Source of the DNA: Pseudomonadota bacterium
GTDB taxonomy: Bacteria; Pseudomonadota; Gammaproteobacteria; Steroidobacterales; Steroidobacteraceae
Reading direction: 5' to 3'
Length of the DNA stretch: 64,000 nt
NCBI GenBank assembly: GCA_021843755.1
Contig: JAKBWB010000065.1
Span: forward strand, 3,357 to 67,356
Shown here: one piece after another, positions 1 to 64,000 of the stretch
How the letters are laid out: each line of letters begins with the position of its first letter
Numbering within the stretch: position 1 is the stretch's first letter
The notes under the pieces: generated by a model
What the model was told of the DNA's origin: nothing
The model's input: the letters and a program-made list of their open reading frames with translations, nothing else
The model's database searches: none
Position numbers and translations under genes: made by a program

Positions 1-1244
1 AACGCCCGGACGATCTGGCGGGCGATCTCCGACCCCTCCCGCTCGTTGGTGGATGCGAACGACTCGTTGAGCAGGATCAGGCTCCCTGGCTTCAATCGGT
101 CCACAAGAGCGCTCATCCGGGACAGCTCCTCGTCGAGCTTGCCCTGGCGCATCGTCGGATCCTCCTCCCGCTTGAAGTGCGTGAACACGCCCTTGCAGAC
201 ACCGGCGCGATATTCCTCGGCCGGGACGAACATGCCGCATTGCATGAGCAACTGGGCGAGGCCCACGCTTCGCAGAAACGTCGTCTTGCCGCCGCGGTTG
301 GCGCCCGTGATCACCACAAGACGCGCCTGACCGGTATCCACGTCATTTCCGACGGCCCGCTCCGCCATGCTCAGACTCAAGGAGGCGTCGTAAAGACCCC
401 GCGCCTGCAGGAGGAACTCTCCGTCCGCGGGTTCCGGCAGACTCAGCGGCTCGCCCTTGCCCGCGAGCCGCTCACGCAGATTCAGGCAGCCGAGGTAGAA
501 AGCGAGTTCGGTCCGCAGCATCTTGAAGAACCCCCGGATGTGCCTCGTCGATACGTCGAGCGCGCCCGCCACGGAAGCGAGGGCCTCGTCGCGCAGAGCC
601 TGAAGCGCCTGAAAGCCCGCCTCGTCGCGATCAGCGAGTTCATAGACGTAGCTGGCAGGCTGGCTTCCCATCAGCTGGTGCATCCAGTCCGTCGCGCGCT
701 CGCGCAGGCTAGGCGTCGGCGTAGAGGACCGGCGGATGAGCAGATCCGTGCCCCGGTTGCCGTCACCCAGCCGCGCGCTGAAGAGCAGTCCGTCTCGGAA
801 CTGCAACCGGCGCAGGTGCTCCTTCATGACGCCAAGGAAGGCATCGTCAAGCTCTCGCGCGAGCATGGCGAACAGTGTCGTGAACCCCTCCGAGCGGAAT
901 GCCGCACTCTGCGCATCGGCAATGCCGCGCAATTGCCCGAGGTGATCCCGGAAAATCTCGAGCACCTGCACGCAGCGACGCACCAGAACCTCGGGGTGAC
1001 GGAAGGTCCACCCCCAGACCTGCCGTTCGCGATCGATGGCGGAAGTCGCAACCGCGTACATTCGTCTGACCACCTCCGGGTGCGAAACACAATCCACGAG
1101 GATGGCCTGGCGATAGCGGATTTCCTCTCGATCGGAGAGACTGGCCGGCACCACCCGCTTCGCCACCTCATGGAGGTACGCGTCGCCGGCCGCCATGGCC
1201 TCGTACAGCACTTCGAGCGCCAGATCGCGAGTCAGATCGGTCAT
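1..1244 (-). CDS. MutS-family (domain V-type) ABC ATPase paralog; 3' end cut by the window edge
   Basis: Missing from the ORF track because it runs off the left edge. My translation of the minus strand from ATG 1244-1242 is stop-free to base 1. It reads MTDLTRDLALEVLYEAMAAGDAYLHEV ... VVITGANRGGKTTFLRSVGLAQLLMQCGMFVPAEE (MutS-type Walker A, encoded about 279-340) ... GSLILLNESFASTNEREGSEIARQIV (Walker B position with Asn instead of Asp). The + strand ORF 177..1253 is its shadow frame. Confidence 0.85.
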   Translation of the reverse strand, partial: MTDLTRDLALEVLYEAMAAGDAYLHEVAKRVVPASLSDREEIRYRQAILVDCVSHPEVVRRMYAVATSAIDRERQVWGWTFRHPEVLVRRCVQVLEIFRDHLGQLRGIADAQSAAFRSEGFTTLFAMLARELDDAFLGVMKEHLRRLQFRDGLLFSARLGDGNRGTDLLIRRSSTPTPSLRERATDWMHQLMGSQPASYVYELADRDEAGFQALQALRDEALASVAGALDVSTRHIRGFFKMLRTELAFYLGCLNLRERLAGKGEPLSLPEPADGEFLLQARGLYDASLSLSMAERAVGNDVDTGQARLVVITGANRGGKTTFLRSVGLAQLLMQCGMFVPAEEYRAGVCKGVFTHFKREEDPTMRQGKLDEELSRMSALVDRLKPGSLILLNESFASTNEREGSEIARQIVRA

Positions 1245-1366
1245 CCTCGGTGATTCCCCGCCCACGGGACTGGCGCGCTCACGGAACGCCGCCGAGGATC
1301 GACTGGTGCGCTCGGGCGGCTCTCCGCTCGGAAATAGGTCGCGATCCCGGTACAACAGATGCGCCT

Positions 1367-2959
1367 TCACGGCTTCAAGCGCTCCTTCACCCGCTCGTAG
1401 GTCAGCCCGTGCTTGCGGGCGATGGCCATCGCGTGAGCCAGCCCCTCGGCCGGCCGCTTCAGAACCTTGAAGGTGCGCTTCGCCGGATCCTGCGGATCGA
1501 CTTGTGCCACGAAACTCGCCGTCTCTTCCGACAGTGAGGCCAACTCGTCCAGAAACGTCACGCAAACACACAGCAGGTCACGTTGCATCACCTGCCGCAA
1601 TACCTGCCTGTTCAGGTACAGCGCATCGCTCACCGTGGTCGCATCGAAACTCTCGTTCATGATGAGCAGGCTCCTTGCGGTCGCCCGCTCGAGCAACACT
1701 CTCATCCGCTCCAGGCTCTCCTCCAGCTTGCCTCTCAATGTCTCGACACGCTCTTCCCGCTCGAAGTGCGTCAGTGTCTGATCGACGCGCGAAAGGTACC
1801 CCTCGCGTCCGGGGATCGGGCAGCCAAGGCTCGCCAGGTAATGCATCTGGCCGATGGCGCGCGCGAAAGTCGTCTTGCCACCCTGGTTCGCCCCTGAGAC
1901 CACCAGAATGCGCTCGGGCTCGTGCAGCTCGAAATCATTGACCACCACCTGTCCACCTTCGGCCACCAACTGACGCGCCAGCGCCAGATCGAACATCTCG
2001 AGGCCGCGGATGGCGTCGGCTCGCTCGCTCACGACCGGGTAGCAGAACCGCAGGCCGGCTTTCTTCAGCGGAGCGAGATACTCGAGCCAGGCGAGAAAGA
2101 ACTGCGCGTCACGGTCGAACGCGACGATCCCCGGATCCGGGAAATCGCAATGGCGCTCGCAGTGGCGCGCCAGGCCGGAAAATATCTCCGGGTATAGCCG
2201 GGAGACTCTCTGCAGGATCGCCTCCTCGACGTGATTCATTTCCGGTCGCGATCGGAAGGTGAACTCCCGTCCCTGCACCTCAGCCTGCCGGAATTTCGCG
2301 AACGTCTCGAGCACCTCGGCTGCGTAATCCCTCTCGCCGGCGTATCGGCTCACCTCGACGCGCTTGCCGTCTATCCGCACGGTGTAAATGATGTCGGCCA
2401 GATCTGTTTGCAGCCTTCCGGTTTCGGCAGACAGAGCTTGGAATGGCTCGGACTGCATGTAGTCATCGAGGTATCGGCGCACCTCGAGCAAGCCACGCGA
2501 GCCTGGATTCGCTTCGGCCATCGCTCGGCTCAGTCCGGTGACTGCCCTGCAGTACTCCCCGATGGCGTCAAGGTGCAGTCGTTGCTTCTGCAGCGGAAAG
2601 TAGAATTTCCGCGACTGCTCGAGCAGAGCGCGTACGCCACGCATCCGTTCTGCGAACGAAGTGACGCAAGTAGCGATCGCCGGGGCCTCAAAATCCCGGA
2701 ACACCGCCTGCCGATATCCAATCGCCTCCACGCTCGGTAACGGGGCCCAGAAGATCGGCGTCAGATCGTATGCCTCGCGTCCCGCTATCACCGCGGCGAC
2801 GATCTGATCGAGGCGCAGGTCCGAAAAGCACTCTGGCTGCAGCCGCTGCTCAATTCCGGGCGCATCAGCCCAGTCCTCGGAAAGAATACTGTGGAGCGGC
2901 CCCTTTGCGAGCTTCCGACGGGGCAAACCCCCTACCTGAGCATCGTTCACGGCAAGCAC
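1367..2959 (-). CDS. MutS-family (domain V-type) ABC ATPase paralog with no mismatch-binding or Smr domain
   Basis: 530-aa ORF. Walker A is VVSGANQGGKTTFARAIGQMHYLASLGCPIPG. The Walker B-like segment is SLLIMNESFDATT. A TFLDELA segment follows. The roughly 330-aa helical N-terminal region lacks the canonical MutS domain I GxFYE motif. It lies directly upstream of, and on the same strand as, the paralog at 1..1244. Confidence 0.85.
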   Translation of the reverse strand: MLAVNDAQVGGLPRRKLAKGPLHSILSEDWADAPGIEQRLQPECFSDLRLDQIVAAVIAGREAYDLTPIFWAPLPSVEAIGYRQAVFRDFEAPAIATCVTSFAERMRGVRALLEQSRKFYFPLQKQRLHLDAIGEYCRAVTGLSRAMAEANPGSRGLLEVRRYLDDYMQSEPFQALSAETGRLQTDLADIIYTVRIDGKRVEVSRYAGERDYAAEVLETFAKFRQAEVQGREFTFRSRPEMNHVEEAILQRVSRLYPEIFSGLARHCERHCDFPDPGIVAFDRDAQFFLAWLEYLAPLKKAGLRFCYPVVSERADAIRGLEMFDLALARQLVAEGGQVVVNDFELHEPERILVVSGANQGGKTTFARAIGQMHYLASLGCPIPGREGYLSRVDQTLTHFEREERVETLRGKLEESLERMRVLLERATARSLLIMNESFDATTVSDALYLNRQVLRQVMQRDLLCVCVTFLDELASLSEETASFVAQVDPQDPAKRTFKVLKRPAEGLAHAMAIARKHGLTYERVKERLKP

Positions 2960-3119
2960 CGCTGCGCGACAGTTCGTACCAAAATCCGCAGTCGTGAGGG
3001 GGGCCTGCCGTGTTGCGCGGACGGTCTACCGCTCACCTGACGGTGGGGTAGGCATCATCAGCCCTGTGGCAGTTCGGGGAGGAATGCCATCTCCGTGCGG
3101 CAAATCGTACACTGCTGCC

Positions 3120-5150
3120 ATGTTTAGCTCAACTCACCGGGGCTATCTGCTCGCACGCTTCCGTCACATCGAAGAGCTGCTCGGCGAGGCGGTCGCAGCG
3201 CTCGAGCCTGGGGAAGACGTCCGTCTCTTCAGACGCGTCACTCCCGATGCCACCTCGACTCAACGCCGGATCCTCACCGACTACCTGGGTCAGATCCGTT
3301 ATGCCCTCAGGCGTTTCATGGAGGCACAACAGCTCGAAGACACCGCCTCCCCGGTGAGCGGCCTGTGGTCTGTGCGCACGGCGGTGATCTTTGCCCAGAC
3401 GGCCGTGGCGGAGCTGCGGCCCGTCTACCTTCGCGGATACGGCCAGCTCGACTCCGAGGCCATGGCCGCCTGCGAACGGCTGGTCGCGGAGCTGACGACG
3501 CTGCTGAAGCGGGTCTCCGACTACCTGGACAAGGGAACCGAGGGAGATCTCGCCGCCCGTCTCGCCCGCCTGGATGCGGCGCGAACGGATGTCGCTGCGC
3601 TGCGCGAGCTCGATCGCATCATCATGGCGCACGGCATCGTGGAGCTTCGTGCCCCGCTCGAGGAGCTGATCGAGCGTGCCGCCAACCCGCGTTATGAAGT
3701 GGCCGTGTTCGGGCGGGTCAGCGTCGGCAAATCGACGCTCATCAACTGGTGGCTGGGCGGAGCCGTGTTGCCGACCGGCGTCACTCCCGTCACGGCCGTC
3801 CCCACGCGCATCGTGCACGGAGAGATCTCCGCGGCACATGTGCAAGTGGCCTCATCCGGCCCGGAAGTCGTGCCGCTCGATCGAATCGCCTCGTACATCA
3901 CGGAAGCCGGCAATCCGGGCAATTCCAAACGCGTGCTCGGTGTCACGATCGAGATTCCGAGCGAACGACTGGCCGAGGGTATCCGCCTGGTGGATACCCC
4001 CGGACTCGGCTCGCTCGCCACGGCGGGCGCCATCCAGACGCTCGAGTACCTGCCCCGCTGTGACCTGGCGCTTCAATTGATCGAGGCAGGAGGGGCGGTT
4101 GGGCGCGAAGAAATCGACCTCGCGCGCGCGGTGCTCGACGGCGGCAGCGAGTTGCTCATCACTCTCAGCAAAGCGGACCGTCTGACCGCACCCGAGCTGG
4201 CCGAAGCCCATGCCTATGTGGCGCGGCTATTCGCGACTGCGCTCGGCGTGGCGGTTCCCGTTCACACCGTGAGCACCGTCGGCTCATCGGCCGCGCTTGC
4301 GCAGGAGTGGTTCGACCGGGAACTGGCGCCGCGCTTGGCGGATCATCGGGCTCGGGCGGACGCCCAACTGCGGCGCAAGATCGAGGTGTTGCGGGAGAAA
4401 GTGAGCGCGGCGCTCGAGGCCCGGATACGTTCCACTCCGCGCCCGGCAGCACGGCGGGCCAGCGGCGGCCCGGCAGGAGAGATGGCCGAGCACGGCTCGC
4501 GGGCCCGCCTCCAGCTCGAGCGCGCCCGCTCCGAGCTGCGGCAGATGTGTCTGCGGGTCCGCGAGGTCAGTTCCTGGATCCTGGAGAGCGCCGCCGATAC
4601 CCTGGCCCGCTGCTGGGCCGATCCCACGGTGGAGGAGCGCGGTATCGCCGGCCAGGTCGGACAGACACTCGTCCTCCGTGCGCTCGAGATCGGTGAGGCG
4701 ATCGCCGAGTGCCTCGCACGCTGCCGCGACGATATCAACGGTGCGTTGAACTGTGTGACTCCGCCTGCGAGCGCCTCCCGGCTGGATGAAGAATGGCCGC
4801 CTCGCGGCCGTCCCATCTTTGACAGCACCGGCCTCTTCGAGCGCATACCGTCGAAGAAACCGTGGTGGGCACCGAAGTTGCAGAGACTCCTGCGCCACGT
4901 GGCCAGACAACGCCTCGGTGCCGGCACGCAAACCCTCATCGAAGGGCGCCTGAGCGTCTACTCGGAGGCACTTTGGATCTGGGGCAGCAGTTATCTCGAG
5001 CAGCTGGGCCGACGGCTCGACGAGGCTCTGGCTGCCGATGAGAGCCGCGCCCGACTTGGCGGGGCCGCACCGCTGGCGCCCGAGGCGGCCGCTGCGGCGC
5101 GGCGGGACCTTGACCTCCTGACCTCGGGATTCGATCTACGGAAGGACTGA
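3120..5150 (+). CDS. bacterial dynamin-like GTPase (BDLP/LeoA-type), copy 1
   Basis: ORF 2994..5150. G1 is FGRVSVGKSTLINWWLG. The G2 region is PTGVTPVTAVPTRI. G3 is LVDTPGLGS. G4 is TLSKADRL. A long Ala/Arg/Glu-rich helical stalk follows. Start is uncertain: in-frame starts at 2994, 3084 and 3120. I chose 3120 (MFSSTHRGYL) to leave a promoter gap to the divergent gene ending at 2959. Confidence 0.8.
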   Translation: MFSSTHRGYLLARFRHIEELLGEAVAALEPGEDVRLFRRVTPDATSTQRRILTDYLGQIRYALRRFMEAQQLEDTASPVSGLWSVRTAVIFAQTAVAELRPVYLRGYGQLDSEAMAACERLVAELTTLLKRVSDYLDKGTEGDLAARLARLDAARTDVAALRELDRIIMAHGIVELRAPLEELIERAANPRYEVAVFGRVSVGKSTLINWWLGGAVLPTGVTPVTAVPTRIVHGEISAAHVQVASSGPEVVPLDRIASYITEAGNPGNSKRVLGVTIEIPSERLAEGIRLVDTPGLGSLATAGAIQTLEYLPRCDLALQLIEAGGAVGREEIDLARAVLDGGSELLITLSKADRLTAPELAEAHAYVARLFATALGVAVPVHTVSTVGSSAALAQEWFDRELAPRLADHRARADAQLRRKIEVLREKVSAALEARIRSTPRPAARRASGGPAGEMAEHGSRARLQLERARSELRQMCLRVREVSSWILESAADTLARCWADPTVEERGIAGQVGQTLVLRALEIGEAIAECLARCRDDINGALNCVTPPASASRLDEEWPPRGRPIFDSTGLFERIPSKKPWWAPKLQRLLRHVARQRLGAGTQTLIEGRLSVYSEALWIWGSSYLEQLGRRLDEALAADESRARLGGAAPLAPEAAAAARRDLDLLTSGFDLRKD

Positions 5151-6527
5151 CCGTGCTCGTGCCGCCGAAGCGATCAACGCGCAGGCGTGCCACCAGAGTC
5201 TCAGCCGCGGCGCGACACCGTGCAGTGGCGCTCCGCAGTGCCAGGCGGCTTCCTTCAGCGCCGGAAGCGCCGAATCAACGTTCTCGCGCACGGCTTCGGT
5301 GGCCAGCTTCCTGACTTGCCGATCCTCGTCAGCGAGCAACCGTGTGGTCACACCGGGATCGAGCATCCCACGCCGGCGCATCGCCTGCAGCGCCCGCAGT
5401 CTTACGGCTGGGTCATGGTCGCCCAGAAAGAGCGCGATGGAGTCCGCGTCCGCCGAAGGGATTCGCGCCAGGGCGCGCACCGCCGCCAGGCGCAAGCTCG
5501 GTTCCACCGATTCGCGCAACTGGCGCAGGCGCCCGATAGCCCTCGCGGAACCGAGTCTGCCCAGGGTTTCCACTGTCCGAAGTCGGCGCCTACGATCCCA
5601 AGCGTCGCGGGGTCTCAGCCCGAGCATCGCCACAAGCATGCGCTCGGCCGCGGGTCCGATGCACACCAGCGCGACAATGATCTCTTCCGCGCGCGCCCAA
5701 TTCTCCTCATCCAGCCCGACGGCGAGGGTACCGACCGCGTCCTCCGCCGCTCGCGCACCGCAATGCGCCAACGCCATCGCCGCCTCGATGCGCACTGCGC
5801 GCTGTTTGTCATTCAACGCCTTAATGAGCGCCTGTACTGCGATGGAGCCGCCGTGATCGGTGCGACACGACTCGCCGAGCAACCGCGCGCTCGCCACCCG
5901 GGCATCGATGTGGCTGGGCGGCTCGGGCCCATCCCTTTTCACGCGTGCTTCCCGCAAAGCCTGAGTCAGCGGCGCTGTCGCCGCCTCTCCGAACCGGCGC
6001 AGCGCACTCACGGCGACCGGACGCGCGGCGTCTTCATACAGGCATTCGATCAACAGAGGAATCGCCCGCGGCTCTCTGGTCAGACCTAGAGCCGCCGCGC
6101 AGCCGGGATACCGCCGGTGCCGCAAGGCGGTCACCAGCGCCTCGGTCACGTCCGGACCAGGGAAACGACTAAGGTGCTCGGCAATGTGATTCACGAGGAC
6201 ACTCTCGGCTTCGAGCAACGAGGGTTCCAGCTCGCGCGAAACCGAGTCCAGGAGCGAGCGAATCAAGGCGGCGACAGCCTCTGAGCTGCCGATCGCAGCG
6301 AGCGCACGGGCGGCAAGGCTGCGGGAATGATAAATGGCATCGGGAGCACCGCGCAGGAGGCGCTCGAGAGGCGCAACGGCGGCATCCCCCAGATGTATGA
6401 CCTCGTGAAGGATCAGGGGACCTTCGTGCAAGTTACGCAATCGCTCGACGAGCGACTCCGCCCGAGAGGACGCGTCCCGGTTCTCGGGCTTCACCTGGAT
6501 ACTCTTTAACATACACCACCCGCTCAT
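5136..6527 (-). CDS. HEAT-repeat (PBS-lyase-like) protein
   Basis: 463-aa ORF made of repeated ~30-aa units of the type (D/E)xxVRxxAAxALGxxGxxxAvxxLxxxL. Examples are SLAARALAAIGSSEAVAALIRSL, AVRIEAAMALAHCGARAAEDAV, SLRLAAVRALARIPSADA and AVRLRALQAMRRRG. Alternative start at 6512 (MLKSIQ). The 3' end overlaps the convergent dynamin-like gene by 15 bp. Confidence 0.75.
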   Translation of the reverse strand: MSGWCMLKSIQVKPENRDASSRAESLVERLRNLHEGPLILHEVIHLGDAAVAPLERLLRGAPDAIYHSRSLAARALAAIGSSEAVAALIRSLLDSVSRELEPSLLEAESVLVNHIAEHLSRFPGPDVTEALVTALRHRRYPGCAAALGLTREPRAIPLLIECLYEDAARPVAVSALRRFGEAATAPLTQALREARVKRDGPEPPSHIDARVASARLLGESCRTDHGGSIAVQALIKALNDKQRAVRIEAAMALAHCGARAAEDAVGTLAVGLDEENWARAEEIIVALVCIGPAAERMLVAMLGLRPRDAWDRRRRLRTVETLGRLGSARAIGRLRQLRESVEPSLRLAAVRALARIPSADADSIALFLGDHDPAVRLRALQAMRRRGMLDPGVTTRLLADEDRQVRKLATEAVRENVDSALPALKEAAWHCGAPLHGVAPRLRLWWHACALIASAARARSVLP

Positions 6528-6806
6528 CGGCGCGCTTGCAGTGTGCGCCGCTACGCAGGGGTCATCAGCTCACGGGAGCGGTTGCAGGGAACCCCATCCC
6601 CGGAAGAAACACGCAACCAAGGTAGTCCAGGCGAATCCGCCGGTCAATTCCCCCCCCTCTGTCCGCCCATGCGTAGAGCCCCGATTGACGCCCTCGGGGC
6701 TCCTCATTACGATGATCGCAAGCCTATCGGGGATGGAGTCCCCCGCGAACGGTCTGCATACCTGATGACTCCTGCCACGTCGCGTTAGCGTACGGGGAGG
6801 AGTTTC

Positions 6807-8606
6807 GTGATGAGCAGTCCGAGCGTGCTGAATCCGGCACAAATTGAAAGTACTCCCGAGCCTCGGGTGGAGCTCGCGCAGTGCCTGAACGACGCGACGG
6901 GTCTCCAGGGAATCGATTCCGCGACCTGCGGATGGCTGCGGGAAAAGCTCTCGGAAGAGTTCTTCAACCTGGTCGCCGTGGGCCAATTCAAGCGCGGCAA
7001 GAGCACGATCATCAACGCGCTGCTCGGCGAGGCACTCCTGCCCGTTGGGGTCGTACCCCTGACATCTGTCGTCACCGTCATCCGCTCCGGGCCCCGGACC
7101 TCGGCGCGCGTAACGCTGCGTGACGGGCGGACACTCCCCATTGAGATCGACGCGCTGGCCGAATACGTCACCGAGCGCGGCAACCCCGGGAATGCCAAGT
7201 CGGTCGAACGCGTTGACATCGAGCATCCCTCCTCTTGGCTTGCCAACGGAGTGAGGCTGGTCGATACGCCCGGCATCGCCTCCATCTATGAACACAACAC
7301 GGACGAAACCCACAGGTTTCTCCCGCAAGCGGATGCCGTCCTGCTCATCGCTTCCGTCGACCAGCCCGTCAGCCGTGCGGAGCTCGACTTTCTGAGTGAT
7401 CTGCGCCGCTATGCCGGCAAGACTATCTGTCTGCTCAACAAGACGGACCACCTGCTTCCCGAGGAATTGCACGAGACCATGGCGTTCGCCGTCGGCGCCA
7501 TCCGCGACGCGCTGGGGCCGGATATTCCGGTATTTGCGGTCTCGGGGAAGCTGGCGCTGGAGGGCAGGCTCCGCGGCGAGGCGGAACTTCTCGAGCGCAG
7601 CGGATTCCCGGAGTTCGAGGGGATGCTGCGCCGCTTCATGGCGCGGGAAAAGACCGCCGCCTGGCTGCGGTCGATCGCCCGCAGCCTCGCGCGGCTGCTC
7701 GCCGAAAGACGCTTTGCGCTCGACCTCGAGTCGAAGGTGCTGGTCGAGCCGCTCGAGCGCATCGAGGCCAATCTTGCCCTGTTCCGCGAGGAGAAGGAAA
7801 AAGCCGAGCGGGCACGCCAGGACTACCGCGTATTGCTCGAAGCCGACGCCCGGGCGCTGCTCAAGGAGCACATCGAGCCCGGCCTCGAGGACTTCAAGCG
7901 GAGCGAACAAACCCGGATCTGCGCCGCTATCACCCGCTGGACGGTGGAGCTGCGGCAACTTCCCCCGCACAAGCTCCAGGCGGCGATCGAGGCGCGGATG
8001 ATCACCGCGATTCGAACCGCATACGAGGACTGGCTGGCGCAGCAGGACGTGGAACTGTCACGCGCCTTCCAGCGGCTGTGCGCCCGTTTCTGGGCGAGTC
8101 TGCAGCAGAGCGTCGATGAACTCTTGCGCCGATCGAGCGAGCTGTTCGCCCTGACTTTCGAGCGCACCGACACCGAGCCGCACTGGTCCACTGAGTCCGG
8201 GTTCTACTACAAATTCTGGTACGAACCGACGAGCCTGAGGATCCTCTCGACCTCCGTGGTGCTGATGCTGCCCCGTGTCCTTGCCGCGCCCCTCATCGCA
8301 GGCCGAGCCAAGACCGCTGCCGTGGAACGCGTTGAAGTACAGGCCGGCCGCATCCGCCACGACCTCGAAGAGCGGCTGAAAAAGAGCATCCGGGACGCTC
8401 AAAACCGGATGCTCGAACAGATCGCAGCCACGGTCGCCGGCATCGAAGCGGCGATCGAGAACGGCATCTCGATGCGTAGACTCAGCTCCGCGGAGGTGAG
8501 TGCGCGTAGCGGCGAAATCGAGGACACGCTGCAGAGGATCGCCGAGCTCTCCGGGTGCCTGACCCGAATCCTGTCTAATCTCTGGCCAGATGACGGGTCT
8601 CGTTGA
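6807..8606 (+). CDS. bacterial dynamin-like GTPase (BDLP/LeoA-type), copy 2
   Basis: 599-aa ORF. G1 is VGQFKRGKSTIINALLG. The G2 region is VVPLTSVVTVI. G3 is LVDTPGIASIYE. G4 is LLNKTDHL. The helical stalk contains one hydrophobic segment (LRILSTSVVLMLPRVLAAPLIAG) that could be a membrane paddle. GGAGGAG lies just upstream of the GTG-ATG at 6807/6810. Confidence 0.85.
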   Translation: MMSSPSVLNPAQIESTPEPRVELAQCLNDATGLQGIDSATCGWLREKLSEEFFNLVAVGQFKRGKSTIINALLGEALLPVGVVPLTSVVTVIRSGPRTSARVTLRDGRTLPIEIDALAEYVTERGNPGNAKSVERVDIEHPSSWLANGVRLVDTPGIASIYEHNTDETHRFLPQADAVLLIASVDQPVSRAELDFLSDLRRYAGKTICLLNKTDHLLPEELHETMAFAVGAIRDALGPDIPVFAVSGKLALEGRLRGEAELLERSGFPEFEGMLRRFMAREKTAAWLRSIARSLARLLAERRFALDLESKVLVEPLERIEANLALFREEKEKAERARQDYRVLLEADARALLKEHIEPGLEDFKRSEQTRICAAITRWTVELRQLPPHKLQAAIEARMITAIRTAYEDWLAQQDVELSRAFQRLCARFWASLQQSVDELLRRSSELFALTFERTDTEPHWSTESGFYYKFWYEPTSLRILSTSVVLMLPRVLAAPLIAGRAKTAAVERVEVQAGRIRHDLEERLKKSIRDAQNRMLEQIAATVAGIEAAIENGISMRRLSSAEVSARSGEIEDTLQRIAELSGCLTRILSNLWPDDGSR

Positions 8607-9189
8607 TACCAATGACCCTGGCGTCATGCCCATGCACCCGCGCCTCGTTGATGGCACACGGCTCTTGCGAAAGCCGCCAGTAGGCGGATATCGGCTGGTC
8701 GAGCAACTGCAGCAGTATCGCCCGCATACCGCTATCGTGTCCCACGATCACGATGGTGTCCGCGGGATGGCGCTCGACGACCATCCGCACGACATCGGCG
8801 GTGCGCGCGATGAGATCCTGCAGCGCCTCCCCTTCGGGAAACCGCACCAGGTGCGGCGCTCTCAACCACCGCTCGAAGAGCTCCGGCCACTCGGTACGGA
8901 TCTCGCTGTGCAGACGCCACGTCCAGGTGCCGTAATCGAAATCGTTGAGCTCCTCGGATACGGCCGTCTCGATCCCGCAAGCCCTGGCGATCTCCCTCGC
9001 GGTCTGAACACAGCGCTTAAGCGGACTCGTGTAGAGGATCGCCGGGCGCCAGCGCGAAGCGATGCACCGCGCCGTCGCCTCCGCCTGACGGCGTCCCTCA
9101 TCGGTCAAAGGCACATCCCTTCTGCCCCGGAAGCGCTCCGGTTGAATTCCCTCGACATGGCCGTGACGCACGAGGACCAGGTGACTCAT
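8575..9189 (-). CDS. histidine phosphatase family protein (phosphoglycerate mutase-like)
   Basis: MSHLVLVRHGHVEG...RFRGRRDVPLTDEGRRQAEA carries the RHG catalytic motif, and VIVGHDSG carries the second His motif. ATG at 9189 is preceded by GGAGAA. The track ORF extends to 9240. Confidence 0.8.
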   Translation of the reverse strand: MSHLVLVRHGHVEGIQPERFRGRRDVPLTDEGRRQAEATARCIASRWRPAILYTSPLKRCVQTAREIARACGIETAVSEELNDFDYGTWTWRLHSEIRTEWPELFERWLRAPHLVRFPEGEALQDLIARTADVVRMVVERHPADTIVIVGHDSGMRAILLQLLDQPISAYWRLSQEPCAINEARVHGHDARVIGINETRHLARD

Positions 9190-9790
9190 CGCGATTCTCC
9201 AGGTTGCGGGCAAGGTACGGAGGGCGGCGGCCGCCGTCAATTACCCGAGCCGGCTATCGCAGAGGACAGACGCCCATGATGCGCGAGATTTCCGCCCAAC
9301 TGCGCCAGTATGAGCAAGACAAGTTCGAGCTGGCCGAGATCCTGCGCGCCATCCTGGTCGCGGTCTTACATGCAGCGATACGCGCTGAAGCGCGATGGAA
9401 TACGACGCGCCCTCGTGACCGACGAGGAAGCGCGCGCGGCGCAGCGCGCGCTCGCGCTCCTTGCTGGGATGCCGAATGTCCCGTGCCACAACTGAGATGG
9501 AATGCCAAAAGTTACCATATCCACGCTGCGGCGCGATCGCATCCGCCAATCTTGCCCCCGCGCGGACCATTTGCTAGGATCCCGCGCCGGGAGATGGCAT
9601 CCTCCCCGAACCGCCGCAAGGCTGATGACGCCTACCGCACTCGTCGGATGGAGACGGGTGGGGCGGGTGACACAGCACACCACGCCATCCTCTACCCGCA
9701 ACGACGGCCGACGAGCTGCACCCTCTTCTGATCCGGAGGTGGCGGTGATGTCAACAGGATTCCCCCGCGTCCTCGCATCCCCTGGCTGAA

Positions 9791-10750
9791 GTGTCGGCCA
9801 TGCTGCTTCGCATCCTGGCCAATGCGTTGCAGGTGCTGGTGGTGCTGCTGCTCTCACCGCTCGTGGCGGGGGTGCTGGACCGCCTGAAGGAAATCATCCA
9901 GTCGAAACGCGGCCCCAGCGTCTTGCAGCCATATCGCGACTTGTGGAAGCTGTTCCACAAGGATGAGGTCCTTTCCGATCGCAGCTCCTGGCTGTTCCGA
10001 GCCACACCCTACGTCGTGTTCGTCACGCCGATCTTCGTGACGCTGCTCATTCCCGTACTGACCAACTATCCGCTGTTCCTGGCCTTCATGGCGGACATGG
10101 TTGGCGTGGGATTCGTGCTGGCGCTCGGCGGGTTCTTCGCCACCCTGGGCGCGGTCGACACGGGCAACCCCTACGGCCCGATGGGCGCCAGCCGCACGCG
10201 AATGGTGGCGTTCCTCGCCGAGCCGGTGTTCGTCATCGTCTTTTTCACCGTCTCGTTCGTAGCCGGCTCCACCATTCCCTATATCGTGCAGGCCCACTGG
10301 GCGCTCTCTGCGGCAATCTTCCTGTCGCCGACGCACGTGCTGCTGATGGCGGCGTTCTTCCTGCTCATCCTGGCCGAGGGCGGACGGATCCCGGTCGACA
10401 GCCCCACGGGCCATGTCGAGCTGGCGATGATCGATGAGTCGAAGAGCCTCGAGTACTCCGGCACCGGTGCGGCGCTCATGAAATGGGGCGGGTACATGAA
10501 GTTGCTCGTGCTCATGTGCGTGTTCCTGAACGTGCTGGTCACACCCTGGGGCCTGGCGAGCGGCCAGACACTGTCCGCGGTGGCGCTGGCCATTCCCTTC
10601 GTGGCGCTGAAGGTGCTGATACTCATTCTCGCTCTCGTGGTGGTGGAGTCCTCGCTGGCAAAGCTGCGACTGTTCCGCATCAGCGAGTTCCTGGGAGCCG
10701 CCTTCGTCACCTGCGTGGCGGCGATGATCACGCAGCTGTTCAAGGTGTAA
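9791..10750 (+). CDS. HyfC/HycD-like (NuoH-family) membrane subunit of a group-4-hydrogenase-related complex
   Basis: 319-aa polytopic protein. The N-terminus LLLSPLVAGVLDRLKEIIQSKRGPSVLQPYRDLWKLFHKDEV is typical of formate hydrogenlyase subunit 4 / NuoH-like proteins. First gene of a tightly packed operon. Confidence 0.8.
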   Translation: MSAMLLRILANALQVLVVLLLSPLVAGVLDRLKEIIQSKRGPSVLQPYRDLWKLFHKDEVLSDRSSWLFRATPYVVFVTPIFVTLLIPVLTNYPLFLAFMADMVGVGFVLALGGFFATLGAVDTGNPYGPMGASRTRMVAFLAEPVFVIVFFTVSFVAGSTIPYIVQAHWALSAAIFLSPTHVLLMAAFFLLILAEGGRIPVDSPTGHVELAMIDESKSLEYSGTGAALMKWGGYMKLLVLMCVFLNVLVTPWGLASGQTLSAVALAIPFVALKVLILILALVVVESSLAKLRLFRISEFLGAAFVTCVAAMITQLFKV

Positions 10751-10762
10751 GGATCAATCACG

Positions 10763-11515
10763 ATGAGCGCCACCACCGTGACGAGCACCCTCGCCTCCCT
10801 GAACTCGCTGGTAGGAGGACTGTTCCTGCTCACGGCGTTCGCGATGGTCGCAACCCGGCAGACCCGTGGCTGCCTCCAACTGTTCATCGCGCAATCGCTC
10901 TTGCTCGCCGCCTCGGCCTTCCTCCTTGGTGCCGAGTACCACACCCCGCACCTCTACGGCGTCGGAATCGTCGATCTGATCAGCAAGCCCATCCTCGTCC
11001 CCTGGATTCTGAACCGCACGCTGACGAGGGAGGTTTACGCCAAGCGGGAAATCGACCAGGTATTGAACATCCCGACGTCCCTGCTGATCGCGTTGGCGTT
11101 CGCGGTGTTCGCCTACTTCCTGACGCGGCCGCTCCTCGATGCGGTGGCGCCGCAATTTCGCGGCGCCAATGTGCCGATAGGGTTCGCCGCTTTACTGCTC
11201 GGCGCCTACACTCTTGCGGTGCGCCGTGAAGCCGTGCCGATGTTGCTCGGGATCCTGGCCATGGAGAATGGCGCATTCTTCGTCGGCATCCTGCTCGCGC
11301 GCGACCTGCCGTTCATTATCGAGCTCGCCGTCGCCTCTGACGGACTCATCATGGTGTTCGTCGTCGGCATACTGGTACGGAAGATCCAGCACCGACTCGG
11401 CTCGACGCGGATCGGTGAGCTTGCGACGCTGAGAGAAGGTTCCGCCTCGCCCCCCTCGCCGCTTCCTCACGACGGCTCGATTGCGCCGGAGCGGCAAAAC
11501 CCGAAGGCCGTATGA
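10763..11515 (+). CDS. HyfE-like small membrane subunit (NuoK-related)
   Basis: 250-aa hydrophobic protein in the HyfE position between the HyfC-like and HyfF-like genes. Its stop overlaps the next start (ATGA at 11512-11515). Confidence 0.65.
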   Translation: MSATTVTSTLASLNSLVGGLFLLTAFAMVATRQTRGCLQLFIAQSLLLAASAFLLGAEYHTPHLYGVGIVDLISKPILVPWILNRTLTREVYAKREIDQVLNIPTSLLIALAFAVFAYFLTRPLLDAVAPQFRGANVPIGFAALLLGAYTLAVRREAVPMLLGILAMENGAFFVGILLARDLPFIIELAVASDGLIMVFVVGILVRKIQHRLGSTRIGELATLREGSASPPSPLPHDGSIAPERQNPKAV

Positions 11516-13017
11516 CGCTGCTCCTCATCCCGGGCCTGCCCCTGCTTGCGGCTCTTCTGTCCGGCGCCGCAATGTTGAGACCAAAGCGGCCCCGCGCACG
11601 CGCGAGCGAGCGGGTCCTCGCCGGGATGACCATCGTCAGCTCGGTGCTCGTACTGCTGCTCGCCTCCAAGATGGCCTGGCGAGTCGCCGCCGGCGCGACA
11701 TTCACCGCGCTTTCCGGATGGGTGTCGGTGGATGCGCTCGGCGCCCTGATCATCCTGCTGATCGCCCTCGTGGGCACCACTTCGGCCATCTATTCGTGGG
11801 GATACATGGCGCGCTCCTACACCGAGCCGGGGAGGCTGCGGCTCTACTACGCGAACTACAATCTGTTCATCTTCTCGATGCTGGCGATTCCGATGGTGAA
11901 TGAGCCGACGCTGGTATGGATCTTCGTCGAGCTGACCACGGTGTCGTCCGCGTTGCTGGTGAGCTTCGAGAACACCGAGGCGGCGCTCGAGGCGGCTTGG
12001 AAGTACGTCGCATTATCGCTCATGGGCGCGGGGATCGCGCTCCTCGGATTTCTGCTGCTGTTCTCCACGCTGCAGGCGGCCGGCGGCGAGAGTTATACGT
12101 GGCAAGGATTGCAGCACGTGGCGGCCCGGATGCCGCCCGCACTTCTCACCACGTCGTTCGTGTTGATTCTGGTCGGACTCGGAACCAAGGTGGGGTTCGT
12201 ACCGCTGCACACCTGGCTGCCGGACGCTCACAGCCAGGCGCCCTCGCCGGTGTGCGCACTGCTCTCGGGAATCGAGACCACGAGCGTGCTGTACGTGATC
12301 CTGCGGCTGCTGCCGATCGTGGATTCCGCCTCCACCCCGGGGATGCGGCGGTGGGTGATCGGATTCGGTCTGCTCTCGGCCGGTACGGCCGCGTTCCTGC
12401 TGCTGCAGGTCCGCGATTACAAGCGCCTCTTTGCTTTCTCGACAGTCGAGCACATGGGCATCATCCTCGTGGCCGCGGGGCTCGCCGGCGAGGCGGCTCA
12501 TTTTGCCGCGGTCTATCAGATCCTTGCCCACACGGTCACCAAGTCCTTCTGTTTCTTCGCCGCCGGCGCAGCGCTCCTCACGGTGAAGACCCGGGACATT
12601 TCTTCGGTCCGCGGACTGATTGGCGCCTCCCCAATCGCAGCCATCGCGCTGCTTCTCGGCGCTCTGGCCATCGCCGGGGCACCACCTCTGCCGCTGTTCA
12701 TGAGCGAGTTCGCCATTCTGCGCGCCGGTCTTGCCTCGGGCCGTTATCTCACCGTGGCGCTTCTGGCGCTGTTTATCGTGATTGCCTTCTTCGGGATTCT
12801 GCTGCACGTGAACCGCATGGTATTCGGCAGCCCGAAACCCGGGAATCACGAGCCCGCCACGCAGCCGGCGACCGCTCCTGCGGCCATCATGCCGCTACCC
12901 CACACCTGCATCGCCGTATTGATCGCCGGCGGTGCATTGATGATCGCGCTGGGCTTGGTTCTACCTTCACCACTGCGTGAGCTGTTGCGCCTCGCAGCAG
13001 CGGGCCTGCGGCGGTAG
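11512..13017 (+). CDS. HyfF-like antiporter-type subunit (NuoM/NuoN family)
   Basis: 501-aa polytopic protein with proton-pumping-subunit signatures: FVPLHTWLPDAHSQAPSPVCALLSG and FSTVEHMGIILVA. Confidence 0.8.
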   Translation: MTLLLIPGLPLLAALLSGAAMLRPKRPRARASERVLAGMTIVSSVLVLLLASKMAWRVAAGATFTALSGWVSVDALGALIILLIALVGTTSAIYSWGYMARSYTEPGRLRLYYANYNLFIFSMLAIPMVNEPTLVWIFVELTTVSSALLVSFENTEAALEAAWKYVALSLMGAGIALLGFLLLFSTLQAAGGESYTWQGLQHVAARMPPALLTTSFVLILVGLGTKVGFVPLHTWLPDAHSQAPSPVCALLSGIETTSVLYVILRLLPIVDSASTPGMRRWVIGFGLLSAGTAAFLLLQVRDYKRLFAFSTVEHMGIILVAAGLAGEAAHFAAVYQILAHTVTKSFCFFAAGAALLTVKTRDISSVRGLIGASPIAAIALLLGALAIAGAPPLPLFMSEFAILRAGLASGRYLTVALLALFIVIAFFGILLHVNRMVFGSPKPGNHEPATQPATAPAAIMPLPHTCIAVLIAGGALMIALGLVLPSPLRELLRLAAAGLRR

Positions 13018-13023
13018 ACCATC

Positions 13024-14646
13024 ATGGAAATCCCGGTGCAACGACACGCGCAGTGCAGTCGGCGGAGCCTGCACTTCGAGATCGACTGTCAGCCGCAGCG
13101 CCTGGTACAAGTGTGTAGTGCACTCTCCCGCGCGGGGTTTGGTTTCGCCGGCCTCATCGTCGAGGAGTGGCAGCGCCAATGGTGGCTGAGATACGCATTC
13201 CATTCCCTGAGCGGCAGCGGCGGGAAGATCCTGCGGCGCACCCTCGCAGAGCCGCCGGAACCAGCAGACTTCGCCCCGCTGTGCTCTTCCGCCGACTGGA
13301 TCGACGTGCTCATCCGACAGCCTCTGACGCGCACGAGCTATCCGAGTATCAGCAGCGAGGTGCTCGCCGCGGACTGGCACGAGCGCGAAGCGGAGGACCT
13401 CTTCGAGCTCACCTTCGAGGGCCATCCACGCCTCGGGGACTTCGTGCTGCATGATGTCGCCTGGCAGGAGGGGCTTGCGCCGATGCGCAAGGATTTCAAT
13501 GCGCACACCCCTCCGTCCGAGCGTCGGCCGAATCCGGCGTGGCGTCCGCAGCGCATCGTTCACGAACCAGGCTCTTTCCTGATGCCCATTGGACCGATCT
13601 ATGGCGGCGTCTCGGAGTCAGTGCACTTCACGCTGGAGACGGTGGGCGAAGACGTCATCCGGGCGCTGCCGCGTCTGTTCTACAAATACCGGGCGGTGGA
13701 GAAAATCGCCGAGGGTCGCGCTGCGCCAGACCTACTGTTGCTGGCGGAGCGTTTCAATGGCATCGCGGCCTTCGCCCACGGCCTGGCCTGCGCACAGGCC
13801 ATCGAAACCGTTGCCGGAGTCGAACCACCCGCCCGAGCGCTGACGCTGCGCGTCATGCTCGCGGAACTGGAGCGGCTCAGGCATCACACCGGAACGATCC
13901 ACGACATCTGCGAATCCACCGCACTCACCGTCGCGGCGAGCCAGGCGGCGATTCTTGAGGAGGAGCTGCTGCGGCTTTCGGGCTCGCTCACGGGGCACCG
14001 TTACCTCTTCGGCCTGCTCATGCCCGGTGGACTGAGCCGGGACTTCGAGCAGCACTCGTTGGCGGACGCGGTGCGAGCGGTCCAGGACATCGCGCGCCGG
14101 TTGACCCAACTGGAGCGGCACTTGGTCACGACCAGCAGCTTCCTCGACCGACTGGAAGAAGTCGGCATCGTGACGCCTGCCCTGGCGCGGACCTACGGAC
14201 TCGTGGGTCCCGTAGCACGTGCTTCCGGTCTTGCCTGCGATTTACGCCGTGCGCAACCTTACGCAGCGTACGACGCCTACACATTCGATATTCCGCAGGA
14301 ACAGGACGGCGACGGCTACGCGCGGCTGCGCGTGCTATTTGCCGAAGCCCGCCAGGCGAGCCGCATTCTCGGCCAGGCCGTCAATATGCTGCCGGACGGA
14401 CCCGTGTGCGTCGCCTGCCCCGACATTCCGCCGGGGGCCGCGCTCGGCTGGAGCGAGGCGCCCGTCGGCGCGACCTTTCACTGGATCCACGCGGATGAGC
14501 AAGGACGCGTGAGCCGCTACCACATCATGTCCCCCTCCTTCGCCAACTGGCACGGCTTTCACCTTGCGGCCGAGAAGTTCGCCTTCCAGGACTTTCCCAT
14601 CATCCTGGCAACCTTCGGACTGTCGGCGGCGGAGACAGATCGATGA
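13024..14646 (+). CDS. NuoC-NuoD / HycE-HyfG-like fused large subunit lacking all four [NiFe] cysteine ligands
   Basis: 540 aa. The N-terminal part is NuoC-like (AADWHEREAEDLFELTFEGHPRLGDF). The C-terminal part is large-subunit-like (GPIYGGVSESVHFTLETVGEDVIRALPRLFYKYRAVEKIAEG). Where RxCGxCxxxH is expected the DNA at 13747-13776 encodes ERFNGIAAFAH. Where DPCxxCxDR is expected the protein ends FGLSAAETDR. Confidence 0.85.
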   Translation: MEIPVQRHAQCSRRSLHFEIDCQPQRLVQVCSALSRAGFGFAGLIVEEWQRQWWLRYAFHSLSGSGGKILRRTLAEPPEPADFAPLCSSADWIDVLIRQPLTRTSYPSISSEVLAADWHEREAEDLFELTFEGHPRLGDFVLHDVAWQEGLAPMRKDFNAHTPPSERRPNPAWRPQRIVHEPGSFLMPIGPIYGGVSESVHFTLETVGEDVIRALPRLFYKYRAVEKIAEGRAAPDLLLLAERFNGIAAFAHGLACAQAIETVAGVEPPARALTLRVMLAELERLRHHTGTIHDICESTALTVAASQAAILEEELLRLSGSLTGHRYLFGLLMPGGLSRDFEQHSLADAVRAVQDIARRLTQLERHLVTTSSFLDRLEEVGIVTPALARTYGLVGPVARASGLACDLRRAQPYAAYDAYTFDIPQEQDGDGYARLRVLFAEARQASRILGQAVNMLPDGPVCVACPDIPPGAALGWSEAPVGATFHWIHADEQGRVSRYHIMSPSFANWHGFHLAAEKFAFQDFPIILATFGLSAAETDR

Positions 14647-15383
14647 CCCAATGGGTACTCGAGGGCCTGCGCGCCGGTATTCGCACGACACGCTACCCCT
14701 TTGCCCCCGAGACAGCTGCGGGTGTCAGCCCGGGTCTTCCCGCCGCCGGAGAGCTCGCCCGGCCCGACCTGGAACGGCTCATCGCGCGCTGCCCGACGGC
14801 CGCGCTTGCGAGCGCCGATGGACGGCTCGTAGTCGATGCGCGCCGCTGCGTGCATTGTTTCCGCTGCGTGCGGGGATCTGACACCCCGGCACCCTGGCAA
14901 GGCGGCTATGAGTGGGCAACCGGCGAGGGAACCTTGGGCAAGACGTTCACACGCTCGCTGCACATCAGGGTGGTCGATGCCGGAGATTGCGGGGCCTGCC
15001 TGCATGAGGTCAAGCAGCTCGCCGGTCCCTATTACAGTCTCCACCGCCTCGGCTTTTTCATCTCTCCCACTCCGCGTCAGGCGGATGTGCTGCTCGTCGT
15101 AGGCCCCGGCACCGACCAGATGCGCGAGGCGCTTACCAAGGCGTACAAGGCCATGCCGACTCCTCGCACCGTGATTGCGGTCGGCACCTGCGCGCTCTCG
15201 GGCGGCGTGTTCGGGTCCAACTTCGCGTGCGGCGGCGGCATTTCCTCGATCTTGCCCGTGGATGTGGAAGTGCCGGGTAATCCACCGCCTCCACTTGCCA
15301 TTCTGCACGCCCTGCTGCTCGCCACCGGCCGCGCCGCCCCAGCTGCGAAGGAGCGGCAGACTGCAGGAGAGCGAATGCCATGA
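14643..15383 (+). CDS. NuoB/HycG/HyfI-like small subunit with an N-terminal single-cluster ferredoxin remnant
   Basis: 246 aa. The NuoB core is VVDAGDCGACLHEV...ADVLLVVGPGT...VIAVGTCALSGG...LPVDVEVPGNPPPP. The fourth cluster cysteine (PGCPP) is Asn, encoded by aat at about 15279-15281. The N-terminus carries CPTAA...(17 aa)...CVHCFRC. ATGA overlaps occur at both ends. Confidence 0.8.
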   Translation: MTQWVLEGLRAGIRTTRYPFAPETAAGVSPGLPAAGELARPDLERLIARCPTAALASADGRLVVDARRCVHCFRCVRGSDTPAPWQGGYEWATGEGTLGKTFTRSLHIRVVDAGDCGACLHEVKQLAGPYYSLHRLGFFISPTPRQADVLLVVGPGTDQMREALTKAYKAMPTPRTVIAVGTCALSGGVFGSNFACGGGISSILPVDVEVPGNPPPPLAILHALLLATGRAAPAAKERQTAGERMP

Positions 15384-17518
15384 TCGCAATGGCCTGGACC
15401 GGCGCATTCTTTGCGCTCTGCGCGCTGGGCATGCTCCTCGCACCGTTCGTCCCGCAACGACGCAACCCCCTCCTGGTTGCCATCGCGGGCGCCCTGGCCT
15501 CAGCGTGCCTTTGTGTAGCGGGTGCGTATGCCCTGCTGTCCGGCCGCACTGTCGACACGACCCTCGGCCTCTCGCCCCTGGGCAGCACGATACGCTTCAG
15601 CCTCGATCCCCTGTCAGGGGTGTTCGTGCTCATCACGGGGATCGTGTTTCTCGCCACTTCGGTGTTCTCAGCAGGCTACCTGCAACGCTACCTGGACCAC
15701 TACAGTCTGAAGGTGTTCACCGTTCTGTATTTCGGGCTGCTGGCCGCCATCGCGGCGGTGCTTCTGGCAAGCGACGTCCTCTCATTCCTCGTCGCCTGGG
15801 AGCTGATGTCGATCGGCTGCTACCTGCTCGTCAATTTCGAGCATCGGCGCGACGAGAACATCCGCGCCGGCTACCTCATGCTCGCCATGGGCGAGGCGGG
15901 AACCCTGGCCGCGGCGGTGGCGTTGCTCCTCCTGGCCAACGCGGCCGGCTCGCTCGGGTTCGAGGCGATCCGCATGAACGGCACCCGGCTCGCCGACGGC
16001 CTGCGCTGGACGGTGTTCGTGCTGTCGGTGGCGGGCTTCGGGGTGAAAGCCGGTCTGGTGCCAGTCAACTCCTGGCTCCCTCGCGCCCACCCGGCCGCAC
16101 CGGCCAATGTCTCCGCGCTCCTCTCCGGAGTGATCCTCAACCTCGGTATTTACGGCATTGTGCGCGTCAACCTCGACCTCGTGCCGCCTCGCCTGGCCGG
16201 ACCCGGCATCGTCCTGCTGCTGGTAGGAGCCATCTCGGCGTTCCTCGGCATTCTCTACGCCGTCACCGCCAACGATATGAAAACTCTGCTCGCGCACAGC
16301 TCCATCGAAAACATGGGCATCGCGACGACGGCTCTCGGGGCGGGCGTGGTCTTTGCGACCACCGGTCATCAAGCACTCGCCGCCATCGCCCTCGTCGCAG
16401 CGTTCTACCAGCTTGCCAATCATTCGGTCTACAAGGCGCTTCTCTTCTTCGGCGCCGGGACGGTGGACGCCTACGCCGGCACGCGGGACCTCGATCACCT
16501 GGGAGGTCTCATCCACCGAATGCCGTGGACAGCCCTGTTCTTCCTCATCGGTTCGCTCTCGATCGCTGCCATCTACCCTTTCAGCGGCTTCAGCAGCGAG
16601 TGGCTGACGCTGCAGGCGCTGCTGCGCAGCGCCGAGCTCTCATCGAACCTCGTCAAGACCGCCTTCGCCTTTGCCGGCGTAGCGCTGGCGCTCACCGCGG
16701 CACTGGCCGTCACCTGTTTCGTCAAGGCATTCGCAATGGGGTTCCTCGGCATGCCCCGCTCCCCGGCGGCAGAGGAAGCGCGCGAGGCGCCTCGCTCGAT
16801 GCTCGCACCGATGGGCGCGCTGGCCGCGCTGTGCGTTCTGCTCGGCATTCTGCCGACATTCGTGATTCCCGCCCTCGGCGGGGCGCTCAAATCCGTAGGG
16901 GGCGCGAGCGCCGCGCACACCCTGGTTCCGCCTTTCTTCAGCCACGGCCGGCCATCGGCCTTACCTGCGAAGTTCATCGCCGATTTCCACGATCTCGGCG
17001 CACAAGTGGGTCAGGATATCGTCCCCGGGCGCGGCCTGGTGGTGCTGCATCGCGGCGGTGCGGACAATCCCGTCGTCTTTGCCATGGCGACTTCCTATGG
17101 CTTCGTCGTCCTGATATTGCTCCTGGGGGGTACGGCCTTCGTCGTCAGGCGACTGACCGCAGCTCGTCGCGTCATGCGTGAGGAGCAGTGGGACGGCGGG
17201 GTGCACCAACTCTTACCCGAGATGACCTACACGGCGACTGGATTCTCGAACCCGGTGCGCGTGATCTTCGACGCGATCCTGCGGCCCCGCACCGTCGAGG
17301 ACACGCAGGAAACCGTGGCACAGCATTTCCGCGTGGCCATCGTCCGCACGCGCGAGCACCCGCACCTGGTCGATCGGCTCGTGCTCGATGTGCTCACGGC
17401 CTGGATGGCGGGCGCCGCCGGTCTCCTGGCACGCATGCACCACGGCAAGCTCAACGCCTATGTGGCCTACGTGCTCGGCACGTTGGTGCTCTTCCTGGGG
17501 ATTGCCGCGCTGAGATGA
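15380..17518 (+). CDS. HyfB-like antiporter-type subunit (NuoL family)
   Basis: 712-aa polytopic protein. Signatures are VPVNSWLPRAHPAAPANVSALLSGVILNLGIYG and LAHSSIENMGI. Last gene of the operon. Confidence 0.8.
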   Translation: MIAMAWTGAFFALCALGMLLAPFVPQRRNPLLVAIAGALASACLCVAGAYALLSGRTVDTTLGLSPLGSTIRFSLDPLSGVFVLITGIVFLATSVFSAGYLQRYLDHYSLKVFTVLYFGLLAAIAAVLLASDVLSFLVAWELMSIGCYLLVNFEHRRDENIRAGYLMLAMGEAGTLAAAVALLLLANAAGSLGFEAIRMNGTRLADGLRWTVFVLSVAGFGVKAGLVPVNSWLPRAHPAAPANVSALLSGVILNLGIYGIVRVNLDLVPPRLAGPGIVLLLVGAISAFLGILYAVTANDMKTLLAHSSIENMGIATTALGAGVVFATTGHQALAAIALVAAFYQLANHSVYKALLFFGAGTVDAYAGTRDLDHLGGLIHRMPWTALFFLIGSLSIAAIYPFSGFSSEWLTLQALLRSAELSSNLVKTAFAFAGVALALTAALAVTCFVKAFAMGFLGMPRSPAAEEAREAPRSMLAPMGALAALCVLLGILPTFVIPALGGALKSVGGASAAHTLVPPFFSHGRPSALPAKFIADFHDLGAQVGQDIVPGRGLVVLHRGGADNPVVFAMATSYGFVVLILLLGGTAFVVRRLTAARRVMREEQWDGGVHQLLPEMTYTATGFSNPVRVIFDAILRPRTVEDTQETVAQHFRVAIVRTREHPHLVDRLVLDVLTAWMAGAAGLLARMHHGKLNAYVAYVLGTLVLFLGIAALR

Positions 17519-17651
17519 CTCGTCGCACAACGGGAATGCGGAGAATTTCTAATGCTGTACGTGACCCTGAATCGCTTAGGAGCCGGAAACGAATAACAGC
17601 ATCACCTTCTACGACCGAAATCCTTGAAAAAGCTCAACGTGTGCACATGAC

Positions 17652-17927
17652 ATGGTACTGTTATTTATTAACGCCGCCTTAGGCCAGAGCGGCAAAACTA
17701 CCCTGGCCAGGTACCTCCTCGTTCCCCGTCTCACGGGGGCACTGATGTTCTCCGCAGAATCCAGCACGGCGGACTGCTCACCAATCGCCTCCATCAGCTC
17801 GAACCCTCATGCCTGCCGCCGTCGCCAAGCCCTGCGACCGACGACACGCCGTTCTACGGCTCAGCGACACCCGAGCTGCCGTCATCGCCGGCGATGCGAC
17901 GTCGCTCGCGCACAATCGGCCTCTTGA
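17652..17927 (+). pseudogene. relic of a plasmid/ICE-type P-loop protein (StbB/ParA-like N-terminus only)
   Basis: Sits in a visibly AT-richer stretch (17520-18007). MVLLFINAALGQSGKTTLARYLLVPRLTGALMFSAES resembles, from memory, the N-terminal P-loop of small plasmid stability ATPases. The rest of the ORF is Arg/Cys-rich nonsense. Family assignment is tentative. Confidence 0.3.
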
Positions 17928-18007
17928 CCCCAAAAATTGCGCGGATTTACGTCCCCACCAACAGCAGCCTTGGTCGACGTTCAACTGATTGTTTTTTATG
18001 ATTTTGT

Positions 18008-18052
18008 TGGTGGAAGGGAGGGACTCGAACCCTCGACCCCGGCATTACGAGC
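18008..18052 (-). repeat. partial tRNA-Met copy (3' half, CCA end to anticodon): distal att-like repeat
   Basis: tggtggaagggagggactcgaaccctcgaccccggcattacgag matches the 3' half of the tRNA at 20666-20742. It differs by one missing a and one t-to-c change. The flank just outside it (tcaactgattg...gatttt) also resembles the flank of the intact tRNA (tcaacttattgatttt). Confidence 0.8.
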
Positions 18053-18215
18053 TGGCTGCTCCTCTCAAGACTATCTTAACATTCAATAACTTGCCAAGGG
18101 GCGCCCGTTACGGTTGGCACGACGAAGCACAACCGAGCACGACTGATTCTGCAGAATTCCCGCGCGCCAGCTTGTGGGTCCTGGCTAGCCGCCGAAAGCT
18201 CGCCCGCCGATCTTC

Positions 18216-18244
18216 TTGACCCATCGTATCCATTCGGATACAGT
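18216..18244 (+). promoter_or_regulatory. candidate sigma70-type promoter overlapping a palindromic operator, upstream of the toxin-antitoxin pair
   Basis: TTGACC (18216-18221), a 17-nt spacer, then TACAGT (18239-18244). The perfect inverted repeat GTATCC-attc-GGATAC (18226-18241) lies inside the spacer and -10. The first candidate start codon (GTG 18251) is only 7 nt after the -10. Confidence 0.3.
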
Positions 18245-18250
18245 GCCGCA

Positions 18251-18544
18251 GTGCGGTACCTCGTGAAGCAGACCGTAGGATTCTCAGCCTGGCACATCGG
18301 GCTGCGAGACCTGCGCGCCAAGGTCGCGATTGCCCGCCGGATCGAGCAGGCCGAGAACGGCAACCTGGGCAAGACCCGCTCCGCCGGCAGCGGTGTTTCC
18401 GAGATGAAAATCGATCTCGGCCCTGGATACAGAGTCTATTTCACCGTCCGCGGCCGAGAGGTCATTGTCCTCCTCGCCGGTGGAGATAAATCCTCTCAAA
18501 CGGCTGATATCCGACGAGCCCATGCGCTCGCCAAAAAGGTCTGA
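18251..18544 (+). CDS. type II toxin, RelE/ParE superfamily (addiction module killer protein type)
   Basis: 97 aa. FSAWHIGLRDLRAKVAIARRIEQAENGNLGKTRSAGSGVSEMKIDLGPGYRVYFTVRGREVIVLLAGGDKSSQTADIRRA matches the conserved pattern of this toxin family as I recall it. The antitoxin gene follows 3 bp downstream. Confidence 0.8.
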   Translation: MRYLVKQTVGFSAWHIGLRDLRAKVAIARRIEQAENGNLGKTRSAGSGVSEMKIDLGPGYRVYFTVRGREVIVLLAGGDKSSQTADIRRAHALAKKV

Positions 18545-18547
18545 CTT

Positions 18548-18850
18548 ATGCGCAAGCATCTATCCAAACACGAGAAGCTGATCCCATTCGACATCGCGAC
18601 GATTCTTGATAGCGACGAGGCCATCGCCGAATACCTTTCGCAGGTGATCGAAGACGGTGACAGCAAGGAGTTCATCCGTGCCCTCGGCAACATCGCAAAA
18701 GCCCGAGGCATGACGGAAATTGCGGAGAAGAGCGGGCTGGGCAGGGAGAGTCTTTACAAGGCACTCCGACCCGACGCCTCTCCCCGCTTCGACACCATCC
18801 GCCGGGTATGCTTGGCGCTTGGGGTGAAGCTGCGCGCCGTGGCGGCCTGA
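18548..18850 (+). CDS. type II antitoxin, HTH (HigA-like addiction module antidote protein)
   Basis: 100 aa. The HTH core is ALGNIAKARGMTEIAEKSGLGRESLYKALRPDASPRFDTIRRVCLALGVKL. This is the toxin-first gene order typical of HigBA-like modules. Confidence 0.8.
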   Translation: MRKHLSKHEKLIPFDIATILDSDEAIAEYLSQVIEDGDSKEFIRALGNIAKARGMTEIAEKSGLGRESLYKALRPDASPRFDTIRRVCLALGVKLRAVAA

Positions 18851-18932
18851 CTTCGGGGCGGACTGTCTACGGACTCCTGCGACGCGCGAGCCCCTTGCGT
18901 GGCCAGGGACCGCCCACATGCCACTGAATAGC

Positions 18933-18976
18933 TGGTGGAAGGGAGAGACTCGAACCCTCGACCCCGGCATTATGAG
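18933..18976 (-). repeat. partial tRNA-Met copy (3' half): internal att-like repeat
   Basis: tggtggaagggagagactcgaaccctcgaccccggcattatgag. It lacks the same single a as the 18008 copy relative to the intact tRNA. It also has one g-to-a change. Confidence 0.8.
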
Positions 18977-19115
18977 GCTCGAGGGCGGCGTTTCGGAGGA
19001 GCGTCGCCGATGTGAAGCGAGCGCCAGAAGCAGAGACGGCCAATATCGCGCTCGTGACCGGAAAATCCGTGGGGCGGAAGGCGACCGTTCAGCTAGTCGG
19101 TCAGACAAGAGCCGA

Positions 19116-19843
19116 TCACCGCTTCGCGACGATCTGCACCAGACCTCTGGGACCGGAACTGCGTAGCACGTCGAGGCCGGATTGCTCGAGCACGCGCACG
19201 AGGGTATCGGGCGCAAGCCGCAGTTTCCGATAGTGACTTACGCGTGTCTTCCATATTTCGCCCTGCCGCTCGTGCACGACATCATGCACGAGCATGCATT
19301 CCGGCTCTCCAAAAAGCAGGTGTGAATGCGATCCGCAGCGGCGCGCACAGGAATAAATCGCGCATCCCCCTGCGCAGGGCGTGTGTAGTCCCGGAAGGTC
19401 GTCACGAAGCGGCCGCCCGGCGCCAGAGAATCCGCAACGCGGGAGCAGAGATGCTCGATATCGTCAACGCTCGAAAGGTGCGTCAGCGTGTCTCCCATGC
19501 AGAATATCCACTCTGGACGAACGTCAGGCCACTCGGCAAAAGCGAAAGCGAGCAAGTCCGATCCAACCGTGCGAATATTCAGGCCTTCGCCAAGGTGGCG
19601 CAGCTGCGAGAGAAGCTCTGCCGAAAAGTCGATGGCCGTCACGGCATATCCAAGACGGGCCAGCGGAATCGCATGCATGCCGAACCCAGCACCAAAATCG
19701 AGCGCGTGCGCGCCGTTTGAAGGCGGGACCTTCAAGGCCGAAAGTTCTGCAGCGCCTTGGCTGAAAGCGACCTGGGGTCCGCCGACCATCCATAAATAGA
19801 TCGGCGCCAGCAACTGGGAATAGTGGTCGGATACGGTACCCAT
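19116..19843 (-). pseudogene. class I SAM-dependent methyltransferase interrupted by a frameshift near 19305-19316
   Basis: ORF 19238..19843 carries the SAM-binding motif ALDFGAGFGMHAIPLARLGYAVTAIDFS but ends in an implausible tail (ESRNACSCMMSCTSGRAKYGRHA). Shifting frame at the A5/T5 run (19311-19315) gives GEPECMLVHDVVHERQGEIWKTRVSHYRKLRLAPDTLVRVLEQSGLDVLRSSGPRGLVQIVAKR, ending at stop 19118-19116. That is a typical methyltransferase C-terminus. Confidence 0.7.
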
Positions 19844-19874
19844 TCAGGAGGTATTACGATTCGACGACCGTCCT

Positions 19875-20231
19875 TCACAGGACGAGTTGCGTAACTCGAA
19901 TGCGACCAGGCTCCATGACGACGAAGCGGCTGTACAGGGCATCAGCGCGCTCGGCGAGCAGCTTCACGACAGCATCGGTGAGGGTCGATCGAGCCGATGC
20001 AGGATAGCGGATGAGGATGATACCCGAGTTGTTCTTGGTGGCAGCAAAAACGAGCTGCCCGAAGTCCTTGTCCTCGGTGAGCAGCAATCGACGCTCGGAT
20101 GCTGCAAGCTCGATGACTTTCTCGTCCTCGACGCCGTGCATCCGTTCCGCGATCGAGACGACATCGTGCCCGGCAACGCGTACGCCGACGACGACAGTGA
20201 AGTCGCAGCTCTCGTCGGCGAGTAGTCGCAT
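19875..20231 (-). CDS. DUF5615-type PIN-like putative toxin
   Basis: 118 aa. MRLLADESCDF...GHDVVSI...DEKVIELAASERRLLLTEDKDFGQLVF fits the DUF5615 pattern (LLxDE ... T.DkDFg). It lies directly downstream of a DUF433 gene. Confidence 0.7.
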   Translation of the reverse strand: MRLLADESCDFTVVVGVRVAGHDVVSIAERMHGVEDEKVIELAASERRLLLTEDKDFGQLVFAATKNNSGIILIRYPASARSTLTDAVVKLLAERADALYSRFVVMEPGRIRVTQLVL

Positions 20232-20250
20232 GATCTGCGGCTGAGTCGTC

Positions 20251-20481
20251 TCAGCCAGCGGCAGTCAGGACTTCTTCGTGAGCAAGCGAATCGGCAGCAT
20301 AGCGAAGCGCCGCCTGGAGGTCGGCCGTCGTCAGCCTGGGATACGCCTGCAGCAGCATCTTTTCGTCCGCCCCCTCGGCGAGCTTGCGGACGATCAGCTC
20401 GATCGGAATCCGCGTGCCGCGGATCACCGCTTTGCCCAACATGATCTTGGGATTGATCTCGACTCGGTCGTGGACAGTCAT
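20251..20481 (-). CDS. DUF433-type putative antitoxin
   Basis: Internal ATG at 20481 gives a 76-aa protein. MTVHDRVEINPKIMLGKAVIRGTRIPIELIVRKLAEGADEKMLLQAYPRLTTADLQAALRYA matches the DUF433 pattern as I recall it. The track ORF extends to 20616. Confidence 0.7.
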   Translation of the reverse strand: MTVHDRVEINPKIMLGKAVIRGTRIPIELIVRKLAEGADEKMLLQAYPRLTTADLQAALRYAADSLAHEEVLTAAG

Positions 20482-20665
20482 CGTCGATTCCTTCCTGCCA
20501 GAACCCGGTAAGCGCCTCGACGAGGCGCCCTGCCCATACGGTAGCACTCCGACGGCCGGAGAGCACTTCCGCTCGGATCGCGCGTGCAACTCTCGACAGT
20601 TGCACTTACCACGCACTTACAACCGGATATGCTGGAATTTTGATCCACTCAACTTATTGATTTTA

Positions 20666-20742
20666 TGGTGGAAAGGGAGGGACTCGAACCCTCGACCCCG
20701 GCATTATGAGTGCCGTGCTCTAACCGGCTGAGCTACCTTTCC
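20666..20742 (-). tRNA. tRNA-Met (anticodon CAT), elongator-like; tRNA-Ile2 (lysidine) not excluded
   Basis: The reverse complement is GGAAAGGTAGCTCAGCCGGTTAGAGCACGGCACTCATAATGCCGGGGTCGAGGGTTCGAGTCCCTCCCTTTCCACCA. It folds as a cloverleaf: acceptor GGAAAGG/CCTTTCC, D stem GCTC/GAGC, anticodon stem CGGCA/TGCCG with loop CTCATAA, and T arm GAGGG-TTCGAGT-CCCTC. CCA is encoded. Confidence 0.9.
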
Positions 20743-20837
20743 TCGTAGTCGTCAGGTCCCGCTCCCCAGGCTGATGCGGCAACCGTCGCCTGAAAAGGGA
20801 GCGCATTGTCGACGGGGTGCGCAGGAGGTGTCAACCG

Positions 20838-21932
20838 CTACACATTGAAGCGGAAGTGCACCACATCCCCTTCCTGCATCACATATTCCTTGCCCTCGAG
20901 GCGAAGCTTGCCCGCCTCGCGGGCACCTGCTTCACCCTGGCAGGAGATGTAATCGGTATAGCCGATCACCTCGGCACGGATGAAGCCGTGCTCGAAATCG
21001 GTGTGAATCACGCCTGCGGCCTGCGGGGCCGTGGCGCCGATCGGCACGGTCCATGCCCGCACCTCCTTTTCCCCGGCGGTGAAGAAAGTCTGCAAGCCCA
21101 GCAACCGGTACCCGGCCCGGATCACTCGGTCCAGACTCGGCTCCTGCAGCCCGATCTCGGCGAGAAATGCGGCCCGGTCGGCGGCCTCGAGCTGGGCGAT
21201 TTCCGCTTCGATGGACGCGCAGATCGATACCGTCACGGCCCCTTCAGCGGCGGCGCGTTTCTCGACCGCCGTCAGCAGCGGATTGTCCTTGAAGCCCCCT
21301 TCGACCACATTCGCCACGTACATCACGGGCTTCGCCGTCAGCAGCTGCAAGTCGCGCACGTCATGGCGTTCCTCCCCCGAGAGCTGCATTGCACGAACCG
21401 GTTTCACCTGGTCCAGATGCGCCTTGATCCGCTCGAGCAGCGCCTTCCTGCGCAGCGCCTCCTTGTCCCCACCCTTGGCCGCCTTCGCGGCGCGCTCCAA
21501 GCCTTTGTCCACCGTGGCGAGGTCCGCCAGCGCGAGCTCGGTGTCGATCACCTCCATGTCACTGTTCGGATCGACTCGACCCGTCACGTGCACGATGTCC
21601 GAACTCTCGAAGCAGCGCACCACGTGCGCGATGGCGTCGACCTCGCGGATGTGCGCGAGGAACTGGTTACCCAGACCCTCGCCCTTGGAGGCCCCAGCCA
21701 CCAGACCGGCGATGTCGAGGAACTCCACCGTCGCCGGCACGATACGCTGGGGGTGCACGATCGCAGCCAATGTCTCGAGCCGGCTGTCCGGCACCGGCAC
21801 CATACCCACGTTCGGATCGATGGTGCAGAACGGATAGTTGGCCGCCGCCGCGTTCTGCGCTTGCGTGAGCGCGTTGAACAGCGTCGACTTGCCGACGTTC
21901 GGCAATCCGACGATGCCGCAACGGATTGACAT
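20838..21932 (-). CDS. ychF: ribosome-binding ATPase YchF
   Basis: 364 aa. [23 protein letters not shown] ... C-terminal [19 protein letters not shown]. Conserved ychF-pth synteny. Confidence 0.95.
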
Positions 21933-21968
21933 GACTGAACCTCCGAGCCGTCCGGCCGCAACGGCGGA

Positions 21969-22559
21969 TTATTCGGGCGCGGTGCGCGAGTGCAGCCGAT
22001 TCATCGCCTTCTGCGCGCCCTCGTCGAGCAACACCGGCAGCGCATCGGCCGCCGCGCATACCGCCTCGCCGATCAATCCGGCCTCCGGCGCGCTCGGCCG
22101 CCCGAGCACATAATTCATCACGATGGCGCGATCGAACGGGTGTCCGATACCGATCCGCAGCCGCCAGAAAGACTCACCGAGCCGCGCGATGATATCGCGC
22201 AAGCCGTTGTGGCCGCCGGCGCCTCCGCCCTCCTTGAGACGTACGACACCCGGTGGAAAATCAAGGTCATCGTGTGCCACCAGCACTGCAGCCGGCGCGA
22301 TTCTGTAGAAGCTCGCCACACTCTGAACGGAGCTTCCGCTCAGATTCATGTAAGTCAGCGGCTTCAACAGCCACAGCTCCCGTCCCGCGATGAGCGTCCG
22401 GCCGAGTTCGCCCTGATGACGCGATTCGCGCTTCAGCGTGATTCCAGCGCGCCGGGCAAGCTCGTCGACGAACGCGAAGCCCGCATTGTGCCGGGTGTGG
22501 GCGTAGGTGGGGCCCGGATTGCCGAGCCCCACCACGAGCTTGAGCGGCGTGCCCGCCAT
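21969..22559 (-). CDS. pth: peptidyl-tRNA hydrolase
   Basis: 196 aa. LVVGLGNPGPTYAHTRHNAGFAFVDELA and HNGLRDI motifs. Confidence 0.95.
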   Translation of the reverse strand: MAGTPLKLVVGLGNPGPTYAHTRHNAGFAFVDELARRAGITLKRESRHQGELGRTLIAGRELWLLKPLTYMNLSGSSVQSVASFYRIAPAAVLVAHDDLDFPPGVVRLKEGGGAGGHNGLRDIIARLGESFWRLRIGIGHPFDRAIVMNYVLGRPSAPEAGLIGEAVCAAADALPVLLDEGAQKAMNRLHSRTAPE

Positions 22560-22568
22560 GCGTCGCGG

Positions 22569-23294
22569 TTATTTCTTGCCGCCTTCCTTCTTCTGGCCGG
22601 CCTTGCCCGCTTCCGCCGGAGCCGCTTCCGCCGGAGCCGCCGTAGCCGCGGCCGCTCCCGCGGCAGCCGGCGCGCCTTCGGCCGGCGCAGCCGCCGCCTC
22701 TGCGATCGGCTCCGCCTCGGCGACACGCGGGCTGTGGATCGAGACCACCGGAGAGTTGCGATACGCCAGGTGAGGAATACTCACGCCGGAGGGCAACGGA
22801 ATATCCGCCAGAAACTTCGTCTCGTTGATGTTCATCTGCGACAGGTCCAGCTCGAGGTATTCCGGCAGGTCCTTCGGCAGACAGACGATCTCGACATCGG
22901 TGAGCATGTGCGACACGACCCCGCCCTGGGTCTTGACACCGGGGCTGCCCGCCTCACCGGCAAAGTGGATCGGCACGTGCAGGCGGATCGGCTCGTTCTC
23001 CGTCACCCGCTGCAGATCGACGTGCACGATCTGATTCTTCGCCGGGTGCATCTGCACGTCCTTGACTATGGCCTCCTGTGTCCGCTCGCCGATCTTGAGC
23101 TGCACGATCGACGAGTAAAAACGCTCATCGGCGATAACCGTGAGCAACTTGTGATGCTCTAGAGCGAGGGGCTCCGCCTGCGCGTGGCCACCGTACAGAA
23201 TCGCCGGAACCTTGTGCAAGTGACGCAGGCGGCGGCTCGCACCTTTGCCTTGCGCCTCGCGCGGCTCGGCGCTGAAGCTGAATGCAATACGCAT
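22569..23294 (-). CDS. rplY: 50S ribosomal protein L25 (Ctc form) with an Ala/Pro/Glu-rich C-terminal tail
   Basis: REAQGKGASRRLRHLHKVPAILYGG... ATG at 23294 is preceded by GGAGAA. The track ORF starts at a TTG at 23306. Confidence 0.9.
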   Translation of the reverse strand: MRIAFSFSAEPREAQGKGASRRLRHLHKVPAILYGGHAQAEPLALEHHKLLTVIADERFYSSIVQLKIGERTQEAIVKDVQMHPAKNQIVHVDLQRVTENEPIRLHVPIHFAGEAGSPGVKTQGGVVSHMLTDVEIVCLPKDLPEYLELDLSQMNINETKFLADIPLPSGVSIPHLAYRNSPVVSIHSPRVAEAEPIAEAAAAPAEGAPAAAGAAAATAAPAEAAPAEAGKAGQKKEGGKK

Positions 23295-23373
23295 GATGTT
23301 CTCCAATCTACACTGACAACGCGCCGCGACCCGCGACCAGGTCGCAGCACACCAAAAACCTCAACAGTTCCCG

Positions 23374-24330
23374 TCAATCGACGTACAGCGAGCTCACCGA
23401 CTCCTCGTCGCGGATGCGACGGATGGTCTCGGCCAGCAGTCCCGCCACCGACAACTGACGGATGCGCGTGCATTCGCGCGCCGCCTGCGACAGCGGGATG
23501 GTGTCGGTCACCACCAGCTCGTCGAGCACCGAGTCGGTGATGCGGCTCACCGCATCACCCGAGAGCACGGGGTGGGTAATGTACGCCACCACCTTCTGCG
23601 CGCCTTCGTCCTTCAACGCCCTGGCCGCGTGACACAGTGTTCCCGCGGTGTCGATCATGTCATCGACGAGCACGCACACCTTGCCGTCGATGTCGCCGAT
23701 GATATTCATGACCTTCGACTCGTTCGGCCGCGGCCGGCGCTTGTCGATGATTGCCAGGTCCGCGTCGTCGAGCCGCTTGGCGAAGGCGCGCGCGCGCACC
23801 ACGCCCCCGACGTCCGGCGAGACGATCACCACGTTGGTGTACGTCTGCTTCCAGGCGTCGCCGAGCAGCACCGGAGAGGCATACACGTTGTCCACCGGGA
23901 TGTCGAAGAAACCCTGGATCTGATCGGCGTGCAGGTCGACCGTCAGCATCCGGTTGACCCCCGCGATCGACAGCATGTTGGCCACCAGCCGCGCGGTGAT
24001 CGCCGAGCGCGTGGCGCGCGGCCGGCGATCCTGGCGCGAATAGCCGAAATACGGCACGACCGCGGTGATGCGGGCCGCCGAGGCGCGCCGGCAGGCATCC
24101 ACCATCACCAGCAGCTCCATCAAAGTGTCGTTGCCCGGCGGACAGGTCGGCTGCACGATGAACACGTCGCGGCCCCGCACGTTCTCCATCAGCTCGACGT
24201 TGATTTCCCCGTCGCTGAAGCGACCGACGTACGCCCGCCCGAGCCGCGTCTGCAGATGGCGCGCGATGTCCGCCGCGAGATCCGGATTGGCATTGCCGGT
24301 GAACAAGGCTGGCAAGTCGTTCGTGCTCAT
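23374..24330 (-). CDS. prs: ribose-phosphate pyrophosphokinase
   Basis: 318 aa. [35 protein letters not shown] and [14 protein letters not shown] motifs. Confidence 0.95.
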
Positions 24331-24391
24331 GACTGCGCTAGGTCAACCGTAATTCGTGGCGAGCAAATCGCCGCCGTCCAGATCAATTCGG

Positions 24392-24463
24392 CTGGGGTGG
24401 GAGGATTCGAACCTCCGAATGGCGGGATCAAAACCCGCTGCCTTACCTCTTGGCTACACCCCA
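24392..24463 (-). tRNA. tRNA-Gln (anticodon TTG)
   Basis: The reverse complement is TGGGGTGTAGCCAAGAGGTAAGGCAGCGGGTTTTGATCCCGCCATTCGGAGGTTCGAATCCTCCCACCCCAG. The acceptor stem is TGGGGTG/CACCCCA. The anticodon stem is GCGGG/CCCGC with loop TTTTGAT. It is arm-for-arm similar to E. coli tRNA-Gln. CCA is not fully encoded (CCG follows). Confidence 0.9.
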
Positions 24464-24622
24464 AAATCCTCACTCCGATCCCATCGTACTGCCCACACGA
24501 CAGCGCCGGTCTCGCGGCGCCGGCGTCGATTCCGGTCCACCGACGGCGCGCGCCTGCGCACCTGTCAAAACCCGACATCCCGACCGTCATGGCCGATTCC
24601 ACCGTGACGGGCCCGGCCACAG

Positions 24623-25468
24623 CTATGTTGGGAGAAGCGCGCGCAGCGGGGAAACATTCAAACCCCGCGCGATAAAGCTTCGCCACCGATCGGGCACGCG
24701 GGCGGCAATGTGCTGTGCCTCGCTGGAGCTTGCCGCAGGTGCGAAAATGCACGATCCGGTTCCCGTCAGGCGCGCCGGCGCGTGCTGCGCCAGCCAGTCG
24801 AGCGCCTCGGCCACCTCGGGCCATCGCGCGCGCACCACCGGCTCGCAGTCGTTGCGTCCGCCGGCATCGAGAAAGGCGCGTATTGTGATGAGGGGGCTAT
24901 TTCGTGTCAATTCAGGGCTCTGGAACACCTCCCGGGTCGACACGCTCACGTCGGGCCGGATGATCACATACCACCTTTCCGGCAACGCAACCGCTTCGAG
25001 CCGGTCCCCGACGCCTTCCGCCCAGGCCGAAAAACCTCTAACGAATACAGGCACATCCGCCCCGAGCGGCAACCCGATGCGCACCAGATCCTCGACCCCG
25101 AGCCCACACTCCCACAGGTGGTTCAAGGCCAGCAGGACCGTGGCGGCATCGGTACTGCCGCCACCAAGTCCGCCGCCGATCGGGATCCGCTTGTGCACCC
25201 GGATCGAGGCCCCCCGTTGCGAGCCGGTGGCCGCCTGCAGCGCTCGGGCCGCCCGCACTGTCAGATCCGTCTCCGGACCTATCTCCGCCGGACCTTCGGG
25301 CCGCTCGATCCGGCCATCCTCGCGCACCACTATCCTCACCGTGTCGCACAGATCGATGAGCTGAAACAACGTCTGCAGCTCGTGATAACCGTCGGACCGC
25401 CGGCCGGTCACGTGCAGAAACAGGTTGAGCTTGGCCGGCGCCGGCCAGAGGCTCTCGTCAGACCTCAT
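24623..25468 (-). CDS. ispE: 4-diphosphocytidyl-2-C-methyl-D-erythritol kinase
   Basis: [35 protein letters not shown] ... IPIGGGLGGGSTDAA. The start at 25468 forms an ATGA overlap with the lolB stop. An alternative ATG lies at 25480. The track ORF (to 25672) is over-extended. Confidence 0.9.
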   Translation of the reverse strand: MRSDESLWPAPAKLNLFLHVTGRRSDGYHELQTLFQLIDLCDTVRIVVREDGRIERPEGPAEIGPETDLTVRAARALQAATGSQRGASIRVHKRIPIGGGLGGGSTDAATVLLALNHLWECGLGVEDLVRIGLPLGADVPVFVRGFSAWAEGVGDRLEAVALPERWYVIIRPDVSVSTREVFQSPELTRNSPLITIRAFLDAGGRNDCEPVVRARWPEVAEALDWLAQHAPARLTGTGSCIFAPAASSSEAQHIAARVPDRWRSFIARGLNVSPLRALLPT

Positions 25469-26091
25469 TGCAAGTGCCATACGTCCACCACCATCCGCAG
25501 CCGCACGTCGGCGCGTCGCACCGTCAGGAGCCGCGGTAGCCACTCGGCCCCAACCGGCTGGTAAGCGTGGTACAGGACCGACCACCCCGCCTGCTGCAGG
25601 CTCGTGACTTGCTGCGCCTTGTCGATCGACACGTGGGCCGGCAGTGCCGGGTCGGGCACTCCGAGGATCCAATAGCGCAGGCTCGCCAGCGGCGGATCGA
25701 ATCCGAGCTGACGCTGCAGGACCGCGCGCGCTGCGGCGTTGCCCAGATGCCGCCCTCGCGAGGTGATGACGGCCAGATGACCGTCGTTATCGCTCACCTC
25801 GGCCGCGCCGGCGCCCAGCGGTCCACTGAGCGTCATGCGTGTACGCGTCCCGTGCTGGACCCAGAGAATATCGGCGTTGAAACCCCGCTGTCCGACCGCC
25901 ACGGCCACACGCCCTGTCAGGCGGAAACGGCCTAAGGACTGCAGCAGCGGCCGCCGGACTTGCCAGGCGGTAACCGGCGCCGGTGGCACGGGGACCGTCT
26001 GGCAGGCACTGAGGGCCAGGGCGGCGAGCACGGCGCAGGCGGACCACGAGCGCCGCCGGATCACAGCAAGGGATGGCATATGCTGCAGCAC
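25465..26091 (-). CDS. lolB: outer-membrane lipoprotein LolB
   Basis: 208 aa. Lipoprotein signal with lipobox LAALALSAC. Conserved position between prfA (divergent) and ispE. Confidence 0.8.
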
Positions 26092-26177
26092 TATATCGCA
26101 CGCCGGTGGGAACGCCTGCCGCCTTGTGGGGCTGGCGGGGATCCCGGAGAATGCCGCGCCCCGTTCAGGCTCACATC

Positions 26178-27260
<1,083 letters not shown>

Positions 27261-27377
27261 GCCGAACCGCACAGCGCGCGCAGCCGCACAATCCGTGTGC
27301 CGGGTGAGATGCCGGCCCGCCACGAGCGACCATCCGCCGCCGCGGCCGGCGCACGCCGCGCCGTGCTGCAGTGAGCC

Positions 27378-27416
27378 CGATCAGGCGGCACAACGCTCAG
27401 CAGCGCCGCCTGATCG
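27378..27416. terminator. stem-loop between convergent prfA and the PPIase gene (possible bidirectional terminator)
   Basis: Perfect 12-bp inverted repeat: CGATCAGGCGGC (27378-27389) and GCCGCCTGATCG (27405-27416), with a 15-nt loop. There is no U-tract, so it is not a canonical intrinsic terminator. Confidence 0.3.
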
Positions 27417-27464
27417 CGGGCGCGCCATCGGGCTCGCCGGCGGCCTGTCAGGCCGAGGGATCGC

Positions 27465-27974
27465 TCAAGAAGCCGCGGCGAGGCGGCGCGCGGACAGGAT
27501 CACCACATCCTCCATCGGCGCGTCCGTGTAGCCCTCGCGCCGGCCGGTACCGACAGCGGCGATCTTGTCGATGACCTGCATGCCGTCGGTCACCCGACCG
27601 AACACCGCGTAACCGAAATCCCGCGCGCTGTGATCGAGAAAGGCGTTGTCGGCGAGATTCACGAAGAACTGCGAGGTCGCGCTGTCCACCACGCTGGTGC
27701 GCGCCATTGAGAGCGTGCCGCGCAGGTTCTTCAGCCCGTTCTTCGCCTCGTTGCGGATCGCGGCGCGCGTCTGCTTGCTGCGGAAATTCCGGTCGAGCCC
27801 GCCGCCCTGGATCACGAAGCCCGGCACAATGCGATGAAAGATCGTGCCATCGAAGAATTCCGCATCCACATAGGCGAGAAAGTTCTCCACTGTCACCGGC
27901 GCCTCGTGCGGATACAGCTCGACGGTGTAGGCACCGTGGGTCGTCTCGAATCGAATCAGCGAATTGCCGGCCAT
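27465..27974 (-). CDS. ppiB: peptidyl-prolyl cis-trans isomerase, cyclophilin type
   Basis: 169 aa. FHRIVPGFVIQGGG, GTLSMARTS...SATSQFFVNL and FGYAVFGRV motifs. Confidence 0.9.
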   Translation of the reverse strand: MAGNSLIRFETTHGAYTVELYPHEAPVTVENFLAYVDAEFFDGTIFHRIVPGFVIQGGGLDRNFRSKQTRAAIRNEAKNGLKNLRGTLSMARTSVVDSATSQFFVNLADNAFLDHSARDFGYAVFGRVTDGMQVIDKIAAVGTGRREGYTDAPMEDVVILSARRLAAAS

Positions 27975-28837
27975 TGGCCCTCCGTCACACGCTCATGTCC
28001 CGCCAGATCGCGGTGGGTGCGCACTGTAACAAAGCCCCGGGCGGTCAGCGCGCCGGCGACCTGAGGTCCCTGCTCGGCGCCATGCTCCAGCAGCAGCCAT
28101 CCGCCCCCTTCCAGGAACCGCGGCGCATCGCCGATGATCTCGCGCAGGCAGGCGAGAGCATCGGGCCCTGGAGTGAGCGCCCGCCGCGGCTCATGTGCCA
28201 GCGCCGCGAGCGCCTCATCGGTCGCGGCCACATAGGGCGGATTGCTCACCACCAGGTCGAATCGGCACGCAGGCAGTGCCGCGAACCAGCTGCCTTGCGC
28301 GAATGTCACGCGCTCCAGGCCGAGCGCAATGGCGTTGGCGCGCGCCACCGACAGCGCCTCGCTCGAGATGTCCGTCGCACTGACCCGCCAGCCCGGACGC
28401 TCGTGCGCAAGTGCCAAGGCAATGGCGCCCGAGCCAGTGCCGAGATCGACAGCGCGCGCGCAAGCCTCCGGCCGCAAGGCAAGCGCGCGCTCCACGAGCA
28501 GCTCGGTCTCGGGTCGGGGCACGAGCACGGCGGAACTGACCGCGAGCTCGAGTGTCCAGAATGCCTTGTGCTCGAGCAGATACGCCACGGGCACCCCGGC
28601 TGCCCGGCGTGCAATCAGTGCTCTGAAGCGCTGCGCGGCTGGCTCGTGCGCCGGTTGCTCCGGATGTGAATACACGCACGTCCGCGAGATCCGCAAGGCG
28701 TGCGCGAGCAGCAGCTGCGCGTCCAGTTCCGGGGTCGCGCCCGGATCGGACGCGAGCGCTTCTTGCAGACGCCGCACGCCTTCGGCGCGCAACGCTCCGA
28801 CGGTCTGGATCGCAGACCGGATGGCGGTTCGTGTCAT
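27956..28837 (-). CDS. prmC: release factor glutamine N5-methyltransferase
   Basis: 293 aa. SAM motif AVDLGTGSGAIALA and catalytic VVSNPPY. The 3' end overlaps the PPIase start by 19 bp. Confidence 0.9.
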   Translation of the reverse strand: MTRTAIRSAIQTVGALRAEGVRRLQEALASDPGATPELDAQLLLAHALRISRTCVYSHPEQPAHEPAAQRFRALIARRAAGVPVAYLLEHKAFWTLELAVSSAVLVPRPETELLVERALALRPEACARAVDLGTGSGAIALALAHERPGWRVSATDISSEALSVARANAIALGLERVTFAQGSWFAALPACRFDLVVSNPPYVAATDEALAALAHEPRRALTPGPDALACLREIIGDAPRFLEGGGWLLLEHGAEQGPQVAGALTARGFVTVRTHRDLAGHERVTEGQWPAIR

Positions 28838-28851
28838 GAGACAGCTATCAT

Positions 28852-29655
28852 TTGCCGATGTCCATCACACTTTACCCCCCGGCGCGTCCCCGCACCTTCC
28901 CGGAACTGCTCGACGCCAGCCTGAAGATCTTCCGAGTGTCGCTGCCGAAGTGCATGCCGTACGCCACGATCGCCATCCTGTTCGGGGAGCTCTCCACCCT
29001 CTACGATCTCGCGCGCGGCCAGCTGCTCACGCCTCGCAGCGCCGTGAACGACCCCACGTGGATCACCCTCTATTGTGGCGGCTCCGTGCTCTTTTTCGTC
29101 GTCTGGATGGCCCTGCTGCTGCGCCAATCCGCCGTGGCCGCCGGGCGGCAGCCCGGCGCGCGGGACCTGCTCGAGGCGCTCAGGCAGGCTCCGGCCATCG
29201 TGGCGATCTCCCTGATCGCCAGCCTCGCCGTCGCGGTGCTCATCGTTCCGCCGCTCTCGCTCGCCGAGCCGTACCGCTCGATCGGCTTCGGGGCGATGCT
29301 CGTGCCGGCGATCTACCTGTTCGTCGCGTTCTCGCTCGCCCTGCCCGCCCGCATGCTCACCGGCAAAGGGATAGTACAGAGCCTGCTCTACAGCCTGCGG
29401 CTGGTGCACGGCAACTGGTGGCGGGCTGCCGTGATGTACATCACCGGGGCGGCGATCATCGCGGCGGTGTCCCTGCTCGTGGCGGTCATGGCGGCGCTGG
29501 TCCTGCCCAATCCCAGTCATGCCGACGCCGGCGCCCGCACGCTGCTGGTCGCAGTGGCACTGGCCGTCGCCGCGATGGGACTCAACTTCTACACGGCCAT
29601 CCTGCTGAGCGTATTCGGCGACCTCGAACTGCGCCGCGCCGATCATACCGGTTGA
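28852..29655 (+). CDS. hypothetical polytopic membrane protein (possibly YciC/UPF0259-like)
   Basis: 267 aa with about 6 hydrophobic segments. Coding-like composition and no competing ORF. Family assignment is only a weak impression. Confidence 0.55.
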   Translation: MPMSITLYPPARPRTFPELLDASLKIFRVSLPKCMPYATIAILFGELSTLYDLARGQLLTPRSAVNDPTWITLYCGGSVLFFVVWMALLLRQSAVAAGRQPGARDLLEALRQAPAIVAISLIASLAVAVLIVPPLSLAEPYRSIGFGAMLVPAIYLFVAFSLALPARMLTGKGIVQSLLYSLRLVHGNWWRAAVMYITGAAIIAAVSLLVAVMAALVLPNPSHADAGARTLLVAVALAVAAMGLNFYTAILLSVFGDLELRRADHTG

Positions 29656-29677
29656 GCCGGCGGCCAAACCCGGCGGC

Positions 29678-35342
<5,665 letters not shown>

Positions 35343-35450
35343 CTGTCATTCAAGAGTTGCACAAATCTTTAACTGTATCTTAATGCATTCATCCACCCCT
35401 GTAAATAAGACTTGAATTCAATGGGTTGAACGGTGATCCACCCACACGAC

Positions 35451-36386
35451 TCAGTGAATCAGCGCAGGCGCCTCGCCCGTGCCCGGGTGGGTAAACAGCG
35501 CATCAACGGCATCCGCGTCGAATCGGTACGGCCGACCGCAGAACTCACAGGTGACGGTCACAGCGCCCTGCTCCGCCAAGATGCTCCGGACTTCCTGCGC
35601 TCCGAGCGCGCGCAGCAGCGAGGTCACCCGGCCCTCACCGCAGCGACACTCGAAGACGACCGGGCTTGCGCGGAACAGCCGCACGTCATATGCCGGCAAC
35701 AAGCCGCCGAGCAAGGACTCGGCCGGCTGATCGAGCAGCACCGCCGACCCGAGCCGCGCCACGGCTCGCTGCGCCGCGGGCCACGCAGGGGACGACTGGA
35801 TGCGATCGGTGCCGGGCAACTTCTGCACCAGCAGGCCGGCGCAGCGCCCCGCATCACCCGCCAGACGCACGCGCGTCGGCAACTGCTCGGAGGCGTTGAA
35901 ATAGGCCTCCAGCGATTCGGCCAGCGACGCGCCCGCGAGCGGCACGATGCCCTGGTAGCGCAGGTTGTGCTCGTCCGCCTCGACGGTCACCGTGAAACGC
36001 CCGCCGCCGCCGGTCAGCATCCGGAATCCCTCGCCTCGGGCCAGCTCGCCCGGGATCGTCGCCGCAAGCGCTTGATCATGGTGCGCGATGGCGCGCACAC
36101 GAAACTGATGCGTGCATTGGGCCACCATCAGGCGGACCGCACCCTCGCCGTTCAGTTGCAGAGTCAGCCGGCCCTGGAACTTCAGCGTCGCCGCCAGGAG
36201 GACCGACGCGGCCACCGCCTCGCCAAGCAGCGCCCGCACCGCGGGCGGGTATTCACCATTGGCACACAGCTCACGCCAAGCCGCGCCCAAACGCACCCAT
36301 TGGCCGCGCACGGACTGGTTCTCGACGACGAAACGGCGCACTGCATCATAACCGGAGTCGGCATCCATGCCCCCAGGATGGGGCAT
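35451..36386 (-). CDS. hslO: redox-regulated chaperone Hsp33
   Basis: 311 aa. C-terminal zinc centre CRCGEGRV...(24 aa)...CEFCGRPYRF. N-terminal VRGQWVRL motif. Confidence 0.9.
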   Translation of the reverse strand: MPHPGGMDADSGYDAVRRFVVENQSVRGQWVRLGAAWRELCANGEYPPAVRALLGEAVAASVLLAATLKFQGRLTLQLNGEGAVRLMVAQCTHQFRVRAIAHHDQALAATIPGELARGEGFRMLTGGGGRFTVTVEADEHNLRYQGIVPLAGASLAESLEAYFNASEQLPTRVRLAGDAGRCAGLLVQKLPGTDRIQSSPAWPAAQRAVARLGSAVLLDQPAESLLGGLLPAYDVRLFRASPVVFECRCGEGRVTSLLRALGAQEVRSILAEQGAVTVTCEFCGRPYRFDADAVDALFTHPGTGEAPALIH

Positions 36387-36399
36387 CCGCCCCGGCGAC

Positions 36400-37890
36400 T
36401 CAACCCGGAAGCTTCTTTTTCAGCAGAGCGTTGAGCTGAGCCGGATTCGCCTTGCCCTGCGTCGCCTTCATCACCTGGCCGACGAAGAAACCGAACAGCT
36501 TGTCTTTCCCGGCGCGGAATTCGGCGAGCTGGGCCGGATGGTGGGCCATGACGTCTTCAATGGCGCGCTCGATCGCTCCGGTGTCGGTGATCTGCTGCAG
36601 CCCCTTCGAAGCAATGACGTCGTCGGCACTTGTCCCGCTCGCCCACATCACCTCGAACACTTCCTTGGCGATCTTGCCGGAAATCGTCCCATCCGCGATG
36701 CGCGCCAGCAGGCCGGCCAGGCGCTCGGCGGGAAGCTTGCCGGCGCCGATCTCGAGTCCGTCCTTGTGCAGCGCCGCGGCGAGTTCGCCCATGACCCAGT
36801 TCGCCGCCAGCTTTGACTGCCCGGGCACTGCGCGGGTTACGGCCTCGTAATAATCGGCGAGTTCGCGGCTCGCAGTCAGCACTCCCGCGTCGTAGTCCGA
36901 CAGGCCGTACTGCGCGCTGAAGCGCGCCGCCTTCGCATCGGGCAGCTCGGGCAGCTCGGCGCGCACGGCCTCGATATACGCGGCCTCGAGCTCGAGCGGC
37001 AGCAGATCCGGATCGGGGAAGTAACGGTAATCGTTGGCCTCCTCCTTCGAGCGCATCGAGCGCGTCTCGCCCCTGTCCGGATCGAACAGGCGCGTTTCCT
37101 GAATCACCTTGCCGCCGGACTCGATCAGCTCGATCTGACGAGCGACCTCGTACTGGATCGCCTTCTCCACATAGCGGAACGAATTGACGTTCTTGATCTC
37201 GGTGCGGGTTCCGAGCTTCTCCGACCCCGCCGGCCGCACCGAGACATTGGCGTCGCAGCGGAACGAGCCCTCCTGCATGTTCCCGTCGCAGATCTCGAGA
37301 TAGCGTACCAGCGTGTGCACCTTCTTCATGTAGGCGACGGCCTCCCGGGCCGAGCGCATCTGAGGCTCCGACACGATCTCCAGCAGCGGCGTCCCGGCGC
37401 GATTCAAATCGATGCCGGTCAGGCCCGCGAGGCCCTCATGCAGCGACTTGCCCGCATCTTCCTCCAGGTGCGCGCGCGTCACTCCGATGCGCTTGCGCGA
37501 GCCGTCCTCGAGCACGATCTCGAGGGTTCCCCCCGCCACGATCGGCAGCTCGTACTGGCTGATCTGGTAGCCCTTCGGCAGGTCCGGGTAGAAGTAGTTC
37601 TTGCGCGCGAATACCGACTGGCGCGCGATCTGCGCGCCGATGGCGAGCCCGAAGCGCACCGCCATCCGCACCGCCTCGGCGTTGAGCACGGGCAGCACGC
37701 CCGGATAGCCGAGATCGACCAGGCAAGCCTGGGTGTTGGGCGGAGCGCCATAGGCCGTCGCGGCACCGGAGAAGATCTTCGAGCGCGTGGCCAGCTGGGC
37801 ATGGATCTCCAGCCCGATCACCGTTTCCCATGCGCCGCCCTGCCGCGTTCCCGCGTCCGCCGAGACCGGCGTTCCGAGGTGGGTATTCAT
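36400..37890 (-). CDS. gatB: Asp/Glu-tRNA amidotransferase subunit B
   Basis: 496 aa. [28 protein letters not shown] and RCDANVSVR motifs. Confidence 0.95.
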
Positions 37891-37948
37891 CGAGGAATCC
37901 CCGCGCGCCGGCCGCCGGTGTCCACCCCAGTCGCTCCAGACGAACGTG

Positions 37949-40890
<2,942 letters not shown>

Positions 40891-40902
40891 CCCGCGCGCG
40901 CC

Positions 40903-41925
40903 GTGGCCGGTTTCGGCACCCGGAGCGGATCACCGCATGGCCGCGGGGGCATCCCCGGCTTTCGCTTCACGCTCTACGCCCTGGCTTCCGTCGCGCTCAT
41001 GGTGCTCGATCAGCGCACGGATTGGCTGCGTCACATCCGCTTCTTGTCGCAGGGGCTCGCGTATCCGATCGAAGTCGCGGTGAACTCCCCGATTGCCGCG
41101 TGGCGTTCGATCGAGAGTTCGTTCGCATCGCGCCGCGAGCTCGAGGCCGAGAATCGGCACCTGCGCACGCAAGTGCGCAATCTGAAGATACGCACCTTGC
41201 GCTTCGATGCCCTTGCGCAGGAGAACGCCGCGCTGATCGGCCTGAAGAAGGCGCTGCCGCCGGTCGCCGAGCGCTGGCTGCCGGCCGACATCGTCGATAT
41301 CCAGCTCAGCCGGTTGCGCCAGCGGATCCTGATCGACCGCGGCACGGTCAACGGTGTCTTCCGCAATCAGGCGGTACTCGATGACTACGGCATCGTCGGG
41401 CAGACCATGCAGGTCGGCCCCTGGAGCGCCACGGTACTGCTGATCACCGATCCGGACAGTGACCTGCCGGTGCAGATCGAGCGTACCGGACTGCGCACCA
41501 TCGCCGTCGGCACCGGTGATCCGGATACGATCGCGCTGCCCTACCTGCCGGCGAACGCCGACGTCCGGGTGGGCGACGTGCTCGTGACCTCGGGCCTCGG
41601 CGGAGTCTTCCCCGCCGGGTATCCGGTGGCCCGGGTGAGCCGCATACAGCGCGGCGCGGTCCAGCCGATGAGCCAGGTGCTGGCGACACCGTTCGCGCAC
41701 CTGCAGACGGACCGTGAAGTGATGTTGCTCTGGTTCCGTCACGACTCACCGGCGGCGCCGCTGCGTGAGAGCGGCGGACAGCTGCGCGTGGGTACCCCGG
41801 GCGCGCAGCCGCTGCCGGCGCCGCCGCGGCCGGCCTCGACGGCTGCACCCGCCACAGGCAAGCGCGGCGCGCAAACGCCGCCGACCGCCCCACCCGCCGG
41901 GCCGGTGCAACGGCCTCATCCATGA
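40903..41925 (+). CDS. mreC: rod shape-determining protein MreC
   Basis: 340 aa. N-terminal TM segment, coiled coil (ELEAENRHLRTQVRNL), and GDVLVTSGLGGVFPAGYPVARV. Pro/Ala-rich tail. Confidence 0.9.
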   Translation: MAGFGTRSGSPHGRGGIPGFRFTLYALASVALMVLDQRTDWLRHIRFLSQGLAYPIEVAVNSPIAAWRSIESSFASRRELEAENRHLRTQVRNLKIRTLRFDALAQENAALIGLKKALPPVAERWLPADIVDIQLSRLRQRILIDRGTVNGVFRNQAVLDDYGIVGQTMQVGPWSATVLLITDPDSDLPVQIERTGLRTIAVGTGDPDTIALPYLPANADVRVGDVLVTSGLGGVFPAGYPVARVSRIQRGAVQPMSQVLATPFAHLQTDREVMLLWFRHDSPAAPLRESGGQLRVGTPGAQPLPAPPRPASTAAPATGKRGAQTPPTAPPAGPVQRPHP

Positions 41926-42395
41926 GCACCTCCCCGCGCATGGCGATATTCAAATCGGTGCTGATCGCACTGATTCTGACGCTGGTGCCGTTGCCCGCGT
42001 GGCTGGCGATCATCCGGCCCGACTTCGTGGTCCTGGCCGTCCTCTATTGGTCGATCCAGGCGCCGCGCATCGGTGGGATCGGCCTCGGCTGGATGTGCGG
42101 ACTGATTCTCGATGTCTTCCAGGGATCGGTTCTGGGCGAGCACGCGCTCGCCGTGGCCCTGGTTGCCTATCTTGGCATTCGCGAGCATCAGCGCATCCGC
42201 ACCAAGCCCCTCCTGCAGCAGTCGCTGGCGGTGCTGGCGGTGCTGGCACTGTATGAATTCGTGTTGTGGGCCATCGACGGCTGGAGCGGACATCCGCTGA
42301 ACACCGCTTTGCGCTGGGTGCCGGCTCTCACCGGCGCATTGCTCTGGCCGGTCGTCGCGCCGCTTCTGGCCCGCTCCTACCGCCCCCGCGGCTGA
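41922..42395 (+). CDS. mreD: rod shape-determining protein MreD
   Basis: 157-aa hydrophobic protein. ATGA overlap with mreC. Conserved position. Confidence 0.85.
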   Translation: MSTSPRMAIFKSVLIALILTLVPLPAWLAIIRPDFVVLAVLYWSIQAPRIGGIGLGWMCGLILDVFQGSVLGEHALAVALVAYLGIREHQRIRTKPLLQQSLAVLAVLALYEFVLWAIDGWSGHPLNTALRWVPALTGALLWPVVAPLLARSYRPRG

Positions 42396-42411
42396 CGGCC
42401 GCCGCTCCGGA

Positions 42412-44400
42412 ATGTCCCCCGTCCGCATCAAGGATAATTGGCGCGAGCAGCGGATATTCGTGCGCCGCGTGTGGTTTGTCACGGCCTTGATGGTGGTCGC
42501 GGCCATCGCCGTGTTCGCGCGGCTGTACTACCTGCAGGTGATGCGCCAGCACTACTACGAAGACTTATCGGTCGCCAACGGCGTGCGCACCGTGCCGATC
42601 CCGGCCGCCCGCGGCCTGATCGTGGACCGCGACGGGCAGATCATGGCCTCGAATCGGCCGACCTTCGAACTGGAACTCACGCCCGATGAGGTACCGGATC
42701 TGCGCGGCTCGCTCCAGCGTCTGGCCAAGCTCGCGCTGGTGCGTGAGAGCGACATCCCGGAACTGATCCGCGCGATCAAATCGCAGCTCAGCTTTGATCC
42801 AGTGCCGATCCGCGTCCAGCTGTCGGAATCGCAGGTGGCGCGCTTCGCGGTGCGCCGCTTCGAATTTCCGGGCATCAATATCACCCCGCAGCAATCTCGC
42901 TGGTATCCGCTCAAGAACCTCGGGGTGTTCGCGGTCGGCTACGTGGGCCCGATCAGCGCCAGCGAGCTCGCGCACATCAATCAGGCCGCCTATGCCGGCA
43001 CCGCGCTGATCGGCAAGTCCGGCATCGAGGCGCAATACGAGCAGGTCCTGCACGGGACCAACGGCTATCGGCAGGTTCTGGTCAACGCCCTCGGCCGCGA
43101 GGTGCGCCGGCCGGGCGTGCTCGCCCGCCAGCTGCACGAGAAGCCGCCCGTGCCGGGCGATGACGTCATTGTCTCGCTCGACCTGAAAATCCAGCGGTTG
43201 GCCGAAAAGCTGCTCAAGGGGCAGGACGGTGCGGTGGTGGCGCTCAATCCCTGGAACGGCAACGTCATCGCCCTGGCGAGCTCCCCGACGTTCAACCCCA
43301 ACCTCTTCGCCCGCGGAATCAGCGAGAAGCAGTACCTGGCGCTGGTGAACAATCCCGACAATCCGCTGTTCGACCGGGCCCTGCGCTCACAGCTGCCCAT
43401 CGGCTCGACGATCAAGCCGGCGATCGCCCTCGGGGCTCTGACCGACGGGGTGCTCAATCCCACCAAGCGGATCTATGCCGGCTCCGACTGGCACCTGCCC
43501 GGGAGCGACCACATGTTCCACAACTACAAGCACGAGGTCTGCGGCCGGATCGGCCTGAACATGGCCATCATCATGTCGTGCGATGTGTACTTCTACCAAG
43601 TGGCGTACAAGATGGGCATCGAGCGGCTCGGAGCCTGGCTGCCGAACTTCGGGTTCGGCAAACCGACCGGTATCGACATCCCCGGCGAGCAATCCGGGCT
43701 CGTCCCCACACCGGCGTGGATGGCGAAGCACTATCCGCACCGCTACGGCTGGTACCCGGGAGACACGGTGATTCTCGGAATCGGCCAGGGGTCGTTCCTG
43801 GCGACGCCGCTGCAGCTCGCACACTACGCCGGCATACTCGCCACTCGCGGCCTGAGCTTCCAGCCACGCCTTGCGACGGGTCTGCGCAACCCGCTCACGC
43901 ACAAGATCCACTGGAAACGACCCGTCCTCGACGGCAATCTCACCATGATCAGCCGCAGTTCGTGGCAGGTGGTCATCAAGGCCATGCACGGGGTGACCAC
44001 CAATCCGCGCGGCACGGCCTACTGGGACATGATCAACGCCACCTATCCCATCGCCGCCAAGACCGGCACCGCGCAATTGACGCGCGAAGAGGCAAACGGC
44101 GACTACAATTTGAAGGCAACGCCCAAGAAACTGCGTGACGACTCCTGGTTCATCGCCTTTGCGCCCCTGCCCAAGCCGCGGATCGCGGTTGCCGTGCTGG
44201 TCGAGCATGCCGGCGCGGGCGCGCGGGCCGCGGGGCCGATTGCCATGAAGATCATGAATGCCTATCTGTTGGGCCCGAACGGCAAGCTGCTGCCGGCCAC
44301 ACCCCGTGCGCGCTATTCCATGCCGCGCGACATCGCACCGCGCGTCGATGCGGGCGTCGATCCGACGCTGACCGCGATGGAGCGCGCCGCCCAACCATGA
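42412..44400 (+). CDS. mrdA: penicillin-binding protein 2 (elongasome transpeptidase)
   Basis: 662 aa. SxxK (GSTIKP), SxD (SCDV) and KTG (KTGTA) motifs. Confidence 0.95.
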   Translation: MSPVRIKDNWREQRIFVRRVWFVTALMVVAAIAVFARLYYLQVMRQHYYEDLSVANGVRTVPIPAARGLIVDRDGQIMASNRPTFELELTPDEVPDLRGSLQRLAKLALVRESDIPELIRAIKSQLSFDPVPIRVQLSESQVARFAVRRFEFPGINITPQQSRWYPLKNLGVFAVGYVGPISASELAHINQAAYAGTALIGKSGIEAQYEQVLHGTNGYRQVLVNALGREVRRPGVLARQLHEKPPVPGDDVIVSLDLKIQRLAEKLLKGQDGAVVALNPWNGNVIALASSPTFNPNLFARGISEKQYLALVNNPDNPLFDRALRSQLPIGSTIKPAIALGALTDGVLNPTKRIYAGSDWHLPGSDHMFHNYKHEVCGRIGLNMAIIMSCDVYFYQVAYKMGIERLGAWLPNFGFGKPTGIDIPGEQSGLVPTPAWMAKHYPHRYGWYPGDTVILGIGQGSFLATPLQLAHYAGILATRGLSFQPRLATGLRNPLTHKIHWKRPVLDGNLTMISRSSWQVVIKAMHGVTTNPRGTAYWDMINATYPIAAKTGTAQLTREEANGDYNLKATPKKLRDDSWFIAFAPLPKPRIAVAVLVEHAGAGARAAGPIAMKIMNAYLLGPNGKLLPATPRARYSMPRDIAPRVDAGVDPTLTAMERAAQP

Positions 44401-45533
44401 TGCGCCAGGCGATCGCGACCGGGTCGTCCGCGCGCCGCACACTGAGCGGCGCGGCACGGGTGCTGCTTGCACTGAAGCTCGACGGTCCGCTCACGTTCGG
44501 TCTGGGGCTGACCGCCGCCTACGGCCTGCTCGTTCTATTCAGCGCCTCGGGCGGCAACGTCCGGATGCTCATCGGCACCGTGCTGCGCTTGGCCTTGGGG
44601 ATCGCCGTCATGTTGGCGCTGGCGAGACTCAGCCCCAATCTTCTGCGCCGCGCGTCACCCTGGCTCTACGGCCTCGGCATCCTGCTCCTGCTGGCCGTGG
44701 CGGCCGTTGGGCACGTTCACCTTGGCGCCAAGCGCTGGCTCGAGCTTGGGCCCGTACAGTTCCAGCCCTCGGAGCTGCTCAAGGTCGCCGTGCCGATGAT
44801 GTGCGCCTGGTACCTGCACGAGCGCGCCTTGCCGCCGCGCTGGCGGGATCTGGGCGTACTCGGAGTGATCATCCTGGTGCCGGTGGCGCTGGTCGCCAAG
44901 GAGCCTGACCTCGGCACAGCCGCCCTGATCGCGGCCGCCGGCGCCGTGGTGATCTTCCTTTCCGGGCTGCGCGCGCGGGTGGTCATCGCGCTGCTGCTGC
45001 TGGTCGTTGCCGCCTTCGCGCTCGGCCTGCGCTTCATGCACGGCTATCAGCGCGCCCGCCTGCTCACATTCCTCGATCCGCAGGCCCATCCGCTCAGCTC
45101 CGGCTACCACATCATCCAGTCACAGATCGCGGTCGGCTCGGGCGGGATGTTCGGCAAGGGCTGGATGGCCGGCAGTCAGGCACGACTCGACTTCCTTCCT
45201 GAGCGGACCACGGATTTCATCTTTGCCGTGGTGGGCGAGGAATTCGGGCTGCTCGGTCTGGCGGTGCTGCTGCTGCTGTACACGTTCGTCATCGGCCGCT
45301 CTCTCTACCTCGCCATGCAATGTCCCGATACCTTCTCGCGCCTGCTCGGCGGCGCAATTGCCGTGACGTTCTTCATTTACGTGTTCATCAACGCCGGGAT
45401 GGTCACGGGCCTCGTACCGGTAGTAGGCGTGCCGTTACCGTTGGTCAGCTACGGCGGCAGTTCGATAGTGACGGAGCTGTCAGGTTTCGGTATCCTCATG
45501 TCGTTGTTCTCGCATCGGAAGCTGATGGGCTAA
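44397..45533 (+). CDS. rodA: peptidoglycan glycosyltransferase RodA (SEDS family)
   Basis: 378-aa polytopic protein. DFIFAVVGEEFGLLG and PLPLVSYGGSS motifs. ATGA overlap with mrdA. Confidence 0.95.
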   Translation: MMRQAIATGSSARRTLSGAARVLLALKLDGPLTFGLGLTAAYGLLVLFSASGGNVRMLIGTVLRLALGIAVMLALARLSPNLLRRASPWLYGLGILLLLAVAAVGHVHLGAKRWLELGPVQFQPSELLKVAVPMMCAWYLHERALPPRWRDLGVLGVIILVPVALVAKEPDLGTAALIAAAGAVVIFLSGLRARVVIALLLLVVAAFALGLRFMHGYQRARLLTFLDPQAHPLSSGYHIIQSQIAVGSGGMFGKGWMAGSQARLDFLPERTTDFIFAVVGEEFGLLGLAVLLLLYTFVIGRSLYLAMQCPDTFSRLLGGAIAVTFFIYVFINAGMVTGLVPVVGVPLPLVSYGGSSIVTELSGFGILMSLFSHRKLMG

Positions 45534-45723
45534 GGAGCCTGCCGAACCCATGATGCGCCTGCCGAGGCCGTCCCCCACCGGCATCTTTCCCCGATCGTTT
45601 CCGCCGCATCGTTCCCACCATGCGCCGAAGGCGATCGGGCCTGGTCTCGTTAGAGCGGGCCGGCCGCTGCGGGCGACGCTCGCGGGCGCGCTCATCGGCC
45701 CGACAGACTCCGGGAGCGTTCAC

Positions 45724-46788
45724 GTGTCGCGATTCACTCTGCTCGGTCTGCTCGCTCTGTTCGCCTGCGCCGTACTCGCGCGGCCCGCCGCCGCCGCGTG
45801 CGCCGGCGGCTCGTTCCCTCGTCCCGAACTCGCGCGCTTCGCCACCCGTGTGGCCAAGCGCGACAGCCTGCAGCGGCAAAAGGTGCTCGCCGTGCTCGAG
45901 CAGGCCTGCCGCGAACCGAGCATCGTCACATTGATGAACCGGCCGCCCGAGCAGGTGCTGCACTGGTGGCAGTACCGGCGGATCTTCATGACCCCCAAGC
46001 GCATCGAGGAGGGCGCCGCCTTCTGGCGCGCGCACGCCGCGGCGCTCGAGCGCATCGGCGCCGAGCAGGGGGTCGCGCCGCGCTACATCGTGGCCATTCT
46101 CGGGGTGGAGACCTTCTACGGGCACATCACCGGCTCGTTCCGCGTGCTCGATGCCCTCGCCACCCTGACATTCGATTATCCGGCGCGCAGCCGCTTCTTC
46201 GGCCAGGAACTCGCACAGTTCCTGCTGCTCACGCACCGCTACGGATTGGATCCTCTCACGGTCCGCGGCTCCTACGCCGGCGCGATGGGGCCGCTGCAAT
46301 TCATTCCATCGTCCTATCTGCGCTATGCCGTCAGCACCGACGGCCAGGCGCCGAACCTGTTCACCGACTGGGACGATATTTTCGCCAGCATCGCCCACTA
46401 CCTGCATGCCAACGGCTGGCAGCCCGGAGGCCCGGTCCTGGCTCGGGTGCGCATCGAGCCGGGGGCGACCTTCCAGGTCGATCCCGACACTCTGGCGCTC
46501 GATCGGACGATCGGCGGGTTGGCCGCCCAGGGCGTGCAGGTGGAAAGCGCCGCGCCGCCGAACACGCCCGTGGCGCTGCTGCTGGCCGGGCGGCGAACCG
46601 GTCCGATCTACCGGGCCGGCTTCAATAACTTCCGGGTGCTGCTGACGTACAATTCCAGCAAGCTCTACGCCATGGCCGTCAATGACTTGGCCCAGGCGAT
46701 CGCACGGCGTGTCGCCACCGAGAACGGCGCGCGGCGGGCCGATGTGGCGATACCCCAGCCCACCGAATCGGGGGTCGCCAGGCAGTGA
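45724..46788 (+). CDS. mltB: lytic murein transglycosylase B
   Basis: ILGVETFYG and GSYAGAMGPLQFIPSSY motifs. The likely GTG start at 45724 gives the signal peptide VSRFTLLGLLALFACAVLARPAAA. The track ORF begins at 45550. Confidence 0.85.
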   Translation: MSRFTLLGLLALFACAVLARPAAAACAGGSFPRPELARFATRVAKRDSLQRQKVLAVLEQACREPSIVTLMNRPPEQVLHWWQYRRIFMTPKRIEEGAAFWRAHAAALERIGAEQGVAPRYIVAILGVETFYGHITGSFRVLDALATLTFDYPARSRFFGQELAQFLLLTHRYGLDPLTVRGSYAGAMGPLQFIPSSYLRYAVSTDGQAPNLFTDWDDIFASIAHYLHANGWQPGGPVLARVRIEPGATFQVDPDTLALDRTIGGLAAQGVQVESAAPPNTPVALLLAGRRTGPIYRAGFNNFRVLLTYNSSKLYAMAVNDLAQAIARRVATENGARRADVAIPQPTESGVARQ

Positions 46789-47594
46789 CACGCGCGTCCG
46801 GCGCTCGCGCGAGCATCCTCGCCGCGCTCGGGCTCGCGATGCTGCTCGCCGGCTGCGCCACGACCCGACGCGAATGGACCCCCACGGCGAATCTGCCGCC
46901 GCTGCCCCTGGACTGGCGATCGATCCCCAATCCGGTGCCCCATTACCTGCCGCCGGCACCCATCGGTAATCCGCCCTTCTATGACGTCAACGGCAAACGC
47001 TACTACGTGCTGGCGAGCGCCGACGGCTACAATAAAATCGGGGTGGCCTCATGGTACGGCGCGAACTCCGAGGGCCGTTACACCGCCGACGGGGATCGCT
47101 TCAACATGTACGCCATGACGGCCGCCAGCAAGGTTCTGCCGCTGCCGACCTTCGTGCGTGTCACCGATCTGTCCAACGGCCGCAGCGTGATCGTCGAGGT
47201 CAATGACCGCGGACCGTTCGTCGCCCACCGCCTGATCGACCTGTCCTACCTGGCGGCCGCCAAACTCGGTATGCTCGCCACCGGCACCGCGCTGGTCGAG
47301 GTGCGCGCGATCACCCCGAACAGCCCGGTAAACCTGGCCAGCGCCCTGCAGGCGCGCAGTCCCCTGCTGTATGCCCAGGTCGGCGCGTTCGCCGTGCCGC
47401 GAGATGCCGAGCGGGTCTTCAACCGCCTGCGGGCCGCCGGCATGCGCAACGTCATTATCCTGTCGCCGGCAGTCAGCGGCGGCCGGCTCTATCGGGTGCG
47501 GGTCGGTCCGATTCAGGATGTGCCGCAATTCGATCGGATCGCCGCCCGACTCACGGCCCTCGGATATCCCGGCGCATGGCTGGTGAAGCCGTGA
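46785..47594 (+). CDS. rlpA: septal ring lytic transglycosylase RlpA (DPBB + SPOR domains)
   Basis: Lipobox LLAGC. DPBB region GVASWYG...TAASKVLPLPTFVRVTDLSNGRSVIVEVNDRGPF. C-terminal SPOR-like segment YAQVGAF...RVRVGP. Confidence 0.9.
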   Translation: MTRASGARASILAALGLAMLLAGCATTRREWTPTANLPPLPLDWRSIPNPVPHYLPPAPIGNPPFYDVNGKRYYVLASADGYNKIGVASWYGANSEGRYTADGDRFNMYAMTAASKVLPLPTFVRVTDLSNGRSVIVEVNDRGPFVAHRLIDLSYLAAAKLGMLATGTALVEVRAITPNSPVNLASALQARSPLLYAQVGAFAVPRDAERVFNRLRAAGMRNVIILSPAVSGGRLYRVRVGPIQDVPQFDRIAARLTALGYPGAWLVKP

Positions 47595-47681
47595 GCCCTG
47601 CCGCACGAAGAACTATCCGGCGTGTATGGAGTCTGAACGCTCCGCACTCGCCGCGTCATCCGCACTGGAGGAATCTCTGAC

Positions 47682-48839
47682 ATGTCCCGCCCATCTGCCC
47701 TGGCCGCGCTCGCGGTCCTGCTGCCCGCCCTGCTCGCAATCGTTCCAGCTCAAGCGGCCGTGCCACCACCACCGCCACCGCCGCTCAATGCGCAGTCCTA
47801 CATTCTGGTTGACTACAATACCGGCAAGGTGCTCGCGGAGAAAAATCCCAACGAGAAGATGCCGATGGCGAGCCTGACGAAGCTCATGGCCGTGTACATC
47901 GCCTTCACGGCGCTGAAGAGCGGACAGATCTCGCTCGACACGCCCGTATTGATCAGCAACGCCGCATGGCGCACGGGCGGCTCGCGCATGTTCCTCAACC
48001 CCGGCACGAAAGTGACCGTGCTCAATCTGCTGAAGGGCATCGTCGTGGATTCGGGCAACGATGCCACCGTCGCCCTCGCTCAGAAGATCGGCGGCACCCG
48101 CGCCGGCTTCGTCACCCTCATGAACGACTATGCCCGGCGACTGGGTCTGCACTCGACCCATTACGAGGACGTCGACGGACTGCCGGTACCCGACCACTAC
48201 ACCACGGCGCGCGACCTCGCCACGCTCGCCATCGACCTGATCCGCGATTTTCCGCAGTACCGCTTCATCTTCAAGATCAAGAAGTTCACCTGGGATCACA
48301 TCACCCAGCGCAACCGCGTCTCGCTGCTGTGGACCGATCCGTATGTGAAAGGCATGAAGACGGGCTACACGAAGGCGGCCGGCTACTGCATGCTCATCTA
48401 CGCCGATCGCAAGGGCATGGGCCTGATATCGGTCGTGCTGAAAACCCCGAGCTGGGATGCCAGGGTCAATGACAGCCAGGCGCTGATCACCTACGGTTAC
48501 AACTTCTTCAAGAACGAGAGAGTTGCGACCGCGGGCACGGTCCTCTCCAAGCCGCGCGTCTACGAATCGGCCGCCGGTTACGCGCCGGTCGGTCCGGCGC
48601 ACTCCGTCCTGCTCACCGTGACCCGCGGCCACCATGCGCTGAAGACCCACATCGTGTGGAACCACTGGCCGCTGGTGGCGCCGCTGGCCGCCGGTGCCGA
48701 TGTCGGCACGCTCCTGGTCACCAACGGCGCCGGCCAGCGTGTCGACAGTGTGCCGCTGGTGACGCTCGCGCCCGTGCCCGAAGGGGGCCTATTCACACGG
48801 CTCAGCGACGCGGTGAAGCTCTGGTTCCGGCACGCGTAA
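47682..48839 (+). CDS. dacA: D-alanyl-D-alanine carboxypeptidase (PBP5/6 class)
   Basis: Signal peptide, then SLTK (SxxK), SGND (SxN) and KTGYT (KTG). Conserved rlpA-dacA-ybeD-lipB neighbourhood. Confidence 0.9.
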   Translation: MSRPSALAALAVLLPALLAIVPAQAAVPPPPPPPLNAQSYILVDYNTGKVLAEKNPNEKMPMASLTKLMAVYIAFTALKSGQISLDTPVLISNAAWRTGGSRMFLNPGTKVTVLNLLKGIVVDSGNDATVALAQKIGGTRAGFVTLMNDYARRLGLHSTHYEDVDGLPVPDHYTTARDLATLAIDLIRDFPQYRFIFKIKKFTWDHITQRNRVSLLWTDPYVKGMKTGYTKAAGYCMLIYADRKGMGLISVVLKTPSWDARVNDSQALITYGYNFFKNERVATAGTVLSKPRVYESAAGYAPVGPAHSVLLTVTRGHHALKTHIVWNHWPLVAPLAAGADVGTLLVTNGAGQRVDSVPLVTLAPVPEGGLFTRLSDAVKLWFRHA

Positions 48840-48876
48840 CCGCCCGGATCGCCGCCGAGGCGCCGCATACAGGCTC

Positions 48877-49749
48877 ATGGCCGCACCGTTCCCCACCTGT
48901 TACCTGAACGGCGACTACCTGCCGCTCAGCGAGGCGCGCATCTCGCCGCTGGACCGCGGTTTCCTCTTCGGCGACGGCGCCTACGAGGTGATGCCCGTCT
49001 ACGCCGGACGGCCCTTTCGGCTGCAGGCACACTGTGCGCGGCTCACGCGCAGCCTCGCCGAGCTGCGCATGGGCGATCCGCTCTCGCACGAGCAATGGCG
49101 GAGCGTGTTCGCCACGCTCATCGAGCGCGGCGGCGGCGGCGATCAATATCTCTACTGGCAGGTGACGCGGGGCGCCGAGCCGCAACGCTGCCATGCGCCC
49201 CTGCCCGAGATCCCGCGCACCGTGTTCGCCTTCAGTGCGCCCTGGCCCGTGGTGGCGCGCGCGACGCTCGAGCAGGGGCTCGCGTGCGTGACCGCGGCCG
49301 ACACACGCTGGGCGCGCTGCGATATCAAATCCACCGCGCTGCTCGCCAATGTGCTGCTGCGTCAGCTCGCCGTCGATGCCGCCGCCGCGGAAACCATTCT
49401 GCTGCGCGACGGCCAGCTCACCGACGCATCGGCTTCTGCCGTGCACGTCGTGATCGCGGGCGAGGTGCGCACGCCGCCGAACTCGCCCGCCATCCTGCCG
49501 AGCACCACCCGTACGGTGGTGGAGGAGCTTGCCGCACGCGCCGCAGTGCCATGCCGTGCCGCTGCGGTCAGCGAGCACGAGTTGCGCGGCGCCGAGGAAA
49601 TCTGGCTGTCGGCGGCCACGCGCGAGGTACAGCCCGTGACGCGCCTCGACGGCCGACCGGTCGGCGACGGACGGCCCGGACCGCTCTGGCGACGCATCGA
49701 CGCGGCATTCCAGCAGTGGAAAGTCGAGTTGCGGGCGCAGCCGTGGTAG
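48877..49749 (+). CDS. class IV aminotransferase (D-amino-acid transaminase-like)
   Basis: 290 aa. LDRGFLFGDGAYEVMPVY and a fold-type IV pattern. D-Ala versus branched-chain versus ADC-lyase specificity cannot be settled by eye. Confidence 0.8.
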   Translation: MAAPFPTCYLNGDYLPLSEARISPLDRGFLFGDGAYEVMPVYAGRPFRLQAHCARLTRSLAELRMGDPLSHEQWRSVFATLIERGGGGDQYLYWQVTRGAEPQRCHAPLPEIPRTVFAFSAPWPVVARATLEQGLACVTAADTRWARCDIKSTALLANVLLRQLAVDAAAAETILLRDGQLTDASASAVHVVIAGEVRTPPNSPAILPSTTRTVVEELAARAAVPCRAAAVSEHELRGAEEIWLSAATREVQPVTRLDGRPVGDGRPGPLWRRIDAAFQQWKVELRAQPW

Positions 49750-50006
49750 GCAAGCTCGTACTCGAATTCCCGACCGAATATCCGCTCAAGGTGATCGGTC
49801 GGCCGTCGGATGAGTTTCGTGCGCGCGTGCACGCCGTGGTGCTGCGCCACGCGCCGACGCTGGAGTCCGAACGGGTCAGCGAGCGGCTCAGCGGCCAGGG
49901 CAATTTTCTGTCGATTTCATACACGCTGTTCGCCGAAAGCCGCGAGCAGGTCGAGGCGCTGACCGCGGAGCTGAAGGCCTGCGACGGCGTCCTGATGTTG
50001 ATCTGA
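49743..50006 (+). CDS. ybeD: YbeD/DUF493 family protein
   Basis: GTG at 49743 gives an 87-aa protein: VVGKLVLEFPTEYPLKVIGRPSDEFRARVHAVVLRHAP...ISYTLFAESREQVEALTAELKACDGVLMLI. It is collinear with E. coli YbeD (LEFPTPFTYKVMG). Confidence 0.8.
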   Translation: MVGKLVLEFPTEYPLKVIGRPSDEFRARVHAVVLRHAPTLESERVSERLSGQGNFLSISYTLFAESREQVEALTAELKACDGVLMLI

Positions 50007-50081
50007 CGGGGCCGCCGGCCAACCGGACGGACATCAGGCCGCGCTTGCCGAAACACTCCGCGGCTCGATGCCCCGCTCGCG

Positions 50082-50771
50082 TCATTCGTCGCCGGCGCGA
50101 CCGGCCGGCCCCGGCCCGTACAGCCGGCGCAGCAGATGCGGCAGTAACCCCTCGGCCGCCACCCCCACCGCGTCCACTGCGGCGAGATCCCCGAGCCGCG
50201 TCATCTCCAGACCCGGATATCCACACGGATTGATACGCTCGAACGGCCCCAGGTCGTTGCAGACATTGAGCGCGATACCGTGATAGCTTGCGCCGCGACG
50301 CACGCGAATGCCCACACTCGCCAGTTTGCGACCCTCCACGTACACGCCCGGAGCGCCGCGGCGGCACTCGGCGGTGATGCCCAGATCCGCCGCATAGCCG
50401 ATCACGGCGCGCTCGAGCGCGGTCACCAGATCACGCACCCCGAGTCGCGCACGCCGCAAGTCGACCAGCACATAGGCGACGAGCTGCCCGGGGCCGTGGT
50501 AGGTCACTTGACCGCCGCGGTCGATGCGCACCACCGGAATGTCCCCGGCGGCGAGCACGTGCGCCGGATCGGCGTTCATGCCGAGGGTGAACACGGGCGG
50601 ATGCTCGAGCAGCCACAGCTCATCGGCGGTTTCGGGCGCACGCGTGTCCGTGAAGCGCTGCATCGCCCGCCACGTCGGCTCGTATTCCTGCACGCCGAGC
50701 CAGCGCACGTGCGGCGCCGGCGCGCCCGAGGCCACCGCGTCCACGAGCGCGCGGTCGGCCGGCGAACTCAC
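50082..50771 (-). CDS. lipB: octanoyltransferase
   Basis: [25 protein letters not shown] and [22 protein letters not shown] motifs. The GTG at 50771 forms a GTGA overlap with the lipA stop. The track ORF extends to 50873. Confidence 0.85.
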
Positions 50772-51802
50772 CGGCCGGACCCGGCCAGACGCGCATTGTC
50801 GAGGCCGGCGTTGTTGCGATCGAGCGCCCGCTCGGCGCGGTAACTCGAGCGCACCAGCGGTCCCGAGACGCACTCGAGGAACCCCAACTGCAACGCATAG
50901 CGACGCAACCCGTCGAACTGCGCAGGCGTCACGAAGCGCTCCACGGGCAGGTGGTTGGCCGTCGGACGCAGATACTGCCCCAGCGTGACGATATCGACCC
51001 CGGCGGCGCGCAGGTCGCGCAGCGTCGCCTCGATCTCTTCGTCCGTCTCACCGAGTCCGAGCATCAGACTGCTCTTGGTCAGGACCGTGCGCCGGTGATG
51101 TTTGGCATGCCGCAGCACCTCGAGCGTGCGCTCGTAGCCCGCCCGAGGATCACGCACCGGGTGCGTGAGCCGGCGCACCGTCTCGATGTTCTGTGCAAAC
51201 ACCTCCAGGCCGGCATCGACGACGGTCTCGACGTCGGCAGGCACGCCCTGAAAATCCGGTGCCAGCGCCTCGATCGCAGTCTCGGGATTGCGGCGCTTGA
51301 TCGCGCGAATGCACGCGGCATAGTGTCCAGCGCCACCGTCGGGCAGATCGTCGCGATCGACCGAGGTCAGCACGACGTATCTGAGCTTCATCAGCTCGAC
51401 GGTCCGGGCGGCGTTGTCCGGCTCATCGGGGTCCAGCCAGCCACGCGGATTGCCCGTGTCGACCGAACAGAACCGGCAGGCGCGCGTGCATACCGCGCCC
51501 ATCAGCATGAGGGTCGCCGTGCCGGCATTCCAGCACTCGCCGATGTTCGGACACTTCGCCTCCTGGCACACCGTGGCCAATCGATGTCGGGTCACGACGT
51601 CCTTCACTTCCTGAAATCCCGACCCCGTCGGCGCGCGGGCGCGCAACCAGGCGGGCTTGCGGCCCGGGGCGACGCGAGGCCCCGCGGCAGTGGCCTTTAT
51701 GCCATCCCGAATTGCCATAAACCCTTGATCAGTCTGGTATTTCTCTCCGCTGCGGGGGGGAGCGGGCACGGCGGCGGCAGGCCTGTCTTTTGGAGCACAC
51801 AT
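50768..51802 (-). CDS. lipA: lipoyl synthase
   Basis: [13 protein letters not shown] and radical-SAM [10 protein letters not shown] motifs. Start is uncertain (ATG at 51802 or 51718). I chose 51802 because the [10 protein letters not shown] segment looks like a conserved N-terminus. Confidence 0.9.
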
Positions 51803-51834
51803 GGCGCTATTGTACGTTTGCCTGGGAGAACTCT

Positions 51835-52542
51835 CTAATCGACGCCTTGGGGGCCCGGCCGACCCGCTCGGGCACGCAGCCACCCATCGAGCCGCGCCAG
51901 ACGCTCGGGCGAGCCGACGTCGAACCAGGGCCCGTCGAAGCGCTCGCCCCGCAAGCGCCCTGCGGCGAGGGCCCGCTTCAGCAGCGGGAGCAGAGGAAAC
52001 CTCCCGGGACGGCAGCCGACAAAGAACTCCGGCCGATACACACCGACTCCGGTATAGGTGAGGCGGTTCGAGGAACGCTCCACCACCCAGCCTTCCTCGA
52101 GGCCGAAGTCACCGTGCGGATGATGTTCCGGATTGGAAGTCAGAACGATGCGGGCATCGGCGTCCTCGGGAAGCGCCGCGCAGCCGCGCAAATCCATATC
52201 GAGCCAGATATCGGCATTGATGACCAGAAACGGGGCAGGGCCCAGCACCGGCAGCGCTCGAAAAATTCCACCGCCGGTTTCGAGCGGCTCGGATCCCTCA
52301 TCGCTGTAGGCGATCCGTACGCCGTAGCGTGCTCCCGAGCCCAACGCCGAGCGGATCTGCTCCCCCAGCCACGACACGTTGACGATCACCTCGTGGATGC
52401 CGGCGGCGGCGAGCGCCTCCAGGTGGTAGGCGATCAGAGGCTTGCCGGCGACAGCCACCAGCGGTTTCGGAACAGTGTCGGTGATCGGTCGCAGCCGCTC
52501 ACCCCGCCCCGCCGCGAGGAGCATGGCCTTGGTCGGGGTCAT
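51835..52542 (-). CDS. murU: N-acetylmuramate alpha-1-phosphate uridylyltransferase (nucleotidyltransferase)
   Basis: 235 aa. [23 protein letters not shown] sugar-nucleotidyltransferase motif. Paired with an AmgK-like kinase and divergent to lptD, as in Pseudomonas (recalled). Confidence 0.75.
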
Positions 52543-53690
52543 GGGCCGCAGTCCAACCCCGGAGCAGGCCCCGCGCCCCGCTCATCCCGGCCGGGTACGT
52601 GCTGCCGACCCGACTCGCCCGCCGCGGCGCGGTGCGCGCGCTCATTGGCGCGCGGCAGCTCCGGGACGATCCGCCGCTCGAGAAACTCCGCCAGCTCGGC
52701 CAGCTCCGGATAGCCCCCACAGGTCTCGCGCACGTACTCCAGAGTCAGCGGCAGATCCGACAGATAGCCGATCTTGCCGTCGCGGTACCAGAGACGCGCG
52801 AAAATGCCGAGCACTTTCAGATGGCGCTGCACTCCCATCAGATCGAACCAACGCATGAACTGGCGCGGATCGGCGCCGGCGTTCCCGCCCTCGGACTCGA
52901 GCCGAGCGCGATAGCCCATGACCCAGCCCGCGACCCGCGCGCGCGGCCAGGAGATATAACAGTCCTTCAGCAGCGAGGCCAGATCGTAGCCGACCGGGCC
53001 GCGCACGGCGTCCTGAAAGTCGAGCACGCCCGGATTACGGTGCGCGACCACCATGAGATTGCGCGCATGGTAGTCGCGGTGCACGAGCACCTGCGGCTGC
53101 GAGAGCGCCTCGGCGATCAGGAATTCGAACACCCGCTCCAGCATCCGACCCTCGCCGGCCGTCGGCTCGAGCGACAGATGCCGCGCCAGGAACCATTCGG
53201 GCATCAGCGTCATCTCGCGCCGCAGCAGTCCGCTGTCATAGGGCGCAAGCTCGCCGGCCGCTTGCGCGCCGCGCGCCTGAATCCGCGCCAGCACCCGCAG
53301 CGCATCGTCGTACAGACGCTGCGCATCGCCGCCTGCGGCCAGGCACGCCAGGTACTGCGTACTGCCCAGATCCTCCAGCAGCAGCAACCCGCGCTCGATG
53401 TCGCTCTCGTGCACACGCGGCACGTGGACCCCCAGCGGCTCGAGCAGCCGAGTCACGTGCAGAAAGGGACGCACGTCCTCTTTGCCGGGCGGCGCGTCCA
53501 TGACGATGTACGTGCCGTTCGCACAGAAGACCCGGAAGTAACGCCGGAAGCTCGCGTCGCTCGAGGCCGGCTCGATACGCGCCGGCCGCAAGCGAAGCTC
53601 GCGCGAAAGCCAACCCTCGAGCAGCGCGCGCCGCTCATCTCGATCAACCGTCTGCAATGCTTTGTGCCCACGAGAGTGCGAACGCGCCAT
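52539..53690 (-). CDS. amgK: anomeric MurNAc/GlcNAc kinase (aminoglycoside phosphotransferase fold)
   Basis: ASFRRYFRV and LVHRDYHARNLMV (APH catalytic loop) motifs. ATG at 53690. The track ORF (to 53921) would run into lptD. A 4-bp overlap with murU. Confidence 0.75.
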   Translation of the reverse strand: MARSHSRGHKALQTVDRDERRALLEGWLSRELRLRPARIEPASSDASFRRYFRVFCANGTYIVMDAPPGKEDVRPFLHVTRLLEPLGVHVPRVHESDIERGLLLLEDLGSTQYLACLAAGGDAQRLYDDALRVLARIQARGAQAAGELAPYDSGLLRREMTLMPEWFLARHLSLEPTAGEGRMLERVFEFLIAEALSQPQVLVHRDYHARNLMVVAHRNPGVLDFQDAVRGPVGYDLASLLKDCYISWPRARVAGWVMGYRARLESEGGNAGADPRQFMRWFDLMGVQRHLKVLGIFARLWYRDGKIGYLSDLPLTLEYVRETCGGYPELAELAEFLERRIVPELPRANERAHRAAAGESGRQHVPGRDERGAGPAPGLDCGP

Positions 53691-53706
53691 TATAATCTGA
53701 CCCCTC

Positions 53707-56049
53707 ATGCCGCGTTTGCGCCCACTATTGACCGCCCTGCTGTCGCTCGGCTGCAGCGCACCGCACTGCCTATGGGCGGCCCCGGCGGCCGGCCCGGCGA
53801 CCCCCCCCATCCCGGCGCGGGTCCGCGCGCGGGCCCGGGCACGGCTCATCACCGGCGGCGCGGACATCAGCGCCGACCATGCCGTGCGCAACCGCCACGG
53901 CCAGTGGACTCTCAATGGCAACGTCGTGATTCGCCAGGGACAGCGCGAGATCCGCGCGAACCATGTCGTCTACGACAGCCGCCACGGCAGCGTCTCCACC
54001 CGCGGCGGCGTCGAGTTCTCCGATCCGATGGTGCGCATCACCGGCAAGGGCGGCAGCTACTCCCCAACCCGCGGCGCGGTATTCGACTCGGCGCATTTCA
54101 CGTTGCTGCGCCGCAATGCGCGCGGCACGGCCGGCAGGCTCCATCTGACGCCGCTCGGGATCCTGCGCCTGCGGCGCGTCACCTTCACGACCTGCAAGCT
54201 ACCGAAGCCGTCCTGGGTGCTGCGCGCCAGCTCCCTCACCATCAATACCCGCGACCGCATCGGGACGGGCCGCGACGCCCGCGTCGATCTGCATGGAGTA
54301 CCGCTCCTGTACACCCCGTGGGTGTCCTTCCCCGTCGGCAACGTCCGCAAAACCGGCTTCCTGTTCCCGACATTCGGCAACACCTCGACGAGCGGCCTGC
54401 AGGTGACGATACCGTTCTATTGGAACATCGCGCCGAACGCCGACCTCACCCTGCAGCCCACCGAGTATCAGCGCCGCGGCATCGACCTCGGCGGCGATGC
54501 GCGGCTGCTGACCGCCGATGACCGGACCGAGATCGATTGGGACTATCTGCCCTATGACAACGCCTACCACGGCAGCCGCAGCCGCATCCGATTGCGGAGC
54601 GAGACGAATCTGCCCGACGGCCTGCGGTTGAGCCTCGATGGGCAGAACGTCAGTGACTCCCAATACTTCGAGGACTTCGCCAGCGGACCGGAAGGCGCGA
54701 GCACCGCGTTTCTCAATCGTCGCGCCGTGCTGTCCTACCGCAACGTGCACTGGAACGTCCAGGGCATGGTGCAGCAGTTTCAGACCATCGACAACACGCT
54801 GCCGGTGAACGAGCGGCCCTATGCGCGCGTGCCGGATATCACCGCCGACGCCAACTACGGCTGGGGCCCGGCCGACCTGCTTCGTTATGGATTCACCTCG
54901 GAGCTGGTCGACTTCCAGCGGCCCGAGGGCTCGACCCTGGTCAGTGGCTGGCGCTTCGACGCCACGCCCCGGGTTTCGCTCAACTTCGAGGGCCCCGGAT
55001 ACTTCGTGCGGCCCGCGATCGCCTGGCGCACCACGGAATACGAACTGTCGCACACCGCGCCCGGTCAGCCGAGCAATCCCTCGCGCAATCTGCCCATCGC
55101 CAGTGTGGATGCGGGCTTGAAGCTCGATCGGCTCATCGGGCGCGACGGGCGGCGACAAATCGAGCTCGAGCCGCGCGCGATGTATCTCTATGTCCCGTAC
55201 CGCAATCAGAACGATCTGCCGATATTCGACACCGGCCTTCCCGACCTGCAGCCGGTGGAGCTGTTCCGCACCAACCGCTATGTCGGCGCCGACCGCCAGG
55301 GCGACGCCGACCAGATAAGCGCCGCCCTCACCGCGCGGGTGCTCGGCACGGCGAGCGGCCGTCAATACCTCTCGGCCACGATTGGTGAGGAGTTCTACCT
55401 CAGACCCCCCCGCGTGACCCTGCCCGGGCTGCCGCTCCAGAGAGGTCCATACGGAGGAATCATTGCCAAGCTATCGCTGACGGCAGTCCGGGATTGGAGC
55501 GCCAGCGGTGAGCTGCAGTGGAACCCGCAAAACTCTCAGGCCGAGCGCGCCCAGGCGTCGCTGCAGTATCGTCCGGGGCCCGGCCGGGTGATCAATCTGG
55601 CGTACCGCTTCGAGCGCACCACATTTGAGTTTGCCACGCTGCAGCAGCAGGCGTCGATCGCCGCACTCTGCGGCACCGCGCCGGCGCTGGTGAGCGGCAG
55701 CTCGTGCGGCACCAAGCAAGTGGAGCTCTCGGGCGCCTGGCCGATCGGGTCGCACTGGAGCGTCTTTGCGCGCGCCATCTACTCGATGCTGGATCACCAG
55801 GCGCTGGAGAGATTCGTCGGCTTCGAGTACCGTTCGTGCTGCTGGAGCATACGGTTCGGCGCCCGGCGCTATGTCGCGCTGCGGCCGGTGGGAACGACAG
55901 AGCGGACCGGCACGCAGGTCACCGGCGTCTACTTGCAGGTGGAACTCAACGGCCTGGCCAGTGTCGGATCTGCACCGGATCGTTTCCTCTCCGAGGCCAT
56001 CCCCGGCTACACTTCCCCGGAACCGAATTCCCTGGCAGCGATGCCTTGA
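53707..56049 (+). CDS. lptD: LPS-assembly protein LptD
   Basis: 780 aa with a signal peptide. N-terminal OstA-like region followed by a large beta-barrel. Conserved lptD-surA-pdxA-rsmA-apaG-apaH order. Confidence 0.9.
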   Translation: MPRLRPLLTALLSLGCSAPHCLWAAPAAGPATPPIPARVRARARARLITGGADISADHAVRNRHGQWTLNGNVVIRQGQREIRANHVVYDSRHGSVSTRGGVEFSDPMVRITGKGGSYSPTRGAVFDSAHFTLLRRNARGTAGRLHLTPLGILRLRRVTFTTCKLPKPSWVLRASSLTINTRDRIGTGRDARVDLHGVPLLYTPWVSFPVGNVRKTGFLFPTFGNTSTSGLQVTIPFYWNIAPNADLTLQPTEYQRRGIDLGGDARLLTADDRTEIDWDYLPYDNAYHGSRSRIRLRSETNLPDGLRLSLDGQNVSDSQYFEDFASGPEGASTAFLNRRAVLSYRNVHWNVQGMVQQFQTIDNTLPVNERPYARVPDITADANYGWGPADLLRYGFTSELVDFQRPEGSTLVSGWRFDATPRVSLNFEGPGYFVRPAIAWRTTEYELSHTAPGQPSNPSRNLPIASVDAGLKLDRLIGRDGRRQIELEPRAMYLYVPYRNQNDLPIFDTGLPDLQPVELFRTNRYVGADRQGDADQISAALTARVLGTASGRQYLSATIGEEFYLRPPRVTLPGLPLQRGPYGGIIAKLSLTAVRDWSASGELQWNPQNSQAERAQASLQYRPGPGRVINLAYRFERTTFEFATLQQQASIAALCGTAPALVSGSSCGTKQVELSGAWPIGSHWSVFARAIYSMLDHQALERFVGFEYRSCCWSIRFGARRYVALRPVGTTERTGTQVTGVYLQVELNGLASVGSAPDRFLSEAIPGYTSPEPNSLAAMP

Positions 56050-56072
56050 AGATCGAGCGAGGACTCACGCGC

Positions 56073-57446
56073 ATGCGGCGGTATTTTCCATTCCGGACCC
56101 GGACTCCAGGCGGCGCCGTGGGCACCGCCCGGGCGGCCCTGTGCATTCTCTTGGCGGCGGCCGCGCTCGCGGCGCTGCTGCCGGGGCGCGCCCTGGCCCA
56201 GACCCGCCAGCTCTCCACCCAGGGTCAGCTGCTCGATCGCATCGTCGCGATCGTCAACAACGGCGTGGTGCTGCAAAGCGAGCTCGACAGCCGGATGAGG
56301 CAGGTGGAGACGGAACTCAGGGCCGAGGGTCTCTCGCCTCCGCCCCAGAGCGTGCTGCAGAAGCAAGTGCTCCACAACCTCATCCTCGAGCACCTGGAGC
56401 TGCAGCAGGCCGCGCAAGACGGCATCAGGATCTCCGACGACACCCTGAACGAGGCGCTGCAAAGCGTCGCGGCGCGCAACCACATTCCGTTCGCGGACCT
56501 GCCCACCGCCCTGGCGCAGGAAGGTATCAACTACGCAGCCTACCGCCAGCAGATGCGCAACCAGCTCACCATCGGGCTGCTGCGCGAGCGCGACGTTCTG
56601 CAGCGCATCGTGGTCACGCCGCGGGAAGTCGACCAGTTCCTGGCGCGCCAGGCCAGAGAGCCGACTTCAAACGAGGAATACGAGGTCTCGCACATTCTGA
56701 TCGCGGTCTCCCCGGACGCCACGCCGGCGCAGTTGGCGAGCGCCAAGCGCCTGGCCGAGAAAGTCGACCGTCTGGCGAAGTCGGGCCGGAATTTCGCCAA
56801 GCTCGCGATCACCTACTCGGACAGCAGCGATGCGCTCAAGGGGGGCAATCTCGGCTGGCGCAAGGGCTTCGATCTGCCGACGTTCCTGACCAACGTCGTA
56901 CCGCGCCTCAAGCCGGGCGAGGTCAGCAACGTGCTGCGCACCGCCTCGGGCTTCCACATCGTCAAGTTGGACAAGATCCGCCGTCAGACACACAAGGACA
57001 TCGTCGAGCAGGTTCACGTGCGGCACATCCTGCTCATCCCGAATGCCATACAGGACGCCGCTACCGTGCGCGAGCGCCTGGAGAAAATCCGCAAGGAGAT
57101 CCTCTCGGGCAAGGTCAGGTTTTCGGTGATCGCCGCCTCGGTTTCCCAGGACCCGGGCTCGGCCTCCGAGGGGGGCAACCTCGGCTGGCAGAGCCCGAAC
57201 GCCTTCACGCCGCGCTTCGCCGCAGCGATCGCCAAGCTCAAGGTGGGTCAGATCAGCCAGCCGTTCCAGACACGCTACGGCTGGCACATCGCGCAACTGC
57301 TGGGACGACGCAAGTTCAACGAGACTGAGGAAATGAAGCGGCTGCATGCCATCGAGGCCATTCGCGCCAGCCGGGCCGACGAGGATACCCAGCTGTGGCT
57401 GCAACGGCTGCGCGACGACGCCTACGTGCGGATTCTGGCGGGCTGA
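56073..57446 (+). CDS. surA: periplasmic chaperone SurA (two parvulin domains)
   Basis: ATG at 56073 gives a signal peptide ending [20 protein letters not shown], then two PPIase segments (HILI..., GGNLGW repeated twice). Confidence 0.9.
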
Positions 57447-57460
57447 CCGGTCCGCGCGCC

Positions 57461-58435
57461 GTGCCGCCGCGGATCGTGCTCACTTCAGGGGAGCCCGCGG
57501 GGATCGGGCCCGATCTTGCTCTGACAGTGGCCGCGCGCGCCATCGGCTGCGAGCTGGTCTGCCTGGCGGACCGTGCGCTGTTGGCCGAGCGGGCGAGCGC
57601 CCTCGGGCTGACCGTGGCGTTGCGCCCCTACGAGGGCATGCCCTGCCCGCACGCGCCGGGCAGCCTCACCGTCGAGCACCACCGGCTGGCCTGCCCGGCC
57701 CGCGCCGGGCAGCTCGATGCGCGCAATGCGCCCTACGTGCTCGAGCAGCTGGAGCGCGCCTGCGAGGGCGCCCGCGCCGGCGAGTTCGCCGCGATCGTGA
57801 CCGCTCCCGTGCACAAGGGCATCATCAACGATGCCGGCATCCCGTTCACCGGACACACCGAATTTTTCGCCGAGCGCACCCACGCCAAGCCGGTCATGAT
57901 GCTCGCCACCGGCTCGTTGCGGGTCGCGCTGGCCACGACGCATCTGCCATTGAGCCAGGTCAGCCGCGCAATCACCCGGGAGTTGGTGCTCGACACCGTG
58001 ACGATTCTGGAGCGGGATTTGCGGCAATGGTGGGGACTGCGGCGGCCGCGCATCGCCGTGTGCGGGCTCAACCCGCACGCGGGCGAGGGCGGACACCTGG
58101 GCGATGAGGAGATTCGCGTGATCGAGCCGGCGCTCGCGATGCTGCGTGCGCGGGGGCTCGCCGTGGCGGGCCCGCTCCCGGCCGACACGGTATTCGTGCC
58201 GCGCATCCTGGCCGACTATGACGCGGTGCTCGCCATGTACCACGATCAGGGTCTGCCGGTGATCAAGCACGCTGGATTCGACAGCGCGGTGAATGTGACA
58301 CTCGGCCTGCCCATTGTGCGTACCTCGGTCGATCACGGCACCGCGCTCGAGCTCGCCGGTACCGGCCGGGCCGATTGCGCAAGCCTCGTGGCGGCCATCG
58401 AGCTGGCCATCGAGCTGGCGCGCAGGCGCGCGTGA
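57461..58435 (+). CDS. pdxA: 4-hydroxythreonine-4-phosphate dehydrogenase
   Basis: [31 protein letters not shown] and MYHDQGL motifs. GTG at 57461; the track ORF begins at 57395, inside surA. Confidence 0.9.
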
Positions 58436-59259
58436 GGCGTCACGCTGTCCAGGGCATCGGACCGGCGCCGCGCGCGCGCAAACGCTTCGGCCAGCACTTC
58501 CTGCACGACCCCGCGGTGCTCGAGCGGATCATCGCGGCAGTGGCACCGCACGCCGAGGATGCATTGGTCGAGATCGGTCCGGGGCGCGGGGCGCTCACCG
58601 AGCGGCTGCTCGGCGCACCCGGCCGCAGCCTCGATGCCATCGAGATCGACCGCGAACTGAGCGCAGTGCTGCGCGCGCGGTTCGCCGCGGCGCCGCGTTT
58701 CACCCTGCACGAGGCGGATGCGCTGCGCTTCGACTTCGCGGCGCTCGCCCGTGCGCGCGGCCGCCTGCGCGTGCTCGGCAACCTGCCTTACAACATCTCG
58801 ACCCCGCTGCTGTTTCACATGCTCGGGAGCATCACCGCGATCGCCGATCTGCACGTCATGCTGCAGCGCGAGGTCATCGAGCGCATGGCTGCAACCCCCG
58901 GCGATTGCGCGTACGGTCGGCTGACGGTGATGCTCTTTCCATGGGTCAGCGTCGAGCATCTCTTCGACGTCGGCCCTGGCGCGTTCCAGCCACCGCCGCG
59001 GGTCTGGTCGGCGCTCGCACGGCTCACCGTGCGGACTGAGCCGGCTTTCCCGGTCGATCCGCGCTATGCACAGATCGTGGCGGCAGCCTTCGCCCACCGG
59101 CGCAAGACACTGCGCAACGCGCTGCGTGGACTGCTCGATACCGGACAGATCGAGCGCTGCGGCGTCGACCCGACGGCCCGGCCCGAGACCGTCCCGCCGC
59201 ACGCGTACAACGCGCTCGCCGCGCTCGCGACTGCTGCCGGAAGCGGGAGATTGAGCTAG
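58432..59259 (+). CDS. rsmA: 16S rRNA (adenine1518/1519-N6)-dimethyltransferase
   Basis: [20 protein letters not shown] and [14 protein letters not shown] motifs. The GTG at 58432 forms a GTGA overlap with the pdxA stop. Confidence 0.9.
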
Positions 59260-59268
59260 GCTAGCGCA

Positions 59269-59730
59269 ATGACGAGCGAGCCCTATCGCCGCATTCTTCT
59301 GGTCGTCGACCTCAGCGAGGACAGCCTGCGGATCGGGCAGCGCGCCGTGGCGCTCGCCACAGCACTCGCAGCCGAAATCGAGCTGCTGCACGTGGTGGAG
59401 TTCCTGCCCGCCGAGCCGATGGCCGAGACGCTGGCGGCATCGGTGCGCATCGAGGACGAATTGCTCGAGCAGGCCCGCGCGCGCCTGACGGCGCTCGCCG
59501 CCGAACTCGGCCTCGCGCAGGCGACCTGCTGGGTGCAGGCCGGCAGCGTCAAGGCCGAAATCGTCCGCATCGCACGCAAACGCCAGGCCGATCTGATCGT
59601 GCTCGGCAGCCGTGAGCGCCACGGAATGTCCATTCTGGTGAACCTCACCGAGGACACGGTGCTGCACGCCGCGCCGTGTGATGTGCTTGCCGTGCGCGTG
59701 AAACGTTCCGGCTCGCCCGCCAAGCGCTGA
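59269..59730 (+). CDS. universal stress protein (UspA family)
   Basis: 153 aa. ILLVVDLSEDS and C-terminal ADLIVLGSRERHGMS...VLHAAPCDVLAV (ATP-binding-type G-2x-G-9x-G(S/T)-like region). Confidence 0.8.
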   Translation: MTSEPYRRILLVVDLSEDSLRIGQRAVALATALAAEIELLHVVEFLPAEPMAETLAASVRIEDELLEQARARLTALAAELGLAQATCWVQAGSVKAEIVRIARKRQADLIVLGSRERHGMSILVNLTEDTVLHAAPCDVLAVRVKRSGSPAKR

Positions 59731-59773
59731 TCGCGCCCACCGGGCATCGCGGCGCGGGCCGCGCCCCGGTAAA

Positions 59774-60160
59774 ATGCCGCCCATGAGCGCGCCGCCCAAA
59801 ATCCGCATCGACGTCGAGACCAGCTACCTCGGCGAGCAGTCCGATCCGCGTGAGCAGCGCTATGTGTTCGCCTACACGATCACGATCCGCAACGAGGGCG
59901 GACTGTCCGCAACGCTCCTCACCCGGCACTGGATCATCACCGATGCGAACGGCGCGGTGAAGGAAGTTCGCGGTGACGGGGTGGTGGGCGAGCAACCGCG
60001 CCTCGAGCCCGGCCAGGGTTTCCGTTATTCCAGCGGCGCGATTCTCGAGACGCCCGTGGGCACCATGGAAGGCACCTACCACATGATCGATGAGCAGGGC
60101 CAGCAGTTCACCGCGCCGATTCCACTGTTTCGGCTGGCGATGCCCGGAATTCTGCATTGA
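59774..60160 (+). CDS. apaG: ApaG (DUF525) protein
   Basis: 128 aa. YVFAYTITIRNEG, RHWIITDANG, GVVGEQP and GTMEGTYHM motifs. Confidence 0.9.
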   Translation: MPPMSAPPKIRIDVETSYLGEQSDPREQRYVFAYTITIRNEGGLSATLLTRHWIITDANGAVKEVRGDGVVGEQPRLEPGQGFRYSSGAILETPVGTMEGTYHMIDEQGQQFTAPIPLFRLAMPGILH

Positions 60161-60975
60161 GCCGCTTCGCCATCGGCGACATCCAGGGCTGCTACGAGGA
60201 ACTGCGCGCGCTTCTGGAGCGGGTGCGCTTTTGCGCCGATCGTGACCAGCTCTGGCTCGTCGGCGATCTGGTCAACCGCGGACCGCATTCGCTCGCGGTG
60301 CTGCGCTTCGTGCGCGCCCTGGGGGAAAATGCCGTGACGGTGCTCGGCAACCACGATCTGCATTTGCTCGCGGTGGCGGCCGGCAGCCGCCGCGAACGCC
60401 GTTGCGACACGATCGCGGACGTGCTCGCCGCCAAGGATCGCGACCGGCTGATCGAATGGCTGACCGAGCGGCCGCTGGCACATCTGCAAGCGGGCGATCT
60501 GATGGTGCATGCCGGAGTGGTGCCCCAATGGAGCGCGCAATCGACGCTGGCGCTTGCCGGGGAAGTGGAGTCGGCGCTGCGGCACGAGCCGAAACGGCTG
60601 TTCGAGCACATGTACGGCGATCAACCGGATCAGTGGTCGACGGATCTCAAAGGCATGGAGCGGTTGCGCTTCGTCATCAACGTGCTGACTCGCATGCGCG
60701 TGTGCACGCGCGCGGGACGCATCAATCTCGCGCTCAAGGGCAAGCCCCCGGGCGGCGACTCCCCGTGGCTGCCCTGGTTCGACGTGGACCGCCCGCTGCT
60801 GCGGGGGCTGCGCGTCGTCTGTGGCCACTGGTCGGCGATCGGCCTGAAGCTGCGGGCGGATGTGGCGGCCCTCGACACCGGCTGTGTCTGGGGCGGCGCG
60901 CTGACGGCCTTGGACCTCGACACCGGCAGCATCACTGCCGTGCCCTCGCGCGGCTATCAGGCCATCGAATCCTGA
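60157..60975 (+). CDS. apaH: bis(5'-nucleosyl)-tetraphosphatase, symmetrical
   Basis: 272 aa. FAIGDIQGC, GDLVNRGP, GNHDLHLL and CGHWS metallophosphatase motifs. A 4-bp overlap with apaG. Confidence 0.95.
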   Translation: MSRFAIGDIQGCYEELRALLERVRFCADRDQLWLVGDLVNRGPHSLAVLRFVRALGENAVTVLGNHDLHLLAVAAGSRRERRCDTIADVLAAKDRDRLIEWLTERPLAHLQAGDLMVHAGVVPQWSAQSTLALAGEVESALRHEPKRLFEHMYGDQPDQWSTDLKGMERLRFVINVLTRMRVCTRAGRINLALKGKPPGGDSPWLPWFDVDRPLLRGLRVVCGHWSAIGLKLRADVAALDTGCVWGGALTALDLDTGSITAVPSRGYQAIES

Positions 60976-60986
60976 GGAGGGCTGCC

Positions 60987-61496
60987 GTGGATGCTCTGCA
61001 TGCGCTGAACTTGCAGCAGTGGATCGAGGACAACCGCCACCTGCTGAAGCCGCCCGTCGGCAACCGCCGCATGTTCACGGACGGGGATTTCATCATCATG
61101 GTGGTCGGCGGTCCCAACACCCGCCAGGACTATCACGTCGATCCGGGCCAGGAGCTGTTCTACCAGCTCGAGGGCGACATCGTGCTGAAGACGATGCAGT
61201 CGGGCCGCTGCATCGATGTCCCCGTCCACCAGGGCGAATTACTGCTGCTGCCGGCCCTGATGCCGCATTCCCCGCAGCGCCCCGCCGCGACGGTTGGACT
61301 CGTAATCGAGCGCAGGCGCCGCCCCGGGGAGCGCGACGGGTTCCAGTGGTACTGTCGGCGCTGCACGAACCTGCTGCACGAGAGCTTCATCGAGCTGACC
61401 GACATCGAGGCCGAGCTGCCGCCGGTGTTCGAGCGTTTCTATGCCAACCGCGCGGCGCGCACCTGCAAGCACTGCGGCACCGTGCTCGAGCGCTGA
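60987..61496 (+). CDS. nbaC: 3-hydroxyanthranilate 3,4-dioxygenase (cupin with a C-terminal rubredoxin-like site)
   Basis: GTG at 60987, after GAGGAGG. GGPNTRQDYHVDPGQELFYQLEGDIVLK...HQGELLLLPALMPHSPQRPAATVGLVIERRR is near-collinear with eukaryotic and bacterial HAAO. The C-terminus has CRRC...CKHC. The track shows it fused to a longer shadow ORF (60402..61496). Confidence 0.85.
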   Translation: MDALHALNLQQWIEDNRHLLKPPVGNRRMFTDGDFIIMVVGGPNTRQDYHVDPGQELFYQLEGDIVLKTMQSGRCIDVPVHQGELLLLPALMPHSPQRPAATVGLVIERRRRPGERDGFQWYCRRCTNLLHESFIELTDIEAELPPVFERFYANRAARTCKHCGTVLER

Positions 61497-61541
61497 GGCG
61501 GCGCGAGACAAAACTTCCGCGTCCTTGCAGTTTTCCTTAAA

Positions 61542-61577
61542 CTCCCCCGGCAGCGGCCGCTGCGGCCGCAGGGGAGG
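61542..61577 (+). promoter_or_regulatory. GC-rich stem-loop that can pair the Shine-Dalgarno sequence of the downstream gene (may also terminate nbaC)
   Basis: CTCCCCC (61542-61548) is complementary to GGGGAGG (61571-61577). The latter is the SD, located 2-5 nt before GTG 61580 / ATG 61583. Between them lies the perfect 14-bp palindrome GCAGCGGCCGCTGC (61550-61563). Confidence 0.25.
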
Positions 61578-61579
61578 TC

Positions 61580-63346
61580 GTGATGTCGCGCGTTCTCGGT
61601 GTGCGGTTGCTCCTGACCCTGGTCGCACTCGGCAGCCTCGCGGCCAGCTCGGCGATCGCTCTAGGGCTCGCGCCGGGAGCGGATTTTTCGGCCCGGCTCG
61701 TGTACCTGCGCGACGGTCTGTACGGGGTCCACGCGAGGCAACAATCGCCGCTGCCCCGGGGCCTGCGCGCCGGCGACATCATCCCCATTCATCGCCTGAG
61801 CCCCGCCGAGCGCGCCGCGCTGTTCGACCGTCACGATGTCCTGCCCGGCACCGCGCTCACGCTTCCGGTCATCCGCGCGGGCACGCTTGCCGAGCGGCGG
61901 GTAGGGAGCGTCCCCGACCGGCCGCCGCCGCTCTCACAAGCGGAGTTTCTGGGCTTCCAGGTCGTGATGTTCGCCATCGTGATGTTGACCTTGTGGCGCG
62001 GGAGAGACTGGGCGGCCTGGGGACTGTCGGCGCTGTTCATGTTCGCGCTGCTCGTCGCCGGACCTCTGCAGCTGCCCGTACCGGCAAGCTGGGCATTCTG
62101 GCACCACCAGGCAGACCTCCTGACCGGCGAATTGGCAATCATGCTGGCCATGTTCGTCATGGCCGACAGCCTGGCCGGCGCAAGCCTCCCGTCGCGCTGG
62201 CGCACGGCGTCGCGCGTCGCCATCGCGCTCGTGGCGCTGACCATGCTGGGCTTGGCGGAGACTCTCTATACCGCGCTCATCCGCAGCGGCACGACGCTCC
62301 TCGGTGCAAGCCACCACGTCATCAATCTGACCCTGTTCGCCACTTTCTTCGCCGTGATACTGGCCGTGCTGCTCGCGGGCTACCGCTTCGCGGCGCATCA
62401 GGATCGGCTGCGCATCCGCTGGGTATTGTGGAGCACGGCCCTGCTGTTCGGAAGCAATCTGCTGCACTTCCTCACCCCGCGAACCTGGCAAGCGGACATG
62501 GGCCAGGTCGTCGCCGTGCTGGAGGGCATAGCGCTGCTCGGGTATCTCTACGCGGTCCTGCGCACGCGGCTGATCGACGTGGGGTTCGTCGTCGACCGGG
62601 CGCTGGTGTTCGGCCTGCTCACCGCGCTCGTGTTCGGCACGTTCTCCATTCTCGAGCAGACGCTGCATCAGTTCGCCATCAGCGACCGGGTGGGATGGGC
62701 ACTGCAGGCGCTCGCTGCGCTCGTGCTGGCGCTGGTGCTGAGCCCGCTGCATCGGCGGCTCGAGAGCTGGATCGAGCAGGCGTTCTTCCGCAGCCAGCGC
62801 CTGGCCCTGCTCGCCCTGGAGCGCCTCGCGCGCGAGTGTCCGTTCGTGGAGCGCGAAGCGCACCTGCTGGCCCTCGTCCTCGAGCGCCTCAAGCCCCAGT
62901 GCGCCGGGGTAGCGATCTACGAGCGCGCCGGGAGCAGCTACCGGCGGCAGGCCGCGAGCGATGAGTCCTGGCCGGCGGTGGTGGACGCCGACGATCCGGT
63001 GTTCGTTGCGCTGCGCGCGGCGCACGAACCGGTGGCGCTCGCGGCACAGACCAACCATATCGGCGCTGAAGGGCTGGCGCTGCCGATGACCGTCGCAGAG
63101 TCGCTTCTCGGCGCGCTCGTCTGCCGGCCGCGCGACGGCGAGCAATTCGCGCCCGAGGTGCGCGCGGCGCTCGCCAACCTGGCCCACCATCTCGGCATGG
63201 CGCTCAGCGTGTTGCGCCATCGGGAGCATGCGCGGCTGGTGGCCGACGTGGCGGCCGGACGGATCGACCCGGATGCGGCGCGGCGGCGCGCCATCACCCT
63301 GTTGGAAGGCGAGTTGCCGCAAGCGAGCCTCGGTGCCTCCCCGTGA
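61580..63346 (+). CDS. hypothetical membrane protein: signal/PDZ-like N-terminus, ~8 TM core, GAF-like C-terminus, no output domain
   Basis: 588 aa. The N-terminus has RGLRAGDIIPIHRL (PDZ-like). The middle is a long hydrophobic block. The C-terminal ~200 aa are soluble, with a GAF-like pattern (GVAIYERAGSSYRRQAAS...LALPMTVAESLLGALVC). Domain calls are by eye only. Confidence 0.6.
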   Translation: MMSRVLGVRLLLTLVALGSLAASSAIALGLAPGADFSARLVYLRDGLYGVHARQQSPLPRGLRAGDIIPIHRLSPAERAALFDRHDVLPGTALTLPVIRAGTLAERRVGSVPDRPPPLSQAEFLGFQVVMFAIVMLTLWRGRDWAAWGLSALFMFALLVAGPLQLPVPASWAFWHHQADLLTGELAIMLAMFVMADSLAGASLPSRWRTASRVAIALVALTMLGLAETLYTALIRSGTTLLGASHHVINLTLFATFFAVILAVLLAGYRFAAHQDRLRIRWVLWSTALLFGSNLLHFLTPRTWQADMGQVVAVLEGIALLGYLYAVLRTRLIDVGFVVDRALVFGLLTALVFGTFSILEQTLHQFAISDRVGWALQALAALVLALVLSPLHRRLESWIEQAFFRSQRLALLALERLARECPFVEREAHLLALVLERLKPQCAGVAIYERAGSSYRRQAASDESWPAVVDADDPVFVALRAAHEPVALAAQTNHIGAEGLALPMTVAESLLGALVCRPRDGEQFAPEVRAALANLAHHLGMALSVLRHREHARLVADVAAGRIDPDAARRRAITLLEGELPQASLGASP

Positions 63347-63367
63347 GAGGCGCGCGCCGGGGCGCGC

Positions 63368-63901
63368 TCAACCTCGCTGCGGCGCGCCGCCCTCGCCCGC
63401 CGGCGCGCTCTCGGGTATGCCGATGCGGTGCGTCGACTTCACTTCCTCCATGACGAAGTAGCTGTGCGTCTGCTGCACGCCGCGGATCCCGGCGATGGTT
63501 TCCCCGAGCAGCGTGCGGTAGCGCTCCATGTCCTTGACGCGCACCTTGAGCAAGTAATCGAAGCCGCCGGCAACCATGTGGCATTCCATGATCTCGTCTT
63601 GGGCGGCCACCATTTCCTTGAAGCGCTCGAATGCCTCCGGCGTGGTGCGATCGAGCGTCACCTCGACGTACACCAGCAAACCCAGACCCAGACGTCGCGC
63701 GTTCAAGCGCGCGAAGTAGCCGGCGATGAAGCCCGCAGCCTCGAGGCGGCGTATGCGCTCGAGCGTCGGGGTGACGGTGAGATTCACCTCACGGGCAAGC
63801 TGGGACACCGGCAAACGCCCATCCTGCTGCAGCCGCAGCAGCAGCTTTCGGTCGATCCGGTCGAGCGAGCGGAATCCCGCGATGGCGTCTTTTTGGCGCA
63901 T
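63368..63901 (-). CDS. Lrp/AsnC family transcriptional regulator
   Basis: 177 aa. LDRIDRKLLLRLQQDGRLPVSQLAREVNLTVTPTLERIRRLEAAGFI (HTH) plus a RAM domain (VYVEVTL...ECHMVAGGFDYLLKVRV). An AT-rich upstream region runs to the window end. Confidence 0.9.
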   Translation of the reverse strand: MRQKDAIAGFRSLDRIDRKLLLRLQQDGRLPVSQLAREVNLTVTPTLERIRRLEAAGFIAGYFARLNARRLGLGLLVYVEVTLDRTTPEAFERFKEMVAAQDEIMECHMVAGGFDYLLKVRVKDMERYRTLLGETIAGIRGVQQTHSYFVMEEVKSTHRIGIPESAPAGEGGAPQRG

Positions 63902-64000
63902 AGGCAGTGAAGTTTACTTCTAATAGCGCCAAAACGTGAAAATATTCTCTGTTCATACGGTTAGGATGAGGATAATCATCTAGTCATTTCCGTGTGCCGC

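Follow-up and report, generated by a model that had tools for sequence, protein, structure and literature searches.

The locus examined here raises the question of what connects five large genes packed into the first 8.6 kb of a 64,000 nucleotide stretch of DNA (hereafter the window; GenBank assembly GCA_021843755.1, contig JAKBWB010000065.1, positions 3,357 to 67,356) from a member of the Steroidobacteraceae. A preliminary description had assigned them to a pair of MutS-like ATPases, two dynamin-like GTPases and a HEAT-repeat protein, and open reading frame and domain analyses bore this out, with MutS domain V the only MutS domain in the pair. However, that description had overlooked four aptamers of the fluoride riboswitch (Rfam RF01734), each scoring above the gathering threshold (Table 1), and the region is very likely (probability about 0.85) to be part of a fluoride-stress island or regulon.

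Table 1. Features identified in the window, numbered from its first nucleotide
Feature	Coordinates	Strand	Remarks
MutS4B-like ABC ATPase	1..1244	-	cut by the left end of the window; MutS domain V only
MutS4A-like ABC ATPase	1367..2959	-	MutS domain V only
Fluoride riboswitch aptamer, 5' leader of MutS4A/B operon	3042..3103	-	Rfam RF01734
Dynamin-like GTPase 1, 676 aa	3120..5150	+	Dynamin_N
HEAT/PBS-lyase-like repeat protein (HEAT_2), 458 aa	5136..6512	-	alternative ATG at 6527 gives 463 aa
Fluoride riboswitch aptamer, 5' leader of HEAT gene	6549..6610	-	Rfam
Hairpin, 9-bp stem and 9-nt loop	6676..6702		between back-to-back riboswitches
Fluoride riboswitch aptamer, 5' leader of dynamin 2	6720..6781	+	Rfam
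Dynamin-like GTPase 2, 598 aa, BDLP/IniA type	6810..8606	+	Dynamin_N; alternative start at 6807
Histidine phosphatase (His_Phos_1, phosphoglycerate-mutase-like)	8575..9189	-	converges on dynamin 2
Fluoride riboswitch aptamer, 5' leader of complex-I-like operon	9581..9641	+	Rfam
Six-gene membrane complex related to complex I and group-4 hydrogenases	9791..17518	+	

The 15-bp overlap between the convergent dynamin 1 and HEAT genes (5136–5150) was confirmed. The divergent gap between dynamin 1 and the MutS-like pair, previously given as 35–160 bp, is 160 bp, because dynamin 1 starts at ATG 3120, which is the start in the gene call of the source record and the point from which orthologues align at residue 1–2, and not at GTG 2994. 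As homologues of the MutS4A-like protein are ~510 aa long, its true start may lie up to ~20 codons downstream of GTG 2959. The window covers the first 414 codons of the MutS4B-like gene, whose complete product on the source contig has 513 aa. The histidine phosphatase gene, which also belongs to the conserved gene set, overlaps dynamin 2 by 32 bp. Beyond it, the complex-I-like operon encodes NuoH-like, NuoK-like, NuoL/M/N-like and NuoB-like subunits, a NuoC-D fusion that lacks the NiFe cysteines, and a second antiporter-like subunit. Toxin-antitoxin islets had been described at a tRNA. A tRNA-Met gene (20666–20742) is immediately preceded by three ORFs with a methyltransferase match or no Pfam match, and PemK/RHH and HipA_C genes are found to the opposite side of the cluster, where the source contig continues beyond the window. 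The CrcB fluoride exporter was not found in the window.

Each aptamer lies on the strand of its downstream gene, 20–150 nt upstream. The one preceding the complex-I-like operon scored 52.1 bits against the Rfam model (E = 1.5e-11) and that preceding MutS4A/B 51.0 bits (gathering score 34; E = 3e-11), followed by those in the HEAT leader (46.4 bits; E = 1e-9) and the dynamin 2 leader (38.6 bits; E = 4e-7); the scores of the last three with our own model were 48.2, 52.1 and 51.6 bits, respectively. No RF01734 match was present in the remaining 54 kb of the window. Two further aptamers are located just left of the window on the same contig, and the density is 6 in ~11 kb; related loci reach as many as 9 in 21 kb. 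Neither dynamin 1 nor the histidine phosphatase has a detectable riboswitch in the window. The MutS-like pair, the HEAT gene and dynamin 2 constitute three distinct transcription units, every one preceded by a riboswitch of its own, and not the single compact, operon-like machine originally envisaged.

Fluoride together with Mg2+ locks the pseudoknot of such aptamers, and a downstream expression signal is then freed. In the predicted ligand-free fold of the dynamin 2 leader, the 3' strand of the pseudoknot pairs with the ribosome-binding site (RNAfold z = -3.4). The HEAT and MutS leaders folded no better than shuffled sequences, and a search downstream of the aptamers revealed no intrinsic terminators. 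Judged from their family membership, these leaders are expected to bind fluoride and to induce the genes that follow.

The association was examined in 81 loci retrieved with MutS4A from more than 12 phyla plus archaea. They contain 177 aptamers, with at least one in 74 loci and nine in one of them, and a riboswitch is located directly upstream of MutS4A in 51. The first gene after an aptamer was MutS4A 42 times, a dynamin 22 times and a NuoH operon 11 times, and a re-check of seven loci with Rfam confirmed all 27 aptamer matches. In the reverse test, 80 metagenome loci were retrieved with dynamin 2; upstream sequence was available for 73, and in 42 of these a fluoride riboswitch immediately precedes the dynamin gene. 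The pseudoknot, which was not encoded in our own search model, is 99.2% paired in the aptamers of this second sample; compensatory changes occur in four of its five pairs, and none of 500 shuffles reached the observed values.

The recurrent neighbours in these loci include CrcB, enolase, Na+/H+ antiporters or exchangers, Usp, MFS transporters, phosphoglycerate-mutase-like (His_Phos_1) proteins, a metallophosphatase and the complex-I-like membrane complex. Homologues of the complex-I-like operon adjoin MutS4A/B in ~13–21 of the 81 loci, and His_Phos_1 relatives adjoin dynamin 2 relatives in ~16 metagenome loci. On conjugative plasmids of Klebsiella and Burkholderia, MutS4A/B neighbour either crcB-gpmA-eno-usp-ppaC or crcB together with a CLC channel. 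There was no defence family among the 16 most recurrent neighbour families in 161 annotated loci. The riboswitch and neighbour evidence therefore indicates that the functional link is fluoride co-regulation and not defence: what unites these genes is a fluoride riboswitch present in four copies, and their neighbours are those of the known fluoride regulon. The earlier framing as an undescribed, possibly defensive system is set aside accordingly.

The MutS-like pair matches MutS4A and MutS4B, reported from five bacterial and two archaeal species with a proposed role in DNA metabolism (Lin, Nei and Ma 2007; PMC2190696). As the pair was named then, and mutS was listed downstream of the crcB motif in 2010, this part of the cluster is not new. 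The Walker A and Walker B motifs are GANRGGKTT and LNES in the MutS4B-like protein and GANQGGKTT and MNES in the MutS4A-like protein, the Walker B Asp being replaced by Asn in both. Both proteins lack MutS domains I–IV and Smr, in agreement with the reported absence of mismatch-recognition motifs, and neither reaches the NCBIfam cut-off for MutS1, MutS2 or KamC. MutS4B follows MutS4A in tandem in all 81 loci. The structure model of MutS4A is poor (mean pLDDT 59); by sequence and fold, its nearest solved relatives are MutS2 cores, including that of MutS2 on collided ribosomes (7vuf, 9kce, 7qv3).

Dynamin 1 has an N-terminal extension of ~190 aa and the motifs GRVSVGKS (G1), DTPG (G3) and SKAD (G4). 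Its orthologues are rare, found at 7 of 139 dynamin places and always near a gene of the dynamin 2 type, and the one in locus L005 has its own riboswitch. In dynamin 2, the corresponding motifs are GQFKRGKS, DTPG and NKTD, and a conserved aromatic and hydrophobic, paddle-like segment spans approximately residues 463–497. Its model matches Nostoc BDLP and IniA over the full length, and the structures closest to it by sequence and fold are 2j68/2j69, 6j72/6j73 and 5owv; the NCBIfam DynA equivalog gave 49 bits, below its cut-off of 1600. Homologues of the HEAT protein with 57–63% identity are encoded beside dynamin 2, together with a riboswitch, in seven loci (L002, L085, L086, L089, L091, L094 and L120).

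A hairpin had also been reported between the HEAT and dynamin 2 genes. It is real, with a stem of 9 bp and not 8 (GAGCCCCGA/TCGGGGCTC), and a perfect stem of at least 8 bp arises in ~2% of shuffles of this spacer. It encloses the -35 box of a predicted promoter (TTGACG-17-TACGAT at 6685–6713). Six related loci do not conserve it; what relatives retain in its place is divergent TTGAC boxes. The hairpin is probably incidental.

The island would extend over ~20 kb, from just left of the window to ~17.5 kb, ending before the tRNA-Met gene, and would comprise several independent transcription units switched on by intracellular fluoride, namely the MutS4A/MutS4B pair, the HEAT-repeat protein, dynamin 2 and the complex-I-like, ion-translocating membrane complex. 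For dynamin 2, the signal freed is most likely the ribosome-binding site, and dynamin 2 would therefore be translated. The membrane-active, BDLP/IniA-type dynamin 2 may work with dynamin 1 as a heterotypic pair that maintains or repairs the cytoplasmic membrane, while the antiporter-like complex may counter acidification from HF influx. MutS4A/MutS4B would form a heterodimeric MutS2-like ABC ATPase devoid of mismatch-recognition and nuclease domains, acting as a nucleotide-gated clamp, either in the manner of MutS2 on nucleic acid or ribosomes or in concert with the dynamins. The specific role in membrane repair is put forward tentatively. Fluoride regulation provides a testable trigger for two protein families, the MutS4 ATPases and a subfamily of bacterial dynamins.

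Chance adjacency of five unrelated accessory genes in a single lineage might be suspected from the great variation in gene order and orientation between loci. However, the genes co-occur in more than 12 phyla under a common cis-regulator, and another Steroidobacteraceae genome, in which MutS-like A is 64% identical, retains the dynamin, His_Phos_1, dynamin, HEAT, MutS-like A and B and AAA_16/22 ATPase genes. The co-localisation and riboswitch counts led to rejection of chance, which is scarcely credible, and the neighbourhood analysis upheld the functional link that had been proposed from adjacency. An anti-phage dynamin pair related to Eleos (LeoA/LeoBC), with the MutS-like ATPases as accessories, is also highly improbable. 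PADLOC LeoA/LeoBC models do match dynamin 2 (E ~1e-20) and dynamin 1 (E ~1e-9), toxin-antitoxin genes lie a few kb away on the contig, and a slightly reduced GC content and a bordering tRNA give the region an accessory look. However, such matches are expected of any bacterial dynamin, and in the fold search with dynamin 2 LeoA ranked 32nd, behind BDLP, IniA, DLP1/2, SynDLP and mitofusins. The two dynamins are not in an adjacent operon, and the riboswitches and the neighbour families likewise argue against defence.

It is possible, though on balance unlikely, that MutS4A/B and the HEAT protein assemble with both dynamins into a single physical multi-NTPase machine, in which, for instance, the HEAT protein is the scaffold that connects a MutS-like clamp with a dynamin pair bound to the membrane. 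Fluoride would then serve only as the inducer. This reading would be compatible with a fluoride regulon and goes further. No other gene neighbours MutS4 as often as dynamin (35 loci, compared with 18 for enolase and 7 for CrcB); dynamin is directly adjacent to the MutS4 pair (within about 700 nt) in 19 of the 81 loci, on the same strand in 16, and in L038 MutS4A and MutS4B are separated by dynamin genes. HEAT homologues recur with MutS4 and dynamin in at least four distant lineages, represented by Gamma- and Alphaproteobacteria, a deltaproteobacterium and Verrucomicrobiia (L001/L002, L014, L050, L066). However, although dynamin genes accompany MutS4 within 10 kb in 33–35 of the 81 loci, from many phyla, more than half have none, and HEAT homologues occur in only ~6. 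MutS4 genes are within 6 kb in just 6 to 9 of the 80 dynamin 2 loci, most of which have the riboswitch, and obligate coupling of dynamin to MutS is thus not supported; the separate, differently oriented transcription units in the window also speak against one machine. A response maintaining DNA or ribosomes appears improbable. Here MutS4A/B, like MutS2, would target DNA junctions or ribosomes that have stalled or collided, and the dynamins, like the clamp-binding dynamin CrfC, the nucleoid or replisome; together they would repair damage done by fluoride to replication or translation and not to the membrane. The relationship of MutS4A to MutS2 cores is consistent with this, as is the link to DNA damage suggested for the crcB motif (Weinberg et al. 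2010; PMC2864571). Both dynamins match CrfC in NCBIfam, but far below the cut-off (20–23 bits against 1146), and the paddle-like segment of dynamin 2 and its best matches point to membrane-active proteins. MutS4 proteins also lack the Smr nuclease, KOW and mismatch-binding domains, and the neighbours are overwhelmingly membrane transporters and glycolytic enzymes.

The preferred reading, a fluoride-stress island, places the locus in the fluoride riboswitch (crcB motif) regulon (Weinberg et al. 2010; Baker et al. 2012; reviewed by Stockbridge and Wackett 2024), in which the aptamer is likewise in 5' leaders and genes are expected to be on with fluoride. Common gene classes are 'mutS', 'formate hydrogen lyase'-like complexes, Na+/H+ antiporters, enolase, Usp and CrcB, the first two being reported downstream of the motif (PMC2864571; PMC11139923). 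Here, however, CrcB is absent and aptamer density is unusually high, and dynamin-like GTPases, the HEAT-repeat protein and the AAA_16 ATPase were not found named as regulon members in a literature search. The FRM operon of Enterobacter cloacae (ppaC-uspA-eno-gpmA-crcB-orf5249; PMC5533749) is similarly riboswitch-controlled, horizontally mobile and multi-gene, and its gpmA/His_Phos_1 enzyme resembles the histidine phosphatase in the window. It carries no MutS4 or dynamin genes, whereas the window lacks crcB, eno, ppaC and usp, but a near-identical FRM gene set is directly beside MutS4A/B on Klebsiella plasmids.

The MutS4 subfamily of the 2007 paper shares with the present pair MutS domain V alone, paralogues always in tandem, and a patchy distribution with horizontal transfer across bacteria and archaea, including Thermoanaerobacter; the family now has thousands of members, and the tie to fluoride riboswitches and Walker B Asn in both subunits are added here. 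Eleos also consists of dynamin-family GTPases, but its PADLOC HMMs match weakly, its leoA-leoBC operon arrangement and defence context are lacking here, the present genes are under riboswitch control, and LeoA is a distant fold match. Dynamin 2 has in common with Nostoc BDLP1, mycobacterial IniA/IniC, Campylobacter DLP1/DLP2 and B. subtilis DynA a G domain with G1–G4, a helical neck and trunk and a hydrophobic, paddle-like segment. The presence of two different dynamins recalls the DLP1/2 and IniA/C pairs, though the genes are not in tandem here. The ini operon is stress-inducible, and dynamin 2 would be likewise, judging from its riboswitch; its trigger, however, would be an RNA sensor of an inorganic anion and not a protein regulator or envelope stress.

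The whole window was scanned against Rfam, and four copies of the fluoride riboswitch aptamer (crcB motif, RF01734) were found, all within the first 10 kb and each scoring higher than the gathering threshold of 34 bits (see the table). Every copy is on the same strand as the gene downstream, 20-150 nt before its start codon, and the pseudoknot strands match in all four (GGCAU/AUGCC, GGAGU/ACUCC and GGGGU/ACCCC). In this riboswitch class, Mg2+-associated fluoride stabilises the pseudoknot and expression is turned on, and by analogy the window aptamers are predicted to bind fluoride and to raise expression. The reading favoured here, at a probability of roughly 0.85, is that the region is a fluoride-induced stress island belonging to the known fluoride riboswitch regulon.

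Coordinates of genes, fluoride riboswitch aptamers and other features of the region (window coordinates, except where the source contig, L001, is named)
Feature	Coordinates	Strand	Remarks
MutS4B-like gene	1-1244	-	cut by left end of window
MutS4A-like gene	1367-2959	-	
MutS4A/dynamin 1 gap	2960-3119		160 bp, divergent
Aptamer	3042-3103	-	51.0 bits; leader of MutS-like operon, inside 160-bp divergent gap
Dynamin 1 gene	3120-5150	+	
Dynamin 1/HEAT overlap	5136-5150		15 bp, convergent
HEAT gene	5136-6512/6527	-	
Aptamer	6549-6610	-	46.4 bits; HEAT gene leader
HEAT/dynamin 2 spacer	6611-6719		109 bp
Hairpin	6676-6702		
Aptamer	6720-6781	+	38.6 bits; dynamin 2 leader
Dynamin 2 gene	6810-8606	+	
Dynamin 2/histidine phosphatase overlap	8575-8606		32 bp, convergent
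Histidine phosphatase gene (His_Phos_1)	8575-9189	-	
Aptamer	9581-9641	+	52.1 bits; leader of six-gene operon 9791-17518
NuoC-D fusion gene	13024-14646		
tRNA-Met	20666-20742		edge of accessory region
tRNA-Met and housekeeping block	20666-27260		
Two extra back-to-back aptamers with NuoH-like gene and AAA_16/AAA_22 ATPase gene	L001 13272-14217, 14402-14470, 14561-14629, 14657-15469	-, -, +, +	left of window

The two extra aptamers bring the density on the source contig to six within ~11.3 kb. One precedes the AAA_16/AAA_22 ATPase gene, which is riboswitch-linked also in a related genome (L002) and present in a further locus (L097), and the other precedes a second NuoH-like gene, apparently frameshifted or interrupted by a stop codon. 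A 'NuoH fragment' was considered as a sign that the island had inserted into nuoH, and this was rejected: the gene is a NuoH paralogue in its own right, apparently frameshifted, and a riboswitch of its own precedes it. The island ends before the tRNA-Met gene, and from ~20.8 kb onward the genes are housekeeping ones (ychF, pth, rplY, prs, tRNA-Gln, ispE and prfA).

The window has a GC content of ~64-69%, and an identical sequence is contained in a soil-metagenome contig of 183.5 kb (JGI 3300033990, Ga0373184_0000033); its nearest named relatives are metagenome-assembled Steroidobacteraceae genomes. The five open reading frames of the preliminary description were recovered by Pfam with the domains proposed for them, namely two proteins with MutS_V, two with Dynamin_N and one HEAT_2/PBS-lyase-like repeat protein, and the convergent overlap of the dynamin 1 and HEAT genes is real. 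Two starts had been entertained for dynamin 1; the ATG at 3120 is upheld by the gene call of the source record and by orthologues that align from residue 1-2, and the GTG at 2994 is not. No aptamer precedes dynamin 1. Any promoter for this gene must be in or beyond the gap that holds the MutS4 aptamer, and its 5' UTR could then be antisense to the MutS4 riboswitch.

No intrinsic terminators were found 3' of the window aptamers, and transcription-terminator expression platforms were rejected on that ground, a significant alternative fold being seen only in the dynamin 2 leader. In the predicted ligand-free minimum-energy fold of this leader, the ribosome-binding site GGAGGAGU is base-paired to the pseudoknot's 3' strand, ACUCCUG (z = -3.4), which fits a translational ON switch. 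The hairpin singled out earlier as a possible control element is real, and lies in the spacer between the back-to-back HEAT and dynamin 2 aptamers, where it encloses a promoter-like -35 box, but a regulatory role did not stand: the hairpin is not conserved in six related spacers, and a comparable stem arises in ~2% of shuffled sequences. Two opposed TTGAC boxes, probably back-to-back -35 elements, are kept in the spacer and in relatives, where they read CGTCAAC-N11-GTTGACG (L002 7269-7352, L091 and L120). The hairpin is treated as incidental, the conserved divergent -35-like boxes explaining the spacer better.

Relatives of MutS4A number thousands, and a 20-sequence alignment was used to fetch 80 loci from a one-genome-per-species collection, giving 81 non-redundant loci for analysis. 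These come from Planctomycetota, Actinomycetota, Acidobacteriota, Chloroflexota, Bacillota, Verrucomicrobiota, Alpha-, Beta-, Gamma- and 'Delta'-proteobacteria, Dormibacterota, Eremiobacterota, Spirochaetota, Nitrospinota, Atribacterota and two archaeal groups. Gene B is directly 3' of gene A in 81/81 loci, with the pair noted as split in L038, and MutS4A/MutS4B is an obligate two-gene module; the genes are 122 nt apart in the window and overlap in L002. In L038, from a Stellaceae genome, two same-strand dynamin-like matches are found between MutS4A and MutS4B (10001-17608), and this is the only locus with a split pair.

The MutS-like pair had been described as lacking mismatch-recognition motifs, and this holds: Pfam assigns MutS_V alone, domains I-IV and Smr are absent from both proteins, and scores against canonical MutS1, MutS2 and KamC models are 50-65 bits, below the NCBIfam cut-offs of 300-642. 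By architecture and tandem order, the pair matches the MutS4A/MutS4B of Lin, Nei and Ma, named in 2007 as domain-V-only, tandem proteins of Thermoanaerobacter and Thermoplasmata whose function was not known (PMC2190696). The reference genes of that study are from Thermoanaerobacter tengcongensis, Thermoplasma and Ferroplasma. Among the loci fetched here, one from a Thermoanaerobacter sp. (L008) has both genes, 46% and 50% identical, and L029 and L075 are archaeal. Among solved structures, MutS4A is closest to MutS2 cores, one of them from MutS2 bound to collided ribosomes. An AlphaFold model of MutS4A made from 20 sequences was rejected as poor (pLDDT 59, the ATPase domain being worst), and its Foldseek matches at TM ~0.3 support a 'MutS2-like core' and nothing finer. 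Walker A is kept in both subunits. The Walker B Asp of MutS proteins coordinates Mg2+; in both subunits it is replaced by Asn (MNES and LNES; alignment A1, column N435), which does not vary across the family alignment. In E. coli MutS the same Asp-to-Asn change has been engineered (D693N), and a structure of that protein is solved (3k0s).

A regular-expression search for aptamers gave some false positives, and a calibrated covariance model from 69 aptamers, checked against Rfam, was used instead; a MAFFT alignment of the four window aptamers placed P2 in two registers and was left out of the model. Across all loci fetched with MutS4A (1.46 Mb), 177 aptamers were found; 74 of 81 loci have at least one and the richest has nine, and in a cross-check of seven loci all 27 aptamers reported were above Rfam's own threshold. 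An aptamer is located no more than 450 nt upstream of MutS4A in 51/81 loci. The first gene 3' of an aptamer is MutS4A 42 times, a dynamin gene 22 times and the NuoH operon 11 times, and more rarely a gene for an MFS transporter (six), a Na+/H+ exchanger (six) or the HEAT protein (two). Unusually dense arrays are present in L012 (nine aptamers), L005 (seven) and L062 (seven), each within ~21 kb.

The dynamin 2 family is large, and for the reverse test a 17-member alignment fetched 80 metagenome loci at 27-66% identity, in which 104 aptamers were found in 616 kb. An aptamer is directly upstream of the dynamin gene in 42 of the 73 loci that have upstream sequence. The aptamer fold comprises helices P1 and P2 and a pseudoknot of the P1 loop with the 3' tail. 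In an alignment of 95 aptamers from these independent loci, 97.6% of positions expected to pair do so overall, and 99.2% in the pseudoknot; compensatory changes are seen at four of its five pairs, and none of 500 shuffles attains such values. As the pseudoknot was left out of the search model, the aptamers upstream of dynamin genes are taken to be genuine. On sequence evidence, the dynamin-2 subfamily is a member of the fluoride regulon in its own right, and across the window and 160 related loci this BDLP/IniA-type subfamily appears to be riboswitch-controlled about as consistently as MutS4.

Both dynamins have a Dynamin_N G domain with intact G1, G3 and G4. In a profile search the closest solved relatives of dynamin 2 were Nostoc BDLP (2j68, E 4e-33), IniA and Campylobacter DLP1/2, and its AlphaFold model (pLDDT 75) matches BDLP (2j69, E 2e-22, 681 aligned columns) and IniA over the full length. 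A hydrophobic segment (478-497) follows a conserved aromatic motif, GFYYKFWYEP (~463-497 together), at the position expected for the paddle. The modelled helical neck, trunk and paddle place dynamin 2 in the BDLP/IniA type, and GTP-dependent binding and remodelling of membranes are predicted for it. Orthologues of the dynamin 1 type are rare (7/139 dynamin places), and as each is near a dynamin-2-type gene, the gene order suggests that the two dynamins may form a heterotypic pair. Homologues of the HEAT protein with 57-63% identity adjoin dynamin 2 in close relatives, with their own riboswitch, and distant ones accompany MutS4 and dynamin genes in one alphaproteobacterium, one deltaproteobacterium and one verrucomicrobium. 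Relatives of the histidine phosphatase, whose gene is convergent with dynamin 2, adjoin dynamin-2 relatives in ~16 metagenome loci.

The six-gene operon encodes NuoH-, NuoK-, NuoL/M/N-, NuoC-D-, NuoB- and NuoL-like subunits, and identities of up to 74-84% link its NuoH subunit to those of other phyla. Both NiFe-binding CxxC motifs that mark the large subunit of group 4 [NiFe] hydrogenases are absent from the NuoC-D fusion, which has HGLACAQ for RxCGxCxxxH and ends in SAAETDR versus DPCxxCxxH/R. Because both cysteine motifs are missing, the predicted product is a hydrogenase-related (Ehr-type) complex and not a hydrogenase or formate hydrogenlyase, though riboswitch-controlled complexes of this kind are usually annotated 'formate hydrogen lyase'.

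Neighbouring open reading frames of MutS4 were clustered and then annotated with Pfam. A dynamin-like GTPase is near the MutS4 pair in 35 of 81 loci and no more than ~700 nt away in 19; of these, 16 have it on the same strand and three, the window among them, in divergent orientation. The other recurrent families are MFS transporters (22 loci), antiporter-like subunits of a complex-I-like operon (21), enolase (18), DUF190 (11), His_Phos_1 (9), Usp (9), Na+/H+ exchangers (8), MoxR AAA_3-DUF58 pairs (8), the CrcB fluoride channel (7), metallophosphatases (7), a small HEAT_2 protein with a zinc ribbon (7) and homologues of the window's HEAT protein (6). Coordinates for the small HEAT_2/zinc-ribbon and MoxR AAA_3-DUF58 neighbours are 9395-9832 in L029 and 13136-14107 in L073, others being similar. 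Published accounts of the fluoride riboswitch describe this gene repertoire (PMC2864571, PMC11139923).

MutS4A/B is also found on plasmids, between an antiporter-Usp pair and crcB-gpmA-eno-usp-ppaC on Klebsiella conjugative plasmids, and, on a plasmid of Burkholderia cenocepacia, next to genes for CrcB, a CLC channel, a histidine phosphatase and an MFS transporter. In fluoride-resistance islands of conjugative plasmids from clinical isolates, the proteins are annotated 'DNA mismatch repair protein MutS' (K. pneumoniae plasmid NZ_CP017986, L165; B. cenocepacia plasmid NZ_CP073671, L166), and 45 plasmid records matched in all.

In a fluoride-induced stress island, the dynamins would keep the cytoplasmic membrane intact or mend it, the antiporter-like complex would counter HF acidification, and MutS4A/B would act as a nucleotide-gated clamp on nucleic acid or ribosomes, or as a partner of the dynamins. 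The last option leads to a dedicated, fluoride-induced MutS4-dynamin machine, perhaps with the HEAT protein as scaffold. Judged from gene order, the MutS4-dynamin link is tighter than shared regulation alone requires, yet not obligate, and MutS4 genes are within 6 kb of a dynamin 2 relative in only 6 to 9 of 80 loci; such a machine is considered unlikely. It may repair or remodel the membrane, limiting the entry of HF or sealing fluoride-damaged membrane, with the MutS4 clamp as its nucleotide-gated regulator. Alternatively, the Walker B Asp-to-Asn change may alter Mg2+ handling so that MutS4 works while Mg-fluoride poisons ordinary NTPases, a link to Mg-fluoride chemistry that is speculative. 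If true, either version would for the first time assign a function to MutS4 and a ligand-specific trigger to a bacterial dynamin.

To our knowledge, little has been established about what triggers bacterial dynamins physiologically, and the usual account of how cells cope with fluoride rests on exporters and extra copies of fluoride-sensitive enzymes. A link of 'mutS' to this riboswitch was listed in 2010 (PMC2864571) and is not known to have been explained. In the papers searched, none was found to mention a dynamin alongside the fluoride riboswitch or crcB. From the loci compared here, the mutS genes concerned appear to be the tandem MutS4A/B pair, and a dynamin subfamily appears to be controlled as well, the two often being direct neighbours. 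With NaF as a simple chemical inducer and culturable or plasmid carriers (a Cupriavidus plasmid, Ca. Formimonas, and Klebsiella, Burkholderia and Rhodococcus plasmids), dynamin function would become directly testable. The Cupriavidus sp. TMH.W2 plasmid pTMH.W2_3 has MutS4A/B, three dynamins and five riboswitches, and the culturable carriers also include Ca. Formimonas warabiya DCMF and Pseudomonas schmalbachii Milli4. Fluoride tolerance also limits the engineering of organofluorine degradation (PMC11139923).

The preliminary description had proposed a functional link between the genes as an undescribed system in a defence-like setting. The link is borne out by the conserved gene set and the riboswitches, but the defence frame is not, as the neighbours are those of the fluoride regulon. 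The PADLOC matches are generic ones of the dynamin and P-loop kind, and no recurrent defence genes were found in the neighbourhoods. An Eleos (LeoA/LeoBC) operon was rejected on similar grounds, the PADLOC matches being weak and LeoA ranking 32nd in the dynamin 2 fold search. In Eleos, leoA and leoBC stand side by side in a single operon within a defence setting, whereas here a HEAT gene on the opposite strand lies between the two dynamin genes, and the surrounding genes belong to the fluoride regulon.

Follow-up and report, generated by a model that had tools for sequence, protein, structure and literature searches.

The stretch of DNA analyzed here, referred to as the window, is 64 kb long and contains six intact, tightly packed open reading frames (ORFs) on the forward strand at positions 9791-17518. 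In this order, they encode NuoH/HyfC-, HyfE-, HyfF-, NuoCD/HyfG-, NuoB/HyfI-, and HyfB-like subunits, namely, ehrH (9791-10750, 319 aa), ehrK (10763-11515, 250 aa), ehrN (11512-13017, 501 aa), ehrCD (13024-14646, 540 aa), ehrB (14643-15383, 246 aa), and ehrL (15380-17518, 712 aa). The initial annotation had described the same six-gene operon, and its ORFs and junctions were recovered: ATGA overlaps at 11512, 14643, and 15380, with 12 nt and 6 nt separating the genes at the remaining two junctions. Its first gene is present, but orthologue alignment indicates ATG 9800, and not GTG 9791, as the likely start. GC3 values between 0.74 and 0.88 together with Pfam matches (E-values of 4e-23 to 3e-48 for five of the six ORFs) indicate that all six ORFs are clearly coding. 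Outside the second ORF, the best NCBIfam matches were HyfF, NuoD/NuoCD, NuoB, and HyfB models, with all NCBIfam bit scores falling below the equivalog cut-offs. Genes for formate dehydrogenase, hyp/hycI, NuoEFG, and a separate HycF/HyfH/NuoI were not found in the 64 kb window, in agreement with the missing genes listed previously. The remainder of the window consists of housekeeping genes.

Subunits of the encoded complex

EhrH is a NuoH/HyfC/HycD-like membrane subunit (PF00146, 4e-31) with 70-84% identity among 70 orthologues, and its residues E196, R199, D203, E210, and E216 are invariant or almost so in the orthologue alignment. EhrK is HyfE-like with a NuoK-like C-terminal half; it matched the NCBIfam hydrogenase-4 membrane-subunit (HyfE) model with 1e-23, below the curated cut-off, and PF00420 weakly (2e-4, likewise below cut-off), while its membrane glutamates E168 and E187 are kept in 71 out of 71 sequences. 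The HyfF/NuoN-M-type antiporter-like subunit EhrN (PF00361, 4.5e-47) has HyfF models as top NCBIfam matches (best 8.5e-98, all below curated cut-offs) and carries E140 in 69 and K226, H340, K344, and E399 in all of 71 sequences. The second antiporter-like subunit, the HyfB/NuoL-type EhrL (PF00361, 3e-48), features a conserved C-terminal extension, a best NCBIfam match to a HyfB model (6e-166, below the curated cut-off), and E141, K223, H348, K352, and E407 in 78/78 sequences. The Lys, Glu, and His residues of antiporter type occur in 97-100% of the sequences and, as judged from the alignments, the canonical proton-channel residues are all conserved across the four membrane subunits.

EhrCD represents a fused NuoC+NuoD/HyfG-like large subunit (PF00329, PF00346, and weakly PF00374), whose nearest solved chain is HycE (7z0s_E, 5.5e-62). 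Its L1 motif reads ERFNGIAAFAH, compared to DRVCGICGFAH in HycE, its L2 motif FGLSAAETDR, compared to DPCYSCTDR, and its C-terminus is DR, the protease-cleaved maturation tail being absent. All four Ni-Fe cysteines are missing in 81 orthologues, no alternative conserved four-Cys set was found among them, and C296, the sole invariant Cys of the D domain, does not occupy a Ni-Fe ligand position. Among the pocket residues E198, H201, R243, H252, S534, E537, and D539, six are invariant across 81 sequences, and the set as a whole reaches 96-100% conservation. The complex-I quinone ligands are also lacking, with T/S197 at the equivalent of His38 and A/G246 at that of Tyr87. The AlphaFold model of EhrCD is moderate (pLDDT 65), with its lowest quality near the pocket. 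As its sequence shows, EhrCD cannot bind NiFe, and the six-gene complex is almost certainly not a hydrogenase. The same had been proposed in the initial annotation and is upheld by the missing cleaved tail and by the Cys-free L1 and L2 motifs, the latter recurring in the 81 orthologues.

EhrB is a fusion of a one-cluster ferredoxin domain with a NuoB/HyfI-like domain (PF01058, 4e-23). Its N-terminal domain (residues 1 to ~100) is HyfH/HycF-derived, gave weak ferredoxin-model matches at residues 44-78, and is alignable to clostridial ferredoxins as well as to the N-terminal parts of HyfH, HycF, and NuoI. Since it features four conserved cysteines (Cys50, 69, and 75 at 100% and Cys72 at 93%), an Fe-S input domain is present. 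The earlier statement that the module has no electron-input subunits thus holds for a separate HycF/HyfH/NuoI gene, but not for the one-cluster ferredoxin-like domain fused into EhrB. In the NuoB domain, Cys116, 119, and 183 are 100% conserved, and the Cys of the GCPP motif has given way to N, Q, or H. The HyfH/HycF remnant retains exactly one [4Fe-4S] site, and the whole Fe-S chain comprises just two sites, this ferredoxin-type [4Fe-4S] and a three-Cys proximal cluster. The latter was overlooked by the initial annotation; as its fourth Cys is missing, electron transfer is not assured.

Fluoride riboswitches in the window and in related loci

The operon leader contains a fluoride riboswitch aptamer (crcB motif, RF01734; 9581-9641, forward strand), located 150 nt upstream of the first operon gene. 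It matched the full Rfam model (1-64) with 52.1 bits (E=1.5e-11), above the gathering threshold (cut-off 34), and reached 61.1 bits with our own covariance model R1. Three more RF01734 copies lie within 7 kb: one on the reverse strand (3042-3103, 51 bits) heads a tandem pair of MutS2-like (MutS_V) genes (2959..1367 and about 1360..<1, reverse strand; Pfam, tblastn), another (6549-6610, reverse strand, 46.4 bits) leads a HEAT-repeat protein gene (6527..5136, reverse strand; Pfam), and the fourth riboswitch (6720-6781, forward strand, 38.6 bits) precedes a dynamin-like GTPase gene (6807-8606, forward strand; Pfam). The pseudoknot strands co-vary between the four copies (GGCA/GCC, GGAG/CTCC, and GGGG/CCCC in an alignment inspected by eye). 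No crcB gene was found in the 64 kb window. The riboswitch is the key feature overlooked by the initial annotation; given this leader and the fluoride-responsive island, the context of the operon is not blank.

A possible sigma-70-type promoter (TTGCCC, 17 nt spacer, TAGGAT; 9552-9580, forward strand) was read by eye ahead of the aptamer; it agrees with eight of 12 consensus positions, scores below the promoter-scan threshold, and is purely inferential. The leader and expression platform region (9642-9790, forward strand), described from sequence and fold, is predicted to hold a long hairpin (CUCGUCGG...CCGACGAG) and includes a 13-codon uORF (ATG 9748 to TGA 9789) with an SD-like GGAGGTG at 9736. 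Neither an intrinsic terminator nor another clear expression platform was found in the window 3' of this aptamer.

A genome scan detected relatives in 508 species, and the best 80 loci holding the genes were analyzed. The gene order H-K-N-CD-B-L was the same in all of these 80 loci, which represent at least eight phyla. Our covariance model yielded 126 riboswitch matches in 1.43 Mb, and six out of eight weak-scoring matches checked passed the Rfam gathering threshold. Among the 68 loci that include the leader, every one featured a same-strand riboswitch match upstream of ehrH, at a distance of up to 450 nt in 59 loci, of 450-2000 nt with crcB/DUF190 in between in eight loci, and of 3.3 kb in one. 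An intrinsic terminator that overlaps or directly adjoins the aptamer 3' end was present in 15 loci, corresponding to the classical ON-switch layout. RF01734 was also found ahead of the NuoH-like gene in four NiFe-less relatives with 38-45% identity (L088, L090, L091, and L094), and was absent from this position in L087, the sole Cys-bearing relative examined.

Recurrent neighbours were CrcB (25 loci), enolase (24), and DUF190 (23), as well as dynamin-like, MutS_V, Usp, H+-PPase, and chorismate mutase genes, all of them known fluoride-regulon families. In several loci, enolase lies directly 3' of ehrL, and in some lineages crcB, encoding the fluoride channel, and DUF190 are predicted to be co-transcribed with the operon. 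A recurring redox partner gene adjoining the operon was not found among the examined locus neighbourhoods. The source samples originated from acidic habitats (peat, bog, palsa, and mine drainage). As far as can be deduced from sequence, the operon very likely belongs to the fluoride regulon.

Relationship to previously described complexes

Comparative genomics led to the proposal of Ehr (energy-converting hydrogenase-related) complexes (Marreiros et al. 2013, cited in PMC6349859, PMC10284858, and PMC6728331). They share with the operon core subunits homologous to group-4 hydrogenases and complex I, a large subunit without the Ni-Fe CxxC, antiporter-like subunits, and the absence of the NADH module. 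The Ehr-type assignment made initially holds. Nitrospirota loci (L045, L048, L070, and L072) carry operons of this family. EhrL sequences from comammox Nitrospira are reported in PMC10284858. In the Ehr literature searched, neither a function nor a fluoride link was found, and the previous statement that this class has no biochemically assigned function is valid within that literature. The tie to fluoride riboswitches was established for the clade described here, and not for other Ehr lineages such as the FDH-associated ones in Margulisbacteria or the 'FNLSYxGNDL' type (L092).

E. coli hydrogenase-4 (Hyf, FHL-2) shares six subunit types with the operon in matching relative order (hyfC, E, F, G, (H)I, B). 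However, the operon lacks HyfA, HyfD, HyfJ, HyfR, and FocB as well as the Ni-Fe ligands and the cleaved tail, its HyfH counterpart keeps a single cluster and forms a fusion with HyfI, and hyfB has moved to the operon end. The nearest solved relative is E. coli FHL-1 (Hyc; PDB 7Z0S; HycE 5.5e-62, HycG 2.5e-26), which, unlike the operon, features a single antiporter-like subunit, HycB, HycF, FdhF, a Ni-Fe site, and a proximal cluster with all four Cys. With complex I/NDH-1, the operon has in common NuoB, C, D, H, K, and L/M/N homologues, the pump residues, and a NuoD-like C-terminus (acidic-x-DR, stopping at DR), but not NuoEFG, NuoA, NuoJ, a complete NuoI, or the quinone ligands His38 and Tyr87, and it encodes two antiporter-like subunits only. 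A precedent is Pyrococcus Mbs/Mbx (PDB 6U8Y; MbsL match, 6.8e-27), a membrane-bound hydrogenase relative in which Ni-Fe chemistry gave way to a different redox substrate and ion pumping was retained, although this 13-subunit archaeal complex is distant, includes an Mrp-type Na+ module, and has no fluoride link.

Proposed role in fluoride defence

Fluoride acts through weak-acid accumulation, lowering proton-motive force and cytoplasmic pH, and its export depends on the proton-motive force (PMC11139923, PMC2864571). We consider it reasonably likely that the operon as a whole encodes a fluoride-inducible, nickel-free relative of hydrogenase-4 and complex I of the Ehr type. For the complex itself, we lean towards an ion pump that would stabilize pH and proton-motive force and would probably be powered by redox chemistry; that this chemistry is ferredoxin-to-quinone can be suggested only tentatively. 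At low external pH, HF would diffuse into the cell and dissociate, and F- would exit via Fluc/CrcB down the membrane potential, so that each cycle would import one proton and dissipate one charge. The rise in cytoplasmic F- would then cause the riboswitch to switch on the NADH-module-free pump. A soluble carrier, either ferredoxin or flavodoxin, would deliver electrons to the fused Fe-S domain of EhrB, from where they would pass via the proximal cluster to the pocket at the EhrCD/EhrB/EhrH interface, where the candidate acceptor is probably a quinone. The resulting conformational change would drive H+ outward through EhrH/K, EhrN, and EhrL, restoring cytoplasmic pH and the potential driving fluoride export and offsetting HF-driven acidification.

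The missing Ni-Fe and quinone ligands at the end of the electron path, the proximal cluster minus one Cys ligand, the lack of a conserved partner oxidoreductase nearby, and the fully intact antiporter-like subunits would also suit a redox-independent secondary transporter, operating in the manner of an Mrp-type cation/proton antiporter that swaps Na+ or K+ against H+ and so corrects pH under fluoride stress, with a peripheral arm and clusters of merely structural or regulatory function. Na+/H+ antiporters are, moreover, the second commonest fluoride-riboswitch gene class (PMC11139923). This explanation is nevertheless unlikely: the seven Fe-S cysteines, 93-100% conserved across phyla, and the constraint on the EhrCD pocket (96-100% in 81 sequences) are hard to reconcile with a passive lid, and the Mrp-specific subunits MrpB/E/F/G are absent. 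Alternatively, fluoride could be a mere cue for a respiratory oxidoreductase acting on a specific substrate, for example replacing a fluoride-sensitive step of energy metabolism, with a purpose other than defending pH by ion pumping. Other genes of the regulon, among them those of the enolase, pyrophosphatase, and phosphoglycerate mutase families, supply spare versions of enzymes sensitive to fluoride (PMC11139923), and the enolase gene immediately after ehrL in several loci fits this idea. We regard it as quite improbable, however, as the fluoride sensitivity of canonical complex I is only presumed, the membrane-arm pump residues are fully conserved, and crcB co-transcription points toward transport coupling.

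An almost obligate riboswitch linkage over a deep phylogenetic range, the invariant hard ligands Ser534 and Glu537 at the two C-terminal ligand positions, and a possibly site-differentiated cluster could indicate that the complex acts on fluoride directly, with F-/HF bound either in the former Ni-Fe pocket or at the three-Cys cluster with its open site, in a primary energy-driven fluoride/HF exporter or a fluoride-coupled pump. Such a role appears very unlikely, since crcB is often co-encoded and a dedicated exporter is already there, no precedent exists, and the acidic residue at E537 is not fluoride-specific, being Asp in E. coli NuoCD and Glu in A. aeolicus NuoCD2. Source annotations ('Ni,Fe-hydrogenase III large subunit', 'formate hydrogenlyase subunit 5') and E. 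coli FHL as nearest solved structure would favour a true formate hydrogenlyase or a [NiFe]-hydrogenase of group 4, which automatic annotation and the fluoride-riboswitch literature take for granted. The sequence evidence is strongly against this identity and renders it extremely improbable: the four Ni-Fe cysteines are missing in 81 orthologues, there is no C-terminal maturation peptide, HycB, complete HycF, FdhF, hyp, and hycI genes are absent from the window, and all bit scores miss the NCBIfam equivalog cut-offs.

This bears on the 'formate hydrogen lyase' genes, which are among the commonest fluoride-riboswitch-associated genes (PMC11139923, PMC2864571) and were listed for the crcB-motif regulon in Weinberg et al. 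2010 (PMC2864571) and Baker et al. 2012 (via PMC11139923). Like the operon, they are hyf/hyc-annotated and located directly downstream of fluoride riboswitches, and very probably they are the same genes as this operon family. Whereas PMC11139923 accepts the annotation and interprets it as FHL and a shift to fermentation, the sequences analyzed here exclude a hydrogenase or FHL, and the fluoride-riboswitch 'formate hydrogen lyase' appears to be an Ehr-type non-hydrogenase. The riboswitch leader, nearly universal in the related genomes checked, connects an orphan class of enzymes with defence against fluoride.

The ehr operon and its large subunit EhrCD

The ehr operon consists of six ORFs on the forward strand, namely, ehrH (9791-10750), ehrK (10763-11515), ehrN (11512-13017), ehrCD (13024-14646), ehrB (14643-15383), and ehrL (15380-17518), with third-position GC values ranging between 0.74 and 0.88. 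The six-gene unit delimited in the initial annotation (9791-17518) was reproduced exactly, including three ATGA overlaps at 11512, 14643, and 15380 and gaps of 12 and 6 nt at the remaining two junctions. Comparison with Pfam and NCBIfam assigned the gene products, in order, to NuoH (PF00146), a HyfE/NuoK-like protein, a HyfF-type antiporter-like protein, NuoC plus NuoD with a weak NiFeSe_Hases match, NuoB (PF01058), and a HyfB-type antiporter-like protein. All of them scored below the NCBIfam equivalog cut-offs and are thus relatives, not members, of the named hydrogenase-4 families. Matches of EhrCD and EhrB in the PDB comprised HycE, HycG, Nqo4, MbhL, and MbsL, the nearest solved chains being HycE for EhrCD (7z0s_E, 5.5e-62) and HycG for EhrB (7z0s_G, 2.5e-26).

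Within the 64 kb window, neither formate dehydrogenase nor hyp/hycI, NuoEFG, or a separate HycF/NuoI gene was found, as the initial annotation had stated. HycB/HyfA and a full 2x[4Fe-4S] HycF/HyfH were likewise absent from the window and did not recur in the 80 related loci analyzed in this study, nor did formate dehydrogenase and hyp maturation genes recur in the flanks of these loci. Outside the operon, the window features housekeeping genes (lolB, prfA, prs, rplY, pth, ychF, metH, gatAB, mreBCD, lipAB, and lptD).

Alignment of EhrCD to the Escherichia coli proteins HycE, HyfG, and NuoCD showed that both Ni-Fe ligand motifs of the hydrogenase large subunit are devoid of cysteine. The L1 motif reads ERFNGIAAFAH in EhrCD, compared to DRVCGICGFAH in HycE and DRIEYLGGCVN in NuoCD, and the L2 motif reads FGLSAAETDR, compared to DPCYSCTDR and DFVMSDVDR, respectively. 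EhrCD therefore lacks the four cysteines in L1 and L2 that characterize group-4 enzymes, and it also lacks their cleaved C-terminal extension: it ends at the DR of ...ETDR, like NuoD, whereas HycE and HyfG are 32 residues longer. This extension is removed during maturation, in the case of HycE by HycI. Across 81 orthologues, the L2 cysteine positions invariantly carry Ser534 and Glu537, and small, variable residues occupy those of L1. An alternative cysteine register was considered and rejected: C296 is the sole invariant cysteine of the D domain in the 81 orthologues, and it does not represent an alternative ligand, because HycE and HyfG share it at a position that is no ligand position. The earlier claim that the catalytic subunit is unable to bind Ni-Fe was thus confirmed for the window protein and extended to its orthologues.

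With a cut-off of E<=1e-30, a whole-library HMMER search yielded 603 cluster representatives. When the motifs of 108 full-length ones were inspected, several NiFe-less lineages proved to be intermingled with HycE-type enzymes and with relatives that bear the cysteines but lack the tail. Since some Cys-bearing relatives among these 108 also lack the tail, its absence alone is not decisive.

The quinone head-group ligands of NuoD, His38 and Tyr87 (T. thermophilus numbering), correspond to T/S197 and A/G246 in EhrCD, as deduced from alignments to A. aeolicus NuoCD (7q5y_B) and E. coli NuoCD. A canonical quinone site is accordingly not supported, the His and Tyr equivalents being missing. The AlphaFold2 model of EhrCD, whose pLDDT of 65 drops to <50 in the pocket loops and at the C-terminus, is not reliable enough for an analysis of cavities.

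The Ehr class (PMC6349859, PMC10284858) is defined by a core homologous to group-4 [NiFe]-hydrogenases and complex I, by the lack of an NADH-oxidising module in the operon, and by the lack of Ni/Fe-coordinating residues in the large subunit. All of these features were found: NuoB, C, D, H and antiporter-like subunits in the Pfam, NCBIfam, and PDB comparisons, an operon of six genes only in a window devoid of NuoEFG, and a ligand-free large subunit in the window protein and its 81 orthologues. The assignment to this class holds because Ni-Fe ligands, tail, and quinone ligands are all absent, and a genuine hydrogenase or formate hydrogenlyase (FHL) was rejected on the evidence of ligands, tail, and partner genes. 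The initial annotation as an Ehr-type complex that is not a hydrogenase is right, being upheld by the ligand motifs, the DR terminus, and the absence of partner genes; it is nevertheless incomplete, as it missed the fused small subunit and the fluoride-riboswitch context.

The small subunit EhrB and the membrane arm

EhrB (246 aa) is a fusion protein. In alignments, its residues 1 to ~100 match the N-termini of HyfH, HycF, and NuoI (RTTRYPFAP...VSPG) as well as clostridial 2x[4Fe-4S] ferredoxins, and just four cysteines are left in this part: Cys50, followed by Pro, of the first motif, and Cys69, 72, and 75 of the second motif, all of them 93-100% conserved. In the ferredoxin fold, these four cysteines all ligate one single cluster, which we infer to correspond to N6b of complex I. 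Within the NuoB part, Cys116, 119, and 183 are invariant, while the cysteine position of the GCPP motif is occupied by N in 44, Q in 13, H in 11, C in 4, and S in 3 of 76 sequences. The proximal [4Fe-4S] cluster thus lacks the full set of four cysteines typical of group 4. From this cysteine pattern, it follows that the Fe-S chain is two sites long, with a proximal site that retains three conserved cysteines. The previous statement that the module has no electron-input subunits stands insofar as a separate HycF/NuoI gene is missing from the window, but it overlooked the HyfH/HycF-derived ferredoxin-like domain fused to EhrB. A conserved electron-input partner did not recur in the flanks of the 80 loci, where the recurring genes belong to fluoride-regulon families.

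The same fused small subunit was found in P0169, a Cys-bearing relative at locus L087, and the ferredoxin and NuoB parts are separate genes at L091, which is NiFe-less and features 42% identity; hence, the fusion and the Ni-Fe loss occurred independently of each other. At L087, the fusion (8773-9495) originates from a spore-forming Firmicute with a Cys-bearing, presumably Ni-Fe-binding, large subunit. The unfused genes of L091 are located at 7984-8968.

Residues of the proton channels are almost completely preserved. Conservation of 97-100% was determined for E140, K226, H340, K344, and E399 of EhrN, for E141, K223, H348, K352, and E407 of EhrL, for the membrane glutamates E168 and E187 of EhrK, and for the acidic cluster of EhrH. 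The set known from complex I (TM5 Glu, TM7 Lys, TM11 His/Lys, TM12 Lys/Glu, and two NuoK Glu) is thus complete, all positions being assigned by motif and not from structure. Judged by these residues, the membrane arm gives every appearance of being functional.

In approximately 14 related loci, a B-L gap of ~2.3 kb or more points to a second tandem L-type gene and thus to an operon of seven genes (L011, L012, L013, L015, L027, L028, L030, L032, L038, L043, L051, L053, L076, and L080). The extra HyfB-type ORFs between B and L are 52-58% identical to EhrL (seven compared).

Fluoride riboswitches in the window and in related loci

Relatives were sought in one genome per species; 508 species carried them, and the 80 best loci were analyzed. 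These loci originate from Gammaproteobacteria, Burkholderiales, Verrucomicrobiota, Planctomycetota, Acidobacteriota, Nitrospirota, Desulfobacterota, Actinomycetes, and Gemmatimonadales, and mostly from metagenome-assembled genomes of peat, bog, palsa, and soil. Proteins of the window organism, on indirect evidence a Steroidobacteraceae-like gammaproteobacterium, are also present in mine-drainage metagenomes. In the best 80 loci, large-subunit identity to the window EhrCD amounts to 55-64%, and the gene order H-K-N-CD-B-L is kept throughout. Clustering of the flanking ORFs revealed recurrent neighbours (CrcB, DUF190, enolase, dynamin-like GTPases, MutS_V, AAA_16, and MFS proteins), a pattern that led us to scan the window with Rfam.

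Four fluoride riboswitches (RF01734, crcB motif) were identified in the window, each above the gathering score. The riboswitch of the ehr operon (9581-9641, forward strand; 52.1 bits at a cut-off of 34) precedes the operon by 150 nt. Another at 3042-3103 (reverse strand) leads a tandem pair of MutS2-like (MutS_V) genes (2959..1367 and about 1360..<1, reverse strand), the one at 6549-6610 (reverse strand) leads a HEAT-repeat gene (6527..5136, reverse strand), and the one at 6720-6781 (forward strand) leads a dynamin-like GTPase gene (6807-8606). A further dynamin-like GTPase gene (about 3100-5150, forward strand) and a His_Phos_1 gene of the phosphoglycerate-mutase family (9240..8575, reverse strand) are situated between these riboswitch-led genes. 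With four riboswitches, window positions 1-17518 are predicted to form a fluoride-responsive island.

The MutS_V, HEAT-repeat, dynamin-like, and His_Phos_1 families of positions 1-9240 recur beside ehr operons of other phyla. The longest ORF of the upstream dynamin-like gene (2994-5150, forward strand) overlaps the opposite-strand riboswitch at 3042-3103, and its real start is probably located further downstream than 2994. Downstream of the operon, the region 17519-20742 may represent the edge of a horizontally acquired island; it harbors two toxin-antitoxin-like pairs (one at 18251-18850, which includes an HI1420-type antidote, and one formed by DUF5615/DUF433 at 19875-20616) as well as genes for a SAM methyltransferase and for tRNA-Met (20666-20742, reverse strand), and its GC content falls to 0.605.

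For detection of the aptamer in related loci, a covariance model (R1) was built from 50 candidate aptamers by alignment and manual structure assignment, and gave 126 matches in 1.43 Mb. In the underlying MAFFT alignment, P1 loops of 8 nt and those of 9 nt are placed out of register, and R1 is a detection tool, not structural proof; the evidence for riboswitches is provided by the Rfam hits. A same-strand R1 match upstream of ehrH was found in all 68 loci that include the ehrH start and its upstream region, within 450 nt in 59, at 450-2000 nt in eight, and at 3.3 kb in one (67 of 68 within 2 kb). Same-strand crcB and/or DUF190 genes lie between aptamer and ehrH in the eight loci at 450-2000 nt. 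The gene directly following the match was ehrH in 60 and crcB in 14 of the 126 cases. Six out of eight weak-scoring matches checked were confirmed at the Rfam gathering threshold, the match of L066 and the proximal one of L067 scoring below it. Taken together, fluoride-riboswitch control of the ehr operon is predicted to be conserved across phyla, and in some lineages the operon is predicted to be co-transcribed with a fluoride channel gene.

An intrinsic terminator overlapping or abutting the aptamer 3' end, corresponding to a textbook fluoride ON-switch, was detected in 15 loci. No such terminator was found after the operon aptamer in the window or in the other Gamma- and Betaproteobacteria loci, and the stability of the window leader fold resembled that of shuffled sequence (z = -1.07). 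The leader contains a uORF of 13 codons (ATG 9748 to TGA 9789) ending 1 nt before GTG 9791 and preceded by a strong SD-like GGAGGTG (feature span 9736-9789); a translational expression platform may include this uORF. A riboswitch subtype located directly 5' of ehrH in Gamma- and Betaproteobacteria (L008 6572-6635, L011 6590-6653, L012 6580-6642, and similar) carries an extra A-rich insert (e.g., CGCAAUAAUAAC) between P1 and the AACCGCC element and has no recognisable terminator.

Among the more distant relatives, RF01734 was found at gathering score before the NuoH-like gene in L088 (45% identity), L090 (43%), L091 (42%), and L094 (38%), all of them NiFe-less, with neighbours including enolase, dynamin-like, Usp, CBS, and chorismate mutase genes. 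No riboswitch was found at L087, the sole Cys-bearing relative examined, or in the 338 nt of upstream sequence of L092 ('FNLSYSGNDR' type). In L088 (13277-15484), adjoining the ehr operon, a riboswitch leads a membrane H+-pyrophosphatase gene (PF03030) followed by enolase, so that the regulon comprises a proton pump of another type there. A HEARO RNA (RF02033, 108 bits) is located in L091 (13111-13334) upstream of an ORF with an RRXRR domain, a few kb from the ehr operon.

Proposed role in fluoride defence

The crcB motif was reported to precede genes 'encoding formate hydrogen lyase' (Weinberg et al. 2010, PMC2864571). A 2024 review citing Baker et al. (PMC11139923) names 'formate hydrogen lyase' among the commonest fluoride-riboswitch gene classes, a place that it has had in the literature from 2010-2012 onward, and its presence in the fluoride regulon has been interpreted as a switch to fermentation. 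The Ehr papers examined give the function of the class as unknown, as the initial annotation had also stated, and do not mention fluoride. Literature searches found no link of the fluoride riboswitch to Ehr-type, hydrogenase-like, complex-I-like, or hyf complexes. The sequence evidence indicates that the riboswitch-associated 'formate hydrogen lyase' and Ehr are the same object, which is no hydrogenase. As far as seen, the fluoride association and the Ehr class were known separately, and their identity is new, as is the finding that this 'FHL' is not a hydrogenase.

Fluoride enters cells as HF, and weak-acid trapping lowers cytoplasmic pH and the proton-motive force, while Fluc-mediated fluoride export depends on the membrane potential (PMC11139923). 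We propose that fluoride would switch on the Ehr complex as a spare, NADH-module-free pump, expelling HF-borne protons and sustaining the potential that drives F- out. The pump would most likely be powered by a soluble low-potential carrier docking at the fused ferredoxin domain, and the electron acceptor may be a quinone, bound non-canonically. The alignments show that the pocket is nickel-free, that the Fe-S chain is conserved with its two sites, and that the proton channels are intact.

The main rival explanation is a redox-independent, Mrp-like antiporter, to which an electron path forming a dead end and the loss of a cysteine ligand at the proximal cluster would be favorable. However, the seven cluster cysteines and the pocket residues are near-invariant. 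Moreover, Mrp-type antiporters possess MrpB, E, F, and G and no peripheral arm, whereas the membrane subunits encoded by the ehr operon are solely of the NuoH, NuoK/HyfE, and NuoL/M/N types and are accompanied by a NuoB/C/D arm. In a further reading, the deep multi-phylum nickel-free Ehr clade would serve specifically as a fluoride-defence machine whose remodelled site, in the strongest form, would act on fluoride or HF itself, as a primary energy-driven fluoride pump and not as a generic proton pump. At this site, invariant Ser and Glu replace two of the four Ni-Fe cysteines beside the three-Cys cluster, which may have an open site; nothing specific supports direct fluoride handling, though, and we regard this reading as improbable.

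Ehr complexes are among the last relatives of complex I without known physiology, and with fluoride at acidic pH the class now gains a concrete predicted inducing condition that is easy to apply, which makes the question of its function directly testable. In addition, an annotation-based inference in the fluoride literature is corrected, and mechanistic studies gain a putative complex-I-like pump that is minimal by nature, having just two Fe-S sites and two antiporter-like subunits. For bacteria residing in acidic soil, peat, and mine water, the results point to maintenance of the proton-motive force as a central component of fluoride resistance.

Follow-up and report, generated by a model that had tools for sequence, protein, structure and literature searches.

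RESULTS

A Hyf-like operon with tightly coupled genes

In the 64,000-nucleotide stretch of DNA analysed here (the window), six genes on the + strand form an operon whose products resemble subunits of hydrogenase 4 and complex I. The first (9791-10750) encodes a HyfC/NuoH-like membrane subunit of 319 residues (Pfam NADHdh, E 4e-31), the best conserved subunit of the operon with 73-84% identity across loci. It is followed by genes for a HyfE-like membrane subunit of the NuoK/J-like kind (10763-11515; 250 residues; NCBIfam 'hydrogenase 4 membrane subunit', E 1.3e-23, and a weak match to Pfam Oxidored_q2); a HyfF-like antiporter-like subunit (11512-13017; 501 residues; Pfam Proton_antipo_M, E 4.5e-47); a HycE/NuoD-like large subunit with a NuoC part (13024-14646; 540 residues); a NuoB/HycG-like small subunit with a half-ferredoxin fused at its N-terminus (14643-15383; 246 residues; Pfam Oxidored_q6, E 4e-23); and a HyfB-like antiporter-like subunit (15380-17518; 712 residues; NCBIfam 'hydrogenase 4 subunit B', E 6e-166). 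The frame of the large subunit runs intact from ATG to TGA, its stop codon shares the ATGA at 14643-14646 with the start codon of the small-subunit gene, and the gene upstream stops 6 nt before its ATG, so that the operon genes are tightly coupled, as a first-pass annotation of this DNA had proposed. The large subunit lies outside any nuo operon (NuoA, E, F, G, I, J), its partners being Hyf-like, and within the six-gene operon we found no formate dehydrogenase (molybdopterin enzyme), separate ferredoxin, HycB/HycF, HycH or HycI.

Three key charged residues of E. coli NuoL/M/N, a Glu in TM5, a Lys in TM7 and a Glu in TM12, recur in both antiporter-like subunits. In the HyfF-like protein these are E140, K226 and E399, with the Lys and the TM12 Glu present in 30/30 orthologues and the TM5 Glu in 29/30, and in the HyfB-like protein they are E141, K223 and E407, invariant in 30/30. 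The half-ferredoxin of the small subunit has all four cysteines needed for one ferredoxin-type cluster, with C50(P), C69, C72 and C75 kept in 78, 78, 73 and 78 of 78 sequences, respectively. At the proximal cluster, C116 and C119 never vary, and C183 is present in 77/78 small subunits; the fourth ligand position (PGCPP) is N213 here and varies in the family (N in 48, Q in 10, H in 9 and C in 5). Of the 48 sequences with N213, 44 also have C196, a covariation which suggests that the fourth Cys of the proximal cluster may simply have moved.

A fluoride riboswitch in the operon leader

A fluoride riboswitch aptamer (crcB motif, RF01734) lies on the same strand in the 5' leader, at 9581-9641, 150 nt upstream of the first operon gene (start 9791). 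It scores 52.1 bits in Rfam cmscan (E 1.5e-11, full model 1-64) against a gathering score of 34 bits, and 65 bits with a custom covariance model (R1). A riboswitch was present at the same position in all 70 related loci that have enough upstream DNA, as counted with the R1 model, weak and R1-negative cases being confirmed by Rfam; a crude regular expression, which missed about half of the loci, was replaced by the covariance model. The riboswitch context is the decisive element that the first-pass annotation did not contain.

Downstream of the aptamer, RNAfold predicts for 9581-9810, in the MFE structure as well as in the centroid, a long GC-rich hairpin followed by a C/U-rich tract (9638-9716), which may act as the expression platform. 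The leader fold is not significant (z-score only -1.0), a simple scan found no canonical intrinsic terminator, and no clear sequestering helix was identified. An upstream ORF of 13 codons, MSTGFPRVLASPG, can be read at 9748-9789 behind a strong Shine-Dalgarno sequence, GGAGGTGG, located 5 nt 5' of it. Its stop sits 1 nt ahead of the GTG start of the hyfC-like gene, a position that suggests possible translational coupling between the two. Two further + strand ORFs ahead of the operon, at 8590-9279 and 9502-9789, are probably not genes; they gave no family matches and coincide in part with a histidine-phosphatase-like ORF on the minus strand and with the leader that holds the riboswitch.

The large subunit lacks all four Ni-Fe cysteine ligands

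The large subunit is homologous to group-4 hydrogenase large subunits in both sequence and fold. Its sequence match to E. coli HycE (E 5.5e-62) is closer than that to NuoD (E 1.9e-41 or weaker), and HycE is also the best PDB fold match of an AlphaFold2 model (7z0s_E, TM 0.75), with matches to NuoCD nearly as good (TM 0.70-0.73). The model has a mean pLDDT of 75.6 and a confident helical core; it is poor at 137-220 and 534-540, with pLDDT <50 at 177-220 and 534-540, which is just where the former active site lies.

We assigned the metal-ligand positions from a HMMER alignment with HycE (PDB 7z0s_E) and from a second alignment, made using MAFFT, with E. coli HycE, HyfG and NuoCD. In place of the L1 motif RxCGxCxxxH, the DNA at 13747-13779 (gag cgt ttc aat ggc atc gcg gcc ttc gcc cac) encodes E242-R-F-N245-G-I-A248-A-F-A-H252, and in place of the L2 motif DPCxxCxxH/R, the 3' end of the ORF (ttc gga ctg tcg gcg gcg gag aca gat cga tga) encodes F-G-L-S534-A-A-E537-T-D-R followed by the stop codon. 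N245 and A248 align under the L1 cysteines of E. coli HycE, and S534 and E537 under the L2 cysteines, while H252 and the terminal D539-R540 are kept. The DNA and both alignments thus bear out the first-pass annotation, according to which all four [NiFe] cysteines are replaced (by Asn, Ala, Ser and Glu) in a protein collinear with HycE/HyfG around both motifs, with the His and the final DR retained.

Past the DR, HycE and HyfG run on for ~32 residues in the MAFFT alignment; the large subunit ends there, like NuoCD. A HycI-cleaved C-terminal peptide occurs in HycE/HyfG but is absent from some group-4 enzymes. Here the protein stops at R540, with no such peptide, and none of its 79 orthologues has an extension, in agreement with the initial reading of this terminus. 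That reading had also found no CxxC pair that would fit a metal site, and a search for the true L1 and L2 motifs elsewhere in the protein came out negative: 76/79 orthologues have no CxxC anywhere in the protein, and hence no alternative metal motif.

The cysteine-less state and the gene order are conserved

The cysteine-less state is common to all of the best 120 database homologues, at 57-72% identity. Among the 79 orthologues, which come from many phyla, the third and fourth cysteine positions are Ser and Glu in 79/79, the second is T, S or A in 79/79, and the first is A, S or N in 76/79 and Cys in 3/79. More than 100 columns are invariant among 60 homologues at 59-73% identity, and the invariant residues of the large subunit include E198, R243, H252, S534, E537, D539 and R540. 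The gene order hyfC-E-F-large-small-hyfB is kept in 80/80 loci across many phyla. Carriers belong largely to aerobic soil and peat lineages; the closest loci are in MAGs labelled Gammaproteobacteria, and one locus of the whole set comes from a Nitrospira japonica MAG.

Cysteine-less large subunits fall into at least two independent lineages in our tree, and 'cysteine-less' is therefore a polyphyletic description. A sister clade, with 36% identity to the large subunit, has the riboswitch in 52/53 assessable metagenome loci, and its copy in the same genome (contig C39) likewise stands behind a riboswitch, adjoining a riboswitch-led enolase gene. By contrast, in a separate cysteine-less clade, represented in the genome by a paralogue on contig C46, the riboswitch was found in 0/20 loci and not on C46. 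The fluoride exporter gene crcB and/or DUF190 occurs in 36/80 loci; in about 25 of the loci crcB/DUF190 is on the same strand and directly adjoins the operon, and in several crcB lies between the riboswitch and hyfC. The genome's own crcB is away from the operon, on contig C27, where no riboswitch was found. Also encoded elsewhere are the Hyp maturation protein HypD (contig C46, far from the operon) and a true nuo NuoD (contig C35).

DISCUSSION

A probable fluoride-induced, Ehr-type complex

With no Ni-Fe site, the complex cannot make or split H2, and the riboswitch context and the absent ligands together identify the locus as a fluoride-regulon 'formate hydrogen lyase' that is an Ehr-type non-hydrogenase: the group-4-like large subunit is without Ni-Fe cysteines, its operon contributes NuoL/Mrp antiporter-like, NuoH-like, HyfE-like and NuoB-like subunits, and the RF01734 match in the leader lies above the gathering score. 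We therefore favour, with a probability of roughly 60%, the reading that the large subunit belongs to an Ehr-type complex that descends from group-4 [NiFe] hydrogenases and acts as a fluoride-induced ion-translocating complex.

Such a complex could work as follows. Fluoride would turn on the six-gene operon through the leader riboswitch. HF that has leaked in dissociates and lowers the cytoplasmic pH, and the subsequent export of F- via Fluc (CrcB) or CLC-F consumes membrane potential. The inducible complex would most likely translocate protons, or Na+/H+, and this translocation across the membrane would restore cytoplasmic pH and the proton-motive force. Electrons might pass from a ferredoxin-like donor to the half-ferredoxin cluster, then to the proximal cluster and on to an acceptor at the remodelled pocket. 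We infer the ion pumping itself as well as its direction, its ion and its redox drive. The retained Fe-S ligands suggest a drive by electron transfer; the variable fourth proximal ligand (N, Q, H or C) would speak for a complex that can do without redox chemistry. As the operon has neither a module for electron donation nor a site that can be recognised as an acceptor, any energy source named here is a guess.

Alternative readings

NuoD/Nqo4, the 49-kDa subunit of complex I, is an earlier case of a hydrogenase large subunit losing its Ni-Fe while preserving the scaffold, and it shares with the large subunit of the operon the acidic residue at the fourth cysteine position (Glu in Aquifex and E. 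coli NuoD) and the end at DR. The complex might accordingly be a small ferredoxin:quinone oxidoreductase that pumps protons like complex I under fluoride stress, using a non-canonical quinone pocket. The NuoH-like subunit forms much of the complex I quinone tunnel, and it is here the best conserved subunit; the retained Fe-S chain and the near-equal fold matches to NuoCD would also fit. Yet the His/Tyr pair of the NuoD quinone pocket, sought in the alignment, is absent. The equivalent of Nqo4 His38 is S197, where family members mostly have Thr or Ala, and that of Tyr87 is G246, where they have Ala or Gly. In addition, the sequence is nearer HycE than NuoD, the genome has a true nuo NuoD, and the NuoEFG input module of complex I is lacking. 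We regard a quinone reductase as improbable, if the best placed of the alternatives. The earlier proposal of neofunctionalisation rather than decay stands, supported by the conserved cysteine-less state, residues and synteny; the analogy with NuoD is only partial, the quinone residues being absent.

A more specialised role, in which the complex handles fluoride itself, would have the Ser534/Glu537 pocket or the proximal cluster (site-differentiated with three Cys, its fourth ligand being non-Cys or relocated) bind fluoride or Mg/metal-fluoride. Coupled to the antiporter-like subunits, such binding could give primary-active extrusion of fluoride or HF or a fluoride-gated ion pump; alternatively it could serve fluoride sensing or handling. 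This would account for a riboswitch link that is near-absolute in two deep clades and absent from another cysteine-less clade, for the invariance of S534 and E537, which would offer hard oxygen ligands, while the L1 replacements drift, for the variable fourth proximal-cluster ligand and for the frequent crcB linkage. Carriers nevertheless also have ordinary exporters (crcB in the same operon at many loci, and on C27 here), with which a supporting role fits better than a redundant exporter, and the N213/C196 covariation suggests that the cluster may merely have relocated its fourth Cys. A fluoride-dedicated machine would, if true, be new chemistry in the complex-I superfamily, and we rate it as a somewhat longer shot than the quinone reductase.

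That the operon encodes a genuine formate hydrogenlyase or hydrogenase, by which fluoride would induce a shift to fermentation, is very unlikely. Homologues are named 'formate hydrogenlyase subunit 5' by JGI, a 2024 review takes the riboswitch-linked genes in this sense (PMC11139923), the closest solved structure is the HycE of E. coli FHL, and HypD is encoded in the genome. Against this, the Ni-Fe cysteines are missing across the family, save for the Cys at the first position in 3/79, as are the maturation peptide and, from the operon, formate dehydrogenase, HycB/HycF, HycH and HycI, and the carriers are largely aerobic. Lastly, the loss of the catalytic ligands could betray a decaying pseudogene or non-functional remnant, which hardly deserves credence given the intact, translationally coupled ORF, the shared cysteine-less state, the >100 invariant columns over 60 homologues and a synteny kept across many phyla.

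Relation to known systems

The Ehr-type, ion-translocating reading brings together two bodies of literature, on cysteine-less Ehr complexes of unknown function and on the 'formate hydrogen lyase' that fluoride research counts with the most common riboswitch-controlled genes. These were not joined in the papers that we searched. The locus and about 200 relatives would make the fluoride-switched 'formate hydrogen lyase' one specific Ehr lineage, which cannot be a hydrogenase, and this would correct a misleading annotation on which reviews, and claims on H2 metabolism drawn from metagenomes, have relied. An orphan branch of the complex-I superfamily thereby acquires a defined inducer and, in its carriers' tolerance of fluoride at low pH, a phenotype that can be tested. 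Acidic peat and soil, in which HF is most toxic, are common habitats of the carriers.

HycE and HyfG, the large subunits of E. coli hydrogenases 3 and 4 (PDB 7Z0S), are among the closest known proteins. The large subunit described here shares with them the NuoC-NuoD fusion architecture, the Glu and His of the beta1-beta2 loop (E198 and H201), R243, H252 and the terminal DR, along with Hyf-like operon partners, and HycE is its best match in sequence and fold. Identity is, however, only 27-29%, the four Cys are replaced, the 32-residue C-terminal peptide is absent, and the operon has no equivalents of HyfA, HyfH or HyfJ, the half-ferredoxin residing in the small subunit instead of in a separate HycF/HyfH.

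Ehr complexes (Coppi 2004; Marreiros 2013) are described in later summaries as a group-4-like gene set of unknown function with a large subunit lacking the CxxC Ni-Fe motifs, reported to stand near group 4f and to occur in Nitrospira (PMC6349859; PMC7894505; PMC10284858). The operon resembles them in its antiporter-like, NuoH-like, HyfE-like, large and small subunits and in its cysteine-less large subunit. Ehr is an informal class, however, with Geobacter GSU0739-45 among its founding members, and it corresponds to more than one clade in our tree, and the fluoride tie is found only in the lineage with this gene (70/70 and 52/53 loci, compared to 0/20 in the other cysteine-less clade). In the Ehr literature searched we found no mention of fluoride.

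On the fluoride side, genes called 'formate hydrogen lyase' form one of the classes listed as following crcB-motif/fluoride riboswitches (Weinberg 2010; PMC2864571), and the class recurs in the fluoride regulon of Baker 2012, as cited in PMC11139923 and PMC8752731. With its FHL/hydrogenase-4 annotation and RF01734 directly upstream, the locus is an instance of this class. It differs in that these papers accept the annotation and speak of formate oxidation and a shift to fermentation, whereas here the Ni-Fe ligands, formate dehydrogenase and HycB/F/H/I are all lacking. Our searches found no statement that the fluoride-regulon 'formate hydrogen lyase' lacks Ni-Fe ligands, and nothing relevant that links hydrogenase, Mrp or complex I to fluoride riboswitches.

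Mrp Na+/H+ antiporters differ from the complex in having neither a NuoH/B/C/D-like module nor an Fe-S subunit. They and the antiporters of the fluoride regulon are nonetheless like it in their homologous subunits with conserved Glu/Lys. Among the fluoride-riboswitch classes only exporters are more common than Na+/H+ antiporters, and tolerance of fluoride depends centrally on pH homeostasis (PMC11139923). The operon shares with these fluoride-regulon antiporters the same regulatory logic, in which fluoride induces pH and ion homeostasis (PMC11139923).

Ligand positions in the large subunit and its orthologues

The reading frame at 13024-14646 (+) is intact and yields a 540-aa protein, P0001, which is a fusion of the NuoC-NuoD/HycE type because it has Complex1_30kDa (NuoC-like, residues 93-161), NiFeSe_Hases (223-288) and Complex1_49kDa (313-464) domains in Pfam. 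The DNA quoted for the L1 motif in the first-pass annotation matches exactly and translates as E242-R-F-N245-G-I-A248-A-F-A-H252. In alignment with the closest solved relative, E. coli HycE (7z0s_E, E 5.5e-62), 'laerfNgiAafah' of P0001 falls on 'lsdrvCgiCgfah', confirming that both L1 cysteines are replaced. The 3' end translates as F-G-L-S534-A-A-E537-T-D-R-stop, free of cysteines with the terminal DR kept, and MAFFT alignment with HycE, HyfG and NuoCD from E. coli MG1655 pairs S534 and E537 with both cysteine residues of DPCYSCTDR. HycE and HyfG continue for ~32 residues past DR, while P0001 lacks this extension and ends at DR, as does NuoCD. All parts of the earlier observation hold; as for a CxxC pair elsewhere in the protein, 76 of 79 orthologues have none anywhere.

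In a search of 5.8 billion proteins, the best 120 matches of P0001 (57-72% identity) all end in LS[VA..][AS..]E[NTS..]DR and, where the L1 region was matched, have L1 motifs of the ER[FIL][NSA]G..A[FL][AS]H type. We recovered 80 loci from species-representative genomes of Gamma- and Betaproteobacteria, Verrucomicrobiota, Planctomycetota, Acidobacteriota, Nitrospirota, Actinomycetes and Gemmatimonadales, as well as Desulfobacterota-type MAGs and others, and extracted from them 79 orthologues. At the first cysteine position these have A (60), S (9), N (7) or C (3), and at the second T (68), S (9) or A (2); the third is S and the fourth E in all 79, E198, R243, H252, C296, D539 and R540 are invariant, and a C-terminal extension was found in none (0/79). 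On these counts, the L1 replacements drift among small residues in the window clade, and the L2 Ser and Glu are fixed and presumably functional.

A fluoride riboswitch precedes the operon

Four fluoride riboswitches in the window score above the Rfam gathering threshold. That at 9581-9641 (+; 52.1 bits), overlooked in the first-pass annotation, lies 150 nt upstream of the operon, whose first gene starts with the GTG at 9791. Downstream of it, at 9735-9791, a strong Shine-Dalgarno sequence (GGAGGTGG) is followed by a 13-codon ORF (9748-9789) that ends 1 nt before the hyfC-like GTG, possibly encoding a leader peptide or serving in translational coupling.

R1, a covariance model built from 27 riboswitch copies and run on the 80 loci, gave a same-strand match, usually 100-400 nt upstream of hyfC, in 65 of the 70 loci in which both the hyfC start and DNA upstream of it are present. 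Rfam confirmed seven weak R1 matches above its gathering score and located a same-strand upstream riboswitch in each of the five R1-negative loci, bringing the tally to 70/70 assessable loci; in three of the five (L059, L060 and L067) it lies 1.6-2.0 kb upstream, and co-transcription with the operon is less sure. The longer gaps between riboswitch and hyfC contain crcB (Fluc fluoride channel), DUF190 or, once, a HIT-family gene. crcB and/or DUF190 occur in 36/80 loci, in ~25 of which they share the operon's strand and immediately precede hyfC or follow hyfB. Further genes that are classic or unusual companions in the fluoride regulon travel in these units: a HIT-family hydrolase flanked by crcB and hyfC in a betaproteobacterial MAG (L030:5921-6301), and an enolase fragment directly 3' of hyfB in an Actinomycetes MAG (L060:14501-15154).

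The genome (3.3 Mb, 72 contigs) carries 7-9 fluoride riboswitches. Three further copies in the window, at 3042-3103 (-), 6549-6610 (-) and 6720-6781 (+), and two just upstream of it (C18:1689-1912) stand in front of MutS-like genes and genes for dynamin-like GTPases. The hyf-like operon thus closes a fluoride-response island on its downstream side. A histidine-phosphatase ORF (phosphoglycerate-mutase-like, 'LVRHGH'; 8575-9240, -) is located between the dynamin-like gene and the operon riboswitch. The + strand ORFs 8590-9279 and 9502-9789 are probably spurious, since they are without family matches and overlap this ORF and the leader. The sole CrcB-family match in the genome is on another contig (C27:12162-12497), on which no fluoride riboswitch was detected.

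Paralogues and a second fluoride-switched clade

Besides NuoD, the genome encodes three HycE-like paralogues. P0124, on contig C39, is 36% identical to P0001 and has S, G, T and G at the four cysteine positions. Its Ehr-like operon (L084:7429-15103, -), in which HyfE and HyfF are apparently fused (673 aa), lies behind a riboswitch (C39:32032-32102) and adjoins an enolase gene (L084:5342-6613) with a weaker riboswitch-like match of its own (25 bits, below the Rfam cut-off). Another C39 match (Rfam 27.8 bits, below cut-off; R1 34.8 bits) faces an AAA-ATPase-like ORF. Among 80 metagenome loci fetched for the C39-type clade, 53 had enough upstream DNA, and 52 of these have a same-strand riboswitch ~3.1-3.3 kb before the large subunit.

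P0121, on contig C46, is 31% identical to P0001, is likewise Cys-less ('LAARVSGDS...NLAYSGVDL') and belongs to a hyfB-C-?-F-large-small operon (L085:2093-9503) without a fluoride riboswitch. Paralogues of this type occur in 57/301 genomes of the phylum, and in 20 extended loci no fluoride riboswitch was detected (Rfam, 0/13; R1, 0 significant matches in 20). We searched 1.84 billion cluster representatives and then built a quick FastTree, in which one Cys-less superclade unites the window ('..SE') and C39-type clades and adjoins a clade that has the full set of four cysteines (ER.CG.C..SH / FELCY.C.DR). C46-type proteins form a Cys-less lineage apart from these, indicating that the cysteines were lost at least twice. 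On these sequences the fluoride link is confined to one lineage, rather than being a trait of 'Ehr' (energy-converting hydrogenase-related) complexes overall.

Retained machine parts and possible functions

The order hyfC-hyfE-hyfF-large-small-hyfB was found by tblastn with the six window proteins in every locus spanning the operon, the most conserved subunit being NuoH-like (73-84% identity). Neither antiporter-like subunit has lost the residues that align with E144, K234 and E407 of E. coli NuoM (the TM5 Glu, TM7 Lys and TM12 Glu, respectively); the TM7 Lys and TM12 Glu are invariant in 30/30 orthologues of each subunit, and the TM5 Glu is present in 30/30 of the HyfB-like and 29/30 of the HyfF-like set. 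In ~16 loci (including L011, L012, L013, L028, L029, L033, L048, L070, L077 and L079) an extra antiporter-like gene (PF00361, ~715-740 aa) lies between the small subunit and hyfB, giving three such subunits instead of two.

In the small subunit (14643-15383), C116, C119 and C183 are kept in 78, 78 and 77 of 78 orthologues. The PGCPP cysteine position is N213 in the window and N (48), Q (10), H (9) or C (5) in the family, N213 occurring with C196 in 44/48 and C213 with S/T196 in 5/5. As a lead, the fourth cluster ligand may have been swapped or relocated, an idea tempered by HycG likewise having Cys in the C196 column. C50-P and C69xxC72xxC75 survive in a 55-residue insert at the N-terminus and are exactly the ligands of one of the two clusters in the full 2x[4Fe-4S] ferredoxin domain of the C39 small subunit, which also has all four NuoB-type cysteines.

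Our observations fit a complex that is induced by fluoride and translocates ions; its ion, direction, electron donor and electron acceptor are inferred. Such a complex, probably still redox-linked, would support pH and proton-motive-force homeostasis during HF entry and F- export. That it is instead a non-canonical quinone reductase seems unlikely. The first-pass annotation had argued for neofunctionalisation as in NuoD rather than a pseudogene; the conserved clade, real ligand loss and intact ORF support neofunctionalisation, but the likeness to NuoD fails at the quinone site. The equivalents of Nqo4 His38 and Tyr87 are S197 and G246 in P0001 (T/A and A/G in the family), and a NuoD-like quinone site was rejected. 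The hydrogenase-type loop Glu and His are retained (E198, H201), and an AlphaFold2 model (pLDDT 75.6), unreliable in the pocket region, matches the fold of HycE best (TM 0.75) and NuoCD next. We give rather little credence to a machine that itself binds or exports fluoride. A true formate hydrogen lyase (FHL) is very improbable and this identity was rejected, since the window operon is without formate dehydrogenase, HycB, HycF, HycH and HycI; presence or absence of maturation genes is uninformative for P0001, because HypD (C46) and a genuine NuoD (C35) are encoded elsewhere in the genome. A pseudogene can be dismissed almost entirely, given well over 100 invariant columns in an alignment of 60 homologues and the operon order kept in all spanning loci.

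Relation to known systems

The proposed homeostatic role of the fluoride-induced complex is in line with what has been published on the fluoride regulon, where exporters rank first, Na+/H+ antiporters follow and acid stress plays a central part (PMC11139923). A 2010 paper (PMC2864571) pointed out that crcB-motif RNAs are linked to 'formate hydrogen lyase' genes, and papers of 2022 and 2024 repeat this, treating the genes as real FHL. An 'AARVS' motif, as in P0121, has been cited as characteristic of those Methylocystis 'group 4f hydrogenases' whose induction at pH 5 came without detectable H2 (bioRxiv 10.1101/2025.08.29.672306), and these may also be Cys-less non-hydrogenases. Among the papers we could search, none equates the fluoride-linked 'FHL' with a Cys-less Ehr lineage. 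Ehr complexes, placed near group 4f and stated to be of unknown function, are defined by their Cys-less state (PMC10284858, PMC6349859, PMC7894505), and share a Cys-less large subunit with the window operon. The window locus is at once an Ehr-type complex and the 'FHL' of the fluoride regulon, and joining the two makes its function testable.
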